A stretch of DNA of 64,000 nt. Source: Euglena gracilis. Taxonomy: Eukaryota. The DNA lies in NCBI GenBank assembly GCA_039621445.1, contig CP154954.1, positions 47,657,847 through 47,721,846 of the forward strand, given 5' to 3'. The notes under the pieces were generated by a model. The model did not search any database. It saw nothing but the letters and a program-made list of their open reading frames with translations, and had not been told where the DNA came from. Shown piece after piece: positions 1 through 64,000 of this stretch. The position numbers and the translations under genes were made by a program. Numbering within the stretch: the first letter of the stretch is position 1; the number at the start of each line of letters is the position of its first letter.

Positions 1-2379
1 CCCCCCCACAGGGTGACAGCTTCAGCACAAGGTTTCGATCCAGCCAACCTAACACAACCTCCACAGAAGAAAATTTCATGATGCACAAAAAAAAATCGGT
101 GGTGATGGGTTTGGGTTGGTAAATGGGTTTGGGTTCTCATTGAATCTACCCCCCAGAATGAGGCAGGGGTCTTGCTTTTTCTTGTTCTGTTGTTGGAAAG
201 CTCCAGGGGGATACTGGGGTATTTTTTTTGACCAACGTGGGCTCCAGAAAAATTTCAGAAAGAAATGCCTTGCTGGTTCGCGCAGAAACACAAAAAAATT
301 CCCTTCGACAATTCCCGCAACGTACTAAATGAGGCCTGATTGAGAATTTGCATGACTTCCGGAATAGGCTTTCCCAAAAATTAAATTCTAATTAAATCAA
401 ATTAAAATAAATTTGACATTTTGATGTGTTTCTTACTGTCCCTGATTGTGGTTGAGGGGGTCTAAGAATTTTGGGTCTTTTTTATCCTTGCTCTTTAAAA
501 AATGATAATGATGATAATAATTAAACATGATACTATTGAAAGGAGGGGTTTCCTCGCATTTGCTCCACATGTATCCAAAAGAGTGAAAGTTAAACCTGTC
601 GGGGCTTGGGCGGCGGAGGAGGATTGGGATTCTGCAACACTCCAAGGCGCTCCTTCAGCACCTTACGTGGGTGGAGATCCGGCGGCCGTTTGTAAAATTC
701 CTGGGAGTGGGGAAAACGGGTGAAATAAGACAGCACCAGGGCATGAGTTGATTTGAGGTGTTTATATTTGCACTTCCGCCCTGCAATGGTGTTTTGACAT
801 GCGACTGACAATTGCATATACCATATAATCTTCAATATGTTATTTTACATGTTACCACATCACAGATGTGTGTGTACTGCCATGCAAACACAAAAACGAA
901 TTTTTAAGCCATTTTTCAAATTGGAAGTTCTACCCAAGAGAAGGTTACATCCAGTCTGTAGACTTTTTTTTAAAAAAAACCAGTGCCCAACAAAGATAAT
1001 TGCCCCCCGTACTAGAGAGAAGCTTTTGATCCAATCAGGCCCAATCAATATCAGGTATCAAACTACAACCTTGGGCACAATTTCTTTCAAATAGAAATGA
1101 AGGTGTTGATCATCAATATGGTGAATAATCCATATTTGGGTGTACAAACTAATACTTTTCCAGGCTGGATGACGGCCCAATTTCTTCTCTTCCACAGGCC
1201 CCAGACCAGACTTCTTTGTTAGACCCTTCCTTCCCTTAAAGACCACCTACAGGCCAAAAGTGTGGTCAAGGGCCGGTCGGGGGCTTGGATGTGGAAAACC
1301 GAAAAACTGTACAGCCAAAAATGAATGATTATTAAATATTTTTGACAAATTCTGATTTTAAAACCGGTGTGTTTTTGGAGGAAATTTCAGATTTTCGCCA
1401 ACTTCCCCTATTTGAAAGTTCTGAGATATTCTGCAATTATTTTTGCAAATCACCAAAACAATAGTGCAAAAAAACCATAAATTCCTGGCGCAACGCGCTG
1501 GGGAAGAAAAATAATTGGGGTCCCTGAGGGGGACCCCTGATCCCAAAATAACTTATTATTTGCATCAACCGTCATTTATTTAACACATATTATAAATATG
1601 CATGTGCATATCAAACTCGTATATGAGGCACCCCGCGGTGCAGTTGTGCATTGACTGTCTCAGCAATGCTGTATGGAAGTTTTAACAGGATTTTCAGTTG
1701 CTCTGCACCTCCTGGAGGTTAAAGCACACCTCCTGGGTTTGGTGGAATGTGACACACAGGCCTTGAAGCGCCGCAACGAAGAGGCTGTGGTCATACATCT
1801 GTTTAAGGACTGGGGGGTTGCTGGGTTAGGGCTAGAAATTTTTTTGCCCGGGGGTGGGGGGGGCTGGACCACAGCTGCACCTGAGCTGGGCCGGGCTGAG
1901 CCAAAATCAGACAACTGCCCCCAAAAATGACCTGCAAAACACAGCGTTGAAAAAAATGAGCATCTGGCAACTGTCAAAAACGCGCCACAACAGCCCCAAA
2001 AACACCATTTTGGCCATTTTGAACACTTTCAGCCAGAGACAGCAAAAAAAAAAGGCTGGCCAGCCGCGCCAGCACCAACTCCTGGGGTTGCTGCGACTGG
2101 GCTGGGCCAAAATTGAGGCCAGCTGCTACAGCCCCCCCCCCGGGGGGGTCTGCAGAACATTAAAGGGAAGTATGGCTGTGGTGCAGATGTGGCGTGGCAA
2201 AAAGACGGCAAAGGCAGCGGAACGCCAGGGTGGAGAGGGCTGCGCCTGCTTTGCTTCGGGGCGGTTCACAGGACAGGCTTGTTTGCAACAGAAACGCTGG
2301 TCATCATCCTCATCACTGCATAAAATAAACATTGTAGTATGCAACGTATAATTGTGCCGGGGACTGCATTGCATGTCGA

Positions 2380-2806
2380 CAGGGGGTGTGTATTTTTAAG
2401 GCGACTTAAAAATAACTTTAAAAACATTATAAAAAACGCCTCAAAAGGGCCTAAATGTCTTGAAAACCCCTAATATACCGTAAAATAGGTATTTAAAAAA
2501 CATTTTGGGAATTTTTTGAAATCCAAGCCAAAAATGAAGTCACAGAATCTTGGCAAAAACAAGCCAACTCAGGAAAAAATGATTTCTGGCATCACTGGAA
2601 CATCATTGTCTATCCAAAAAATGGGTATTTCGGCTTTTCTTTTTTAATATTGGACCCGCTCGATACTGGGATGACCCTGGGACTTCCTTTGGAAAATGGA
2701 TGCTTTAAAAATTGGGAAATGGCTTTAAATTTTTTTTAAAAAAATTCAAAAAAGCCGTAATAAACATTAAAAACATAATTTTGAGATTTACGCCTTAAAA
2801 ATACTG
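2380..2806. mobile_element. Non-autonomous TIR element, related to the putative intron-element at 63371-63855
   Basis: Begins CAG and ends CTG. Subterminal inverted repeat gtatttttaaggcg/cgccttaaaaatac. The 26-mer aatgatttctggcatcactggaacat (2578-2603) is the exact reverse complement of 63645-63670. TSD degenerate. Confidence 0.65.
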
Positions 2807-5800
2807 AGCATGTTGTGCACGGGCGCGACTTTGCACTTTCAAAAACAGTCAGCAAGTTTGTTTTTTTGCATGGAGTTAGAGACCATATGGTGCTGATCTT
2901 TTTGACTTGTAGCAGGGATTGTATTAATTGGGGGTAACCAAATCGCCATTTGCTTGAAACCAGTGAACGAAAGTCACGGATGCACACACATAAATTCCTC
3001 TCCAACCCCCCCCCCCCGCCAGGGGGTGAATGAAGCATTGTTTCAAAGCGACTTTCGGAGGTTTTGGCTCTGCCCCCCCCCCTGAGGGCTTCCAAATTCC
3101 TTTTAGGGGGAGCATGCCGTCAGCCAGCCGTCACCAAACCGCGTGTATGTGTGTCTCACAAGAAAATGAGGTCATCCACATTCTTGCACTGTTGAAGTTA
3201 ATTCCTCATTTAATCATCAAGGTCACGTTCATTGTTGGCTGCATTATTAGCCCATTTTCAAGTACTCTTAAAATTTTTTGGCCAGTTTTTGTTCGTTTTG
3301 CCAATTTTTGGTTGTTTTTTTTGGGCCAATTTCAACCATTTTGGCCTAATTCTGGGTCATCTTGAATGCTGTTCACCCAAAAAAAATACAATGGTCTGAA
3401 GGCTGTGGACGAAAACTCTGACACATTTGGTCAAAAAAATTTGCTAGCAAAGTGTAAATGAATTGGTCAAAAAGATTCAGCAGTTCATAATTCTTTTTGC
3501 ACCATCCACACAAGGGAAGGAAACACAAACGCATTTTTGTGTTTTTGACCTTGCATGTTTTGATTGATTGCTGGTTCAAATACACTGCCCACAGCTGGCA
3601 AAATTTTTGCACTGTGCTCCAAAAATATCTGCACTTGTTGAAAAAAAATTGCACTCTGTCTGTTTGTATTTTTAATTTCTCATTATTGCTCAATGACAAA
3701 CAGCCTCACGTTCACCAATGACCGTCAATCCATTTCTTCCCCAGTGAATATTCCCCAGATGGTGCAGAAAGCCATTCCACTTCTCCTTGGTCAATCTTGT
3801 GCAGATGCCTCTCTCTTGATTTCTGGGGCTCTGGCGTGATTGAATAGAAAAGAGCAACTGTGCAACGCACCCAATCCAAATTTTCCGGAAAAGGTGCAAA
3901 TATGTTTGGTATAATGTGCAGACATTTTGGAGATAAATTGCAAACAAATTGGTGTCAGGTGCAAACATTTTTGACACAAAATGCCCAGAACTTGGCGTAA
4001 AATGCAGAAAAGACGGGCATCAGGTGTAATTTCAAATTTCTCCAAAAAAATAATGGAAACCTTTTCGAATGTGACTCAGCTCCCGATCCCAAATATTGGG
4101 ACCATATGGGAAATTTGTGGAAGCTTTTAATCAAAGGGAGTCCAAATTTTGAATGCTTGCATTCATATTATTGATTTCAAAGATCAAACAGTTGCACTAT
4201 TATTTCAAGCCACTGCTGCTGCGGACCATTGATGAGGAAGAGAAAGACAATGAGCAGTTCCTTGGCGTCGTGGAGGGTGATGGAGGCATATTGCAGGTCC
4301 TCAAATTGCTCCATAAAAGCATGGAGATTGAGCCTGCAGGGGAATGAATGAAATCTCGCATAAACACCTCTCCGTCAAAAACCTGACCGGTAAGTTAAAG
4401 GCCACAGCAAAGTGCCAACCTCCCCTGAGGCCCCCCAAGTGACACAACAGGCATTGGTGAGATGGTCCGAAAACAGCTAAGATTGCTGGCAATGTTGCCA
4501 AAATGGTCACCTTGAAAAACCAATGCCACCTTTCCCTCCAAGGATTTCAGGTTGAAAGCTCAGGCCAATGTTTTTGAAAGTGGATGACGTCAATGACACC
4601 ATATGCTTAAATGGCTTGGGGGGGGGGCATGACAGGAGACCTGAGAAAGAAATCGGAGCACGTCATGAGTTCGTGGCAGAGAAGTGGGAGGACTCGTGGG
4701 ATGACGCCGTTGTGCTCTGCATGGCGGAGCTCGTGCGGTGCCAGTCTCGGTGGACCTTGCTCCCGTCGCTCCTTGAGGCATGCTTGCACCTTTGCTTCAA
4801 CGATGTCAACGACCCGTGGACTCTGCAGGACGAAAGCCCCAATAAGGGTTGGTTGTTTGTTTGTGACTGTATTGTTTTGCCCACATGCCCTCCCCATGGG
4901 GAGGGCCTCGAAAAAAATGTGCAAAGAAATGCAAAAAAAGCACAAAAAATGGCGCATTTTTTTTAAATGTGCAAAAATGTTCAAAATCCGAGAGAGAAAA
5001 AGCGCAAAAATCATGCAAATGCAAAAACTGCTGGAAAAAAAAGTGCAAAAGTGGCACCAAATTCACAACAATTGGATGATGGGATTATCCGGAAAACGTG
5101 AGTTTCAAAAAAAATAAAAATCTCAAAAAAAATGCAACAAACTGCAAAAATGGTAAAAAAAAATGCGGAAAAAATTGGGTAAATCATGTACAATGCGACA
5201 AAAAGCGAAAAAAAAATTGCGCTGAAAAAATAAAGTAAAAACTTGCAAAAACTGTGCATTTTTGGAAAATTTGAGGGAAAAAGTGCACAAAAAATATATA
5301 AAAAATGCGAAACGTGTTTCTCCTCCCCCTCCTCTGCCCTCCCCCTTGGTTTGAACCACAAAATTTCAATCAGGGGGCGGTGATAAAAAATAAATAAAAG
5401 CCAACCTTTCCAAAATTACAAGTTCCAAAATGGCGTTCCCCTTGAAACCTTGGTGTTGCCGATCCTGCCCTAATTGCAATTTGACCTTCTTTCAAAAGGG
5501 GTTCAGAAAATGTCATTTTTGTATGCTCTTTTTTGTGACTCTTTTGACTAGGATGTATCTAGGATGCTGGGCAGTTGAGGGGGAGTGGCGGTTACCTGGA
5601 TTTGGTGTTTTTGTCATGATTTTTCACTTTGGGGAGATGAGACCAGGGGTTTTCGTGTCATTCCAACCACAAAACAGCAAAAAAAACACAGAATTCCCGG
5701 GAAAGCAGAGGCCAAAAACAAATACATGTATATATAATTATACATTTATATTACATTATACACATATGTATATATACATATATATATATAAACAATTCGT

Positions 5801-6825
5801 TTGCATTTTATTCAATCCTGCCTTCTCGCTCTCACCCCTTGTAAAGACGGTAACCAAATCAAAATTTTTGTCGAACTGCGAAAAATGCGCACACCAACCA
5901 AAAAATGCTTGAGTGCGAGATGTGCCACCCAAATATTTGTGGGCAGTTTTCTCTACATATATTTTTAAATTTGGTACATTCTTTCCTGTTTAGGGAAATA
6001 TACGTCAGTTTTGGCACATTTTGAGCCAAAATTTTTTTGAGCTTGTTTGATATTTTGATCCAAGACACCCCCCTGTAAATACATTAGGCCATTAGGCTGT
6101 CGGGTTGGCCGACTACCCTCACCCCCCCCCCCAAATTGGCCACCACTTGGGCAGCATTGGACCCTTAAAGGGGGACAATTTGGGGGGGGGGGGTACCGCG
6201 TTTTTGACCATACCCAGGCCGGATGACCAATTTGGGGGGGGGGCAAAATTGGGAAAACGGCCCATTTGGCACGGTAAATTTCCGAAATCCGAGCGGCCAA
6301 TCAATCAATCAATCAATTTGGGAGGGGCATCTCCCAAACCCAAAGGGCAAATCTGGGGGAGGGGGGGCAATCTGGGGGGGGGGGTGAGGGTAGTCGGTCG
6401 ACCCAACAATTGATCGGCCGACTAGTCTATTGAACTTTTTATCACCCCCTCCCCACGCCTGCTCCACCGACTTGTCTATCGACCCAAAAGGACCCCCCCT
6501 GGCTAAGTTGTTAGCTGGTACGATGGACATTTTTCCCACGTGTTATGATCCCACAAAGATTTGCCCAGAGAAGAATCCTTTTTTTTAGCTACAGCCGGTT
6601 CACAATTTCATGCCCTGATATCGTAAAGAGCCTGTTCACAAATATCAGGGCGCTATTTTGCGCTATTTGGATCATGGGAATTAACATATATGATGAATTG
6701 ATGGTTGTAAGTTCGGTGCCTTGTGGAATTGTCAGGTTCAATCTTGAATTATTTTTAAAAAGACTTCCTTCACACTGGACTGACAACGTTCAAAAAAAGA
6801 GTGGTTCCATAATGCGGCCTTATAC

Positions 6826-7352
6826 AGAAGTAAACCCCCCCCCAAATATGAGAAACCCCTCGCTATAAGAAACCCCCAAATATAAGAAACCCTTTGGCTG
6901 ATTTTCAGCCGACACCCAAATATAAGAAACCCCCAAATATAAGAAACCCTGGGCTGTTGGACACCAATCCAAATATAAGAAACCCCTCATATTCACCTTG
7001 GGTCACAGCAAATTTCAAGGCGCGATCAACACAAAGATGAAGCCAATCTAGTCTATTGCTTCTTTGCAAAGCAAGAGTTCAGAAGCAACTGCTTTTGGAA
7101 ACACCTGTCCGTTTCACGACCCCCCTTCCACACTGTTTGAATGGCAGCCAGACATGAGGACAATCCTACACACAGTGGTCACATGTAATTAATTATATGA
7201 AGGAAGAAAAAGTTCCATTTACAAGAAACCCTTGGGGCCGGCCTTCGACACCCAAATATAAGCAACCCCCAAATATAAGAAACCCTTTGGGCCGATCGGC
7301 CGACACCCAAATATAAGAAACGGGTTTCTTATATTTGGGGGGGGGGTTATAT
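6826..7352. mobile_element. MITE-like element with multiple aaatataagaaaccc subterminal repeats
   Basis: Repeated ccaaatataagaaaccc motifs near both ends, with an inverted copy (gggtttcttatatttggg) at the right end. Confidence 0.55.
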
Positions 7353-8682
7353 GAAAAAACCATCAGCTGTACCACTGAGCCATGTGTGCAATGCAGACGT
7401 CGGCTTGGAGTGATTCTCCAATGACATCGGACGTCGTTTTTGTGGGTTTTTCCCCCGAACTACACCATTGCTTAACATGGGGGTGGTTCATGGGGGTGGG
7501 TCGGGTCATGGGCGGTCATGCGGGGGGGGGGGGGGGGGGAGAACTGCATTTTTGGACCACCGGGTTAGGAATCATGGAACCAAAGGAAAAGGAAATAGGT
7601 GGTCAGTTGACTTTGTTGTGGACCCCCCATCCCCTCCATTTCGGTTGACTTCGTTGGTCAACCAGGGGGTCCCGGGGGTGGGAGGGGGTCTCGGACACCC
7701 CAGCACCTGAAAAACCCCTGAGTGTGTCATTTATGGGGGGGGTCCAATTTTCAAAGGAAAATCCCTTGGGCGGTGGCTGAAAAAGCTTTCGATCAGAGGG
7801 GGTGTGTCACTACAGCCGGCAGACACAATTGTTGGACCCAGCCGGACATTTTTGTTGGCCCCTGCCAGGCAAAAAATGGGAGAATGGAGGACATTTCTAT
7901 AGGGCCGCTGGGGACATGAATAGTTGACCCTCTGACCCATGAAATTCAGGCCCTAATGGACAATTTTGCAGGGAAACCTGTCTGAAACAATCCGAACCAA
8001 GGAACTTACCAATTCACAGCAGATGCTAAGATTCAGATGGCATTGGTGGGAATGCATTCAAGAGTCTGCATATTGATTGTACAAGATGACTTCGCAAGGT
8101 AGTACAAAGCTAGCTCTCAAAGTTTCACAAATGTGGGAGGCGAAGGAATCATCCAACGACTGCTCCAAAGCTGTTCCTCACTCGCATCGGAATGTCATGC
8201 ATTCACACAGATGGCCGGGCTTTAGATGACTGCAACTCTAGGGTACAAGCAACCTCTTCCCAAAATCTTCCTAAAGCAACATTCTGTGTTCACATTGACT
8301 GAAAAAAAAGCTTGTGATCACTACACATCATGCAAAGCCAGAGGCAACAGCGAATGTGATGGGACGCACTGCTTTTCAAAAACATTTGGGGCTGTAGTCA
8401 ACTTCAAAAAAAAATCAATAAAATTTCAATAAAAAAATGAAAAAGGTTTTTGGGGGGGGTTGTGATTTTTTTTAAAAAAAACAAAAAAACACCAGCTGTG
8501 AAACCAGACAGGGGGGTTCCTGGACATCCCCCATCTGATGTAACCCCGCCCCCCAAATAACCTGGCGGGGTGCCGGGTCATTGGAACCAACTTTTTGCCA
8601 TGCCCCTCCCACCCGCCAGGTCAAATGGGCCCTTTTTCGGCGCCATAAAAGGATTTTGCCAAAAAAAGGGGGTGCCAAGTTA

Positions 8683-8946
8683 ACGTGACCTCTCCCCCTA
8701 TTTGGCCGCCCTCCGGGCCACCCGGACCCCCTTCTGGCCAATTAGGGGGGGGGACAATTAGGGGGGGGGGGTTACCCCTAACCCCCCCCCCCTAATTGGC
8801 CACCTGGGCCCCGTCCTTCATAGTCGCAAACCCCCGTAAAACACCCGAATAAGGGCATTTTCCCTTGCAATGAGTAACCCCCCCCCCTAATTGTCCACCT
8901 GGGCTCTGGCCAATTAGGGGGGGGGACAAAGAGAGGGGGGTCACGT
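8683..8946. mobile_element. MITE with acgtgacc/ggtcacgt termini (TA- or TAA-flanked); related copies start near 12109, 14662 (to about 15168) and 18287
   Basis: taacgtgacc ... ggtcacgtta termini. Shared internal ccctaattggcc/ggccaattaggg motifs recur many times in the window. Confidence 0.65.
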
Positions 8947-9472
8947 TAATAGAATAATCTTTCTTGCCCCTCCCTCCGCCAAGTTATTTGGCCTCCGCCA
9001 GGAACAAGGGCCCCGCCAGGCTTTTTAGGGGAGGTTCACCAAACCAAACTTGTCAACCTAAAAATTCATGCAAAAATGCTTTTTCTGGAAGAAATTGTTG
9101 CTTATCAAGAAACCTCACACGTGTCACAAATGATTTCCCAACACAGTTGGTGTTTTTTTCGTTTTTTTTAAAAAAGCAATACGGCGTGTTTTTTTTGAAA
9201 AAAAAATGCCAAAAAAAAACATCAAAAAAAAAACAACAAAAGGGAAAATTCATTGAAAAAAACTCGTTATGAAACACCCAAACCACACTTCGATCCTACT
9301 GAGTTCAAAAACTGCCAAAATGGTTAAAAAAACATTCAAAAATGTAAAAAATGCAATTTTTGCGATATTTTCCATTTCTGTGGAGGGAATTTTTCTGGCA
9401 AAAAAAATGCCAGAAGTTCCCAAGAATGTTTGAAAATAGGCATTCAAAAATATTTTGGTGCAAAACCTCGTC

Positions 9473-9975
9473 CAAGGTTGGATGGTTAATCGAAAAACGG
9501 TTAATCGCTTGCGACTCCCCCAGTTGATCGTTCGTTTGTGGGGGGGGGGGGGACAATTAACATGGTTAATCGAAAAACGATTAATCGCTTGTGACCCCCC
9601 TGGTTAATCGCATCCTTTTTGTTGTCGGAAGAAGAAATGACCCTAGTTTGGGAACATTGTTTTAAGGAAGATGGCAAGGTTGTGTTCAATGCCAATGTGG
9701 ATGAGAAATTCTTTCAAAAAGCCTTGAATGTAAACTCTATTTTTGATACCAAATTTTCTGGACGACAAAATTGGGGTTTTTGGCCAATTGTGGAGTGAGG
9801 AAGTAAGCCAGAAAGGCAAATGACTTTTGTTTTTTGGGGGAAAATTGCTACGGTGGCGGTTAATCGAAATTAATTGAGGCATGGTTAATAGAAAATTGGT
9901 TAATCGACCCCCGACCCCCAATTAACCATGGTTAATCGCTTGACCTGGAAAATGACGATTAATTGTCCCACCCTG
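9473..9975. mobile_element. TIR element inserted in another MITE, rich in ttaatcg motifs
   Basis: Termini caaggttggga / tcccaccctg, flanked by the direct repeat cctcgtc (7-8 bp TSD). The host sequence resumes afterwards and matches the uninterrupted copy near 23860. Confidence 0.65.
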
Positions 9976-12374
9976 CCTCGTCGGCGTCTTTTTTTAAAAA
10001 AAAATTGTTAATTTTTTGTTAAAAAAAACAAAAAAACAGCGTCCAAAAAAAGAACAAGCTGCCAAATATGTCCCAACATTCAGGGAAAAAAGCTGTGTGA
10101 TTCACCATTGGGCGCTCTGGGACACAAAATGGATGCTCTCATCTGGTTTTAACAAAGCACAGATGGTTCTGGTTGACGAACGTGCAACACCATTCACTCA
10201 AAAAGACTGCTGTTGTTGATGTTGATGTTGGTGATGTTGCCAGGGTGTCATTTCCCCCTCCCCCTCATTGGCCAAGGAAGGGGGTGCAGCCCGCCAAGAG
10301 GAGGTGTTAATACAACCAATTTACCCTTAAAACGTTTATGCATCAGCACCTCACAACCCAACACCAAAGAAGGAGTTTGTAGAGGCTTGGTCTGCTCCTT
10401 GCGGTCGTTCCATCCACCCAGAAAAATGTCACCAGTCTCACACAAAAGTGTCCATGGGGGCTCAACGAAAATGTCTATCGGGGTCAAAAATTTCCCGTCC
10501 ATTAGGGATGGGGGAGGGTTCTCCGGAAGGTGTCCGCGAGGGACAACAAAACTTGGACAGGAGGGACCTTCATTTTGTCTAAAATTCCCCACTCAAGTGT
10601 CTGCCAGCCGTAATGGGGGGGGGGATGTCATTTATGGGGGGGATACCTGATGAACTGACTCAGATGACTTTCCAAAAATTGGACCAAATCTCATCGATCT
10701 ATCATTGAAACCCCCCAAAAATCTCGGCACCTTTGGCACCAGTGGGTGGGGAAATAGGCGGGAATCCGTGCACTTACCACCCCCCCCCCTTATTGTCCCA
10801 CCGACCTGCCCCCGGGAGGCCCGACCGGACAATAAAGGGGGGGACAATAAAGGGGTACCAAAGGAATTTCATTGGCAGGGCCAAAAAAACCCCCCGTCGG
10901 CCGGGGCCCAGGGACAATAAAGGGGGGGGGGGACAATAAAGGGGGGGGTACCACTGGGCGGGGCAGCCCGGGGTACCCAGGGTCGGGTGGGTCCTTGCCA
11001 AAAGGGTAAAGGTCGCTAGGGGTGCCTGCCCAACCCACCCCCAAAACCCTACCGGGGTCGGCATAGGGGTGCCTGCCCTAGCACCCCCCGGGGTGGAGTA
11101 GGCACCCGACTAAAAAAAAGTGCCTGGTTGTTACCCCCCCATTAGCACCTGCCCAAAACTTTTTCGAAAGCTTCAATGTTGCTCCAAAAGTGAAATAAAT
11201 ATTGTTACCGGGATTGGGTGTCACCACCCAAATTTTGACAATTTGACCTTGGATGGAAACCACCCAAGGTCACCAACAAATCAGGGGAAGGTTGCTGCTG
11301 ACATCGACAGGGGCTGATGATTTTTGACGATTTATGGGGGGGTCTGAACGATCATGAATGATTAATGCCCCTGGGGTTTTTCTCATCATTACGGCATTGT
11401 CGAAAAATGTCGGGTTTTTTTGGGACGTCATCAAAAACATCATTTTGGCAATTGTTCTTGACATTTACCATTTTTTGCAAACAACCCACCAAAAAAGTTG
11501 CAAAAATAAATTCTTGGGGCTGTCTAAGGTTGGGGCATGGGAAAGGTGAGGAAGACTGCACCCAACGACTAAAATTTCTTGCCCATGCCTGGCAAAAATA
11601 TTTGCCCCAAGGTGTATTCTCCATGGCCTTCAAATGTATTTGTCCACAGCTGGCAAAAAAAATTCACTGCGTCCAAAAGTATTTTCAAGTATTTGCACTT
11701 GTTCAGTTAAAAAAATGCACTGAAAAAAAGCTCACATTTCACCAATGGGGCAAAATCTTTTGGAGTTTCCAAGGGCAACTGTGCAAAAAACCAGATCCAA
11801 AAGCAAAAATTTTCTGAAAAAGCAGAAACAGTTTTGGGACGGTGTTGATGTATTTTTGTGATAAATGCAAACAAATTGGGGTGAAATACTGTGTCAAGAA
11901 CTGTGTTTGGGCCAAGAGTTAGGGGGAGCCCAGGGGTGGTCCCCGCCCCTGGGCCCCCCTAAAACCTTGGCCCAAAACACTGTTCTTGTTTGAAACCGTG
12001 TTTTGGGCGAAGATTTAAGACTTTTAAAGTCTCGAAATCGGCCCAAACACGGTTTCAAACATTATACCATCGTTTATCACGGTTACCATCCACCCCCCCC
12101 ATTATGTAACGTGACCCCCCCCCTATTTGCCCCCCCCCCCCTAATTGGCCAGAGCCCAGGTGGCCAATTTGGGGGGGGTTACCCATTTCAAGGGAAAATG
12201 CCTTTGTCCGGGTGTTTTTTGGGGGTTCGCGACTGTGAAGGACGGGGCCCAGGTGGCCAATTAGGGGGGGGTTAGGGGTAACCAGGTTTTGAATAGTGCT
12301 GAGCTCTTGATAAGCGCGCACCCACCCCTTCATTGACCCCTCCATACATACCGGCCCACCCCATGGAGCTCTTT

Positions 12375-13370
12375 CGACTTTTTTGACCCGGGTTTGGCCC
12401 GAAGTCAATGGGTCGGCGGCCCAAAACGGGGCGCCGGCGGGTCGAAAAACGCTCGTTTTCGGCTCGAAAACAGTTTTTCCGGGTCCGGGAGGCTAAAAAA
12501 CATCGTTTTGGGCAAAAAAAATTTTTCGATTTTTTTCGACTTTTTTGACCCGGGTTTGGCCCGAAGTCAATGGGTCGGCGGCCCAAAACGGGGCGCCGGC
12601 GGGTCGAAAAACGCTCGTTTTCGGCTCGAAAACAGTTTTTCCGGGTCCGGGTGGCGAAAAAACATCGTTTCGGGCAAAAAAAATTTTCCGATTTTTTTCG
12701 ACTTTTTTTGACCCGGTTTTGGCCCGAAGTCAATGGGTCGGCGGCCCAAAACGGGGCGCCGGCGGGTCGAAAAACGCTCGTTTTCGGCTCGAAAACAGTT
12801 TTTCCGGGTCCGGGAGGCCCAAAAACATCGTTTCGGGCAAAAAAAATTTTCCGACTTTTTTCGACTTTTTTGACCCGGTTTTGACCCAAAGTCAATGGGT
12901 CGGCGGCCCAAAACGGGGCGCCGGCGGGTCGAAAAACGCTCGTTTTCGGCTCAAAAACAGTTTTTCCGGGTCCGGGAGGCCAAAAAACATGGTTTCGGGC
13001 AAAAAAAATTTTCAATTTTTTTCGACTTTTTTGACCCGGTTTTGACCCGGTTTTGACCCAAAGTCAATGGGTCGGCGGCCCAAAACGGGGCGCCGGCGGG
13101 TCGAAAAACGCTCGTTTTCGGCTCAAAAACAGTTTTTTCCGGGTCCGGGAGGCCCAAAAAACATCGTTTCGGGCAAAAAAAATTTTTCGATTTTTTTCGA
13201 CTTTTTTGACCCGGTTTTGACCCAAAGTCAATGGGTCGGCGGCCCAAAACGGGGCGCCGGCGGGTCGAAAAACGCTCGTTTTCGGCTCAAAAACAGTTTT
13301 TCCGGGTCCGGGAGGCCAAAAAACATCGTTTCGGGCAAAAAAAAATTTTTCGATTTTTTTCGACTTTTTT
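12375..13370. repeat. Tandem array of about 6 units of about 163 bp
   Basis: The anchor gtcaatgggtcggcggcccaaaacggggcgccggcgggtcg recurs at about 12404, 12566, 12729, 12891, 13063 and 13227, and the sequence between anchors is also conserved. Confidence 0.95.
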
Positions 13371-13372
13371 GG

Positions 13373-13800
13373 CCGAAAACGGCTAAGTCGAACAGAGGGA
13401 AAAGTGTACAAAATGGCCTGAAATGGCCCAAATTGGCCAAAAAAACGCCCGTATCTCGGGCTGGGCGGGGAGTTGCGGGGAAACCAAAATCCCAGTACAT
13501 AGAGCGTTCCAAGGGCTTCAATTTAGGTCTCCGGACATTTCCTTTGATTTTGCATCGTTTTCGAGAAATTTTGAAAACATCGATTTTTTGACCCCCCACC
13601 CCCCGAAAACGGCGAAGTCGAACAGAGGGAAAAGTGTACAAAACGGCCATCTGCGCCGAAAACGGCCGTATCTCAGGCTGGGCGGGGAGTTGCGGGGAAA
13701 TCAAAATACCGGTGGATGGGGCGTTCCAAGGGCTTCAAATTAGGTCTCCGGACATTTCCTTTGATTTTGCTTCATTTTGGAGATATTTTAAAAATTGACA
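13373..13800. repeat. Two tandem units of about 230 bp adjoining the 163-bp array
   Basis: ccgaaaacggc.aagtcgaacagagggaaaagtgtacaaa at about 13373 and 13603. Related sequence occurs at about 53620-53830. Confidence 0.85.
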
Positions 13801-16000
13801 TTTTTTGGCCGAAATGGCAGAGTCCAAAGGGGGGGGGGGCTTAAAAAGGGGGGTTGGCCAATCCTACCCAGTTTGGACCCCTTCGCGCGTGAATAACTCG
13901 GGCCTGGCGGGGAGTTGGGGGTCAAACCCAGGTGATTCGGAAACTAGGAATCCAGTCGCTCGTGACTGAAAAAAAAAATTTTGGGAACGGGGCCGGGATC
14001 ATGGTGATAATCCGCCGGTTCCCGAGGTGGCCCCAAGGGGGGGGGGAGGGCGGGGGGGGGTCGAGGGGGGGTTTTCCCCCAGTGGTAAGCTTCGCTCTTA
14101 CCCATAAAGGGATAAGAGCTCAGCGACCCCCCCTAATTGTCCCCCCCCCCTAATTGGCCAGAAGGGGGGTCCGGGTGGCCCGGAGGGCGGCCAAATACGG
14201 GGGGGGGGGGGCACGTTACCCCCCCCCCGGGAGGCCGAAATTGGGGGGAGGTACACAATGGGGGGGAGGTGCACAATGGGGGGGGGCGAGGTATACGACG
14301 GGGGGACATGCCTGCGGATGGCCGGGCGAGGTGCATTCCTCTTGGGGCCAGGTGCATGCTGCCCCCCATTATGTACCTCCCCCCCAGGGGGTACACAAGG
14401 GGGGGGGTACATAATGGGGGTGTATGTTAAATGCAAACAAATTGGGGTGTCTGCTTGGTTGATGTTGTGGATAAAAATGTCCATGTTTGATTGCAATTTC
14501 AGATTTACGTTTACGGTTTCTGATCTTGCAATGTTGTGGTCGAAAAAATGTTGTGAAGGTTTGCCTTTTTGTTTTGGAGGCCTGCAGCTGAAGAATGGGA
14601 GGTGCTGTGAACGACGTCTTTGATCCAGTTGAAACATGTGAAGCACAAAAAAAGTTGGTTAATGTGACCCCCCCCCCTATTTGGCCGACCTCCGGGCGGC
14701 CCGGACCCCCCTTCTGGCCAATTGGGGGGGGGACAATTTGGCGGGGGGAGGGGGGTTACCCCTAACCCCCCCCTAATTGGCCACCTGGGCCCTGTCCTTC
14801 ATAGGGGGGTCGGCACGCCGTGGCGAGGTTTCCGGCTAGGGGGGGGGGGGTTGGTGTTTTTTGGCGTGGCGAGGGGGTCCCGGATGGGGGGGGGGGTGCG
14901 CGGGGGTTTCCAAGAAAATTTTCTTTGGCGGGCCTGACATGGCGTGGCAAGGGGGTCTGAAAAGGGGGGGAGGGGGGGGTAAAATGGCGTGGCGAGGGGG
15001 TCGGTGAGGGGGGGGGGAGGGGTGTGCCGACCCCCCCATAGTTGCGAACCCCAAAACACCCAAATAAAGGCATTTTCCCTTCTTGAAATGAGTAACCCCC
15101 CCCCTAATTGGCCACCTGGGCTCTGGCCAATTAGGGGGGGGGGACAAATAGGGGGGGGGGGGTCACGTTAGGTGTAAGAAGAACTGACTGACAAACCCAA
15201 GTTTGGTTGACAGGCCGAACCTGGTTTCGGGGTTCACGGTGTGGAAACGAGGTTCCAAACATGAACCAGGATCCTTTCCTATTGTAAAATGACAAAGAGA
15301 AATCTGCCCTCAGTCGGTTTTCAGGTGTCACAAGGTCACCAGCTTGCTTGTCCTTTGTCACTTGAGAGTCACCAGGTGTGTCACCCGAGGGTCACCACTT
15401 GAGGCACCACGTTTGCATGGTGGTGTTGAATACAGGAGGCAGAACCTGGGAATAAGTCTTGTAGTCCATCAGGTTCCGGTTTAACTCCTCCACTGGAATT
15501 CAGCAAATACATTGATGCATAAAAACTGGACAAAAAAAAATAACGACAGACAATGAAGACATGGAGGGATGGATGAAGATACCAGTTGACACTGGTGCTT
15601 TTTTGCTCTTTCTCCAAGGCCAATTGACCACTTAAGTTTTTTTCTAAAAAATCAATATGCTGCTCTGCCCCAGGGTTCATTCTTGACATAGTGGGCATTT
15701 TTTTTGTTTTTTTCTTAAAAAAACAAAACAACGTGTTTTTTATATAAAAAAACAGTAAAAAAACATTAAAAAAACAAAAAGAAAATTTCATTGAAAAAAA
15801 CTCGTTATGAAACTCCCAAACCATACTTTGAATCCCACTACCCTCAACCCCACCCCTATTTGGCCAATGGTAGGGCTCCTTCGGACCCCCAATTAGCCAA
15901 TTAGGGGGGGGGGACAATCAGGGGGGGGGGGTTACCCCGGCCAATGGCCTGACCCCCCCCAATTGGCTGATGGACCGTCCAACGGGACCCCAATTTTTAT

Positions 16001-16108
16001 AAAAATCGTGGCCATAACCCGTATTCAGGTCGTATAACGGGTCAAGGGCGCCGAAGGCGCCCTTGACCTGTTATTCGGCCTGAATACGGGTTATGGCCCA
16101 CGATTTTT
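16001..16108. repeat. Near-perfect hairpin of about 108 bp with a GAA loop; second copy at 32752-32859
   Basis: aaaaatcgtgg...tcaagggcgcc GAA ggcgcccttga...ccacgattttt, followed in both copies by tgtaaccgtg...ggcccggcgcctgccctg. Confidence 0.9.
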
Positions 16109-16639
16109 TTGTAACCGTGTTTAGAGAGGCCCGGCGCCTGCCCTGTATTTCGTGGGTATGCTTCACGCCATGGTTTCGGGCACTTTTTTGTTGATTTTCC
16201 TGGAAAATTCCTGAACACGGCAATATGCCCTGTTTTTCGTGTTCACCTTACCACGAAAAACAGGGCATATTGCCGGGTTAAGAAAATATGCCCTGTTTTT
16301 CGTGGTAAGGAACCAGTGAATGAAAATGATGTCCCAATGCCCCAAACCATCCTGTCCTGCGTCCTGGAAAATGTTCTTGTACCATTTGCTTCATTTATTT
16401 GTACTCATTGCGTTCTTCCTCAGTCTGTTTTTTGAAAAATGGCAAAGAAAGCTGCCAACACCATGGACCGAATGTTGCCACAACCCCCAAAAGTTCCTGA
16501 ATTTTTGGCCACAATTTAGCAGGGTTGTGAAAAAAGAGAGAACCCTGATGTTGACCCCTTGCATGGTAACCTTCTGGCGGAGGCCACCAAAAAGAAAGCA
16601 TCCGGTTCAGAAGGGGACAGAGCAATCCGCATTGGCACA

Positions 16640-16820
16640 CCTCCTTGAATTCGAGGACGTCTGCAATGCGCTTTGCACTGTCTATGACGAACTAGATGCT
16701 TTCCTTTGTGCTTGGGCAGCTTGGGAGCTTGATCCTGCACTGTTGTTTGATGGGCAAGCGGTCATCAAACAATGTGAGGACCAACGCCGGGCACAGTGTG
16801 GCCAGCAGTTCAAATTCTGA
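16640..16820 (+). pseudogene. Fragment of an unidentified protein, homologous to 45640-45915 (-)
   Basis: LEFEDVCNALCTVYDELDAFLCAWAAWELDPALLFDGQAVIKQC aligns without gaps to LEFAKLCQHRQASYPELDDFFVAWTGWELEPSLLFDEASIIEQC. Confidence 0.6.
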
Positions 16821-17221
16821 CCCATGACAATTGAAAGCATCGACGTTCAGGGGATACCTGAATGCAGTTTAGGCAATTAGGGGGGAGGAATAGGGGGGGG
16901 GTGAGGGTAAATTCAAAAACTGCCAAAAATGGTCAAAAACATCCAAAAATGCAACAAAATGGAATTTTATGACTTTTTTCATTTTTTGTGGAAGGAAATT
17001 TTTGGCAGAAATTACCCAAAAGTTGTCAAAAATCATTGAAAATGTGCATTGAAAAAAATTTCCATGCAAAACCCACTGGGCGTTTTTTATTTATTTAAAA
17101 AAAACATTGTTAAAAAAAACGTCAAAAAAAACAGGCCGGCCCACCATGATTCTTGGCACAAGTTTATTTTTTTAAGACAAATGGATGGATCACTGGCTGA
17201 AATCCCTTTGAGGTGGACAGA

Positions 17222-17345
17222 CGGTTAAGTCGGTGACCCCCCCCCCACCGGACTCAGGACAAAGCCGGTGACCCCCTACGATGGACTCAGGGGTGACAAA
17301 GCCGGTGACCCCCCCCCCACCGGACTCAGGACAAAGCCGGTGCCC
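17222..17345. repeat. Repeat family with ccggactcaggacaaagccggtgacccc units; also at 37095-37225 and 38292-38465
   Basis: Near-identical direct and inverted units at three loci. Confidence 0.8.
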
Positions 17346-17845
17346 ACCATGGGTCTGCTAAGCCCCTTGGGTGGGACCTGTATTCAAGGTCAAGGGGTCA
17401 CTTCCATTCTTCCAAAAACCAATGACTTACATTTCTTCGGGAAAACAAGTCAGTCACCCCTCCCCCCCCAAGGGGGGATCAGCCACTCTGAAATGTTGAC
17501 CACAAACGTGAAGAAAAACAGCCAAAAATTTCCGGCCAGGGCTGACGTTTTTTTTTTGTTTCAAAACAAAGCAAACAAACTTTCATGAATAAAAAAAGGT
17601 TTAAAACCGGTTTTTTGTTTCAAAAAAGTGTGTTTTTTTAAAAAATAAAACACTGCAATTAGGAAAAAAACTTGTTTAAAAACACTTGTATTAAAACAAT
17701 GCCTCAACCTTGCGAGGACATCCAACCTCCAGGGGGTGGATTCAGAAGCTCCAAACACAACCCAAGCCCAATGGGGCGAGGTGTAAAACAAAATGCTCAC
17801 TCTTAATACGAACACTTTGTAGATCTACACAAAGAACACTGACCG

Positions 17846-18270
17846 CATAGCTGGCGTTTTTTTGTTTTTTTTTAAAAAAACGTTTTTTTTTTTTTTATTA
17901 AAAAAAAAAAACAAAAAAAAACGGCAAAAAAAAACAAAGGGGAAAATGATGGTCCAAATTTTGCCTTTGATCGCAAGGGTGAACCAATCTTAGCTCAAAT
18001 GACTTGAAAACCAATACTTTTGGTTGTCTTCAACAAGAATGGTCAAACTAGGGCATTTTTCTGCCATTTTGGGATGTTTCAACTTGAAACATCCCAAATT
18101 TGGTGTCTTTCTCTGACCGAGGATGGGCAAAAAAGCTAAAATTAAAGGCAAACATTTTTTTTGCCCTGGACCCTCAATGGCGTTTTTTTTTGTTTTTTTT
18201 AAAAAAACATGTTTTTTTTTAAAAAAAACGTGTTTTTTTTGACTTCGTTTTAAACGAAGTGCCAGCTATG
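17846..18270 (+). mobile_element. hAT-like MITE, 425 bp, TIR catagctggc, perfect 8-bp TSD
   Basis: actgaccg|catagctggc ... gccagctatg|actgaccg. Internal palindromes tttgggatgtttcaacttgaaacatcccaaa and acttcgttttaaacgaagt. Confidence 0.92.
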
Positions 18271-18354
18271 ACTGACCGCACAAATAACGTGACCCCCCCT
18301 ATTTGTCCCCCCCCCCCTAATTGGCCAGAGCCCAGGTGGCCAATTAGGGGGGGG

Positions 18355-19617
18355 CAGGGTTGGTCGTGTTAAAAACCGGTCGTTTAAAACACTAGTTTAA
18401 ATCAGTTTAAAACAAGCAAGCCCGTGCGCAGTATAAAACCGCCGGCATGCGTCTTGAGTGAAGCCCAATAAACTTAGTCATCAATACAGCAGAATGAACG
18501 TGTCTTTGTCCCTTGCGATGGCCCCGCAACACGGACGAACGGCAAAAATTTCTGCATGGACCAAAACCAAAATTCCCGGTTCCGGTCGAAGGGAAGGGGA
18601 GGCCAAAAGGACAAAAAGCGGGAATTCTACTTTGGAAAACGGGTCTGCACAGCACATTTTTTTTCTTTTCATGCTTTCATTTGCCTGGGCCAAAAACACC
18701 ACAAAAAAGCCAAACTGGCCACGACCTGACCCAAAGCCAACGACCCATGGCCCAAAACTGGCCACGACTTGTAGCCCAAAACTGCCAGTTTAACTGGCCA
18801 CCGCGTTTGGCCCAAAGCTGGCCAGCACATCTATCTGGCCCAAACACGGCCAGATGTGCTGCCCAGTTTTGGGCCAGATGTGCTGGCCAGTTTGGGCCCA
18901 ATGTGAGGCATTTCATTGCAAACAAGACAAACAAAAACCTCCAAGCAACAAGAAGCAAAAAATACACAAGTTGTCTCCGCAACGATAACCAATTGGAGCA
19001 GTTTAGCAGGGACATGCTCAGGTCCAGATTATCAATCCTTCCATCTCATCTTGATTCTCTTGTCATCGCATCAATCCATGGCTCATCTTGTCCTTCAGAC
19101 AACTGTAGAAAAGAAAAATGAACATTCACTGGCAGAATTGTTTGGCAAACCTTTGTCATGGGGAGCTTGACAATACAAATCCAACACATAGTTTTCACCA
19201 ATTTCTCCTACACTTTCTTTAACGCCATTTGCAGCAGGCTGAACATTGATGCAGTCAATGTCTTTCCCATAACGTCAGATGACACAATCAGGTGATACTG
19301 CTTCTGTAAACCCAGCACGTAGCAATCCCCTACACTGTTGTGCTTGGCTCCACATCCGCTGGACGACGGGGACCATCTCTACAAGCAGCACGAGTGCACC
19401 CATCGCACAATTGATGGTTCACGAAGTAATGCCAAACACCATCTGTCGGTCTTCCACCAGGCATTGTGCTGAAAAAGGATAAACATAAGACGCCAGGACA
19501 CAGGAGTTAGGAATTAGGCTGACTTTCGCGACCTGAATTGCTGGAAACTGTTTAAAACATGTTTAAAACAGTTTTTTTTGTATTTAACTCCTCCCAGGTG
19601 TTTTAATTCCAACCCTG
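18355..19617 (-). mobile_element. hAT-like deletion derivative (TIR cagggttgg/ccaaccctg) inserted in a poly-G run of another MITE
   Basis: CAG...CTG termini with G-runs on both sides. The host MITE resumes at about 19618. Contains a BED-finger-like remnant. Confidence 0.65.
19375..19464 (-). pseudogene. Possible BED zinc-finger N-terminus of a hAT transposase
   Basis: Manual translation MPGGRPTDGVWHYFVNHQLCDGCTRAACR has the VWxYF...AxC pattern of BED fingers. It is short and degraded. Confidence 0.4.
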
Positions 19618-20971
19618 GGGGGGGTTACTCATTTCAAGGGAAAATGCCTTTATTCGGGTGTTTTTCGGGGGTTCGCGACTATGAAGGACGGGGTCTAGGT
19701 GGCCAATTAGGGGGGGGGTTAGGGGTAACCCCCCCGCCTAATTGTCCCCCCCCTAATTGGCCAGAAGGGGGGTCCGGGTGGCCCGGAGGGCGGCCAAATA
19801 CGGGGGGGGGGTGTTGGTGCTCTGCACGTCTGGGGAGTGGCACTCCAAAAACCTTCAAACCGAGTCTTTGACAAAGAAGACTACAGGCACTTGGCATAAG
19901 GGGTCACATGCCATCTGGAACAAAACTTATCTTAGGCCTTCGGAGTCCGAGATTTTGTTGAACCGGGTGCAGGGGCCCCAAACTCAAGCCCTAGACCCGG
20001 AATCAGGCTTGAGAGACTCAGACCCAGGACCCAGACTTTATATGCCGAGTTCAGGTCTTGACCCCGACTTAGGCATGAGTTCGGGGTCATGGGAATTTCC
20101 GAGCAAGCAAGGACCAAGTTTGTGTAATGCCACAATTTGTGTCCTGAAAGAGGAGACGTTTGTGGAGGGAAAAAAAAACAACAGGACATAAAACTCGGGG
20201 GGTGGGTGATCTGGCCTGGGGGTGGACCCCGGGTCAGCCCATGCCCTCACCAAGGGGGGGGGGGAATGCAACTTGGCCCTTCAAATTATGCAAGTCAAAA
20301 AAATACAAAAAAATGCAAAAAAAATGCAAAAAAAAATGCAAAAAAATGCAACTTGCATGAAAACCTTGAGAAAAAGCCGAATATGACAGAGCTTTGCTGC
20401 CTAAAATCAAAAAAATTTTCCAGGGCAAAATATTTTATGCAAAAAAACGCAAAAAAATGCAAAAAAATCCAAACATATGCCAACCAACTACAAAATTTTT
20501 TTCAAGGGCAAAATATTTTTTTTGTAAAAAATGCAAAAAAATGCAAAAAAAATCCAAACATACGGCAACCAACTACAAAATTTTTTCCAGGGCAAAATAT
20601 TTTATGCAAAAAAATGCAAAAAAATGCAACTGATTATGCAAAAAAATGCAAATTATGCAAGTTGCATTCCCCCCCCCTGCCCTCACCCCCCCCCCCTATT
20701 TGGCTGGCTGGGCCCCCAATTAGCCAATCAGGGTGGGGGGAGTACCTTGCCAATAGCTGACCCCCCTAATTGGCTAGTGGACCATCCTTTGGGACCCCCA
20801 ACTAGCCAATTGGGGGGGGAGGGCAATAAGGGGGGGGGTGAGAGTACGATCCTAGTGACCCCAGCGACCCTAGGGTCGCTCTGGGGTCATGGGTGGCCTT
20901 GGCTAGAGTCGTGGACCGACCCTGGGGTCGACCCTAAGGTGTAAGGTGGGCCCCCCCATGACCTGTGGAGG

Positions 20972-21330
20972 CTAGGCGCGCCGCTTGGGGGGTCCGGGAC
21001 CCCCCCCTGCGCGGCCCCTGCGCGGCCGCCCACGCAGCCGCCCTCCCCCCACAGTGCCTAGCATAGCCAAGAGAATTTTTTTTGTGTGAAAAAAAAGCGG
21101 CTTTTTTGAGGTCCAAAAATGACCAAAAATGACCATTTTCGGACATAAAATGGCAAATTTGGGGGTCGCGCGCTCTGCGCACGGCCAAAAAAGCACTTTT
21201 TTTTGGTCAAAAATGGCCAAAAATGGCAAAAAAATGACCACATTTTGGACCCGAAAATCACCCATTTTAGGATGCGCGCTGCCCGCACAGCCACCCTCAG
21301 ACCCCCTCCTCCCCCCCCCGCTGTGCCTAG
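20972..21330. mobile_element. Dispersed repeat of about 360 bp; copies at 22893-23270 and 42960-43340 (inverted)
   Basis: Shared taggcgcgccgct...aaatgaccattttcggacataaaatggcaaatttggggg...gtgcctagc. Confidence 0.85.
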
Positions 21331-21741
21331 CCTCCTGTGGCCCACCTGATGGGCCCCCCTGTCAAAAAATGTGTTTTATTTTTTGACCTGAAACGTTGCT
21401 ACAGTTTGCAGGCCTCCCTACCAACATGCTTTGCCTTTCTTGTTCGTAATTGTCGGTTGTTCCATCACAGTTCAGCAGACAATTGAGTGGGGAATTTTAG
21501 ACAAAATGAAGATCCCTCCCGTCCAAGTTTTGTTGTCCCTCGCGGACACCTTCCAGAGAACCCTCCCCCATCCCTAATGGACGGGAAATTTTTGACCCCG
21601 ATAGACATTTTCGTTGAGCCCCCGTGGACACTTTTGTGTGAGACTGGTGACATTTTTCTGAGTGGATGGAAACGATTGCAAGGAGCAGACCAGACCTCTA
21701 CAAACTCCTTCTTTGGTGTTGGGTTGCGAAGTGCAGATGCA

Positions 21742-22675
21742 CATCATTTTTATATCGAGAACTGTGTCCCAAACGCCGGTTCGGGCGGGAAACCTGTGCC
21801 TGGGACGCCGGTTCGGGCTACCGCCCGAACCGGCGTCCCAGGCACAGGTTTCCCGCCCGAACCGGCGTCTGGGACACAGTTTTTGAAACCGTGGCTAGGG
21901 GGCTCCGGTTTCATGCCCGAACCGGCGGCTAGGGAATCACGGCCAATTTCGCCCAAAATACCCATGTTTGGGGCAGTTTTGGGCAATTTTGGCCCAAATG
22001 GGCCGCCGGTCAAAAATGGCAGATTTCATACTTATGAAGGCATGTTACCCATTAATCGAAAGCTCTTTTAAAGGGCTTTCGACAGATGGCCACAGGATTC
22101 GGCCATAATGCATGCAGCGCTTATTTTCAGCGATCGTGTATTCCAAAATTTGACATCCTAATTCGTCAAATCCCACAGCTCAGGTTGCATATTGCATATC
22201 AAACGAAAGGTCTCGCCAACACCTTTCGCTTGGTGCCCACAGAACTCAGCCAGATTGCAAAGCGTCCTCAAAATCAGCGATCGCATTTTTCCGCATTTTT
22301 CGGACCCCATTTGCATATCTGAAATTCCACTTTTCAGCTACCATGTTGCCCATCGATCGAAAGCTCTTCTCAAGGGCTTTCTGCAGATGGCCTTAGATTT
22401 CTGTCATGCTGCATGGTATTCTATTTCAGAAATTCTCCAAAATTGGCCAAAAGGAAATTGTTGCTCAAAAAACCCCAATTTCTGGCCCAAGACCACCAAA
22501 AACTGCTCAAATATGATTTTCACCCGTCCACAAACCCTTTTGGACACTTTTTGGCACTTTTTATTTTGGGTCCCCCAGACGCAGGTTTCACGCCCGAACC
22601 TTCGGCGCAGAAATTTCCCGCCCGAACCGGCGTCCCAGACGCCGGTTCGGGCATGAAACCGGAGCCCCCAGCACG
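21742..22675. mobile_element. Element of about 930 bp with a 122-bp hairpin (21760-21881), inserted into a repeat whose intact copy is at 10280-10600
   Basis: The flanks 21480-21740 and 22676-22725 join to give the reverse complement of 10280-10600. Related copies lie at about 35440-36345 and 52180-53590. Confidence 0.75.
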
Positions 22676-23420
22676 GTTTCAGGGTAAATTGGTTGTATTA
22701 ACGCCTCTTGGCGGGCTGCACCCCCATTTTTGGCCAGCATGAGGGGGAGGGGGGAATGCCACATTTTTTAGAATTATAAACCCCGGAAAACATGGATTCT
22801 TTTTGTTGGGTTTCACAAAACAGAAGGGTCTGAAACAGGCCTTTTGAGTGAACGATATTGCACATTCGTCAACCACAACGATCTGAGGAGGGTAGGCGCG
22901 CCGCTCGAGGGGGTCCGGGACCCCCCCCCCCCTGTGCGGCCCCTGCGCGGCCGCCCACGCAGCCGCTCGCCCCCCTGGACCCCCCCCACCGTGCCTAGCA
23001 TAGCCAAGAAAAAAAATTGGTAAAAAAATCGCGACTTTTTTTGAGGCCCAAAATCACAAAAAATGACCATTTTCGGACATAAAATGGCAAATTTGGGGGC
23101 CGCGCGCTCTGCGCGCGGCCAAAAAAAAGCACTTTTTTTTGTCAAAGATGGCCCAAAAATGGCAAAAAATGACCACCTTTTGGACCCGAAAATCACCGAT
23201 TTTAGGAAGCGCGCCGCCCGCGCGGCCGCTCGCCCCCCCCCTCAGCCCCCCCCCCCCCACTGTGCCTAGCATACTTGGCATTTTTTTGTTTTTTTTAAAA
23301 AAACAACACAACGTGTTTTTTTTTAAAAAAAACGCCAAAAAAAAACATAAAAAAACAAAAGGAAAATTTCATTGAAAAAACACGTTATGAAACACCCAAA
23401 CCATACTTCGAATCCTACTA

Positions 23421-23676
23421 CCGGGGGGATTAAAATACCGCTCGGTAGCAATACCGAATGGATTAATACCGCTCTTTAATAAAGCCTGCCAGACGCCTGA
23501 TCGTTACGATGTGAGACCGAAAAAACGCACTCCGCGATCCAGATTAATTTTTGCCTGATCCTAATTCCGGCCGGCGTGCCAGAAAAATGCCCAGTTCGCC
23601 AGTTACGGAAAATCGCCCAGTGAGCGGAATTAATCCAATCGGTAATTAATGCTGCGCGGTATTTTCATCCCTCCGG
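23421..23676. mobile_element. TA-flanked MITE, 256 bp (Tc1/mariner-like target)
   Basis: ta|ccggggggattaaaataccgc ... gcggtattttcatccctccgg|ta. Confidence 0.8.
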
Positions 23677-24929
23677 TAAGTTCAAAAATTGCCAAAAAAA
23701 ATGGTCAAAAACATTCAAAAAATGCAAAAAAATGCAACTGTAAGACTTTTTTCATTTTTTGTTTAAGGAAATATTTGGCAGAAATGCCCCGAAACTTGCC
23801 AAAAATGATTGAAAATATGAAAATTTTTGAATATGAAAATATTGAAAAAATTTTCCGAGCAAGACCTTGTTGGCGTTTTTTTGTTTTTTTTAAAAAACAT
23901 TGTTAGAATTAAAAAAAACAAAAAAAACAGAGTCCAAAAAAAACAGGTTGCCAACTATGGTGCCCAGCCTCCTGTGACTTGTGAAAAGCAGATGATACTA
24001 TCCATTTTGTGTCCCAGATCTCTGGGTGATGAACCACGCAGCCTTTTTTCCTGGAGGTTGGGAAAATATCTGTGACATGTTGGTGAGATTTCTTTAAAAG
24101 CAACAATTGCTTCCGGAAAAAGCATTTTTTTCATGAATTTTTGGTGGACAAGTTTTGTTTGGGGGTGGTTCGGGAGGGGGGGGGGGGGGGGAGGGGGGGG
24201 GGGGGGGGGGAGGCGGGGAGGAATCATGGCCCAACCACCCCCACACGTTTTTTTTATTTGGCATCACCCAAATTTGCATGTAATTTTCCTTTGGTCGACC
24301 AAAAAATGTGCCCGCCAAAATCCGGGACGCGAGGGGGACGCGGGGGGGGGGGGGGGGGGGGGGGGGACGCGGGGGGGGGGGGGGGGGGGGGGGGGGGCGG
24401 GGAGAACACCCCCTTTGGTACATATGATGAGAGTCCAGGACCCCCCTTGTCTGGTTCCGCAACTAGCAACTCCAAAACACCTTTTTTTCATTCTTTGTAG
24501 ATTTGTTGAAGGTTATTACAGAGCTCCAAACGTTTTTGAAAAGCAGTGCGTCCCGTCCAGGGTAGACGGATCGTTTTTAAACAAGTCGTTTTTCAACATC
24601 GTTTTTTCGCAATCCGACAAAATGAAAACCGCCGAGCCGACATTCGCGACAACGAACCGACAGCGACTGCCGAAAACCGACTATGCGGTTTTGCTATAGC
24701 ACCGTTTTTTTTTGTATGTTCGCCCCTGATGGGAAAGAAGGTTCAACCGTACGTTTGCTACGCAGCAACGCACTTTCGACCGCTAAAAAGAATTTTCACC
24801 TTTCGCCGCAGCGCCCCCACCCCACACCGTGACAACATTTGAAAAAAAGTGCCAAAAGGTTTTATTTTTCTCAAACAGACTTTCCAAGAATGTGCCACGC
24901 CAAAAACTTGACAAAAACTTGATGCAACC

Positions 24930-25185
24930 TGTCGCCCAAATTTGGGCACCACGTCTGGCCCAAAACTGGGCACTTTCTGTGACACAAAACTCCACCCTCT
25001 GTGACACAAAACTGGCCACCATCTGTTTTGGCACCACGTCTGGCCCAAAACTAGACACCATGTGTAACACAAAAATGGCCATCTCATCTGCCCCAAAACT
25101 GGGCAACACATCTGGACCAAAACTGGCCAGCATGTCTGGCCCAAAACTGGGCACCACCTGTGGCCCAAAACTGGCCACCACCCAT
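24930..25185. repeat. Degenerate tandem repeats of about 23 bp (tggcccaaaactggccacca...); also at 18700-18905 and 29965-30185
   Basis: Recurrent cccaaaactggcc/ggccagttttggg units at three loci. Confidence 0.8.
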
Positions 25186-27308
25186 GGCACAGATTTTAGG
25201 GATGTGAATGCCAAAACCTTTGGGATGGGGAAAATTGGAATGCCTATTGGAAAAGGGAAACCAAAAGACAGCAAGAGGCAAAAAGGTGAAAGTTTTTGAA
25301 ATCTAAGGGGGGGATGGGTCCAGCAGGCTGGGGAAAAATGGGGCCAGCAGTTGTGGAAATGTCTAAGGGGCTAGGTCCAGCAGGCTGGGTCAAAATGTGC
25401 CAGAACTTTTGGAAATGTCTGGGGGGGCCTTGGTCCAGCAGGCTGGGGTAAAATGGGGCTAGATGCTGTGGAAATGTCTGGGGGGCTGGGTCCAGCAGTT
25501 AAATCCATCAGATTGGAATGAATGGGGACCACTTTCGGGAACTCGCCACCATAAACGCAACAAGACTTCCAGACTGACTGTAAGGCAAAAGCAAAAGCAA
25601 AAACAACAGAGAGAGAAAGTTGCACTTAGTGATGGTGCTGTGTGGGCCTTTTCAGACCATCGCAGTTGTCCATGGACTGCAGGGCCTTTCCAGGCCACCA
25701 CATAATGTGGGGCCTTTTCGGGCCACATATACATAACCAGATAGAACAACAAGGCCTTTTCAGCCACTGTATAGACCAAATGTCAAAGTGACCAAGTGCT
25801 GCAAAAATAGATTGGCCAAGGAATACTTGCGGCGTGGAGCTTGCTCAGTGCAACTTTGAGCCTTGGTTTGCACCTGCCAATTTAAAAACGGAAGAACAGA
25901 CCAGACCCACGCCGAGCAAGTTAGGAATCTGGCGAAAGGACAAGGATCGACTACTTCTTAACTCGCGATCTCATTTCGACTGTAATCTACACGTTTTTTT
26001 GCTCTTCGACAATTAAACACCTCGGAAACCGGTTTCCGACAAATAAACGTCATCCCTGGTCCCGTCACATTGTTGTTGCCTCTGGTAATGATGCGCAGTG
26101 ATTGCAAAGCTGTTTTTTTCCAACCCAAAGTGAACAATTTTGCTTTAGGAAGACTTTGAGAAGAGGTTGCTTGTACCCTAGAGTTGTCGTTGGATAAAAT
26201 TTTTGGAAGCTAATGTAAAGTGTGGCCATCCATGTGAATTGATGGCATTCCAATGCGAGACTTTGAGGAACAGCTTTTGGAGCAGTCGTTGTATGATCCT
26301 TCACCTCCCACATTTGTGAATTTTTGAGAGCTAGCTTTGCCCAACCTTTTGGGGGTGGCTCCCCTATGACCCCCTTGTGACCCCGGCAATCAAGGGTTTC
26401 GTCTCCCAACACCCACAGGGGTCTTTTTGCAAAATGAGCAATGCGCGAGACCCTCAAGCCATCAAATGCAAACATGAAGCCCAAAAAGAGAGGCGGCAAC
26501 AAAAATGTGAATTAAGTGACAAAGTTCTCCCAAAGGATGAAGGACAATTTATGGATTCCTTTTGCTTTGCCTTTTTTCACATTGTGGGCATTGCGACCCC
26601 CAGCGACCCCCCTGTGACCGCGGCCCACCCCCTTTGGGTGGAAGATGCGTGGTCATATTGTACAATCAATATGCAGACTCTTGAAGACATTCCCACCAAT
26701 TCCATTTTGAATCTTAGCATCTGTTGTAAAATTTTAAGTTCCTTGGCTCAGATTGTTACAGACGGGTTTCCCTACAAAATTGTCTATCAGGGCTTAAATT
26801 TCATGGGTCAGAGAGTCAACTATGGAGACAAGGCAGTACAGTTGGTCAACCCTTGGGACCCCCCCCTCCCCCCCCTGTACAGTTCCAACCCCCCCTCCCG
26901 GGACCCCCCCCTCCCCCCCCACTTCCAACCCCCCCGAGACAGATGAAAAATTTTTTGAAAAAACGGCTTGTTTTTTTAACAAAAACAAAACATGCTTTTT
27001 TAAGGGGGTGGTGCGGGTCGCGGGGGGGGGGGTCATGGGGGGTCACGGGAGGGGGGGGGACCCGGGGGGGGGGGGGCGGTCAGGGGGGGGGGGGGGTCAC
27101 GGGGGAAATATGACACTTTGCAGGTAGCCGGGAGGCAACGGCAACATCCATGACGTTGCATCTGCATTGTGATAAAATTGGTCATTTTTTGAAAGGGAAT
27201 TTTGTTAGGATTTTCTTGACCAACACGTTTTTGGGATGAAGTTTGGGCCGTTTTTGACAAAATTCCGTTTTGGGGGGAAATGCACTAGTTTTTGGCACTT
27301 CTTCAAGG

Positions 27309-27650
27309 CATAGCTGGCGGTTTTTTTTGTTTTTTTTGAAAAAAAATGTTTTTTTTGTTTTTTATTAAAAAAATGGGCAAAAAAAAGGCAAAAAAAACAA
27401 AGCGGAAAATGATGGTCCAAATTTTGCCTTTGATCGCAAGGGTGAACCAATCTTAGCTCAAATGACTTGAAAACCAATACTTTTGGTTGTCTTCAACCCA
27501 AATTTGATGTTTTTCTCTGACCGAGGATGGGTAAAAAAAAGCTAAAATTTGAGGCAAGAAATTTTTTTGCCCTGGATCCTCAATGGCGTTTTTTTTAAAA
27601 AAAAAACCGTGTTTTTTTTTTACTTCGTTTTAAACGAAGTGCTAGCTATG
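27309..27650 (+). mobile_element. hAT-like MITE, catagctggc family (older copy with an internal deletion)
   Basis: cttcaagg|catagctggc ... gctagctatg|ctttaaag, TSD 6/8 match. Confidence 0.85.
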
Positions 27651-30577
27651 CTTTAAAGGGCAAAGATTTTTGGCCATTTTTGGCGAAAAATGGGGGGGTC
27701 ACGGGGGGGTAACTGGGGGGGGGGGGGGAACGGGGGGAGTTAGTACCCCCTAAGAAAAAAATATGTTTTTAATTTTGTGAAAAAAAAACATCATGGAGGG
27801 TTTGGGGGTGGTTCGGGTCACGGGGGGGTCACGGGGGGGGTCACGGGGGGGGGCACGGGGGGGGGGACGGGGGGAACACCACATTTTTGTTGGCAAAATT
27901 AGGAATCACCGAGCCGGAATTTTTGTGGGAAAATTCCACAAATTAGGAATCCCCACACCTGAAATTAGGAGTTTGACACCAAATTAGGAATCACCAAGCC
28001 CAAATTTGAAAAATTTACACCTCAAAATTAGGAATCTGCCTGAGAATTTAATGAAATTAGGCATCACCAGCCAAAATTCCCTACAAAATTGCGCCGAAAA
28101 GGGTCCTTGTTCGGGTCACGGGGGGGTCACGGGGGGGGGTCACGGGGGGGGTCACGGGGGGGGGGGCACGGGGGGAACACCCCCTTTGGGAAAAAAAGAA
28201 AACATGTCTTTGTCTGTTTTTTTTTGGAAAAACATATTTTTTGTTCTTTGTTGAAAAACAAAAAAACGTCAACCCTGGCTCAATTCTGCCAAGTGTGCCA
28301 AAGGGGAGTGATTGAAGCTGCTTCCTGCCCTTCTGCTGAGTGTTTAAAGTGAAAACATTGGCCACTTTTCTTTTAAAAAGAGACAAATATTTCGCAAAAT
28401 GCATCTGAATTTCGCAAAATCCATCATTGCGCAAAATCCAACCACAATTGGACAAAAAAATGTTGCAACTGTCTTGGGGGTAGGCAGTACAGTTGTGATT
28501 TTCTGGGGACCCCCCCCCCCTCCCCCCCCCTGTACAGCTTCCAACCCCCCCCCTCGGACCCCCCCCCTCCCCCCCCTTGTGCCTTGTCTCCTATTCATGT
28601 CCCCAGGGGTCCTATAGAAATGTCCTCCATTCTCCCATTTCCTGCTTGGCAGGGACCAACAAAAATGTCCGACCGGGTCCAACAATTGTGCCTGTCTGTT
28701 GCAATTTGTGCTTGTCCGTTGTAACACACCCAAATTCGGGTTACCCCTCAAATTTCAGTATTTTACACCTAAAATTAGGCATTTGTCACTCAAAATCAGG
28801 AATACACACATGAAAAAAAGGATTTGCCCTCAAATTAGGAATTAGCACACTAAATCAGGAATTTGCCTCACAAAATCTATAGCGTTTTTCGATGTAATTC
28901 GCCCGCGGGGAATCCTCAAATTTCCTGGTGGGAAGTGTTTTTTTGTCCCAGAGCCCCAGGTCGTCCAGAGAGCCGGAAATAGTGGGGTTTGGTGTTTTGA
29001 AGGAATGTATATCACTTCCAAATGCTTCTGCCACTCAATAATTTGTTTTTATTTTCGGCCCCTTTTTGGCCTTGAGGAAGGCACAAAATGGTTAGGCAAA
29101 GGGTCCGATGCTTCTCCAGAGGATCCCGGCATAAAATTAACCCCGAATTCCAAGGACCAATCCGCCGGCTTTCTGAGCCCCCTGAACCCAATTTCACCAT
29201 CATTTACATCATTTACATTTCGAAGCGATTTCTAAGGTACTTTTGATTCCAAGACTCACCTTTTTCATGTGATTCTTTGTGCAGAGCAGGAATGAAATCA
29301 AGGCAACATAGAGGCCTTCAGAGCAAGTCTTCACCACTTAGGCAAGCTGGAATGTAGTCCATGGCGTGCGCGTAAGAATGCACCACTTTCGCTTGGGTGA
29401 TTCGTCCAATGTTGTTCTTCATGATATCCCTCAATATCCTCGCCCTGGCTCTCATCTTCTGTCCACGTTGTAGATTGTCAGTTGCACATATTTCTGTGTG
29501 GCGTAAGACCAGCTCTTGCTTTGAAAGTTTTTACATGAAAGTTAGGAAACACCCTTAGTACGCAAATCCTAAATGTGATGGTAGTATGTCCTCTGGTTTG
29601 GCTAATCCGACCTAATCCTAATTTCACCCTCTCAAGGCATGACAGGAATGACAGGCGGCCACCGACTGGACGAACGGTATACGTACGAGAACCTACATGA
29701 AAGGACAATTTTGGATCTCTGGTTTTAAAGCTACGACTTTGAGTTGAATTCAAGGTTGGTGTCTGCTGTGGTGTGCTGCTGAAGGACTTCTACGACCAGT
29801 ATATTTATCGCCTGAAGTCGTGTTACCTGGAGAATGTTTATTTAGTCAGCACGCTTCAATTGGTGTGAGACTTGTTTTTGTTTGTTGCCTTCTTTTTCTG
29901 CTGTTCAACGAATGTCCTTGTCCAAAAAAATCCAAGAAACAGTCCTGAACACTTTTGTGTTACAGGCAGTGGCCAATTTTGGACCAGCTGGTTGCCAGTT
30001 TTGGGCCAGTTTCAGGCCAAATATGTTCATCTGTGGTGGCCAGTTTTGGGCCACAGATGCTGGCCAGTTTTGGGCTAGATGCGGTGACCAATTTTGCGCC
30101 AGATGTGGTGGCCAGTTTTGTGCCACAGCTGGTGGCCAGTTTTGTGCCACATTTGGTGGCCAGATTTGTGCCACGGATGGTGGCCTAAAAACCGAAAAAA
30201 AATTCTGGATCAGTCGTCATCACAAAATCCTGGTTAAACCGCTATCACTGAAAACACTTTATTCGGTGAAAAACATGACGTGCCACTGAAAAAACAAGCC
30301 ACTGCCAGTCCCACCAAGGCGGTCTGGAGAAAATGAAGGAAACGAAGTCGAGTGGCACCGAGTGACAGACCCCGCAGGGTGGGGTTAAGCAAACTGTCTC
30401 GCGCCTCCGGCACACTCTTCATCTGTGCGTGGAACTCCACATAAATGTCCTCCACCCTGCGTTCACTCGATGGGAGGTGAAAATCGCCGCGAAGAGTTGA
30501 GCAAAAGGCACCCATTTCCTCACTCCCCAACGCCGAAAAAGGAAGCCCGAGGCTGACCTGAAGAATTTGATTCATCC

Positions 30578-31004
30578 CATAGCTGGCACTTCGTTTAAAA
30601 CGAAGCCAAAAAAAACACCCTTTTTTTTAAAAAAACATGTTTTTTTTTAAAAAAAAACAAAAAAAACGCCATTGAGGGTCCAGGGCAAAAAAAATTTTGC
30701 CTTTAATTTTAGCTTTTTTGCCCATCGTCGGTCAGAGAAAGACACCAAATTTGGGATGTTTCAAGTTGAAACATCCCAAAATGTCAGAAAAATGCCCTAT
30801 TTTGACCATTCTTGTTGAAGACAACCAAAAGTATTGGTTTTCAAGTCATTTGAGCTAAGATTGGTTCACCCTTGCGATCAAAGGCAAAATTTGGACCATC
30901 ATTTTCCCCTTTGTTTTTTTTGCCGTTTTTTTTTGCCCGTTTTTTTAAAATAAAAAACAAAAAAAAAACGTTTTTTAAAAAAAACAAAAAAAACGCCAGC
31001 TATG
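30578..31004 (-). mobile_element. hAT-like MITE, catagctggc family, perfect 8-bp TSD
   Basis: attcatcc|catagctggc ... gccagctatg|attcatcc. Reverse complement of 17846-18270. Confidence 0.92.
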
Positions 31005-34000
31005 ATTCATCCCACAAACGATGTGGAACTGGCACCTGCAACAAGGCCAGCCGTCTCTTAGATCTCTGCTGCTCCTCCGTTGTAAATCCATGATCAAAGT
31101 GCTTCGGGGGGTCGGCCCCCCCCCCCCCCTCACCGACCCCCTCGCCACGCAATTTTACCCCCCTCCCCCCCCCTTTTCAGACCCCCTCGCCATGCCATGT
31201 CAGGCAGGCCCGCCAAAGAAAATTGTCTTGGCAAACCCCCGCGCACCCCTCCCCGCCCATCCAAGAGCCCCTCGCCACACCAACCCCCCCCCCCCCAGCC
31301 GGAAACCTCACCACGGCGTGCCGACCCCCCTTCTGCACAGGTGACTGCGGTGGCTGTGGCTGAGAATGGTACATCATGTAATGATGCTTCTGCCTTGTGG
31401 CATTTTGCACTCTGACACCAGGAGCAATGTCGGCAACTGACCTTCAATGGCCTCCCCATACCGTCAGATAACACAACGTCGAAGTGTTTATGAAGTTGAA
31501 CTCCACTGCCACCATTTTGAAGCCTGGGCAACTGGGGAGAAGAGAGACCGATGTGGGGAGAAGAGGATAATCCGAGCCGAATCTGGGAAGGTGAGAAAAT
31601 GCACAACGTTTGAGTCGGGAGAGAGCTAATTACAACACAACGTGACATCGTCAGGGAATGGTTAGTGGAAGGTTGCCACGGTTCACGTCACCGAATTTTG
31701 GTGGGAGAGGAGGTCGCGAAAATCCTATTTTCGCGATTTTTGAAATTTCCGGAAATTCTAGAAATTTCCAATTTCGGGAATTCGGGAAAAAAAATATCGG
31801 AAATTTACCCATTGCTACACGGATTGTCACTTAGCGGGGGGGGTCACTTAGGGTGATATCAAAACAAAATTTTGATATCACCCCACCATTTTGGGGGGGA
31901 TTTTTTTGGGTGAACTCGTGATCTACACCATTTTTTCCATCAGGTTAAAAAATCTTTCGGAATATTTTCAAGAAAAATCAGTTGTTTTATGGCCATTTTT
32001 ATTTACAAAAATTTTATTCATGTTCAGGCCATGGCCATACCCCGGAGGGCCATTTAGGGGGGGGGGGGGGGCGTTTAGGGGGGTAATGGCAACTGGGTAT
32101 GTTTTGGTGCAAACTTGCCAAATTTGAGGCATATGGAATGCTTTATGGCCCTTTTGGTGCCATTTTGTGGCATTTTATGGACATAGAGGTTACATAGAGG
32201 TAGAGGTGGTTCAGATAGAGGTGGAGGTTTTTATGTCGACCTCCACCTCTATCCGGCTGTGACCAAAGAATACGCAGGGGCAATTGGGCCACAATTCCGC
32301 CCCCCCCCCCCCGCGTCCTGAACCACCCCCATACCAACCCTCCCCCTCTATTTGGCCGCCCTCCGGGCGGCCCGGACCCCCCTTCTGGCGAATTTAGGGG
32401 GGGGCAATTAGGGGGGGTTACCCCTAACCCCCAATTGGCCACCTGGACCCCGTCCCTTGCAGTCGCGAACCCCCGAAAAACACCCGAATAAAGGCACTTT
32501 CCCTTGAAATAAGGCTGCCGGATTAATCCCATCGACGGGTACCGAACGATTATTGCCGATTAATCGGGGGGGGTCCGAACGATTCCGAACGATTAATGGC
32601 CGTAAAGGATTTTCAAAGTGCTTTTGTTCAAATGGGAGTCATTACTGGGGCTTTTTGTCAATTGTGTCACAAATGACGGTTTTTTTTTGCCGGTAAATTG
32701 TGCCACAAAATGCCTCCTTACCACCCCACAGGATTTCTTGTTTTTTTATATAAAAATCGTGGGCATAACCCGTATTCAGGGCGTATGACGGGTCAAGGGC
32801 GCCGTAGGCGCCCTTGACCCGTTATACGCCCTGAATACGGGTTATAGCCCACGATTTTTCTGTAACCGTGAATAGAAAGGCCCGGCGCCTGCCCTGTTTT
32901 TCGTTGGTGTGCTTCACGCCAGGTTTTCGGGCATTTTTTTGCCATTTTTTTTACCCAAAAATCCTATTCACGAAAATATGCCCTGTTTTTCGTGAATACC
33001 TATTCACGGAAAACAGGGCATATTTTCGTGAATTGAAAACATGCCCTGTTTTTTGTGAATAGAAACAGGTTTGTAGAAATGGTGTCCAAATGACCCGAAT
33101 CATACCCACATAGCACCGCTGGTCCTGGAAAATGAGAAATGGGCGTTGGGCCAAGTAATTGGGGGGCACTTTGGGGGGGGGGGGGCCGGGCGCTGAAGGC
33201 GCCCGGTCCCCCCCAAAGGCCCCCACAATGCTTGGCCTGACGCCGATATTCGCTTTAGAGCCTAACGGATAACAGAGGGTCGGTATTTTATCCACATTGC
33301 TTGTGTTGTTCCCAGGGGTGCCGGTCGTTTTAAAACCACCTCGTTTTTAAACGGATGAAAATGGGCCGCAGTTTTTTATAAATGAATGTAAAAAAAACAG
33401 CCCAAAAAAACATATCGTGCAGGAGCATGCACGGGTTCGGGAAAGGCTGTCCCGTCTCTCCGGCGCAAGAGAACATCTTCCCTCCCAACAGGTCTTTAAC
33501 TCCGGCAGCCGACCTTTTTCCATCCGGCAGCACGCGGACTGGCTTTTTTGAAAGACATTTGCCACAGGTAAACCGGTTTGCACTTGAAACCCCTGCAACT
33601 GAAGTCCACACAGCAAACACAAAGATCCGAGATTCGCTTAGAGAGGTTCGGTTCAGAGCAAGAAAAAAGTCGCATTGAAGAATGGAGCCGGCCATTTTGC
33701 CTCCAGAGACGGTCCTAAGGCCCCCCCCCGGAAAGTCTGTCAAGGACAAAGAGCAAATTGGCGTCAGGTGACACTTTGCCTGTCTGTTTCGTGAAAGAAT
33801 GTGCACGTCCCCCCCCCTTGAATTTTGACCAGATGTAAATATGCCCCAGAGGTATAAATGGCCGTACGCGAGTTGTCGGGGGGAGGGGGGAGGGAAAGAG
33901 AGAGCGTTTTAAGAACACTCACCATCCATGTCTGTATCACCGTCCGCCTTCAAGTCGAAGTCAAACTCCAAATCAGGGACAAACAAACCGGCCAGCAGCA

Positions 34001-34599
34001 GGGGCTAGGGATGGCCGTCCAAATTTCAAGGCGGATTTTTCAGTAATTAAACACGAAAAAAAACGTAAATTTGATGAGGCAATTTTTTTCATAATTTTTC
34101 AAAATATCAAAAAAGCGTAACTGTTGCCGCGGACGGGCCAGGCAATGGGGTGACGAACCGGATTTTCGGTGCCGCATCCTGAGGAAACTTTTTTCCTCAC
34201 TCTTTTTCCGCCGAGATGAACCAAAAATCTGTAGCCGGCATTTCCGGTCCCTGGTTCTTCTGAAAAACCTGGGGGGGTGGTGGCCCTCCTTAAATCAAAC
34301 CGTGGTAAACAGTTTCGCAGGGCTGTAAATTCAGGTCAAAAATGGAATTCCTCCTGGTCTCCAAACCAAAACGGCAGGAAAAGAAACCCCTGCCGGAGTT
34401 TAAAAAAAAACCTTTGACCAGGTTTTTGTTTAATGTTCGGGAAATTTGTTCTTTTTAGGATGAGTTCGTGGGTTGTGAAATCGCAAATTCTGCCTTTGAT
34501 ATTCTGTTCATAAAAACAGTTTCAAATGCTGTCTCCCCAATTCGTCTGCAAGTTCAGGCACAAACAGCAAAAGTAATGCATGCTTTTCAATAAAACACA

Positions 34600-35105
34600 A
34601 GGAAGCAGTGAAGTGGATCTGGCCCTTTGGTCCTTGATGAAGCAAGAATTTAACCAAGTCGTTGGAGAACATGCACAGTGGCAGATGAGAAGGCAAGACA
34701 AGGGACAGTTTGCCATTGACAAATGCTGGACAAAACAAGGATCTTTAAAAACACTTCAACTAAACCAACAAATCCGTCCCTTGACAAATCTGTGTGTCCA
34801 AGGATTGTGACACCATTGGGTGTAACCACCACTTCATCAGCCACAGTTCCAGCAATGTTGCCACCTGCCTCCGCAGCAAGGTCAACGCACACGCTTCCAG
34901 CCTTCATCATTTCCACAATGTGCTTCTCGATCAGAACTGGTGCGTTCTTTCCAGGGATGAAGGCCGTGGTGACGATGACATCCACTTCCAGAGTGCCCGC
35001 TCCGCAAACAAAAATTCAGGACACATCTCCTTGGTGTAACCACCAGCTCCTGCAAACGGTCAAGAACTCACCACCAGCCGTTGCACCGCCTGCTCCTGCT
35101 GCCAG
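34600..35105 (-). pseudogene. NNT: NAD(P) transhydrogenase domain I fragment with frameshifts and short deletions
   Basis: Colinear blocks GGEFLTV / AGAGGYTKEMCPEFLFAERAL / EVDVIVTTAFIPGKNAPVLIEKHIVEMMKAGSVCVDLAAEAGGNIAGTVADEVVVTPNGVTILGHTDL / PSHLPLCMFSNDLVKFLL match PntA/NNT motifs (GGYAKEM, TTALIPG, VDLAAEAGGN, DLPSRL). The frame changes between blocks. Confidence 0.88.
34695..34785 (-). other. 91-nt end-paired (nonconventional or intermediate) intron in the NNT fragment
   Basis: gattt|gtcaagggacggatttg ... caaactgtcccttgtctt|gcct. The ends are complementary, there is no terminal AG, both junctions are Y|R, and removal restores G-H-T-D-L-P-S. Confidence 0.8.
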
Positions 35106-36519
35106 TTCTGGAGGGACATATACCATCAGAATGTGGAGTTGGGGCCGGTCAACAGGACCTCACTGCCAATGCTTGCACCTGAGGGACATTTGCATTTTGG
35201 GAGAAGAATAAAACATGCACACCGCACAGCCTTGAGAGGGCCATTCGCATACACGCTGACTGGTTCGTGGTGCTCTCAAATACCAGAGTTCTTCAGCCAT
35301 GGCGGCCTGGGAGAAAAAAAAAGGTTTTACAATTAAGAATTCCCACAGAATCGCGATTTTTGTAAATCGCGGAAATTGAAACTGAAATTTTCATTTTGGG
35401 TTGAAATCCTTTCAAATTACATTCACAGAGCCAGGATCTAAAATTTGAGCATCCATAGCAGGGGCTGGCCTGGGCCTGGAGGGGGGGGCAATTCGGGAGA
35501 CCAAAGTGAAAAGTGCCAAAAAGTGTCATCATATCTGAGCAGTTTTGGGGGTATTTGGCCAGAAATTGGGGTAACACTATGTTGCGCAAAATTGTTCCAT
35601 TTGGTCAAATTTGGAGAATTTCTGAAATAGAGTACCATGCAGCACGGGAGCTTTGGCAGGGGGGGGGGGGAGGGGGGGTCCCGAGGTCAGTTTTTTTTTG
35701 CATTTTTGGCACTTTTTGCTGTACTGTCTCAACACAGGGGGGGGGGTCCTGGGGTCCCAACTGTACTGCCAACCCCCCCCTCAAAAATTGGCCAAAAACC
35801 GGCGCCGAGGCGCCGGAAAAAATTTTTAGGGCCTTTTTTTTGGTCTAAAAAGGCCATTTTTGGCGTCAAATTTTCATCTGTCTCGGACGGGTCGGCACTA
35901 GGGGGGGGGGTCCCAAAAATCCCAACTGTACAGGGGGGGGGAGGGGGGGGGTCCCCAAAAAACCCCAACTGTACTGCCATCGCCCCACGGCTGAAATCTA
36001 AGGCCATCTGCTGAACGCCCTAGAGAAGGGCCATCGATCAAGGGGAAACATGGCAGGTGAACAGTGGGTTTTGGAATTTGCGAAAAGGGCCGGAACATTG
36101 CGATCGGCAATTTTTAGGGCGCTGTGCAGTGTGGCTGAGTTCTGAGGGTACCAAATGAAAGCTCATGGGGAGAGCTTTCGATTGATATGCCGTATGGCAC
36201 CTGAGGTGTGGGATTTCATAAATTAGGATGTCGAATTTTGGAATACACGATCACTGAAAATAAGAGCTGCGTGCAGTATTGCTGAATCCTGTGGCCATCT
36301 GTCAAAAGCCCTTGAGAAGAGCTTTCGATTAATGGGATTGACAGGTTTTTGGGGTTCATTTCAGTAAAATTCGTATTCACCAAAATATGCCCTGTTTTTC
36401 GTGAATACCTATTCACGAAAAACAGGGCATATTTTCGTGAATTGAAAATATGCCCTGTTTTTTCCGTGTTCACACCCACGAAAAATAGGGCAGGCGCCGG
36501 GCCTCTATTCACGGTTACA

Positions 36520-36909
36520 ATGACAACAACATCTTGGGCTTGGGAATATTTCAAGCGAGTGTTAAAAAAGTTTGGGTATGGGGATGACGTTCTCCCTCAA
36601 TTGAAAATTCAGGTTGGTCAATGGGTGACACGAAGTGGTCCTTTGGCAATCACCACCCGACCTGTGCCAGCACCAATCCAGTTTTGGGAGGGGATTGCTT
36701 TGCATGTGCCAATTTTGGCCAAAGTGTGCCTCACAATTTTTGGCTTGGCTCCGTCTGAGGCATCTGTTGAACGAAGGTTTTCGAACCAGAGTTTGCTCCA
36801 TAGTGATTTGCGAGCTTCTTTGGATGACACGTCTGTGAAAGCCCTCATGTGCGTTCGTATGAACATCCCTCGGTTGATGACCCTGTCTGCTCCTGTCAAG
36901 GTTGAGTGA
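36520..36909 (+). pseudogene. hAT transposase C-terminal dimerisation domain remnant
   Basis: PIQFWEG...PILAKVCLTIFGLAPSEASVERRFSNQSLLHSDLRASLDDTSVKALMCVRMN fits the hATC pattern (W..., LA, PxSxASVERxFS, R.SL). Confidence 0.85.
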
Positions 36910-39519
36910 CATTTGTTAGAAACAGTGTTTTGCAAATGATTTCTCATCCAGAGTTTTGCCTTTGTGCATGTACTCCATTGTTCCATTCCGGTGTCTTTGA
37001 GGAGGAATTGTGCTCCTGTGGTCCCATTTCCATGTCCAATTGTGTTTTTTTTGCTTCGGAGACCAATTAATTTTGATTAATTGACCTCCCAGCCGATTAA
37101 GTCGGTGACCCCCCCCCCCACCGGACACAGGACAAAGCCGGTGACCCCCTACGATGGACTCAGGGGTGACAAAGCCGGTGAGGGGGGGTCACCAGCTTTG
37201 TCCTGAGTCCGGTGACCCCCCCAATTTTTAAAAATGAATGATGAATCGTGTGGGGATGTGCGGGACAACCAATTAAAAGCCAGGAAAGACCACCATGCAC
37301 TAAACACAAGACTGCCAGGCACAGCACGAGGACAGAGAGAGCTCCCACCAAAAAAAAACCTGGTGCAAGCATCAAGCATACGTTATGGTATTAGTAGGTT
37401 CCAGGAGGGAAAAAAATGGAGGGGGGTCGGCACACCCCTCCCCCCCCCCCCCTCACCGACCCCCTCGCCACGCCATTTTACCCCCCCCTCCCCCCCCTTT
37501 TCAGACCCCCTCGCCACGCCATGTCAGCCGCGCCAAAGAAAATTTTCTTGGAAAACCCCCGCGCACCCCTCCCCCCCCCCTCCATCCGGGACCCCCTCGC
37601 CACGCCAAAAACCCCCCCTCCCCCCCCCCTAGCCGGACGGCTCGCCACGGCGTGCCGACCCCCCGGAGGCAGACAGTTGGTGTGATCCTCATTGCTTACG
37701 CTCTGTGTTCAAAGCACGGGCGGGTATGGGGGCATCTCCCTGCTATCACAACGAGGACAACATCAACTGTTGCGAGGGGGGGGGGCATGGTACGGCCAGT
37801 GCAATCCTTGCAATCCAAACAAGGCTTTCCTTGCATGTGCTCCTTGGTGTTTCCGTCTTTAGTTCGGGGAACCGGTACATGGGTACCCCAGCCTACCGAC
37901 ACAGAAGCTGCAATCTTTTCTGCTTCTGTGTCAAAGATGGCGTGCATTGTGAGCACATACTTTGCAAAAGCGCACATGTGCTCGTCCAGGTGATCAGTTT
38001 TGCTGCCTCTCACATCACAAATTTTCTGGAAATTGGTAAGAATACCCCCCTTACTGATTTTTGGCGCTTCCATCAGGCTAAGGTGCAGATTCTGTAAAAA
38101 AAGAATGTCCCCAAAAAGCACTGTATCCGCAGATTCTTTTTTCATTGGGGATTCCATAAATTCTTTCAACCTTGTGGGGGTGGGCGTGGGTCCCTCCTCC
38201 TCCATCCTCAGCTACCACAACGGCCTGTGCCGGCATCATTTTGGCTAATGGAAACAAGAAACCAGTGATGAAAAGCAGAATTTTCCTCATTAGGGAGTCA
38301 CCGGCTTTGTCCTGAGTCCGGTGGGGGGGGTCACCGACTTAAAGCAAGACCCCCTCCTCACCGGCTTTGTCCTGAGTCCGGTGGGGGGGGGTCACCGGCT
38401 TTGTCCTTCGGACAAAGCCGGTGACCCCCCCCCCCACCGGACTCAGGAAAAAGCCGGTGAGGGGGGGGGGGCTTTCTTGATATAGAACGATTAATCACCC
38501 CCCCCTGAACGATTAATCGATTAATCGAGGCAGCCTTGCTTGAAATGAGTAACCCCCCCCTAATTGGCCACCTGGGCTCTGGCCAATCAGGGGGGGGGGG
38601 ACAAATAGAGGGGGGGTTGGTATTTTCAAACATTCTTAGGGGGGTTGTGCCCCCGCGCCCCCCCCCCGTCCCCCCCCCCCCGCGTCCCCCCCGCTTCCCC
38701 CCCCCGCGTCCCCCCCGCGTCCCCACCAAGTGGCTTGGTGTCCTTTTTTGAATAGGCTTTTCTACAATGTCCCGGCATGCTTGCTATGATGAAATGAAGA
38801 AGAGAGGATAAACAAAAAGAGCATTGCAAAAACAAGTGAGAAATCAAAAGTTTATCCTTGCCCCACAAAAAAACGCTACTTGTTCGCTACAACCCCGCCT
38901 ACAACCCCCACCTAACCCCAACCCCAACCCTAAATTTTTCTTCTTTAAGGAATAGGGTTTGGGTTCGGGTTAGGGTTAAGGGTCAGGGTTCAAAAAAACA
39001 AAACACAAGTTTTTTTTTGAAAAAACACCAAAAATCCCCCCCCCCTATTTGGCTAATGGCCGGGCTCCTTCAGACCCCCCATTAGCCAATTAGGGGGGGG
39101 GGACAATTAGGGGGGGCTCGAGGACCCCGATCCTATAATTTTTGACTTGTGCAAAATTGGTCGATTTTTTGTGCATTTTTGGATTGGTCATGACTTTTTC
39201 TTATCCGGCAATTTTTAACATTTTCGAAACGGACGTTTTTGGAGGTTTTCCGAGCCCTTGCCGAAATTGGCCAAAGTTGGCCAAGGGAACGTCCATTGGC
39301 CAATTGGGCTAACCCCCCCTAATTGGCTAATGGAGGCTAGGCACAGCGGGGGGGGGGGGCTGGGGGGGGGGGTTCAAGGGAGGGACCCTTCCCTACCTTC
39401 ACCAAGTCTCCACAAGACACCACCACAAGAAAGGCAAGCACCGGCGAAGGAGGTGAAGAAAGCACCGGAGAGGAAGAAGAAGACAGAGCCGGTGAAGAAG
39501 GCGGCGAAGAAAGAGAAGG

Positions 39520-40080
39520 AAAGATGGGCGCTGGACCTGTTCTTCGGAACGGGAAGTCTGAAAAGAGCGCTGGAGAAGATGGGCTTCAAGGTGATCAGCG
39601 TGGACTGTGACGAGAAGTGGAAGCCGGCCATCGCGGCCGACGTGAGGAAGTGGAGGTACTGGGAGCAGTACGTTCCCGGCTACTTCGAGGTCATCGCGGC
39701 GTCCCCGCCCTTGGCGGACGCGGTGGTGAAGGCCACGAGGGAGCTGGTGGAGTACTTGGCGCCCACGCGGTGGTGGATTGAAAACCCGAGGTTCGGCTTG
39801 CTGCGGTGGCGACGAGTCCTGCGCGGAGTGCGGTACTTGGATATCGACTACTGCCGCTTCGCGGAGTATGGGTATCGCAAGCCGACCCGCTTCTGGGTCA
39901 GTGATGCGATTGCGAAGGAGCTGGACGACGTCATCTGTGGTGGGAAGTGCGGCAGCATGGTGGAATGACCAGACGGCGTACGAAGACATCGGCTACAGCT
40001 GGGAGGCAGTGGCGGCGAGCGCAGGTGCACAAGGGAGGAGGCCTACCGCATCCCGGAGGGAGTGGTGCGGTACCTGTTCC
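39520..40080 (+). pseudogene. C5-cytosine DNA methyltransferase domain
   Basis: ALDLFFGTGS (motif I), ISVD, ASPP (motif IV with the catalytic Cys and following segment missing), WWIENP (VI), YCRF...YRKPTRFW (VIII-like). After one TGA (39966-39968) the same frame continues to EAYRIPEGVVRYL. Confidence 0.78.
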
Positions 40081-40219
40081 TGGGGGAGAAGGCACGGGAA
40101 GAAGTGGCGGCGGCGGAAGAGGCGAAGAAGGTGCGGAAGGTGGTGGTGCGGCCGTGGCAGCACCTCCCGAACCGGCCGTTCACGGTCGGCCGGATGGAGC
40201 ACTGTGGGGGGTGCTACCA

Positions 40220-40440
40220 GCTGCTGATGGACGTGGAGGTGGAGGCAGGCGGGATGAAGATCCAGGCGAAGGCCTTGATCGATACGGGGGCGCAGACCTC
40301 CCTCGTGAAGAAGGAGCTGTTCTCGGAGTCGGTGTTCCACGCGCCAACAAGATCCTTGGTGCTGCGCACGGTGAGCGGAGAAGCACTACCCGGAGGACAA
40401 CGAGAAGCAGAGCTGAAGCTGTCCTTCGCGGTCCACACAG
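40220..40440 (+). pseudogene. Retropepsin-like aspartic protease domain
   Basis: LLMDVEV...KALIDTGAQTSLV...LRTVSG, in frame with the flanking domains. Confidence 0.8.
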
Positions 40441-40449
40441 GAGAAATTG

Positions 40450-41200
40450 TGCAGGAATTTTGGAGAAAGGACTCCATTTTGCACATCAATGTAAACGAGC
40501 TCAGTGCAGCAATCAGCACTGTGAAAAGTTTGAGCAAACCTGGAAAACCGTTTCCTTGTCAGTGGACAACCCAGGTAATTTACTTTTACCTAACAAAAGG
40601 TGGGGGTAGAAAGGACCCCTTCAACAAAATGCTGAGACCATTTTTCAAATGGTGCATGGAAAAACAAGTAAACCTCCAAGTCAACTGGGTACCTTCAAAA
40701 GAACGCCTGGCAGACCCCATCAGCAGATGGGAAATGGACAGGGGGGATTATTCTTTAGACCCCCAACTTTTTCAATGGCTCAGACAGCAGTTCAAAGATT
40801 TTATAAATCTTGAAACAGATTTATTTGCCTCCCCAGGCAACAAAAAAATGCCAAATTTTATGGCCAGGTGGCCCCATTGGGAAGCCACAGCAGTAAATGC
40901 TTTACAATGTCCACTGGACAACATGGGGGATCTTTATGCAAACCCCCCCTGGACAATAATTCAACAATTTCTACCCAGGTTTAAAATGTGTCCGCAGACA
41001 AAAGTTTTGATAGTCACCCCCTACTGGGATTCAGCCACCTGGTGGCCCCAATTAATGAAAATGAGAGTTCCAGGGACCCCCTGCCTGAAAATCACCCCCT
41101 ACAAGGGCATGTTCACCAACTGCAGGGGGGAGCAAATGCCACGCCCCAGATGGCCCCTACTCTGCATGATTTGCTCAGGAAAATTTTGGAGGGGAAGCAA
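40450..41200 (+). pseudogene. DIRS-type RNase H (C-terminal part) plus N6-adenine methyltransferase domain
   Basis: HINVNEL...(VDN in a locally shifted frame)...YLTKGGG...WVPSKERLADPISR, then DLFAS...LYANPPW...TPYWDSATWWP. Confidence 0.85.
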
Positions 41201-41930
41201 GTACAAATTACAACCATTAACGATTTCCTGGTCAGAAATCCAAGCTTAAGGCGTCATCAAAGTGCTTTTTCACTTCTGTGGGTTATTTTGGAGAAAACGG
41301 GGGTGCCCCCCCCTGAAGCCACCACAGACCAGGTGGCTGACGCTTTAATTCAATTATTTCAATTTTTCAAGGCCCAAGCCCGTAATGCATATAGTGCAAT
41401 GCTTTGATTCCTGGGTTTGGTGGACTGAGATTCCACACCCTGTTAACCCCCTACAAGAGACTTTGGAACCAAAACCTGGATAAGTATGGTGCATTTTGGG
41501 ACCCCCTCCCAATCCTCCTGGGGCTGGCAAAGGCGCCTATGCCTACTGATATTTGTACATTGCGTACACAACTGATTTTTTTCTCACAAATCATCTGTTT
41601 ATACCGATCCTCAGACTTATCACAAGTCAAACGAACCACCAGTGTGTTGGGTAGGGAACCCTCATCAAGATTAAGCGTAAATGACAGAAATTACATAAGT
41701 GGCAAAGGGTTGTGTCCATACCCCAGTGTCCCCAAATAAGCCCATTTCATTTAATGATGTGCTATGTGGCTGCCACACGTTCATTCGTCAGACCTGGGGG
41801 GCCCCTCCTCATTTCATTAAAACCCCCCTTCAGGGCCATAAGTGCACACACGATTGCTTCTATCACAAAAGACTTTTTGGCCAAACATGGGGTACCCCCC
41901 AGGTGTGGGGGGCCCACTCCACCAGAGGGA
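41150..41930 (+). pseudogene. Tyrosine recombinase, frameshifted and truncated before the catalytic Tyr
   Basis: Overlaps the MTase 3' end in another frame. YRSSDL (catalytic R box) and GAHSTRG (HxxR box) are spread over several frames. Confidence 0.75.
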
Positions 41931-44900
41931 GGAGCAGGGGTTGGTTTCGTACTCCCTCGAGGAAAACCGAAAACGGAGGAAGGGACACCGAGGGCGAAGC
42001 ACAAAGACCTTGTGAGCCCGACCCCCCAACCCGTAAAAGAAAATTTGTCTTCCAAAGCCCTCGGTCAGAGAGTGGGGGCCAGGGAAGGGAGAGGGGGGGG
42101 GGCCAAGGGGCAAGAAGCCACGTCGCCAAGTCGGCGCAGCATCGTCAGCCAACTCCGGCGAGGCGGCACTAAGCAAGACCTCCTAACCCAGCGCAACCAA
42201 ACAATCCAAACAACACCGCCGGAGAGCAAGGCATGGCCTCACAAGGTCTTTGTGCTTCGCCCTCGGTGTCCCTTCCTCCCTGGTCTATTTTTCTCGCGGG
42301 AGTGCGAGTTGTTAAGCGATGCTCTTCGTGTTGGTAATTACATTTTTCATTGAAGTCCGAATATGTCAACAAATTCTGATTTGATATTCGCTACGAGCGT
42401 CACTTTCTGGACAATTCGATTGACTTCACTATTACAAATTCACTTTTCAAGGATGTTGAATTGAAGTTCCTTTCTTCTGGGTTATCGGCGGGCAAATTAA
42501 GAGTCAGCCACCTCCGGCGACAAAGGCACTACGTGGGACCTCTTGACCCAAAGCACCCAAAAAATCCAACACCGCCGGCGAGCAAGACATGGCCTCGCAA
42601 GGGCAAAGTGCGGAGCCGGAGGTGTCTGGAAATGTTTCTTGCGGGACTGTTGGTGTGCGTTTGGGAAAGAACCCAGCGGGCTGAGAGCTCCCCCCTGGGC
42701 ATGACAATGGGGTTGGGTAGGAATCAGGGACCTGAGCCCACCCTGGTTATACCCGACAGGGAACCCAGAGAAGATCCTGAAGGGATTCGAGTCTGTGTTG
42801 GACCTCCTGAAACTGAGGTGGGGATTAAAGGCCCTACGCCGCCGGAGGTCAGTCCCGCGTTCCCCCCCACGGGGTGGAGCACGGGGTGGGCGTCCCGCGT
42901 TAACAGGTCTTCCGGTGCGGGGGACCCCCCCTACCTTCACCACCTACCCTTCCCTACCTTCAAGGGGGGGGGAGGGGGGTCCGAGGGCGGCCGCGCGGGC
43001 GGAACGCATCCTAAAATCGGTGATTTTCGGGTCCAAAAAAGTGGTCATTTTTTGCCATTTTTGGGCCATTTTTGACCAAAAAAGTGCTTTTTTGGCCGCG
43101 CGCAGAGCGCGCGGCCCCCAAATTTGCCATTTTGTGTCCGAAAATGGTCATTTTTGGTCATTTTTGGGCCTCAAAAATCGCGATTTTTTCACCAACATTT
43201 TTTTTCTTGGCTATGCTAGGCACAGGGGGGGAGGGGGGGTCCAGGGGGGGGCGAGCGGCCGCGCGGGCGGCCGCGCAGGGGCCGCGCGGGGGGGGGGGCG
43301 GGTGGGGGGGCCCCGGACCCCCCCGAGCGGCGCGCCTAGCCTGCAATGGACCTCCCCCAATTAGCCAATAGAGGGTATGCTTTTTTGAAAAGGCAAAAAA
43401 ATAACCTTTTTCCTTGCGATGTGGCCTTTTTTTTGAGGAAACGTTCTAAGTCATTTTTTTTTGGTCACCAAAAAGTGAGGTTTTTAGTTTTTCCTAACCC
43501 TTCATCACAAAATGGTGTGGTTGGCCAGGCGTCATGTGAAAGCCAGCACCCTTTGTGGACTGCGAAGATGCAGAGATAAAAAATGAACTTTTTTCTCAAA
43601 AACCATTTCAAAAAAATTTCACCAAACCGTTTTTTTTTAAAAAAAACGGGTTTTTTTTAGAAAAGAAACATGTTTTTTTGTTTCAAAAAAAAACAGCCGT
43701 CAACCTTAGTTAGGGTTAGGGTTGGGGTCAGGGTTCGACTCTGCCGTTTGGGGGTCGTGGTTTTGGGGGTGGGGGTCGTACAGCGAACAAGTACCCCCCA
43801 AAAAACTAGAAATAGAAGAAATAGAATGGGTGTTAAGGTGCGTTGGGCAGAACAAGGTGATGGCAATAGCTTGTAGAACTGCATTTGAAAGCAACCCGTT
43901 TGTTTTTTGAAAAAAAGCACATTCTTTGTTGCTTTATAAAAACAAAAACTTTTTTTTTTAAAAAACGCCAGCATGGTACCCAGAATGGTGGTGCCCCCGC
44001 GTCCCCCCCCCGCGTCCCCCCCGCGTCCCCCCTGCGTCCCCAACACCCCCTAGGAACTTCTGGCACTTATTTTGTTGAAAAACTTCAGTAGCACTTCGAG
44101 TGCTTCTGAGGCTCAAATCGACGTTTTTGGGACGTTTTCAAAAATTGATTTTTGGCAAATGTGCTTAAAATGGGCTCCGAGCGTGAAATTGGCCATGGAA
44201 CTTTTGGTGGTCGCTAGCTACCGAATTCTGGCGACCTGCCGCTAGCGACCGTTGGTGGTCGACCCGACCGGTCGCTAGCGACCACCAAAAATTCGCTAAC
44301 CCCCCCAGAAAATTTATACCCCCCCCCCCCGTGAGGGAAAATTTTCTCCTTGAGAAAGCCATGAATTTTTATATCAAAAGTTCCTGATTCTGCTTTTAGG
44401 ATCTTGCACGATGTCAGACAATGTTTACGTTACTATGAACTGCATTGGGGACTTGAAAGCCGTTCATGTGCTTGGGTGTAATTGCGCATTGCGCATGGGC
44501 AGGCAGGGGATTTTGTTATTGGAGGGCGGGGGGGGGTGGGCCATAGGTTCGGCTTCCTTCGGCTTCTTGGCATCTTGTTGGTATACCGCGAGAGCAACCA
44601 GGAACAGTAGGCGGGAGGGGAAATGCGCTGGACGGCCCTCGGAAGAAATGCGCAAAAAGTCTCCTTTGAAGACTGCCCAAAATGGTCAAAAGAATTCCAG
44701 CATACCATGCCCCCGAGCTGTCCCCCCCCCCCCCTAGCTATTGAGCTATTCCCATTGGGGGGATGGGAACAGCTCACTGTCATAGGGGGTGCAACCCCCG
44801 TGACCCCCCCCCCCGGTGACCCCCCACATGACCCGAGAATCGAACTTTCAATTTTCATACAATGAATGCGCCTTCATCACTTCAGCCTTTCTTTTTGTGG

Positions 44901-44956
44901 ATTTGGCAAAGAGAAAATTTTGTAACCGCATAAAAACTCAATCCAAATTTCTTCAC

Positions 44957-45071
44957 ACAAATTGTGGCTGACCCAGATTAGCCTGCCTGAAAACATGTTC
45001 AGCAGGGGGGCCCCCGAAGTGGGCCCCCTGAACACGTTTTCAGGCTGAAATCTGGGTCAGCCACAATTTGT
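44957..45071. repeat. Imperfect hairpin of about 115 bp
   Basis: acaaattgtggctgacccagatt...cctgaaaacatgttcag...gggccc cgaag gggccc...ctgaacacgttttcagg...aatctgggtcagccacaatttgt. Confidence 0.85.
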
Positions 45072-45639
45072 TTAAAAACGTTTTCAGAGCCCGCCAAATG
45101 CCTGCCCTGAAATTTGTGGTCATGATTCACGCAAGGAGTCAAAAATGCGAAGATGTGAAATTCGGACCGAAAAAAAGGCGCCCTAATGGAAAACGTGCCT
45201 TACCATAGATGCCTTGATGGAAAACGTCATTGCCATAGGTGCCCTAATGGAAACCGTGTTACCCTCCCTTTCCCCCCCTTTTTTTTCACTGTCCTCCCAC
45301 TATGGCTAAATGCACGGCAAACTTTGTGAATGGTCTTTTGCCACCTCCCCCTAGGACGGGACCCCCTTCATGGCACCTTGCAGGGCAACACGAAGAAAAT
45401 GCCTAGCTGGGGGCGGCAGCCCCCCCCCCCCCCCCGCTAGACGACCAAGGGCGCCGAAGGCGCCTCGGGACTGTTTGTTTACGGTGCGCGTGGCATTACA
45501 TGCGCGCCTGGCCTTGGGTCGGCAACCCCCGGAGATTATTGGATGGTGGGGGGGGTGAGGTGGGGGGGCGGCAGCCCCCCCAGTCGGGACACAACACGAG
45601 GCAGTGGGGGTTGGTCGGGGGGGGGGGGGGAGTAGGCAC

Positions 45640-45915
45640 ATTGCAAAAGGCAACACAACTCCCTTGGTCGTGGTTTTGCGGACTGCCCGAGCGACGGCAT
45701 TCACGTATGCATGAAAAGAGGTTGCCGGATGATTCCCTGAAACGAACACACTTCCCGACTGCTGCGCACGTTGAGCCACACATTGTTCAATGATGCTCGC
45801 CTCATCGAACAACAGGCTGGGTTCCAGCTCCCATCCCGTCCAGGCAACAAAGAAATCATCCAGCTCAGGATAAGATGCTTGCCGATGTTGACACAGTTTG
45901 GCGAACTCCAAACAG
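45640..45915 (-). pseudogene. Fragment of an unidentified protein, homologous to 16640-16820
   Basis: See the alignment under 16640-16820. This copy extends to ...FHAYVNAVARAVRKTTTKGVVLPF. Confidence 0.6.
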
Positions 45916-46695
45916 TTGGCAACAGCAGCAAGCTCTGCACTTTTGGGGGAAAGTGCATAGCACTTTTGTGGTGCAGGTCACGGGGGGTCACGGGGGGAGG
46001 TCACGGGGGAAGTATACCACCTTGGAGGTAGTCACGAGCATCGGTGTCGGAAAAAATTTTACCTGGGGGGACGAGCATCCAGTGCAAGGTTGACCACTCT
46101 CATTGGGGAGATCCATGGGGGGATCCCCTATGAGGGGCTCCCCCTCAAGGGGGGGGGGTAGGAGCCCAACCCCCATCAAGGGCTTTTTTTCACAACTGCT
46201 CAAACGGAGGCCGGACGATGATGGTTTTTTTATTTGCAGGGGTGCAAAAATGGGTCGGATTTGGGCTCACCAATGCAATTTTTTTTATATAATTCAAAGT
46301 CATCACTGCCCGAAGGGCAGCAACACAGTGTAACAAATTTTTTGGGGGGGTGGTCGCGGGGGGGGGGGACGCGGGGGGGGGGGGACACGAGGGAGGGAAC
46401 TATGGCCGAACTACCCCCACACACTTTCTTTGGCGTCACCCAAATTTGTATGTTATTTTCCTTTGGTCGACCAAAAAACATTCCTGGCCAAAATCCGGGA
46501 CGCGGGGGGGGGGGGGGGGGGGGGGACGGGGGGGGGGGACGCGGAGGGGACGGGAACACCCCCTTTGTTGTTGAAAAGGCGAAAATTGGCTGAAAATCAT
46601 TAAAATTTAGAATTCAGACAAAAAGTTGGTTTCTGAGATTAAAAAACGTGTTCAGCCCGCCAAATGCCTGCCCTGAAATTCGTGGTCATGAACAT

Positions 46696-46910
46696 CCATT
46701 AGGGCATTTGTGGCAATGACACGTTTTCCATTAAGGCATCTGTGGCAATGACATGTTTTCCATTAGGGCATCTGTGGCAATGACACGTTTTCCATTAGGG
46801 CATCTGTGGCAATGACACATTTTCCATTAGGGCATCTGTGGCAATGACACGTTTTCCATTAGGGCATCTGTGGCAATGACACGTTTTCCATTAGGGCATC
46901 TGTGGCAATC
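46696..46910. repeat. Minisatellite, 7 x 32 bp (ccattagggcatctgtggcaatgacacgtttt)
   Basis: Units start at 46696, 46728, 46760, 46792, 46824, 46856 and 46888 with no spacers. Degenerate inverted units lie at 45180-45260. Confidence 0.95.
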
Positions 46911-48221
46911 AAAAAATTGTTGTCATGAAATTTCGGCGACAGGTTGAGAGCTACCCTAGACTAGGTAGGTCTAGACTAGACTGGACTAGACTAGGTAGAT
47001 CTAGGGGGGTACTCCACAACAGAAGAAACGGCTAGAGGTTGCCTTTGAGCAATACGACAGGGAGTGTTAGACGTCACGGAAGACGACACACTTTACACAA
47101 AAAAGAGCCATACTTTGGTGGCCGCCGCAAATGATGGCAATGAAAATGGTATGCCACGGCTCCACACGATTTGTATTTTTGGGAATGGCAACACCACAAA
47201 AAACACATTTGTCCGTCTGTTTTATAGCACGCACACACACACACCTCAGCTGGCTGCCCAGATTGGCATTGCTGCAGTTTCTTTTGCCCGAAAGTATGGT
47301 AGCATTGTTTTGCAATACAACGGGGGTTTTGCATTACATCCCAATGGGGCGGGGGGCTTAAAAATTTTCTGAAGGGGGTGGGTCGAAATTTTGGTGGTCG
47401 CCAGCGACCGGTCGGTCTGACCACCAATGGTCGGTCGACCATGGCCAACGGTCGCTAGCGACCAGTCGCTAGCGACCACCAAACGTTCCACAGCCAATTT
47501 CCCGCAATGAGCCCTTAAAATTGACCATTTTTTGCGAACACGCAAAAAAGTTGCCAAAACGACCCCTTTTGGGGTGCCCAAGGGTCGGGGTTGGGAATAG
47601 CTCGGGGGGAACCAAGGTCCCCCCCCCCCGAGCTGTCCCCCCCCCCCCGCACTGTTCCCATTGGGCCGTAAAGGGTCCCGGGGACGGGACCCTTTACGGG
47701 GGGGGGGGCACGGTAAAAAATATTTAAAGATATTCCATTTTTGTGGAGTGTGGTTTGAGTGTTTCGTAACGAGTTTTTTTCAACGAAATGTCAGTTTTGT
47801 TTTTTTGCCTTTTTGTTGCCGTTTATTTCAGAAAAAGACATTTTTTTAAAAAAAACGCCAACTGTGAGAGTGGAGAGGGTCCGGAACCCCCGGTTGACCA
47901 ACGAAGTCCACCGAACCAGGGAGGGGAGTCCGGAAACCCAGTCAACGGGACCACCCTCCCTTCGAACCTGTTCATTGAGGGTATTTTCCCCAATGACCCC
48001 CCCCCCGCTCGACCTCCGTTCCGAACCCAAATTCAGCCCTCCAAAAAGTCGAAAAATCCACATTATTTAAAATTTACCCCTCAATTTGGCATCAAAATAA
48101 AATGTAAAAAAAAATGTACCCAATGGCGTGCAAATTCCTCTTTGGGATCGAAACTTGGAGCAATGCATGACACCATGTAAGTCACATGCCCCCTCAGACC
48201 CCAATGCCCCATTTCACCATG

Positions 48222-48239
48222 GTCCCTTTTTTGTCGCAG
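48222..48239 (+). promoter_or_regulatory. Candidate spliced-leader trans-splice acceptor (polypyrimidine tract + CAG)
   Basis: ccctttttgtcgcag ends 19 nt upstream of the RRM start codon. Euglenozoa add a spliced leader at such sites, but a cis acceptor cannot be excluded. Confidence 0.5.
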
Positions 48240-48258
48240 GTTTTCTCCCACCTTCACA

Positions 48259-48374
48259 ATGTCTGGTGGGCCAGTGACCACAATTTATTGCACAGAACTC
48301 CCACGCGATATGACAGAACGGGAGTTCTACAATCTTTTCCAGTTTGCAGATGGTTTTGAGCAGACATCTCTTTC
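48259..48374 (+). CDS. RRM RNA-binding protein (RBPMS/couch-potato-like), exon 1
   Basis: MSGGPVTTIYCTELPRDMTEREFYNLFQFADGFEQTSLS has RNP2 plus an LP.D...RE..LF helix. Followed by aaaCAGgg. Confidence 0.85.
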
Positions 48375-51300
48375 AAACAGGGTGTATTTGAAAGATGGAT
48401 GTGCAACAAAGCGTCAACTTGGAAAGCTGTGCTGTCACAACTCCCGCTTCTTCTTGGAGTTCACAAGTGATTGTGACTTCCCAAGATTTGGGGGGTCCGC
48501 ACTTGGTTTTCTTAGCCGGAGGGGTCCAGCCAACTATTAACTTTTTTTTTCCAGCCACCAACTCCCAATCGTCCCCCCCCCCGTGGGGGTCCGCTGAAAT
48601 AAAGTTTGGACCAAAAGGAATTGACCTTTTTAAAAAGGGGGGCAAACGGGCTATTTTTTTGCGGGGTTTTGGGTTTTCGCCTCCAAACTTTGGCAGAATA
48701 TGCCAACCCGGCTCTATTTTGATGTTTTGGGGTACCGTGCTGGGACTAGCCAGCACGTTTCTTCTAGCCAGCACCTTTTGGACCCTTTAGCCCGCACCCT
48801 TTGGATGAGCTTAGAGATAGTCCTATTCCCTTGGTTTTTTTTTATTTTGCTCGGGATCTAGGTTATAGTCAGGGGTCGTTTTGATGGTTGGGTGATTTGT
48901 TTGGTAAATTTTTGCTCCTTTTCCTTTCAAAATGGAGTTTTATCGTGGAATGTCATCGGAATTTCACAAAACTTGCCCAAAATGGCATTTTTGGCCATTT
49001 TTGGCCAAAAAAGTGCGCTTGTGGTGAACTTCACCGGTGAAGTTCACCGTTGGGTTAGGCAGAGGCTGTATTTTAGTCGGGTGCCGACCCCACCCCGGAG
49101 GGGGGGGGGTGCCTGCCTGGGCAGGCACCCCAAGGCACTCCAAATCTGATCCCACGGGGGGGGGGGGCACACGGCCAAAAGTTCCCTAGCACAGACCCCG
49201 CGCCAAAGGCGCCGGGGAGCCAAAAATGGCCTATTTTCAAAGGAATGTGCCTCGGCACAGGCCGAAATCCGCCCCCCCAAGTGGGGGGTAGTGCCTGCCT
49301 AGGCAGGCACTCATAGACACTCCGGACCCCCCCTCCCCCCGTTGGTAAAAAACGGCCTGGTCCGGGCCCCCCCGGTGAACTTTCAAACGGTGAACTTCAC
49401 CTAGAGGGGAGGGGAGGGGGGTCCAAAATCCCAAAAGTCACCACTTGATCTCCAATGAAAACCGCGGATTATCACCATGACCCCGGCCCGGATCCCAGAA
49501 TTTTTTTTTCACTCACCAGCGACTGGCTCCTGAGTTTCCGAATCACCTCCGTTTGACCCCCAACTCCCCGCCAGGCCCGTTGGGTGGGATTCGCCAACCC
49601 CCCCCCCCAGTTTCGACTCTGCCATTTTGACAGGGTGAAGGGGGGTCACGGGGGTCATGGGGACGACCCCCCCCAAAATACACCCCCCCTCAAAGTGTCC
49701 CCCCCAAAGTGGCCAAAAGTTTTGGCTTTACCTCCCCCCCTCGATTACTTTGGCGCCAAAGGCGCATTTGACACCCCCCAAAGTGTCCCTCCCCAGAGTG
49801 GCCATTTTGGGGTCCCACGGTGCCTGGAGGGTGGCCACTTTGAGGGGGGGGGTGAGGGCAATCAGGTTTTGTGCAATTCTGAGCTCTTTATGTATGTGAT
49901 GGTGCCATGGAGCCCAGGTACACGGGGGGGGGACCCCCCTGTTCACTTCCGAACTGAACTGGACACGTTGACTTCCCGGAGGGGGGGGGAGGGGGGGAGG
50001 GGGGGTCCGGCGCCGAAGGTGCCGAAATTTTGCATGAAAAAGTGCCTTGATTGGTGTGTGCTGATCCTTCTGGTTTTTTGGTTTTTTCCAGACGTGAACA
50101 AGTGTTGTACACGGGGACCCGGGACCAGGTCAGCTGGGTTCCCCACCCCCCCAAAACCCCATAATCACCGGGGCCACTGCTGGTCAACACCCCCGAATAG
50201 CGAAATTCTGGCAATTTTTCGACATAAATCGGGGCGGGGGGGGGGGACGGTGTGATTTTCGGGCCAGATTGCCTCAATGCCAGGAAACGGGGGGTGCCAA
50301 AAAGTGCGACCAGCCCCCGGGACCAGGTCAGCTGGTTTCCCCACCCCCTAATCACTTCCGAAATGAACTGAACAAGGGGGAGGGGGGAGGGGGGGGGTCC
50401 GGGGTCCCGAAGTGGATTACTAGCCTCCCATGCAGCATCAGATGTTCCAGGTGTGTGAGGCGGTCGGCGGAGGTTCGGCAGCCCCCCCCCCCCCAGTGGT
50501 CGGACCCCTCGGCACGGCAAAATGGGGACCCACCCCCCTGGTCAGCCAACCCCCTCGGCACGGCATGCCGAACCATACCAATGAATTTTCCTTTGGGAAA
50601 TTCCGGCTGTCCGCCACGGTGGACCCCCCCCTCTGGGGGACTGACCCCCTCGGCACGGCAAAATGGGGATCCCCCCCCTGGTGGTCGAGGGTCCTCGTCA
50701 GACGTGCCGAACCTGCGGCCTGGTGGCCCGGCCCAGCCAAGCATGGCATGGTCGGCGGCCCGGCCCGGCCCGGTCCAACCCCGGCCCAGCCCGGCACACC
50801 CAAAATTCTCACGAGGAGGAGCCCAGGTCACCGCGGTGTAACCGCGGTGTAACCGTGGTGTAATCGCGGCGAGAACAAGACCAATATCCCCCCCAAAGGG
50901 GTGTTCCCCCCGCAAACATCCCGCGTCCCCCCGTGTCCCCCCTGCGGATTTTGGCCAGGCATGTTTTTTTGGTCGACCAAAGGATAATTACACACAAATT
51001 TGGGTGACGCCAGAGAAAACGTGTCGGGCAGTTGGGCCACGGTTCCCCCCCGCGTCCCCCTGCGTTCTGTACCACCCCCAAAATAAGACCCGGTTTTTTT
51101 TTTGGGTCCCTTGTTTGCTGACCCGGGCCTGAAAACATCATTTTCCAGGTTCTCAAAAGCACTAAAATTTTTCTTTCGGCATTCCGCGCCATGTGTAAAC
51201 TGGTTCAATTCATCTTTTGCCCTATATTTGGAACTCAATACCATGCCCCCCCCCTTTCTGTTTCCCCCCCTTACTGTTCCCATTGGGGGGACGGGAACAG

Positions 51301-54300
51301 TACAGTGTCACAGCACTCTTTGTAAAGGATTCTTGGAATGCAAGGCAAAATGGGATTTTTGGGTTGGTTTTAGGTGCTCTCAATCCCACCAAAATCCAAC
51401 CCAATGCCAAAATGGATGTTGTGGAGGTGCAATTCAAGCATGCAAACCAAAAAAGCTTCATTTTGGCTTTTAGGTGGCCTTTTGGGTCTAACTTGGTTTG
51501 TTGGTTCATGGCCCATGGGAACAGTAAGGGGGCGGGGTGCTCGTCCCCCCCCCCCTTACTCCCCCCTTGCTGTTCCCATGGACCCAAAAGGGGGCCACAG
51601 GGCGGGAACAGTAAGGGGGGGGCATGGTATCCCAAAATTTTTGAAATTTCATTTATTGAACTTGTTTAAAAAATGAAATTTCAAATTTTTTTGGTAATTT
51701 TTCAGGGAAAAAAATTCACCATCTCTGCCGCTTTGTGCCGTCATTGGGGGGACTTGTTTTTGGATTTGCTTGATATGGGCCGCGATCCACGGGGGTCTTA
51801 TTTTGAGGGGGTCTTGTTTTTTGGGGGGTCTTATTTTGGGAGGTCACCCATTTTGCCAACCCCCCCGGGGGGTCTGACCCCCTCGGCAAGGCAAAATGGG
51901 AAGCACCTCCTGGGTGGCCGAGGGTCCTCATCGGACATGCCAAACCTCATACACATACATTTACCACCCAAACACTCAATCAGGGGGGTCAAATAAGGGG
52001 GGTAGTGGTTGGTTGACAGGTGGAATCCAAACCAAGATCATCGTGCAAAAGCGATTTTTGAACTCTGCCTCGGCTACCTTGCAAGGCATCTTGCCCACGT
52101 AACCGCGGTGATAACCGCAGTGTGGGCTCCTCCTGAAAAAGGCAAGTTTTTACCCCCAGTTTTAAATTGATAATTTTATGCAAACCGTGTCCAGGGGCTC
52201 TGGCTTCATGCCCGAACCGGCGTCCTTGGACGCCGGTTCGGGTGTGAAATTGGGGGGGGGGTTTGGGGTGATGATTTCCTTTTGGCCAATTTTGGGGAAT
52301 TTTTAAGGACATCTGCTGAAAGCCCTGGAGAAGAGCTTTCGATCAAGGGGCAACATGGCAGGTGAAACAGTGGAATTCGAATTCGAAAACAGGGTCGGAA
52401 CATGCGATCGCCAATTTTCAGAGCGCTGTGCAGTGTGGCTGAGTTCTGTGGGTACCAGGCGAAAGTTCTTGGGGAGAGCATTCAATTGATATGCTATATG
52501 GTGCCTGAACTTTGGGATTTGACAAATTAAGATGTCAATTTTGGAATGCACGATCGCTGAAAATATCAGCTCTATGCGTTATGGCTGAACTTGTGGCCAT
52601 CTGTCGAAAGCCCTTGAGAAGAGCTTTCAATTGATAGGTAAACCCCTCCCCCCATTTAAACCGACCTGTCGGTTTAGGACGTTTGGGTTGGCAGAAATCC
52701 TGGAGGGGGTTGGTTTAGACGGGGGGGTCGGTTTCAGGGCACACGGCTGGCTGACGGCTGGCCGACGCCGTGACGGAAGCGGGTTGATGTTAGCAAGGCA
52801 ATTTCGATTTGGAATGCAAATGCCCAATTTGGTCGGCCAATTCCTAACTTTGAGTGACAAATGCCCAATTTGGGATGGAAATTCTTAATTTTCGGGGGCA
52901 AATGCTGAATTTTGGGTGTAATATCCAATTTTTGGTGGCAAAATGCATAGTTTTGGGTGCAAATTTCAAATTTTAGGTTGCAAATGCCTAATTTTGTAAT
53001 TTTTGGGTGCCAACTCCAAATTTTCGGAGGAAAATGCCCAATTTGAGGTGCAAACTCCAAAATTTGGAATAAAATGCCTAATTTTGGGCGTAAAATCCTA
53101 ATTTTGGGTCATCAATATTAACCATTCAATGAGCATGGACGCTCTTTCTGTTGGCGGCTTCCATTATGTTGTGCAGGTTTGTCATCCAACTTGCCATGGG
53201 TCGATTTATTTCTTTTGTTGGTTGAAATTCTGCAATGGGTCGGTTTGGAAGGGTAGGTTGGTTTAGAAGGGGGGTCGGTTTTAATGGGGGGGGGGGTTTA
53301 ACATGGCTTCAGAAGTGTGAAACCTGCCAATTTCTATCACGACCAATTACGACCAAAATAACCCAAAAGTATCCCAAACATGGGTATTTGGGGCGAAATT
53401 GGCCGTGATTCCTTGGACGTCGGTTTGGGTGTGAAGCCGGAGCCCCCAAGACAAGAAACTTTTTTTCTTCAAGAAACTGTGTCCAGGACGCCGGTTCGGG
53501 CGTGAAGCCAGTGCCTGGGACGCCCGAACCGGCGTGCTTGGCACCGGCTTCATGCTCGAACTGGCGTCCTGGACACAGTTTTCAATATAGAAAATATGGC
53601 ATTTTTTTAGGGCTTTAGTTTTGGACATTTCCTTTGATTTTGCTTCATCTCCGAAATATTTTGGAAACATCGATTTTTTGACCCCGAAAACTGCCCGAAA
53701 TTGGGTCAAAACTGCCCGAAAAATTGCCGTAACTCGGGCCACACAAAGAGTTGAGGGGAAAGTAAATCATGGTTGGATAGGGTATTCCAAGGGCTTCATT
53801 TTTGCTCTCCGGACATTTTTTTTGAAAAATGTATTTTTTTCACCAAAAAAGGGCCCCAAAACACCCCAAAATGGCTGTTTTGGGCCACAAAATCGTTCCA
53901 GAGCACGGGCCAGGTGTGTCGGCATCCTAAACGGCGAACGGGGGGCGATAGAGGGCCTCCAGGGGCACATTTGGTCAGAGACACTTCCGGAGATAATGTA
54001 CGTTTTCTTGAGATAAACCCCCCAATTAGAAGCCCCCCCCCCCCTTGGGTTTACCGCCAAAAATCCAAATCCCCCCAGCCAATCCGGCTGACAAAATTGA
54101 CGAAAAATGTTCCGAAAAATAGTGAAAAACTGGACAAATCTCTGCGAAAACAGGTCGACATCAGGAACAAAATTGATAGCTGGTATCCTTGAAACACGGC
54201 CCATCCACCCAAAACTCAAAGAAAGTGAGCCTTGCACATCTTTGAAATTTGAGCCCGTTCGATCCCCGGATTGGCCGCCGGCCGAAGGTTTTCCTTTAGA

Positions 54301-55404
54301 CAAAGGGTACCCAATTAGAAACCCCCACCCTCGGGGTTTCCGCAGAGTGAATAGTAGCCTCGGGGGGCTTCTAATTGGGGGGGGGGTTATTTTGGAAAAT
54401 TTGAACCCTGCCCAGAAAATTCCTCGGTCTGTGGAGAAATTTGAGGCGTGACCATCTTTTTTTTGTGCCCCGCGCTGTCTTTGGTCCTCATCTCCCCCGT
54501 GACCCCCCCATGGCCCCCGTGACCCGGCCCACCCCTTTAAGTTAGAGCTGGCATTTTGTATTTCTTATTTTGAAAATACACAGCTTTTTTGAAATAAACT
54601 TTTCAACTCGGCGTCACCGTCTCCTTGCATCTCACCCAAAATACCTTGAATGCCCAGGAAACATTTTGCAAGAAAACATGCGAGATTGTCGGTGTGGTTT
54701 TACACCCAAAATTCTCATGAAAAAAGCAAGTTTTTCCCCCCCGATTTTAAATTGACATTTTTGTTAAGATTTTTTTTTGAAAAATTGGGTGTAAAAAAGC
54801 AGGTCAATTTGCTGAAAAGCATGTTTTTTTAAAACCTATTTCCAGGGCCCGACACCTGTCTTGAAAATCGACTGACATAAACGGGCAAGGGTGCCGTTCA
54901 TGTTTGATGGTTTTCAAGACAGGCACCCGTTCATGTCAAACGGGTTTCAAGACAGGCGCCCGTTCGTTTCGAACGGTTTTCAAGATAGGTACTGTTGGGA
55001 AAAACAGTTTTCAGAGGGGTGCCGTTTTTTTTTGATGAAAACCACAAAAAAGCGTCAAAAAAATCCATCGTACGGGATCTTTATCGTTGAACGTTGCTCA
55101 AGACACGCGTGCGGGCCCTGCAAAATAGGTTTTTGACAAATCGACCGCACTCACGGTTTTAGCAGGGGCGCCGGGCAGGCGCCCCTGACCATCAGTGGCA
55201 GTTGATTTTTGCTTTAATATAATACAAAAAACAAAAAAAGAAAGAAAAAGAAGGGGTGACACATCAACCGTGTCACCCCTATGACTTCCCGTGACCCAGA
55301 GCGCAGGTTATTCTTAAACCACAAGGATGATTTCCCCAAGTCGTCACTTTTATTTGAAAGTCAGGAGTTCACCAAAATGATCTGCATAAGTCATCCCTGA
55401 TGAT
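48375..55404 (+). other. Nonconventional intron 1, 7030 nt, filled with nested repeats
   Basis: tc|aaaCAGggtg ... catccCTGatgat|gacc. CAG at +4..+6, CTG at -8..-6, Y|R at both junctions, and the join is in frame. Confidence 0.8.
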
Positions 55405-55483
55405 GACCACCAGCAGCGGAAATCTCATGGGGTTTGCACGGTTTAACAGCATTGAGCAAGCGGAGCAGTGTGCCGCATATTTG
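55405..55483 (+). CDS. RRM protein exon 2
   Basis: TTSSGNLMGFARFNSIEQAEQCAAYL has RNP1 (MGFARF) and helix 2. The 3' boundary is uncertain by 1-3 nt. Confidence 0.85.
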
Positions 55484-58400
55484 GGCGTGGAATCTCTTTG
55501 TGATCCAACCATCAATTTTGATTTGCCATTTCTTTTTGGATTCTTCTTCGGTTACATTTTTTTTGCGGAGGTTTCAAGTGTGATAATTTCAGGGGGTGCA
55601 GTCCCCGTGGTGCCCCACTGTGACCCGCAAATTGGGCCTCAGCAGGTTGAGGAAATAATTTCCAAAATGACTTAGAAAGGCCCTTTTTGAGCCACTGCCC
55701 GTTTTTTTTTGGTTCCCGAAAGAGGCCATCCCCCCCTGTAACCCCCCCCCCCACGGTGACCCGCTCCACCCCCTCAAGGCAAGAATACGTTTTCACTAAA
55801 TGCTGTTTTTTCTAAAGAGAACACAACTCCTCGTTTGTTCATGGGGAAATTGTATTTACAGCCAGGACCATCACAAGTTGGCAAACCCAAAGCAGCCAGT
55901 GAAAGTTGCCCCCCCCCTACCATTCCCGTTCCAGGCTCTTCACGGCCCAATAGAGACTTGGCAGGGGGGTGCACCACAGTGTGTGCCGTTTGGGGGGTCT
56001 GGCCAGGGCGGCGCCTTTGCCACTGGCCAATTTTTTGCCATTTATTTTGAAAATGTGTGAAAAATTCATTCTATAATTTTTCAGGTCGGGAAACAACTTT
56101 TCAACAAAAAAATGTTGGTCCAGCTCTCCCTTTTTTTCAGGCAAAAGTGGGGGGAATTCACCCACTCACCCTCCCATTCCCCCCCCCCCCCTACCCACCC
56201 ATTCACTCCCTCCCCCCCCTGCACACAATTTTTCCGAAGACCCCCACCGCCTGTGTAATTTTTGTTGATTTCCTTTTGGAACCCTGGTACGCTTGCAGAT
56301 GAAGACACCAAAGGGGTCTTTATTGCTCCCACCGGACCCTGAGAAAACGTTTCTCAGTTGGATAAAAATCAAACAAAACCTGATTTATGGACAGCAAAAT
56401 GGTTTATGCCAACAATGGACCCACTTTTTCAGAAGCAAACCGTTGTCAAATGCTGTTTTTTTATAGCTAACCTTGAGTATATTTTGCCCCAAACCCAAGT
56501 GTTTTCGCCGCCCGTCCTCAGAATTTTCGCTGGTCTGTCCAAATATTTCCGCCCCGCGTGCAATCATTTCCGCCCCTGTTCCATTCTTTTTTGCCACAAA
56601 GTTTTTCACTTTCGCCCCTGCCAGGTTAATTTTCGCCACTCTGAAAAATTCTTTTTTCTTGTTTTCTCTTTCCTTTTCCAGCCATGATGTCCAGTCAAAA
56701 TGTTTCTGGTTCCTGAGCCAGAGGTAGGTTGAGAGTGCACCACAATTTGCTGAATGCCAGGGGGTTTTTTTTAATCTTGGACCCCTGGGGGGGAGGGGGG
56801 GGCAGGGTAGGTGCGTCCGGCCCAGCCTGCCCCCCTGGGCCTGGGGGGATATACTTGCCGGCCACAAAGGATCCGAGAATTTTTTGAAAAGGTGCTATTT
56901 TCAGCATTTTTCGTGATTTTTTGGCCATTTTCGGGGAACGAGAGTGGGTCCCCCCGGGACCCCCCCCCAGGGGGTGGGTGGTTGGGGGGAACCCCCCCCT
57001 CCCAGTGCTGTGGACCTTCTTGGCCATCTGGGCCAACTTTTTTTTATACTTTTTTGGCAAGTTGAGGTCATTTCAAGCCATCTTTTGACATTTTTTGGGG
57101 CCGCTTTTTCTTTTTTTAAGTCACTTTTTGGTCTTTTTTTGGCCCAAAATGGCCAAATAAATGTCCCAAGGGTCCCAGGCACTTCCTGAAAGTTTTCTAA
57201 ATCCTCAAAATAGTCTCAAGAAAAGTGCGCATCATACCCTCCCACCCAAAGTGGCCACCCTCTAGGCGCCGTTGGACCCCAAAATGGTCGCACTGGGGGG
57301 GACAGTTTGTGGGGGGCAGGCTTTTTTTGTCTGGTGCCTACCCCACGGGGGGGGGTGCTGGGTGCTGGGGGGGTCAATTTTGTTTGGCCTTCGGCACTTT
57401 TGGTGCCGAAGGAAAAACGTCACTTTGGGGGGATAAACCAAAATTTGCCAATAATTTTTTTGTCCATTTTGGCCGGGGGGGGGTGAGCTTTTTGAGGGGA
57501 GGGGTGAGGGTAAGCGGATTTTTTTGCATATTTTTTCACACATTCGCGCATTTTTGCACTTGTTCCATGCCCTTTTCATGAACGTTTGATGCATTTGCAG
57601 CAACAGTGCATTAAACCCTCCGGTGTGTTATTTGGGCACCCGAACTGGGGCCCAGGGGGGTGTGTTATTTGGGGGGGGGTGTTATTTTTACATGGAAAAC
57701 CAAAGGAAAACAGGGGGGGTGTTATTTGGGCGCTCGAAATCGGCCCCCGAGAGGGGGTGGTGTTATTTGGGGGGTTTTAAGGTGTGCCCCGTTCAACTGC
57801 CAAGGGTACCGGGAGTAACGGGCAGGTGTGGTGAAAATGACGAGGATCAATGGCAAAGTAAACCAGATCAAGTTTGCGAAAATGTATGGAACTGCGGCAA
57901 AAATTCTTTGGAGGACTGGCTAAAGTCGTGGGGTTGGGTGGCGAAAGGTTCCTGGCCAGGGGGGGGGGGGCGGAAATTTTTAAGGTAAGGTATAACAAAT
58001 GAAACACATTTCAATGCCTTTTTTTTGGACAACGAAACATTGTATGTCAGGCAACTTTTTGCGCTCACCACCTCTGCTCTGATTTGCATTGCTTCCCACC
58101 GTTTTCCCTTGAGAAGGTTTGTTTCCAACTGCCACAGGCGGTGGTCCTCTTTTGCCGTGTTTCGCTTCAGGCCCGTCCTCGAATGCCATTTGATGATCTC
58201 AGAGAGATGTACGCCCCAGCCGTGTGGTTTCAGAGTGAGGTAAGGGCGGGGGGGGAGATGACGTCGGCAGAGGCAGGCCCACTGGGAGCCAAAAAAATCG
58301 GCGTCGTGGCCGCAATTTAAGAAATGCCTCGGATGCTTTTTTGCGCATGTGCGCATTCGCCGACGTTTTCCTCATGCGATGAAGCACTGCCGGCACAGTT

Positions 58401-61400
58401 GGGATTTGGGGTGCCCATCACTGAGTAATTTTCTCAGGCACTGAAGTCCCTTTCTCATCCGTTTCCCCAAGGTGTGGCGCAGTGGGATGTGCAGAAAAAG
58501 CAGAATGGAAAAATTGCTGGGTTTAGCTGTAACATTTTTTCTGATGTGTCTGTGCCTGACTCACTGTTTCAGGGGCCCGGAGAAACTTTGGGGCAAGGAC
58601 TGACCAATGTTTTCGCTTCTTTGAACCCAATTGGATTGTGAAATAATTCTATTTTTTCGGACGGTTTTTGGGAGTGGTGCCAAAGTGCTGACAGGTATGT
58701 TTCGCTCTCCGGTTCCAACGCAGTGAACACCGTGTGTGTGGAATCAGACACGATCCCCAGCGTTGGCCCTGGTCGCGGTGCACAGTGCTCCTGGCACCGT
58801 GCGCCGCAGCGCAACATGAGGTTGTTCAGGGGACATGTTGGCTGTGTGCTGCATTGTATGCTCTTGGCTTGGGGTTGGACAATGCTGGTTGCAACTGGCC
58901 AATCACCTCCGCAGGGTGGGGGACATGGTGCATGTGAGTTGTGACGTGCTCTACACGTTCATGAGAGCAGCACAAGGGCTGGGCACTGGACAGCGGTGGG
59001 TGACCTGGAGTATGCAGGTGTGCATTCCGATGACTTGAACTGCAGGGGGGTAGTTTCCTATTACTGAAGGACATGAATGTGTGTGAGATGCCTGCCGTCG
59101 CTGAGCTCAGGGTTTCCCACACCATTACAGGTGTTGTGTCATGGCCTGTCAGAGCGACACTCCTGCCCCCCCTCCCACCCTTCTGATTGTGATTCTCCCA
59201 CCCCTCCCCTGCTCTCCAAGAACAAACAAGGTCCTTTTGTAAGTGCAAGGCACAGTTTTTCAATGGTACACACACAAATGAACCCTGTTGTGTACAGGTA
59301 GACGCCTGATAAATGCTGTTGTGCACTGGTGAAAGCTCTTTGTGCATGGGTCCAAAAAAACAAACCAACACTGCGGCTCACAGACCAACAGAGTTGAAAA
59401 ACCCCTCAAGGCGCCTTAAAAAAAATTGAATTTGAAACCGGAAAACAAAAATATTTGGAAAAACTTTCTGTCAAAAAGAATAAAGACTGGGTCATATTTC
59501 GACAATGATTACAACATAGATTGCTATGAGAAAAAGAAATGAAAGAGGCCCATGCGGTCAGCAATGTGGTGTGGTGAGGGTGGTGGCCTCGGCGCGGAAA
59601 TGGTCACCTGAGTCCTCAGGTGGTCAAAAGTCAGGATTCCAAATTTTCTGGGGGGCCCGCCTCAGGAGCATCCACAACGTTGGGGAGGGAATTGGGAATA
59701 TAATTGGGGGTAGTCCTCAGATGGCCGGGAATGTAGTTTTTTTTGTTGAAAATGCGCATCTGCGCATTCCGAATAGTTCTGTGCCTCTTCCAGGCTGGGT
59801 GAAAACACCTCAAAACTGAGCTGCTTTTGTTTCATGTGACCACAAGACCCACTCTCTCATTTTCTGGTTTAGCTGTGTGCCATGCCGTTTGTAGCTGATT
59901 TGTGACGACTGCGGTACAGTGCACGGCTGGAGAAACATTTGGAACGCTCTTCATGGCGGGTGACGGAGGCCAGTCTCGACCTGGTTTTATCACCGTGCGT
60001 TCACCGATGCGTGCTGAGGGTTCCTGGCGGCAGGGCCAGAGCGTGGGAAGGAATTTTCTGCAGCCATAGAGACACAGCCCTCCCAGGGGGAGTGCAACAG
60101 AGTCCCACGTCCAGAAAGTGCGGACCTGCGCATTTTTTGGAACCCCAAGAAAATGCGCAGGTGAGCAGCTTTGGAATGGACACAGGCTGTGCACAGGGAG
60201 AATGCATTGATGTTGAAGGACACACTGGGAAACACCGTTGTTTGCCTGCCTTGGATCCAAGGCATGGACTGGGGGAGGTGGGGAGGGGAAGGGGGTGCCG
60301 GCCTCCCAGAGCATGGTTACCAGGGAGCCTGGTGACCTGGAGCCTCTCTGTGGCGCTCCTCCAGGAAGCCAAATGTATTTTTTATTTTCGTTGCGGACCC
60401 CCCTGAGGGCAGTTTCACTGAAAAAAATAATAACCCATTTTGGGACACAAACTGAAGAAACTGCTTCCATTGCTTGGCTTCAATTTCACAAATTTTTATT
60501 TAAATAATACAATCAATTACCAGTGTTTCTTGTTCACAAGAAAAGTTTCTGGGAGGAACTCTCTGAGTGAATGACAACTCAATGAAAATGAGAAAGGGTC
60601 GCTGTTCGACCTGCCTTGGAAAAAGACGGTGCCACATAAATGAGGAGAATTTTGCAACCCCTCGACTTTTGTGGGTGGGAACTCAACCCCAAGCCCCAAA
60701 GCCTATGTGAGTCCATGGGCTGTGGTGATGGTGTGTGCACACTAGCACGGCCCTGCCCCACGCAGCAGCACCCCAGCCAGGGCTTTGGGCAAAACTGAGG
60801 CCACTTGTGTGAAAGCAAAATGTTTCTATTTGTGAGCAAGGGGGCGAGGTGGTCAATCCTGGGGTGGGTGGCGTTTGGTCCCAGCTTTGGACAACGCATG
60901 CTGAACCCCTGTCAACGCTGGCTGTGGAGGCAGTGACTTGGTCAAGGTGACCAAATTGGGCTAAAATGGTGAAAAATGGCTCAAGTCAGCCAAAGCCCAC
61001 CCACCTCAGTATTGACGACCTCGCCTCCTTGACTGGGCAGCGGCTTGAGTGGAAAGCAAAGAAGGACACAAATGGAAACATTTTGCTCTCACACAAGTGG
61101 CCTCAGATGTGTCCAAAGCCGTGTGGCAGAGCTGGCTGGGATGCTGCTGCGTGGGGCATGGCCGTGCAAGTGTGCACACACCATCACCACAGCCCATGGG
61201 CAAACATAGGCTTTGGGGCTTGGGGTTGAGTGTCCGCGCACAAAACTCGTTTGGCACATTTATTTCGTTTTACATAGATTTTCATGGTATTAGTTGAACA
61301 CAGGTTCCACACTTTTTTTTGCCTGCACCCATTACCTCATCTATTGTCATTTATCTTTGTTTTATTACTGCACCCGGCGACCGAATTTTTCTCGTTTCAC

Positions 61401-61797
61401 ACCATGTGGTTTTGCACTTCCGGCCATTTTTTTTGCCCTTTATCTCAAAAATGTTTGCACTTTATCTCAAAACTGTTTGCACCTTTTCCCAAGAATATTT
61501 GCTTCCGTTCCGAAAATTTTTGCACTTGGATAGGTCGTTTCGCATTATCGCCCTTTGAAACTTCAACCGGAGTGGAGTGTCTCTTTTTCCATTGCGCAGT
61601 GTGAGGCTTTTTTATTGTGCAAAATAACACGACGGAGGGCAATTTTTTTGAGGGCTGGGCAAGAATCTTGACAGGTTGGGGCAAATGTTTTTGCCAGCCA
61701 TGGACAAACATTTCAGATGCCAGGTGTAGTTGTTTTTAGAGGAGAGGGAGGTTCAGGGTTTGATGTGTCATCAGCGGCTGGAAGAGGTTTCATTGCC
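55484..61797 (+). other. Nonconventional intron 2, about 6.3 kb
   Basis: 5' ggcgtggaatctctt pairs with 3' aagaggtttcattgcc using G-U pairs. No GT-AG. The exact register is ambiguous (YLNG, YLDG or YLGNG). Confidence 0.7.
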
Positions 61798-61817
61798 AAT
61801 GGCCGGATTGTGGACCC
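61798..61817 (+). CDS. RRM protein exon 3 (20-nt micro-exon)
   Basis: aat ggc cgg att gtg gac cc = NGRIVDP, the expected LNG...DP segment. Both flanks pair with the distant intron ends. Confidence 0.75.
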
Positions 61818-62207
61818 ATCTGAGCACTTCCTGTATTTATGGTTGCAAGTCGCTTAGAAGTATTTTACTTAAGTGTACACCCCCACCCAGACCCACACCC
61901 ACAGCACCCCCCCCTCCCCCCATATGGCCTTCATTCCAACTTCCCCCCTGGGCGTTGGGAAGGGGTGGTCGGATCCCACCTGCACAGCCTCTTAAATGAG
62001 ATCACACAAATTTTTTTTCTGAGTTGCATGCTGGAGATCACAAGAACAATCGCATTCCCCGCCACCTCCCCATACCCGCCCGCCCATCTATCCATTCACA
62101 CCCACACACGCACACGTTGGCCCACCTGCCCGCCCACCCATGCGTACCGCGTGCAACAACCCTGGGAGCCTGCTTGCGAGATTGTCGCCCGGAGGTGCTT
62201 TGGCCCC
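61818..62207 (+). other. Nonconventional intron 3, 390 nt
   Basis: cc|atctgagcacttcc ... ggaggtgctttggcccc|agca. Paired ends, Y|R junctions, in-frame join D-P-A-S. Confidence 0.78.
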
Positions 62208-62351
62208 AGCATCCGGGGCCGTCATCAAATGCATGATGGCTCAGAAGAACCTCAAACCATCGAGCCGCCCCCCGGTGGCTAAGAGGCCCTTCGGGGACGT
62301 GTTGGGGACCTCGCTGCCGGTTTCGAAGGCGGCCCGGACCTCGCCCGCGTC
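62208..62351 (+). CDS. RRM protein exon 4 (3' end uncertain)
   Basis: ASGAVIKCMMAQKNLKPSSRPPVAKRPFGDVLGTSLPVSKAART has RRM beta4 (equivalent to LRLEFAKAN) followed by a basic tail. Confidence 0.75.
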
Positions 62352-63370
62352 TCTCAGGCACAGCCACATTTGGGGGAGAATGCAGTTGAGTGGCAAGGAA
62401 TCCTGCATCTCTGTCATATGCTCACTGTGTTAAACATTGTCCATTGGTTGGAACGGCCCCCTTGGATAATGACCACCCATTGATAATTGTTCACTGAGGA
62501 AACTTTCACCAGTTTGAGAACATATTGACCACCTGCCAAAAATTCTGGAGGTAAAAATGCAGAGACTGAAAAAAGAAGGTCCTGTTGCATTCATTGTATA
62601 CATTTTTGGGACACCATTTTTTTTCACAGATTTGGGCAATTTTGGGCCACTTTGAACCTGCAAGAGCAAGTGTATGGTCTTTCGCATCTTTTGTCATTCT
62701 GGGCCAATTAAGGGTCATTTTGGGGGCCATTTTGGTTCATTTCGGTCATGTGGGACCTTTTGATGGCATGCTGACCCAGTTTTGACTGTATTGACCGTTT
62801 TGGTCAAGGAAATGATTTTTTTTGTCTTCTCGACCCTCATGTTCTCGACCCCCATTTGTAATGACCTCCTCGTTGTTATAAATGAGGGGGTTGGGTCGGC
62901 CTGCAGGTATTGGTTTTCTTTTCCCACCGTTTGCTTTCTTGTTATGTCGATGCGGGTGGCTGACAGGCAAAAAAGAAACAGCTGGATTTTTTGCACCTTG
63001 CCTGCCTGCTCCCAGGGGAAGCATTGATGGGGTTTAACTGCAGCCACTAAACTGTGTCCTCCCTGTAACTGAGTCCACCAAATATCTCCAGGCAGATTGC
63101 TTCAGGAAAGGTTGAATAATCCTTGAGCATTTACAGTTGGGGGAAATTGCCGTGAAAATCTATGGCCAGGATCAGGATTTCTTTCCCAATAGCCAGCAGC
63201 AAGAAACTTTTGCTTCCGGTTGTGATTGCTGTGGAAGACGGTCATTTTTTGCGTGCTTCCAAGCAGCCAGCATTTTTTCAAGAGGTGGTGCTGAAAGACG
63301 AAATTCTTGAGATGTGAATGCCCATTTAGCCTTTCAACAAACCACACCTGCAACCCAGTGAGCTCCAGCC

Positions 63371-63855
63371 CAGGCATTATTATTCATTTAAAACTTTTTA
63401 ATTTGAAATTACTTCAAATTAAAAAATTTGAAATTTTTTAAAACAAAAAAAATTCAAAAATTTTTTATGGTTTCTAAAGGCGTTTCTTTATTTTTTTTAA
63501 GGGTTTTTGAGGCATTTTCAAATTTTTAATAATTTTTAAGGCGTCTATTTGTCATGGGTGGTCAAAGAGCCATCTGGACATCGATCCAACGTCGGTCCAG
63601 GTTGAAAATCAAACCCATTTTTTTGAGTTTTCGGTAGACACACAATGTTCCAGTGATGCCAGAAATCATTCCCCCCGGGGTTTAACTTGCTCTGCGGAGA
63701 TATGCGACTTCTTTTTTGATCAAAAGATTTGAAAAATTTTCCAACACCAATTTTTTTTTTAAGTTTTTCTAAGGCATTTTGGTTCAAAAATTTTTAAGGT
63801 TTTTTGAAGTTTTTTTTTAAAGGTTTTTTAAGGTTCCTTAAGAAAATAATACCTG
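63371..63855. mobile_element. 485-bp hAT-like MITE with a perfect 8-bp TSD; probable nonconventional intron 63368-63860
   Basis: ctccagcc|CAGgcattatt ... aataatacCTG|ctccagcc. AT-rich interior related to 2380-2806. Removal gives an open frame V-S-S-S-L-P-G-P-G-Y-S-G. Confidence 0.75.
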
Positions 63856-63860
63856 CTCCA

Positions 63861-63886
63861 GCCTTCCTGGCCCGGGCTACTCTGGG
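63861..63886 (+). CDS. Tentative downstream micro-exon (LPGPGYSG), probably of the RRM gene
   Basis: GC-rich segment between the 63368-63860 element and a possible 61-nt intron at 63887-63947 (tcaCTGggtattt...aaatgatccCAGcagac). No homology support. Confidence 0.35.
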
Positions 63887-64000
63887 TCACTGGGTATTTA
63901 CGAGGAAAAAATTTGTTGATTGAATCCCAAAAATGATCCCAGCAGACCTTGTCCAAGAGGGCACTCATTTAATGCCCCCCCCCCCAACAAGACACCTTTT

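Follow-up and report, generated by a model that had tools for sequence, protein, structure and literature searches.

Introners of Micromonas, Aureococcus, and dinoflagellates are transposon-derived spliceosomal introns in which the TSD supplies one of the splice sites; their excision removes the element together with one TSD copy and thereby restores the mRNA. Elements of the hAT superfamily generate 8-bp TSDs and carry CAG-type termini. The origin and the removal of the nonconventional introns of euglenids have been open questions since the 1990s. These introns are excised at borders other than GT-AG and have base-paired ends (Milanowski et al., 2014, 2016; PMC12501133). MITE-like elements were proposed as their source in a study that found direct repeats at most borders (PMC3935182), the border repeats have been termed TSD-like (PMC11282704), and the transposon idea recurs in several later papers (PMC6221363, PMC12621601, PMC11170887). 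An intron present in only one strain of E. agilis, and regarded as recently gained, carries 8-nt direct repeats, longer than in the other introns studied, which were ascribed to double-strand-break repair (PMC4770533). The splicing code has since been defined experimentally as a CAG and a CTG motif with a strict 3-nt donor spacer, an acceptor spacer of 5-6 nt of free sequence, and a purine in the acceptor exon; the same work found direct repeats bordering 84.4% of introns and once more suggested MITEs (PMC12501133). Both a MITE origin and a young intron with an 8-nt repeat have been described before in these sources. A limited literature search, covering parts of the papers cited, returned no statement that the 3-nt and 5-nt spacers together equal the length of a TSD, and no named superfamily or link to hAT.

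The DNA analyzed here, referred to as the window, is a single stretch of 64,000 nt that looks like Euglena-type nuclear DNA. Its new contributions are two complete elements with 8-bp TSDs, the ends of which lie exactly at the published 3-nt and 5-nt spacer positions, and an RNA-verified intron that has a terminus in common with one of them. A preliminary description of the window had compared the borders of four loci and had read their declining similarity as a series of increasing intron age. Taking both parts of the statement together, it is probable that positions 61813-62210 cover an atypical nonconventional intron, the third of an expressed gene, and that the four-point series is undemonstrated.

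An expressed gene with typical and atypical introns

Long open frames are scarce in the window. A Pfam search with 243 frames of 90 aa or longer and 53 shorter frames yielded three useful matches, to AlaDh_PNT_C, to the hAT dimerisation region, and, below threshold, to RRM_1 (Table 1). Public raw-read data labeled as coming from the same species were mapped on positions 44001-64000, using the raw RNA-seq runs X8, X11, and X12 and the contig run X1. Sequence identity to the window is 95-99% for most reads, with mismatches at exon positions 48360, 62211, 62259, and 62308, and the reads of X12 occur in a single orientation, which fits plus-strand transcription of the gene bearing the RRM match. 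This gene is expressed from the plus strand and has a weak RRM signature.

Table 1. Positions of genes, introns, repeats, and elements discussed in the text (numbered from the first letter of the window).
Feature	Position	Strand	Basis or detail
AlaDh_PNT_C exon (NNT gene)	34653-35015	-	Pfam
Intron-like insert in NNT gene fragment	34695-34785	-	91 nt; putative, from sequence
hAT dimerisation region match	36316-36906	+	Pfam
hAT transposase C-terminal dimerisation remnant	36547-36900	+	PF05699; E=2.9e-07; 30.6 bits, cutoff 21.4
RRM_1 match, sub-threshold	48181-48537		13.3 bits, cutoff 20.7
RRM intron 1	48375-55404	+	7030 nt; RNA joint 48374->55405
RRM intron 2	55484-61797	+	6314 nt; GG..CC ends, not slidable; RNA joint 55483->61798
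Micro-exon AATGGCCGGATTG	61798-61810	+	13 nt; between introns 2 and 3; RNA joints
RRM intron 3	61811-62200	+	390 nt; RNA-defined; slidable by 0 to +3 nt on TGG
Direct repeat, 5' copy TGGACCCA	61811-61818	+	3' copy TGGCCCCA at 62201-62208
Intron 3 helix, 5' arm GAGCACTTCC	61822-61831	+	pairs with GGAGGTGCTT at 62191-62200
RRM intron 4, 5' part	62352-64000	+	begins tctCAGGCACAGCC; runs off the window
Inverted-repeat element	24558-26058	.	1501 bp; ends CAGGGTAGACGGAT/CAGGGATGACGTTT, match 9/11
Inverted-repeat element	63371-63855	.	485 bp; ends CAGGCATTATT/CAGGTATTATT, match 10/11

Intron 1 of this gene has the published nonconventional form. Its joint is supported by 48, 5, and 54 reads (107 in all) and one contig and is not slidable, and the intron reads C/aaaCAGGG...CCCTGatgat/G, with junctions C/a and t/G, CAG at +4 to +6, and CTG at -8 to -6. 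It follows the canonical code throughout, in its borders, motifs, 3-nt and 5-nt spacers, end pairing, and acceptor purine. A minor alternative joint, 48340->55389, was represented by 3, 6, and 8 reads. A similar arrangement is found in the insert in the NNT gene, the gene with the AlaDh_PNT_C exon. This insert reads gtcAAGGGAC...GTCCCTTgtctt and has the same spacers, with the covarying motifs AAG and CTT in the places of CAG and CTG, and its junction is consistent, to within a 3-nt slide, with the alignment to homologues. It lies outside the interval of the RNA mapping and is a putative intron, recognized from sequence alone. Alignment of three full-length homologues by tblastn recovered coding sequence for amino acids ~256-378 of ~1045 only, with frame breaks, so that the locus is, as judged from these alignments, a gene fragment.

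Exon 2 of the RRM gene ends at 55483 in the RNA. From there the reads pass through 13 letters identical to 61798-61810 and continue at 62201 (20, 4, and 33 reads and one contig), and a separate RNA record gives the joint 55483->61798. The resulting micro-exon, which immediately precedes intron 3, had been overlooked in the earlier gene model. Intron 2 has a terminal helix running from +6 to -7, which leaves spacers of 5 and 6 nt. At the other end of the mapped region, exon 62201-62351 has a loose end at 62351 in 41 reads of X12, 14 reads of X11, and one contig, and the first 20 nt of the next exon have no match anywhere in the window with three or fewer mismatches; therefore, intron 4 starts at 62352 and leaves the window. 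Its 5' end resembles the canonical code in having a CAG-type motif after a 3-nt spacer, the 5' side being the part that lies in the window. Read depth over 62677-64000 was 0 to 0.14 in the raw runs.

Intron 3 had been placed at 61818-62207. An intron is indeed present, but the RNA puts its borders 4-7 nt further to the left: excision at 61818-62207 would yield an mRNA in which ...GTGGACCC is followed by AGC, whereas the reads continue with TGGCCCCAGC. If the expressed allele had C at 61814, the 61818-62207 borders would give an identical mRNA. The four slides allowed by the RNA give the intron ends TG..TT, GG..TT, GA..TG, and AC..GG, none of which is GT-AG, and the intron is removed from the mature mRNA at borders that are neither GT-AG nor GC-AG, as expected of nonconventional introns. 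Its ends also pair with each other, through a predicted terminal helix with a core of 10 bp, including two G-U pairs (predicted duplex energy -31.7 kcal/mol). By its borders and end pairing, intron 3 belongs to the euglenid nonconventional class; it departs from the canonical arrangement of 3 nt and CAG followed by CTG and 5 nt. Positions +4 to +6 read ACC, CCC, CCA, or CAT and positions -8 to -6 read AGG, GGT, GTG, or TGC, so that the motif pair CAG (CD'G)/CTG (CH'G) is found in none of the four slides. The helix is separated from the splice sites by 8-11 nt on the donor side and 0-3 nt on the acceptor side, in contrast to the canonical 3 and 5-6 nt, and the acceptor exon begins with T, G, G, or C across the slides. 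Intron 2, with its 5/6-nt spacing, likewise differs from the canonical code and likewise lacks CAG/CTG motifs; intron 3 is further distinguished by following a micro-exon.

The two copies of the direct repeat flanking intron 3 are identical at 7/8 positions, for which the probability per intron is P=0.006 (best register 0, random-pair null, this window). The repeat contains the complementary halves TGG and CCA, and the predicted fold pairs them across both splice sites, 61811-13 with 62206-08 and 61816-18 with 62201-03, next to the 10-bp helix. A gap of 3 nt separates the left copy from the helix arm, and a clean reading as a TSD abutting an inverted repeat therefore does not fit. When the helix arms are instead set flush with the element, comparison of the flanks by eye gives 2/8 matches. 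This 8-nt repeat is real and unexplained.

Two inverted-repeat elements with 8-bp TSDs

Both inverted-repeat elements of Table 1 have perfect 8-bp TSDs that directly flank their terminal inverted repeats, as in hAT-type elements. The TSD is CTCCAGCC at 63363-63370 and 63856-63863 for the 485-bp element and GTCCCGTC at 24550-24557 and 26059-26066 for the 1501-bp element, and each element occurs in one copy in the window. In both, 3 nt lie between position 5 of the left TSD and the start of CAG, and 5 nt lie between the end of CTG and position 6 of the right TSD. As a consequence of this 3/5 placement, the published code would take out the element and exactly one copy of the TSD, whichever strand was transcribed. 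The inverted-repeat ends and border direct repeats recall the published MITE-origin hypothesis (PMC3935182, PMC11282704, PMC12501133) and the 8-nt length recalls the repeat at the young E. agilis intron (PMC4770533); what differs here is that two elements are present in full, with 8-bp TSDs and matching geometry. On their sequence, they are candidate introns only.

The RNA bears on the 485-bp element, which is nested inside intron 4. Among the best-supported joints listed, none crosses 63368-63860, read depth is at most 0.14, and splicing at sites within the TSD copies, as expected of a transposon-derived intron, is not seen. Among the 29 further joints ranked below these, a rare one that crosses 63368-63860, or that uses the 61818-62207 borders of intron 3, is possible. 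Virtual excision of the 1501-bp element produced no long open reading frame across its position on either strand, and its status as an intron is therefore unsupported.

The window was scanned for CAG..CTG pairs with arms matching at 10/14 positions or better in non-simple sequence. A complexity filter, added when the offset-8 control of the unfiltered scan also gave two 8/8 flanks, kept 856 of 1087 adjacent pairs. Flanks matching at 8/8 positions occurred in 2/856 pairs, as against 0/870, 0/893, 0/912, and 0/873 in four offset controls. The 5-7/8 classes showed no excess, with 22/856 pairs compared to 41, 26, 36, and 25 in the offset controls. A broader search for any inverted repeats bordered by duplications was dropped because low-complexity and palindromic artefacts dominated it. 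The window thus contains two fresh duplications and no visible half-decayed population.

A sequence link between an element and a verified intron is provided by the 10-mer CAGGGATGAC, which has exactly two copies in the window, one at the right end of the 1501-bp element and one at the right end of intron 1, where it sits 5 nt inside the 3' splice site. When up to one mismatch was allowed, the 10-mer occurred at 11 sites, compared to 3.46 expected, a number reached in 0/100 shuffles. An exact 20-mer from the right end of the 1501-bp element matched 0 loci in metagenomes; a degenerate pattern for the family matched 64 loci, many of them in human-gut contigs, in which similarity stops at 18-23 nt, and these were rejected as unrelated. 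Termini of the CAGGGNTGACGTTT type occur three times in the window, at 17537 (plus strand) and at 26058 and 28277 (minus strand).

Border similarity and the proposed age series

In the 5+3 comparison on which the age series was built, the last five exon bases and first three intron bases are matched with the last five intron bases and first three exon bases. All eight 8-mers quoted for it lie at the places given, including GACCCATC at 61813, GCCCCAGC at 62203, and CTCCAGCC at 63363 and 63856. For the NNT insert (8-mer pair on the minus strand, 34783/34692), recounting agreed with the score of 5/8; for intron 1 (CTTTCAAA at 48370 and ATGATGAC at 55400), the score is 2/8 instead of the "about 1/8" previously given. 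The count of 8/8 at 63368-63860 is correct, but this locus is a TSD-flanked element that the RNA places inside intron 4, with no splicing of its own seen among the best-supported joints. Similarly, the 6/8 assigned to intron 3 holds for the borders from which it was calculated, which the RNA contradicts; at the RNA-defined borders, the four slides give scores of 4, 4, 5, and 6 of 8. For intron 2 the score is 1/8, and intron 4 matches at 0/3 of its scorable exon positions. Consequently, the four-point series includes one point that is no intron, one with wrong borders, and one that is a putative intron in a gene fragment. None of the loci has an independent age, and the series is therefore ordered only by the score that it should explain.

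Chance expectations were derived from nulls of 400,000 position pairs each, drawn from the window. For random pairs, the mean score was 2.01, with probabilities of 0.036 for at least 5 matches and 0.008 for at least 6. Requiring Y/R at both junctions raised the mean to 2.52 and the probabilities to 0.075 and 0.017, respectively, and matching to the CAG/CTG code as well as Y/R gave a mean of 2.53 and probabilities of 0.077 and 0.015. The three scores that had been taken to represent older introns (6+5+2) sum to 13, with p ~0.02 before allowing for the selection of cases and registers. For the three RNA-verified introns (scores of 2, 1, and 4-6), the sum is 7-9 and p is 0.34-0.67 under the junction-matched null, and adding the NNT insert gives, in the best case, a sum of 14 and p 0.10. 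The preliminary description had named scores no higher than a junction-matched null as the outcome that would count against its proposal, and at this sample size that is what the verified trio returned. Three verified introns give almost no power.

DNA-level identity between the two inverted-repeat arms, taken as a crude proxy for age, rose with the score, in the direction predicted (Spearman 0.73), and did not reach significance (p 0.10, n=6, two of the six being non-introns). Overall, the original observation is partly confirmed, the age series is not established, and the idea behind the series is still testable.

Origin of the introns and of the intron 3 repeat

The ancestors of canonical nonconventional introns may have been CAG...CTG inverted-repeat elements generating 8-bp TSDs, a model that gains some support from the two elements with 3/5 geometry and from the terminus CAGGGATGAC that one of them shares with intron 1. 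The parallel, non-significant rise of arm identity and score, the published 3-nt and 5-nt spacers of free sequence (PMC12501133), and the 8-nt repeats at the young E. agilis intron (PMC4770533) also speak for it. In such a scenario, a hAT-like CAG...CTG inverted-repeat element would insert and create an 8-bp TSD, with the splice sites falling 5 nt into each TSD copy. The splicing machinery would remove the element plus exactly one TSD copy, on whichever strand was transcribed, and excision would restore the original mRNA. The spacers, being free in sequence, would decay with age while the helix was kept. If the 3-nt and 5-nt spacers do represent one TSD, this would account for the 3/5 asymmetry of the code, the Y/R preference common to its two junctions, and the large number of slidable borders. 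Its full form, in which the introns are hAT-like CAG...CTG insertions and the spacers are the intronic parts of an 8-bp TSD decaying with age, is a tentative proposal that could quite possibly be right, and we stop short of favoring it.

The proposed removal of an element along with one TSD copy resembles what is seen in introners. The two cases differ in that introners are excised by the spliceosome at GT-AG-type sites, in contrast to the helix-measured code of euglenids, and in that a family of near-identical intronic copies was not seen here. Were the equation of 3+5 nt with one TSD true genome-wide, it would supply a mechanistic reason for the geometry of the code, point to a transposon class to look for, and let intron age be gauged from the decay of the borders. 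The series in its present form establishes none of these three things; what remains of use is a published hypothesis in a more precise version that can be put to the test.

For intron 3 itself, it is conceivable, if doubtful, that the flanking repeat is no TSD at all and was either kept by RNA structure or left as microhomology by an intron gain through double-strand-break repair. The structural version draws on the complementary TGG and CCA halves, which let the two copies pair and extend the terminal helix over both splice sites in the predicted duplex, and on the 3-nt gap between the left copy and the helix arm, unlike a TSD abutting an inverted repeat; the extensions are of three base pairs, however, and add little energy. 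Break repair has a precedent in the proposal made for the young gapC intron (PMC4770533), and 84.4% of all E. agilis introns, the conventional class among them, are reported to have short direct repeats (PMC12501133). Against both versions, a length of 8 nt is what an 8-bp TSD predicts, and both leave the two perfect 8-bp-TSD elements elsewhere in the window unaccounted for.

It is unlikely that the preliminary description was right in reading all four loci as 8-bp-TSD insertions, with scores of 8, 6, 5, and 1-2 reflecting increasing age as the intronic TSD halves decay and end pairing is kept. The two perfect elements with CAG...CTG ends at exact 3/5 geometry speak for this reading, as does intron 1, with its 10-nt terminus in common with the 1501-bp element and a score of only 2/8. 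The left end of the NNT insert, AAGGGACGGAT, resembles the left end of the same element, CAGGGTAGACGGAT, when the two are aligned by eye; arm identity follows the score (rho 0.73, p 0.10), and the trio originally chosen is nominally significant (p 0.02). Published accounts add spacers that are unconstrained in sequence and thus free to decay (PMC12501133) and the 8-nt repeat of the young gapC intron (PMC4770533). Opposed to this are the 8/8 case, which is a nested element and no intron, and the wrong borders of intron 3, whose helix spacing of 8-11/0-3 nt is outside the 5+3 register and whose flanks match at only 2/8 positions with the arms flush. Moreover, among the verified introns the score is 1/8 for intron 2 and 0/3 for intron 4, the verified set does not exceed the null, inverted-repeat pairs in the window show no excess in the 5-7/8 classes, and the order of the series is the order of the score.

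The name of the transposon class is a separate matter from the insertion model. The two elements resemble non-autonomous hAT elements (MITEs) in their 8-bp TSDs and short inverted-repeat ends starting with CAG, and a hAT remnant lies in the same window; they differ in that each is present there in one copy and that no autonomous partner with the ends of either element was found in it. The CAGGG ends presumably fit the hAT terminal pattern. The remnant comprises about the last 110 aa of the transposase only, and no inverted-repeat ends for it, or ends matching those of the two elements, were found around it. Assignment of the elements to Merlin or another superfamily, with the nearby hAT remnant unrelated, is improbable: two Merlin families with 8-bp TSDs are reported from Euglena gracilis (PMC8101967), and the C-terminal remnant has no assignable inverted-repeat ends, but Merlin inverted repeats end in 5'-GG, according to the same source, as opposed to the CAGG start of the elements here. 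No homologues of the remnant were found by a word-based search, and HMMER identified 122 relatives, 16 of which, when used in tblastn, matched the window at 36250-36903 only.

Micro-exon and alternative splicing of the RRM-like gene

The micro-exon of the expressed RRM-like gene is flanked on both sides by long introns that lack GT-AG borders, and it is seen in the RNA as "13 letters between" in reads from three runs and in one contig. Intron 1 of this gene has, in addition to its main joint, a minor alternative joint at 48340/55389 (17 RNA reads versus 107 for the main joint), which skips 7048 nt, has AG..TA ends, is slidable by 3, and places its borders at distances from CAG/CTG, the motif pair of the nonconventional-intron splicing code, other than those at the main joint. 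Intron 2 contains a foldback at 60663-61249; its arms span 118 nt, at 91% complementarity, and 57 nt, at 89%.

Features and their sequences
Feature	Position	Sequence	Context
Micro-exon, 13 nt	61798-61810	AATGGCCGGATTG	RRM-like gene; RNA reads
1.5-kb element, including duplication	24550-26066	ends CAGGGTAGACGGAT/CAGGGATGACGTTT	perfect 8-bp duplication GTCCCGTC

Agreement of RNA reads with the window

Part or most of the RNA reads mismatch the window at exon positions 48360, 62211, 62259, 62278, and 62308, a pattern suggestive of expression from two alleles or of a difference between strains. Long G or C runs (45420-45437, 46384, and 49981-50005) draw numerous reads that fit only in part, along with "opposite strands" joints; both look like low-complexity alignment artefacts rather than transcripts.

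Mobile-element termini and remnants

A terminus type related to that of the 1.5-kb element, CAGGGNTGACGTTT, also occurs at 17537 (+) and 28277 (-), with no partner for either copy. At 36547-36900, a hAT transposase is reduced to its last ~110 amino acids; of the 122 relatives returned by HMMER, many are short fragments (45-75% identity). Inverted repeats of 68 nt (94% complementary), each made up of 33-nt palindromes, lie at 32966-33033 and 36375-36442 and enclose ~3.3 kb that includes the minus-strand NNT fragment at 34553-35053, which may be a gene piece captured by a mobile element.

Follow-up and report, generated by a model that had tools for sequence, protein, structure and literature searches.

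A probable hAT-type MITE with the ends of a nonconventional intron lies inside an intron of a Euglena gracilis RRM gene

By what route euglenids came to have nonconventional introns, and why these are spliced 3 nt before a CAG and 5 nt after a CTG, are the questions raised by a transposon-like element near the end of a 64,000-nt stretch of the Euglena gracilis genome (contig CP154954.1, positions 47,657,847 to 47,721,846; hereafter the window, in whose own coordinates all positions are given). This element, here called A, begins with CAG, ends with CTG and is flanked by an 8-bp direct repeat, of which 3 nt precede the CAG and 5 nt follow the CTG within the span that such an intron would occupy. 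Our reading, to which we give a probability of roughly 0.8, is that element A is a MITE, most likely of hAT type, that inserted fairly recently into a large nonconventional intron of a plus-strand gene for an RRM protein.

Element A (63371-63855) is 485 bp long, non-coding and AT-rich (GC content 0.29), with internal repetition and no assigned strand. Its left TIR, CAGGCATTATT (63371-63381, plus strand), is complementary to the right TIR, AATAATACCTG (63845-63855, plus strand), at 10 of 11 positions, the sole mismatch falling at position 5, and the left TIR pairs with the right end in the predicted RNA fold. Directly abutting the TIRs stand two identical copies of the 8-bp target-site duplication (TSD) CTCCAGCC, at 63363-63370 on the left and 63856-63863 on the right, likewise without a strand. 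A repeat-family listing gives a 9-nt repeat here because the G before the left copy is the same as the last base of the element. The longest ORFs of the interior, of 73 and 82 aa, contain no Pfam family at E<0.09. Element A is a MITE: it is short, has TIRs with a TSD abutting them, and lacks coding capacity. Re-reading positions 63363-63863 returned the 485-bp CAG...CTG element, the imperfect TIRs and the perfect 8-bp repeat just as the initial annotation had described them.

Perfect, non-palindromic 8-bp duplications flank five elements of the window (A, C, D, E and G), so that duplications of this length recur here. Element C (17846-18270; 425 bp) carries the TIR CATAGCTGGC and the duplication ACTGACCG; element D (30578-31004; 427 bp) belongs to the same family in the opposite orientation, with the duplication ATTCATCC, and the ends of this family are CAT...ATG. 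Element E (20252-20679; 428 bp) has a G-rich TIR of about 20 nt, the ends AAG...CTG and the duplication CCCTCACC. The largest of the five is element G (24558-26058; 1,501 bp), whose TIRs CAGGGTAGACG / CAGGGATGACG are bordered by the perfect 8-bp duplication GTCCCGTC; as with A, no strand is assigned to these four. The flanking repeat of a further element, H (18355-19617), matches at 7 of 8 positions and is of low complexity. The start CAGG is common to A, G and H, whose 8-nt flanking repeats are perfect or nearly so, and to element B, a relative of A described below. Element F (60742-61170) was rejected as an 8-bp-TSD element, its supposed duplication TGTGCACA being palindromic and part of a longer inverted repeat. 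Scans of the window for Rfam families and tRNAs gave 0 matches.

The setting of element A was defined with RNA evidence on 53301-64000, which came from two raw-read runs labelled as the same species and a contig run in which a spliced contig occurs; a fourth data set over this region is a contig run of probable DNA type. Four exons lie on the plus strand. Exon a (48259-48374) extends from the start codon to a splice site whose position comes from a read consensus: the consensus upstream of 55405 matches 48358-48374, a match that 0 of 100 shuffles produced, and the positions of exon a and of the 5′ border of the first intron, I1, follow from this match rather than from reads aligned over that region. 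Exon b (55405-55483) is defined by RNA reads. The joint from 55483 to 62201, which spans 6.7 kb, is carried by 20 reads of one run (X21), 4 reads of the other (X24) and one RNA contig of depth 977; the 13 extra letters found at this joint have a single exact match in the window, which is the 13-nt micro-exon c (61798-61810). Exon d (62201-62351) is delimited by depth, joint and RNA contig and has an open frame. A single open plus-strand frame runs through all four exons and has an RRM-like look; exon a alone gave a sub-threshold match to RRM_1 (E 0.02) over positions 1-22.

None of the three complete introns (I1, I2 and I3) has GT-AG borders, and the 5′ end of the fourth, I4, is not GT either. 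I1 (48375-55404, plus strand; 7,030 nt, non-slidable) reads AAA-CAG...CTG-ATGAT|G and matches the published nonconventional code exactly. From the printed boundaries, it is the only one of the three that fits, I2 and I3 departing from the code, and its own borders lack an 8-nt repeat, with 2 of 8 positions matching. I4 starts with TCT-CAGGCA after position 62351, where three RNA runs show a loose end. The read consensus beyond that point, which belongs to the next exon, has no match in the window, and this puts the 3′ end of I4 outside it; the part seen here is 62352-64000 on the plus strand. The proposal that the host gene has introns of the euglenid nonconventional type has thus held up, given that the RNA-defined introns are all non-GT-AG and that I1 fits the code. 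Elsewhere in the window lies a frameshifted transhydrogenase fragment of roughly 500 bp (35053-34553), whose best named relatives are in Euglena mutabilis and Eutreptiella braarudii; together with the intron types, this marks the host as a euglenid, a point that the initial annotation had assumed without evidence. Considered as a second gene for intron mapping, the transhydrogenase match was set aside, being only a frameshifted fragment with no introns to test.

Element A begins 1,019 nt downstream of the 5′ splice site of I4. The initial annotation had proposed it as a candidate intron, and had named flanks outside exons beforehand as a finding that would speak against this. The flanks are not exonic: in the two raw-read RNA runs, of each of which about 5-6% was read, a portion in which rare pre-mRNA forms lie beyond view, depth is 5-7 in the exon d bin, 0 across 62583-63296, at most 0.18 across 63297-63653 and at most 0.07 across 63654-64000. 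The 493-nt gap expected at about 63368-63860 if the element were spliced does not appear among the 15 best-supported joints shown of 93. Nonconventional introns separate exons and are missing from the mature mRNA, a description that does not apply to element A. Since its flanks lack exonic RNA and it lies within I4, this copy is not itself an intron. In place, it is intronic cargo without visible effect on the mature mRNA, and its insertion into I4 would be fairly recent, the 8-bp duplication being still perfect.

The ends of element A nevertheless have the geometry that the initial annotation ascribed to them. The splice code has been defined genetically as 5'-N3CDG-/-CH'GN5-6|R, with a donor spacer of exactly 3, an acceptor spacer of 5 at best and 6 tolerated, and a purine as the first exon base (Nomura et al. 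2025, PMC12501133); one section heading of that paper mentions synthetic introns. For element A and its duplication the sequence is GCC-CAG...CTG-CTCCA|G, in agreement with every stated part of the code. The same agreement is seen for element G (GTC-CAG...CTG-GTCCC|G), and elements C and D, with CAT...ATG ends, do not fit. The terminal stem of element A is present in both the MFE and the centroid RNA folds, so that its ends pair as the code has it; the fold of the whole element does not stand out in stability (z -1.5; 6 of 100 shuffles at least as good). Cuts at 63368/63860 take out 493 nt, that is, the element plus one copy of the duplication, and restore the pre-insertion sequence. The arithmetic of the initial annotation, by which the 3 nt before CAG and the 5 nt after CTG make up one copy of the 8-bp duplication, is sound, and it is independent of orientation because CAG...CTG reads alike on both strands. 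This relation would hold for any CAG/CTG element flanked by an 8-bp duplication, and it does not demonstrate that such elements turn into introns.

These features make a form of splicing within I4 worth weighing. Element A could be removed at the RNA level from the I4 pre-mRNA as a nested, twintron-like nonconventional intron (63368-63860). If the cis-code suffices, the machinery is expected to work on any sequence that carries it, and element A with its duplication contains every part of the published code, including a terminal stem that forms in the predicted fold. Natural nonconventional introns and variants of them were spliced after knock-in into a foreign exon (PMC12501133), which also points this way. 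Against this stand the joints just described, none of the 15 best-supported of the 93 corresponding to such an event; the flank depth of 0 means that there is no pre-mRNA coverage in which to see it, and the mature mRNA would stay unchanged even if it took place. We consider nested removal unlikely, and prefer to regard element A as a MITE carried along within I4.

The proposed relation between such MITEs and introns can be set out as follows. The ends of element A carry the complete cis-code: CAG and CTG at the two sides of a paired terminal stem, a 3-nt spacer before CAG, and a 5-nt spacer after CTG that is followed by a purine. Both spacers (3+5) come from the 8-bp duplication. Inserted in an exon, such an element is predicted to be removed together with one copy of the duplication, the mRNA being restored exactly; we infer that element A would be splice-competent if exonic. 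Extending this, we suggest tentatively, and at slightly less than even odds, that the 3-nt and 5-nt spacers exist because they sum to the 8-bp TSD of CAG...CTG hAT-type transposons; that exonic MITEs, in either orientation and with a purine at position 6 of the duplication, are born as precisely removable introns; that bursts of hAT MITEs were the main source of nonconventional introns (about 70% of the introns of E. agilis); and that A and G are living members of the source families.

Some direct comparison of introns with elements is possible within the window. The exact 10-mer CAGGGATGAC occurs in it only twice, once at the 3′ end of element G, abutting the duplication, and once at positions -15..-6 of I1. 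Allowing one mismatch raises the count in the window to 11, against 3.5 expected, and 0 of 100 shuffles get that far. When the terminal 16 nt of I1 are compared with G, 14 positions align end to end with a score of 21, which 4 of 300 shuffles attained. Six other end-to-end comparisons between intron ends (I1-I4) and MITEs of the window were all at chance, and BLAST of the intron ends against the window gave no MITE match and no similarity beyond the terminal motif. The likeness between the ends of I1 and G may therefore be called suggestive, if thin.

The 8-nt repeats seen at young nonconventional introns may instead have arisen by double-strand-break repair, with MITEs such as A as unrelated bystanders. 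This is how the authors themselves read the eight-nucleotide direct repeats at a newly gained intron, intron 4 of gapC, in one E. agilis strain (Milanowski et al. 2016, PMC4770533). It would also accord with the short direct repeats seen at the borders of 84.4% of all introns, the conventional class among them (PMC12501133), and with the interiors of I1 and I4, which are unlike the MITEs of the window beyond the terminal motif. On the other side, repeat families with CAG...CTG ends, TIRs and repeats of exactly 8 bp outside exons bear the signature of transposition, and CAGGGATGAC is found only at the end of a TSD-flanked element and at the 3′ end of the RNA-verified I1. On balance we hold break repair with bystander MITEs to be improbable.

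For the assignment of element A to the hAT superfamily the window offers some evidence. The C-terminal dimerisation domain of hAT transposases (PF05699, E 2.5e-7, 30.8 bits against a cut-off of 21.4) is encoded by the ORF at 36349-36909, in a transposase C-terminal remnant of about 115 aa at 36532-36909 on the plus strand. A tblastn search of the window with 15 hAT proteins returned 36532-36903 only, save for a match at 664-825 at chance level (E 0.15). A hAT catalytic core was not found upstream of the remnant, nor were TIRs or element ends recognisable around it, and no autonomous hAT element with TIRs matching those of A was found within the 64-kb window; a metagenome scan for relatives of the closest longer hAT protein returned nothing. 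The hAT signature is the sole transposase signature among the ORFs scanned with Pfam (30 of the 46 listed with at least 150 aa). The genome thus holds hAT transposase sequence, as a C-terminal remnant, together with the 8-bp TSD at A and at C, D, E and G. The claim that element A is a hAT-type MITE has fared well as regards MITE anatomy, TSD length and a hAT remnant in the window, and its hAT part is best worded as probable: judging from TSD length and TIR start only, element A is most likely a member of this superfamily.

Other superfamilies, namely P, Merlin and Mutator-like, also make 8-bp duplications. A CAGG start is typical of hAT ends, and the TIR of element G opens with the same bases as the terminal repeat of maize Ac. 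Element A could belong to one of the non-hAT superfamilies, in which case its match to the CAG/CTG of the intron code would be a coincidence. The superfamily markers at hand are a TSD length and a short TIR only, the remnant at 36532-36909 lacks recognisable TIRs by which it could be tied to element A, and Merlin transposons have been reported in Discoba by one paper. Set against these points are the lack of any other transposase signature among the 30 ORFs scanned with Pfam (of 46 listed, at least 150 aa) and the CAGG start shared by A, G, H and B. We judge a non-hAT membership to have little likelihood and retain the assignment of element A to hAT as the most likely one.

Element A has a diverged relative in the window, as had been claimed. 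Element B (2380-2806, minus strand; 427 bp) has CAG...CTG ends, lies in the opposite orientation to A and has no intact duplication, its 8-nt flanks, as printed, agreeing at 1 of 8 positions. The global alignment of A and B scores 200, compared with 16.3 +/- 6.3 and a maximum of 42 for 200 shuffles (z about 29); identity is 73% over 390 aligned columns and 88% in a 43-nt core. A 22-mer from this core had no match in a metagenome scan. Further copies of the family are hinted at by the contig run of probable DNA type, in which the two bins of element A have summed contig depths of 30,809 and 8,482 and the three bins immediately upstream have 145-198, values that signal repeated sequence and are not a copy number. 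The joints 63668>63815 and 63670>63814 inside the element were seen in contigs and resemble what other, internally deleted copies of the family would give.

Chance controls were applied to the flanking repeats. The window contains 468 CAG...CTG pairs with a TIR of at least 10/14, of which 2 have flanking repeats of 8/8 at offset 0; at five control offsets, 7/8 or better was seen in only 0 or 1 pairs. A separate TIR+TSD scan, which overlooked element A itself because its 5-nt seed spans the TIR mismatch, found flanking repeats of at least 8 nt in 0 of 20 block shuffles. That element A is a chance match or an assembly artefact, as its AT-rich, internally repetitive sequence and the 143-146-nt internal skips in contigs of other runs might suggest, is extremely improbable in the face of a GC-rich 8-mer duplication adjoining a 10/11 TIR, the diverged relative B, shuffle and offset controls nearly free of comparable flanking repeats, and independent runs that cover the bins of the element.

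Several parts of this picture were in print before. A MITE-like origin of these introns was proposed in 2013, when no transposable elements had been identified in euglenids (Milanowski et al. 2014, PMC3935182), in line with the statement of the initial annotation that a transposon origin had been suggested earlier. 'TSD-like' repeats, together with CAG/CTG TIRs at +4..6 and -8..-6, appear in the drawing of these introns given by a 2024 review (PMC11282704). The genetic study of the code repeats the MITE idea, leaves 'slidable' introns out of its logo and calls the origin of nonconventional introns unclear (PMC12501133). The novelty of the 3+5=8 relation is accordingly partial: the MITE origin, the TSD-like repeats and an 8-nt repeat at a new intron had been published, and neither the naming of hAT nor the tying of the spacers to an 8-bp duplication was found in our searches of the main texts of open full-text papers, those outside subscription.

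Comparison with known systems helps to place element A. With hAT MITEs of the Ac/Ds type it shares the 8-bp duplication, short imperfect TIRs starting with CAGG, and a non-coding, AT-rich sequence, in a window that also holds a hAT dimerisation-domain remnant; no autonomous partner with matching ends was found for it in the window. Work by Giroux in 1994 is said to have found Ds spliced from maize transcripts. With euglenid nonconventional introns, as far as the cited sources describe them, element A shares CAG at +4..+6, CTG at -8..-6, terminal pairing, a purine as first exon base and direct repeats at its borders, and it differs from them in not lying between exons and in that its removal from mRNA was not seen. 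The introners of Micromonas, Aureococcus and other algae offer a parallel, in that insertion makes a ready-made intron, the duplication gives part of the splice signal, and the element is removed with one copy of the duplication (PMC11282704). Their duplications are of 3 nt and their borders are spliceosomal GY-AG, whereas here there are a non-spliceosomal CAG/CTG stem, spacers of 3+5 and an 8-bp duplication, and splicing is predicted. The noncanonical MITE-derived introns of Fritillaria borealis likewise have a TIR and a TSD at their borders, and the host machinery there tolerates non-GT-AG ends; unlike the euglenid case, they are removed by a modified U2 spliceosome (PMC11282704).

The locus itself is ordinary, a transposon copy within an intron. 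Its window does show, in one euglenid genome, CAG...CTG TIR elements with intact 8-bp duplications, a hAT remnant, and an RNA-verified intron (I1) whose 3′ end shares 10 nt with the TIR of one element. The hAT origin of nonconventional introns is not demonstrated by this locus; it is a testable hypothesis that is logically sound and consistent with the published genetics and with one published case. With it, what had been a vague 'MITE-like origin' of euglenid nonconventional introns takes a specific form, open to checking against annotated genomes that already exist.

The RRM-protein gene (48259-62351, + strand) is interrupted by introns that lack GT-AG ends and measure 7.0 kb, 6.3 kb and 390 nt, and it includes a micro-exon of only 13 nt (61798-61810, + strand). 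Besides the main junction of its first intron, 48374|55405, which fits the published code for nonconventional introns (5'-N3CDG-/-CH'GN5-6|R) exactly, the gene has a minor alternative junction at 48340|55389, slidable by 3 nt, that uses a second, nested pair of CAG (48347) and CTG (55382). This alternative falls outside the N3/N5-6 rule, because its spacers total 10 nt (3+7 or 6+4). It changes the length by a net -18 nt, and the reading frame is therefore kept. In the two RNA-seq runs, the minor junction was represented by 3 reads against 39 for the main junction in X21, and by 6 against 5 in X24.

The C-terminal part of a hAT transposase (PF05699) persists as a remnant at 36532-36909 on the + strand, and the catalytic core of such an enzyme was not found within the 64-kb window. 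Nested repeats lie upstream of this remnant and occur again at 32861-33054 and at about 16000-16350. A frameshifted NAD(P) transhydrogenase fragment of roughly 500 bp (35053-34553, - strand) covers residues about 218-415 of about 1,000, with Euglena mutabilis and Eutreptiella as its best named relatives. No further transhydrogenase exons were found in the 64 kb, and the fragment looks like a pseudogene or a captured fragment. The longest ORF of the window, encoding 395 aa (40062-41249, + strand), has a Dam methyltransferase as its sole match, which is sub-threshold (E 0.004; 17 bits against a cut-off of 28).

Other repeats were also observed. A 1-kb tandem array at 12372-13371 comprises about 6 copies with a period of 162 (or 325) and 94% matches. 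The region 60719-61193 forms a long, near-perfect inverted repeat with palindromic flanks and perfect outer arms of 12 nt, within which contigs from two runs join opposite strands at 60835/61151.

Relative B, a diverged copy of the CAG...CTG element (2380-2806, - strand), has GCATGT on each side (2371-2376 and 2808-2813). The copies are offset from the CAG/CTG ends by 3 nt on the left and 1 nt on the right, and the pair does not form a proper duplication.

Two copies of a single MITE family of roughly 426 bp, with CAT...ATG ends, were observed at 17846-18270 and 30578-31004. Both carry perfect 8-bp duplications. Under the published code these elements should not be spliceable, and with this prediction they therefore constitute a natural negative control.
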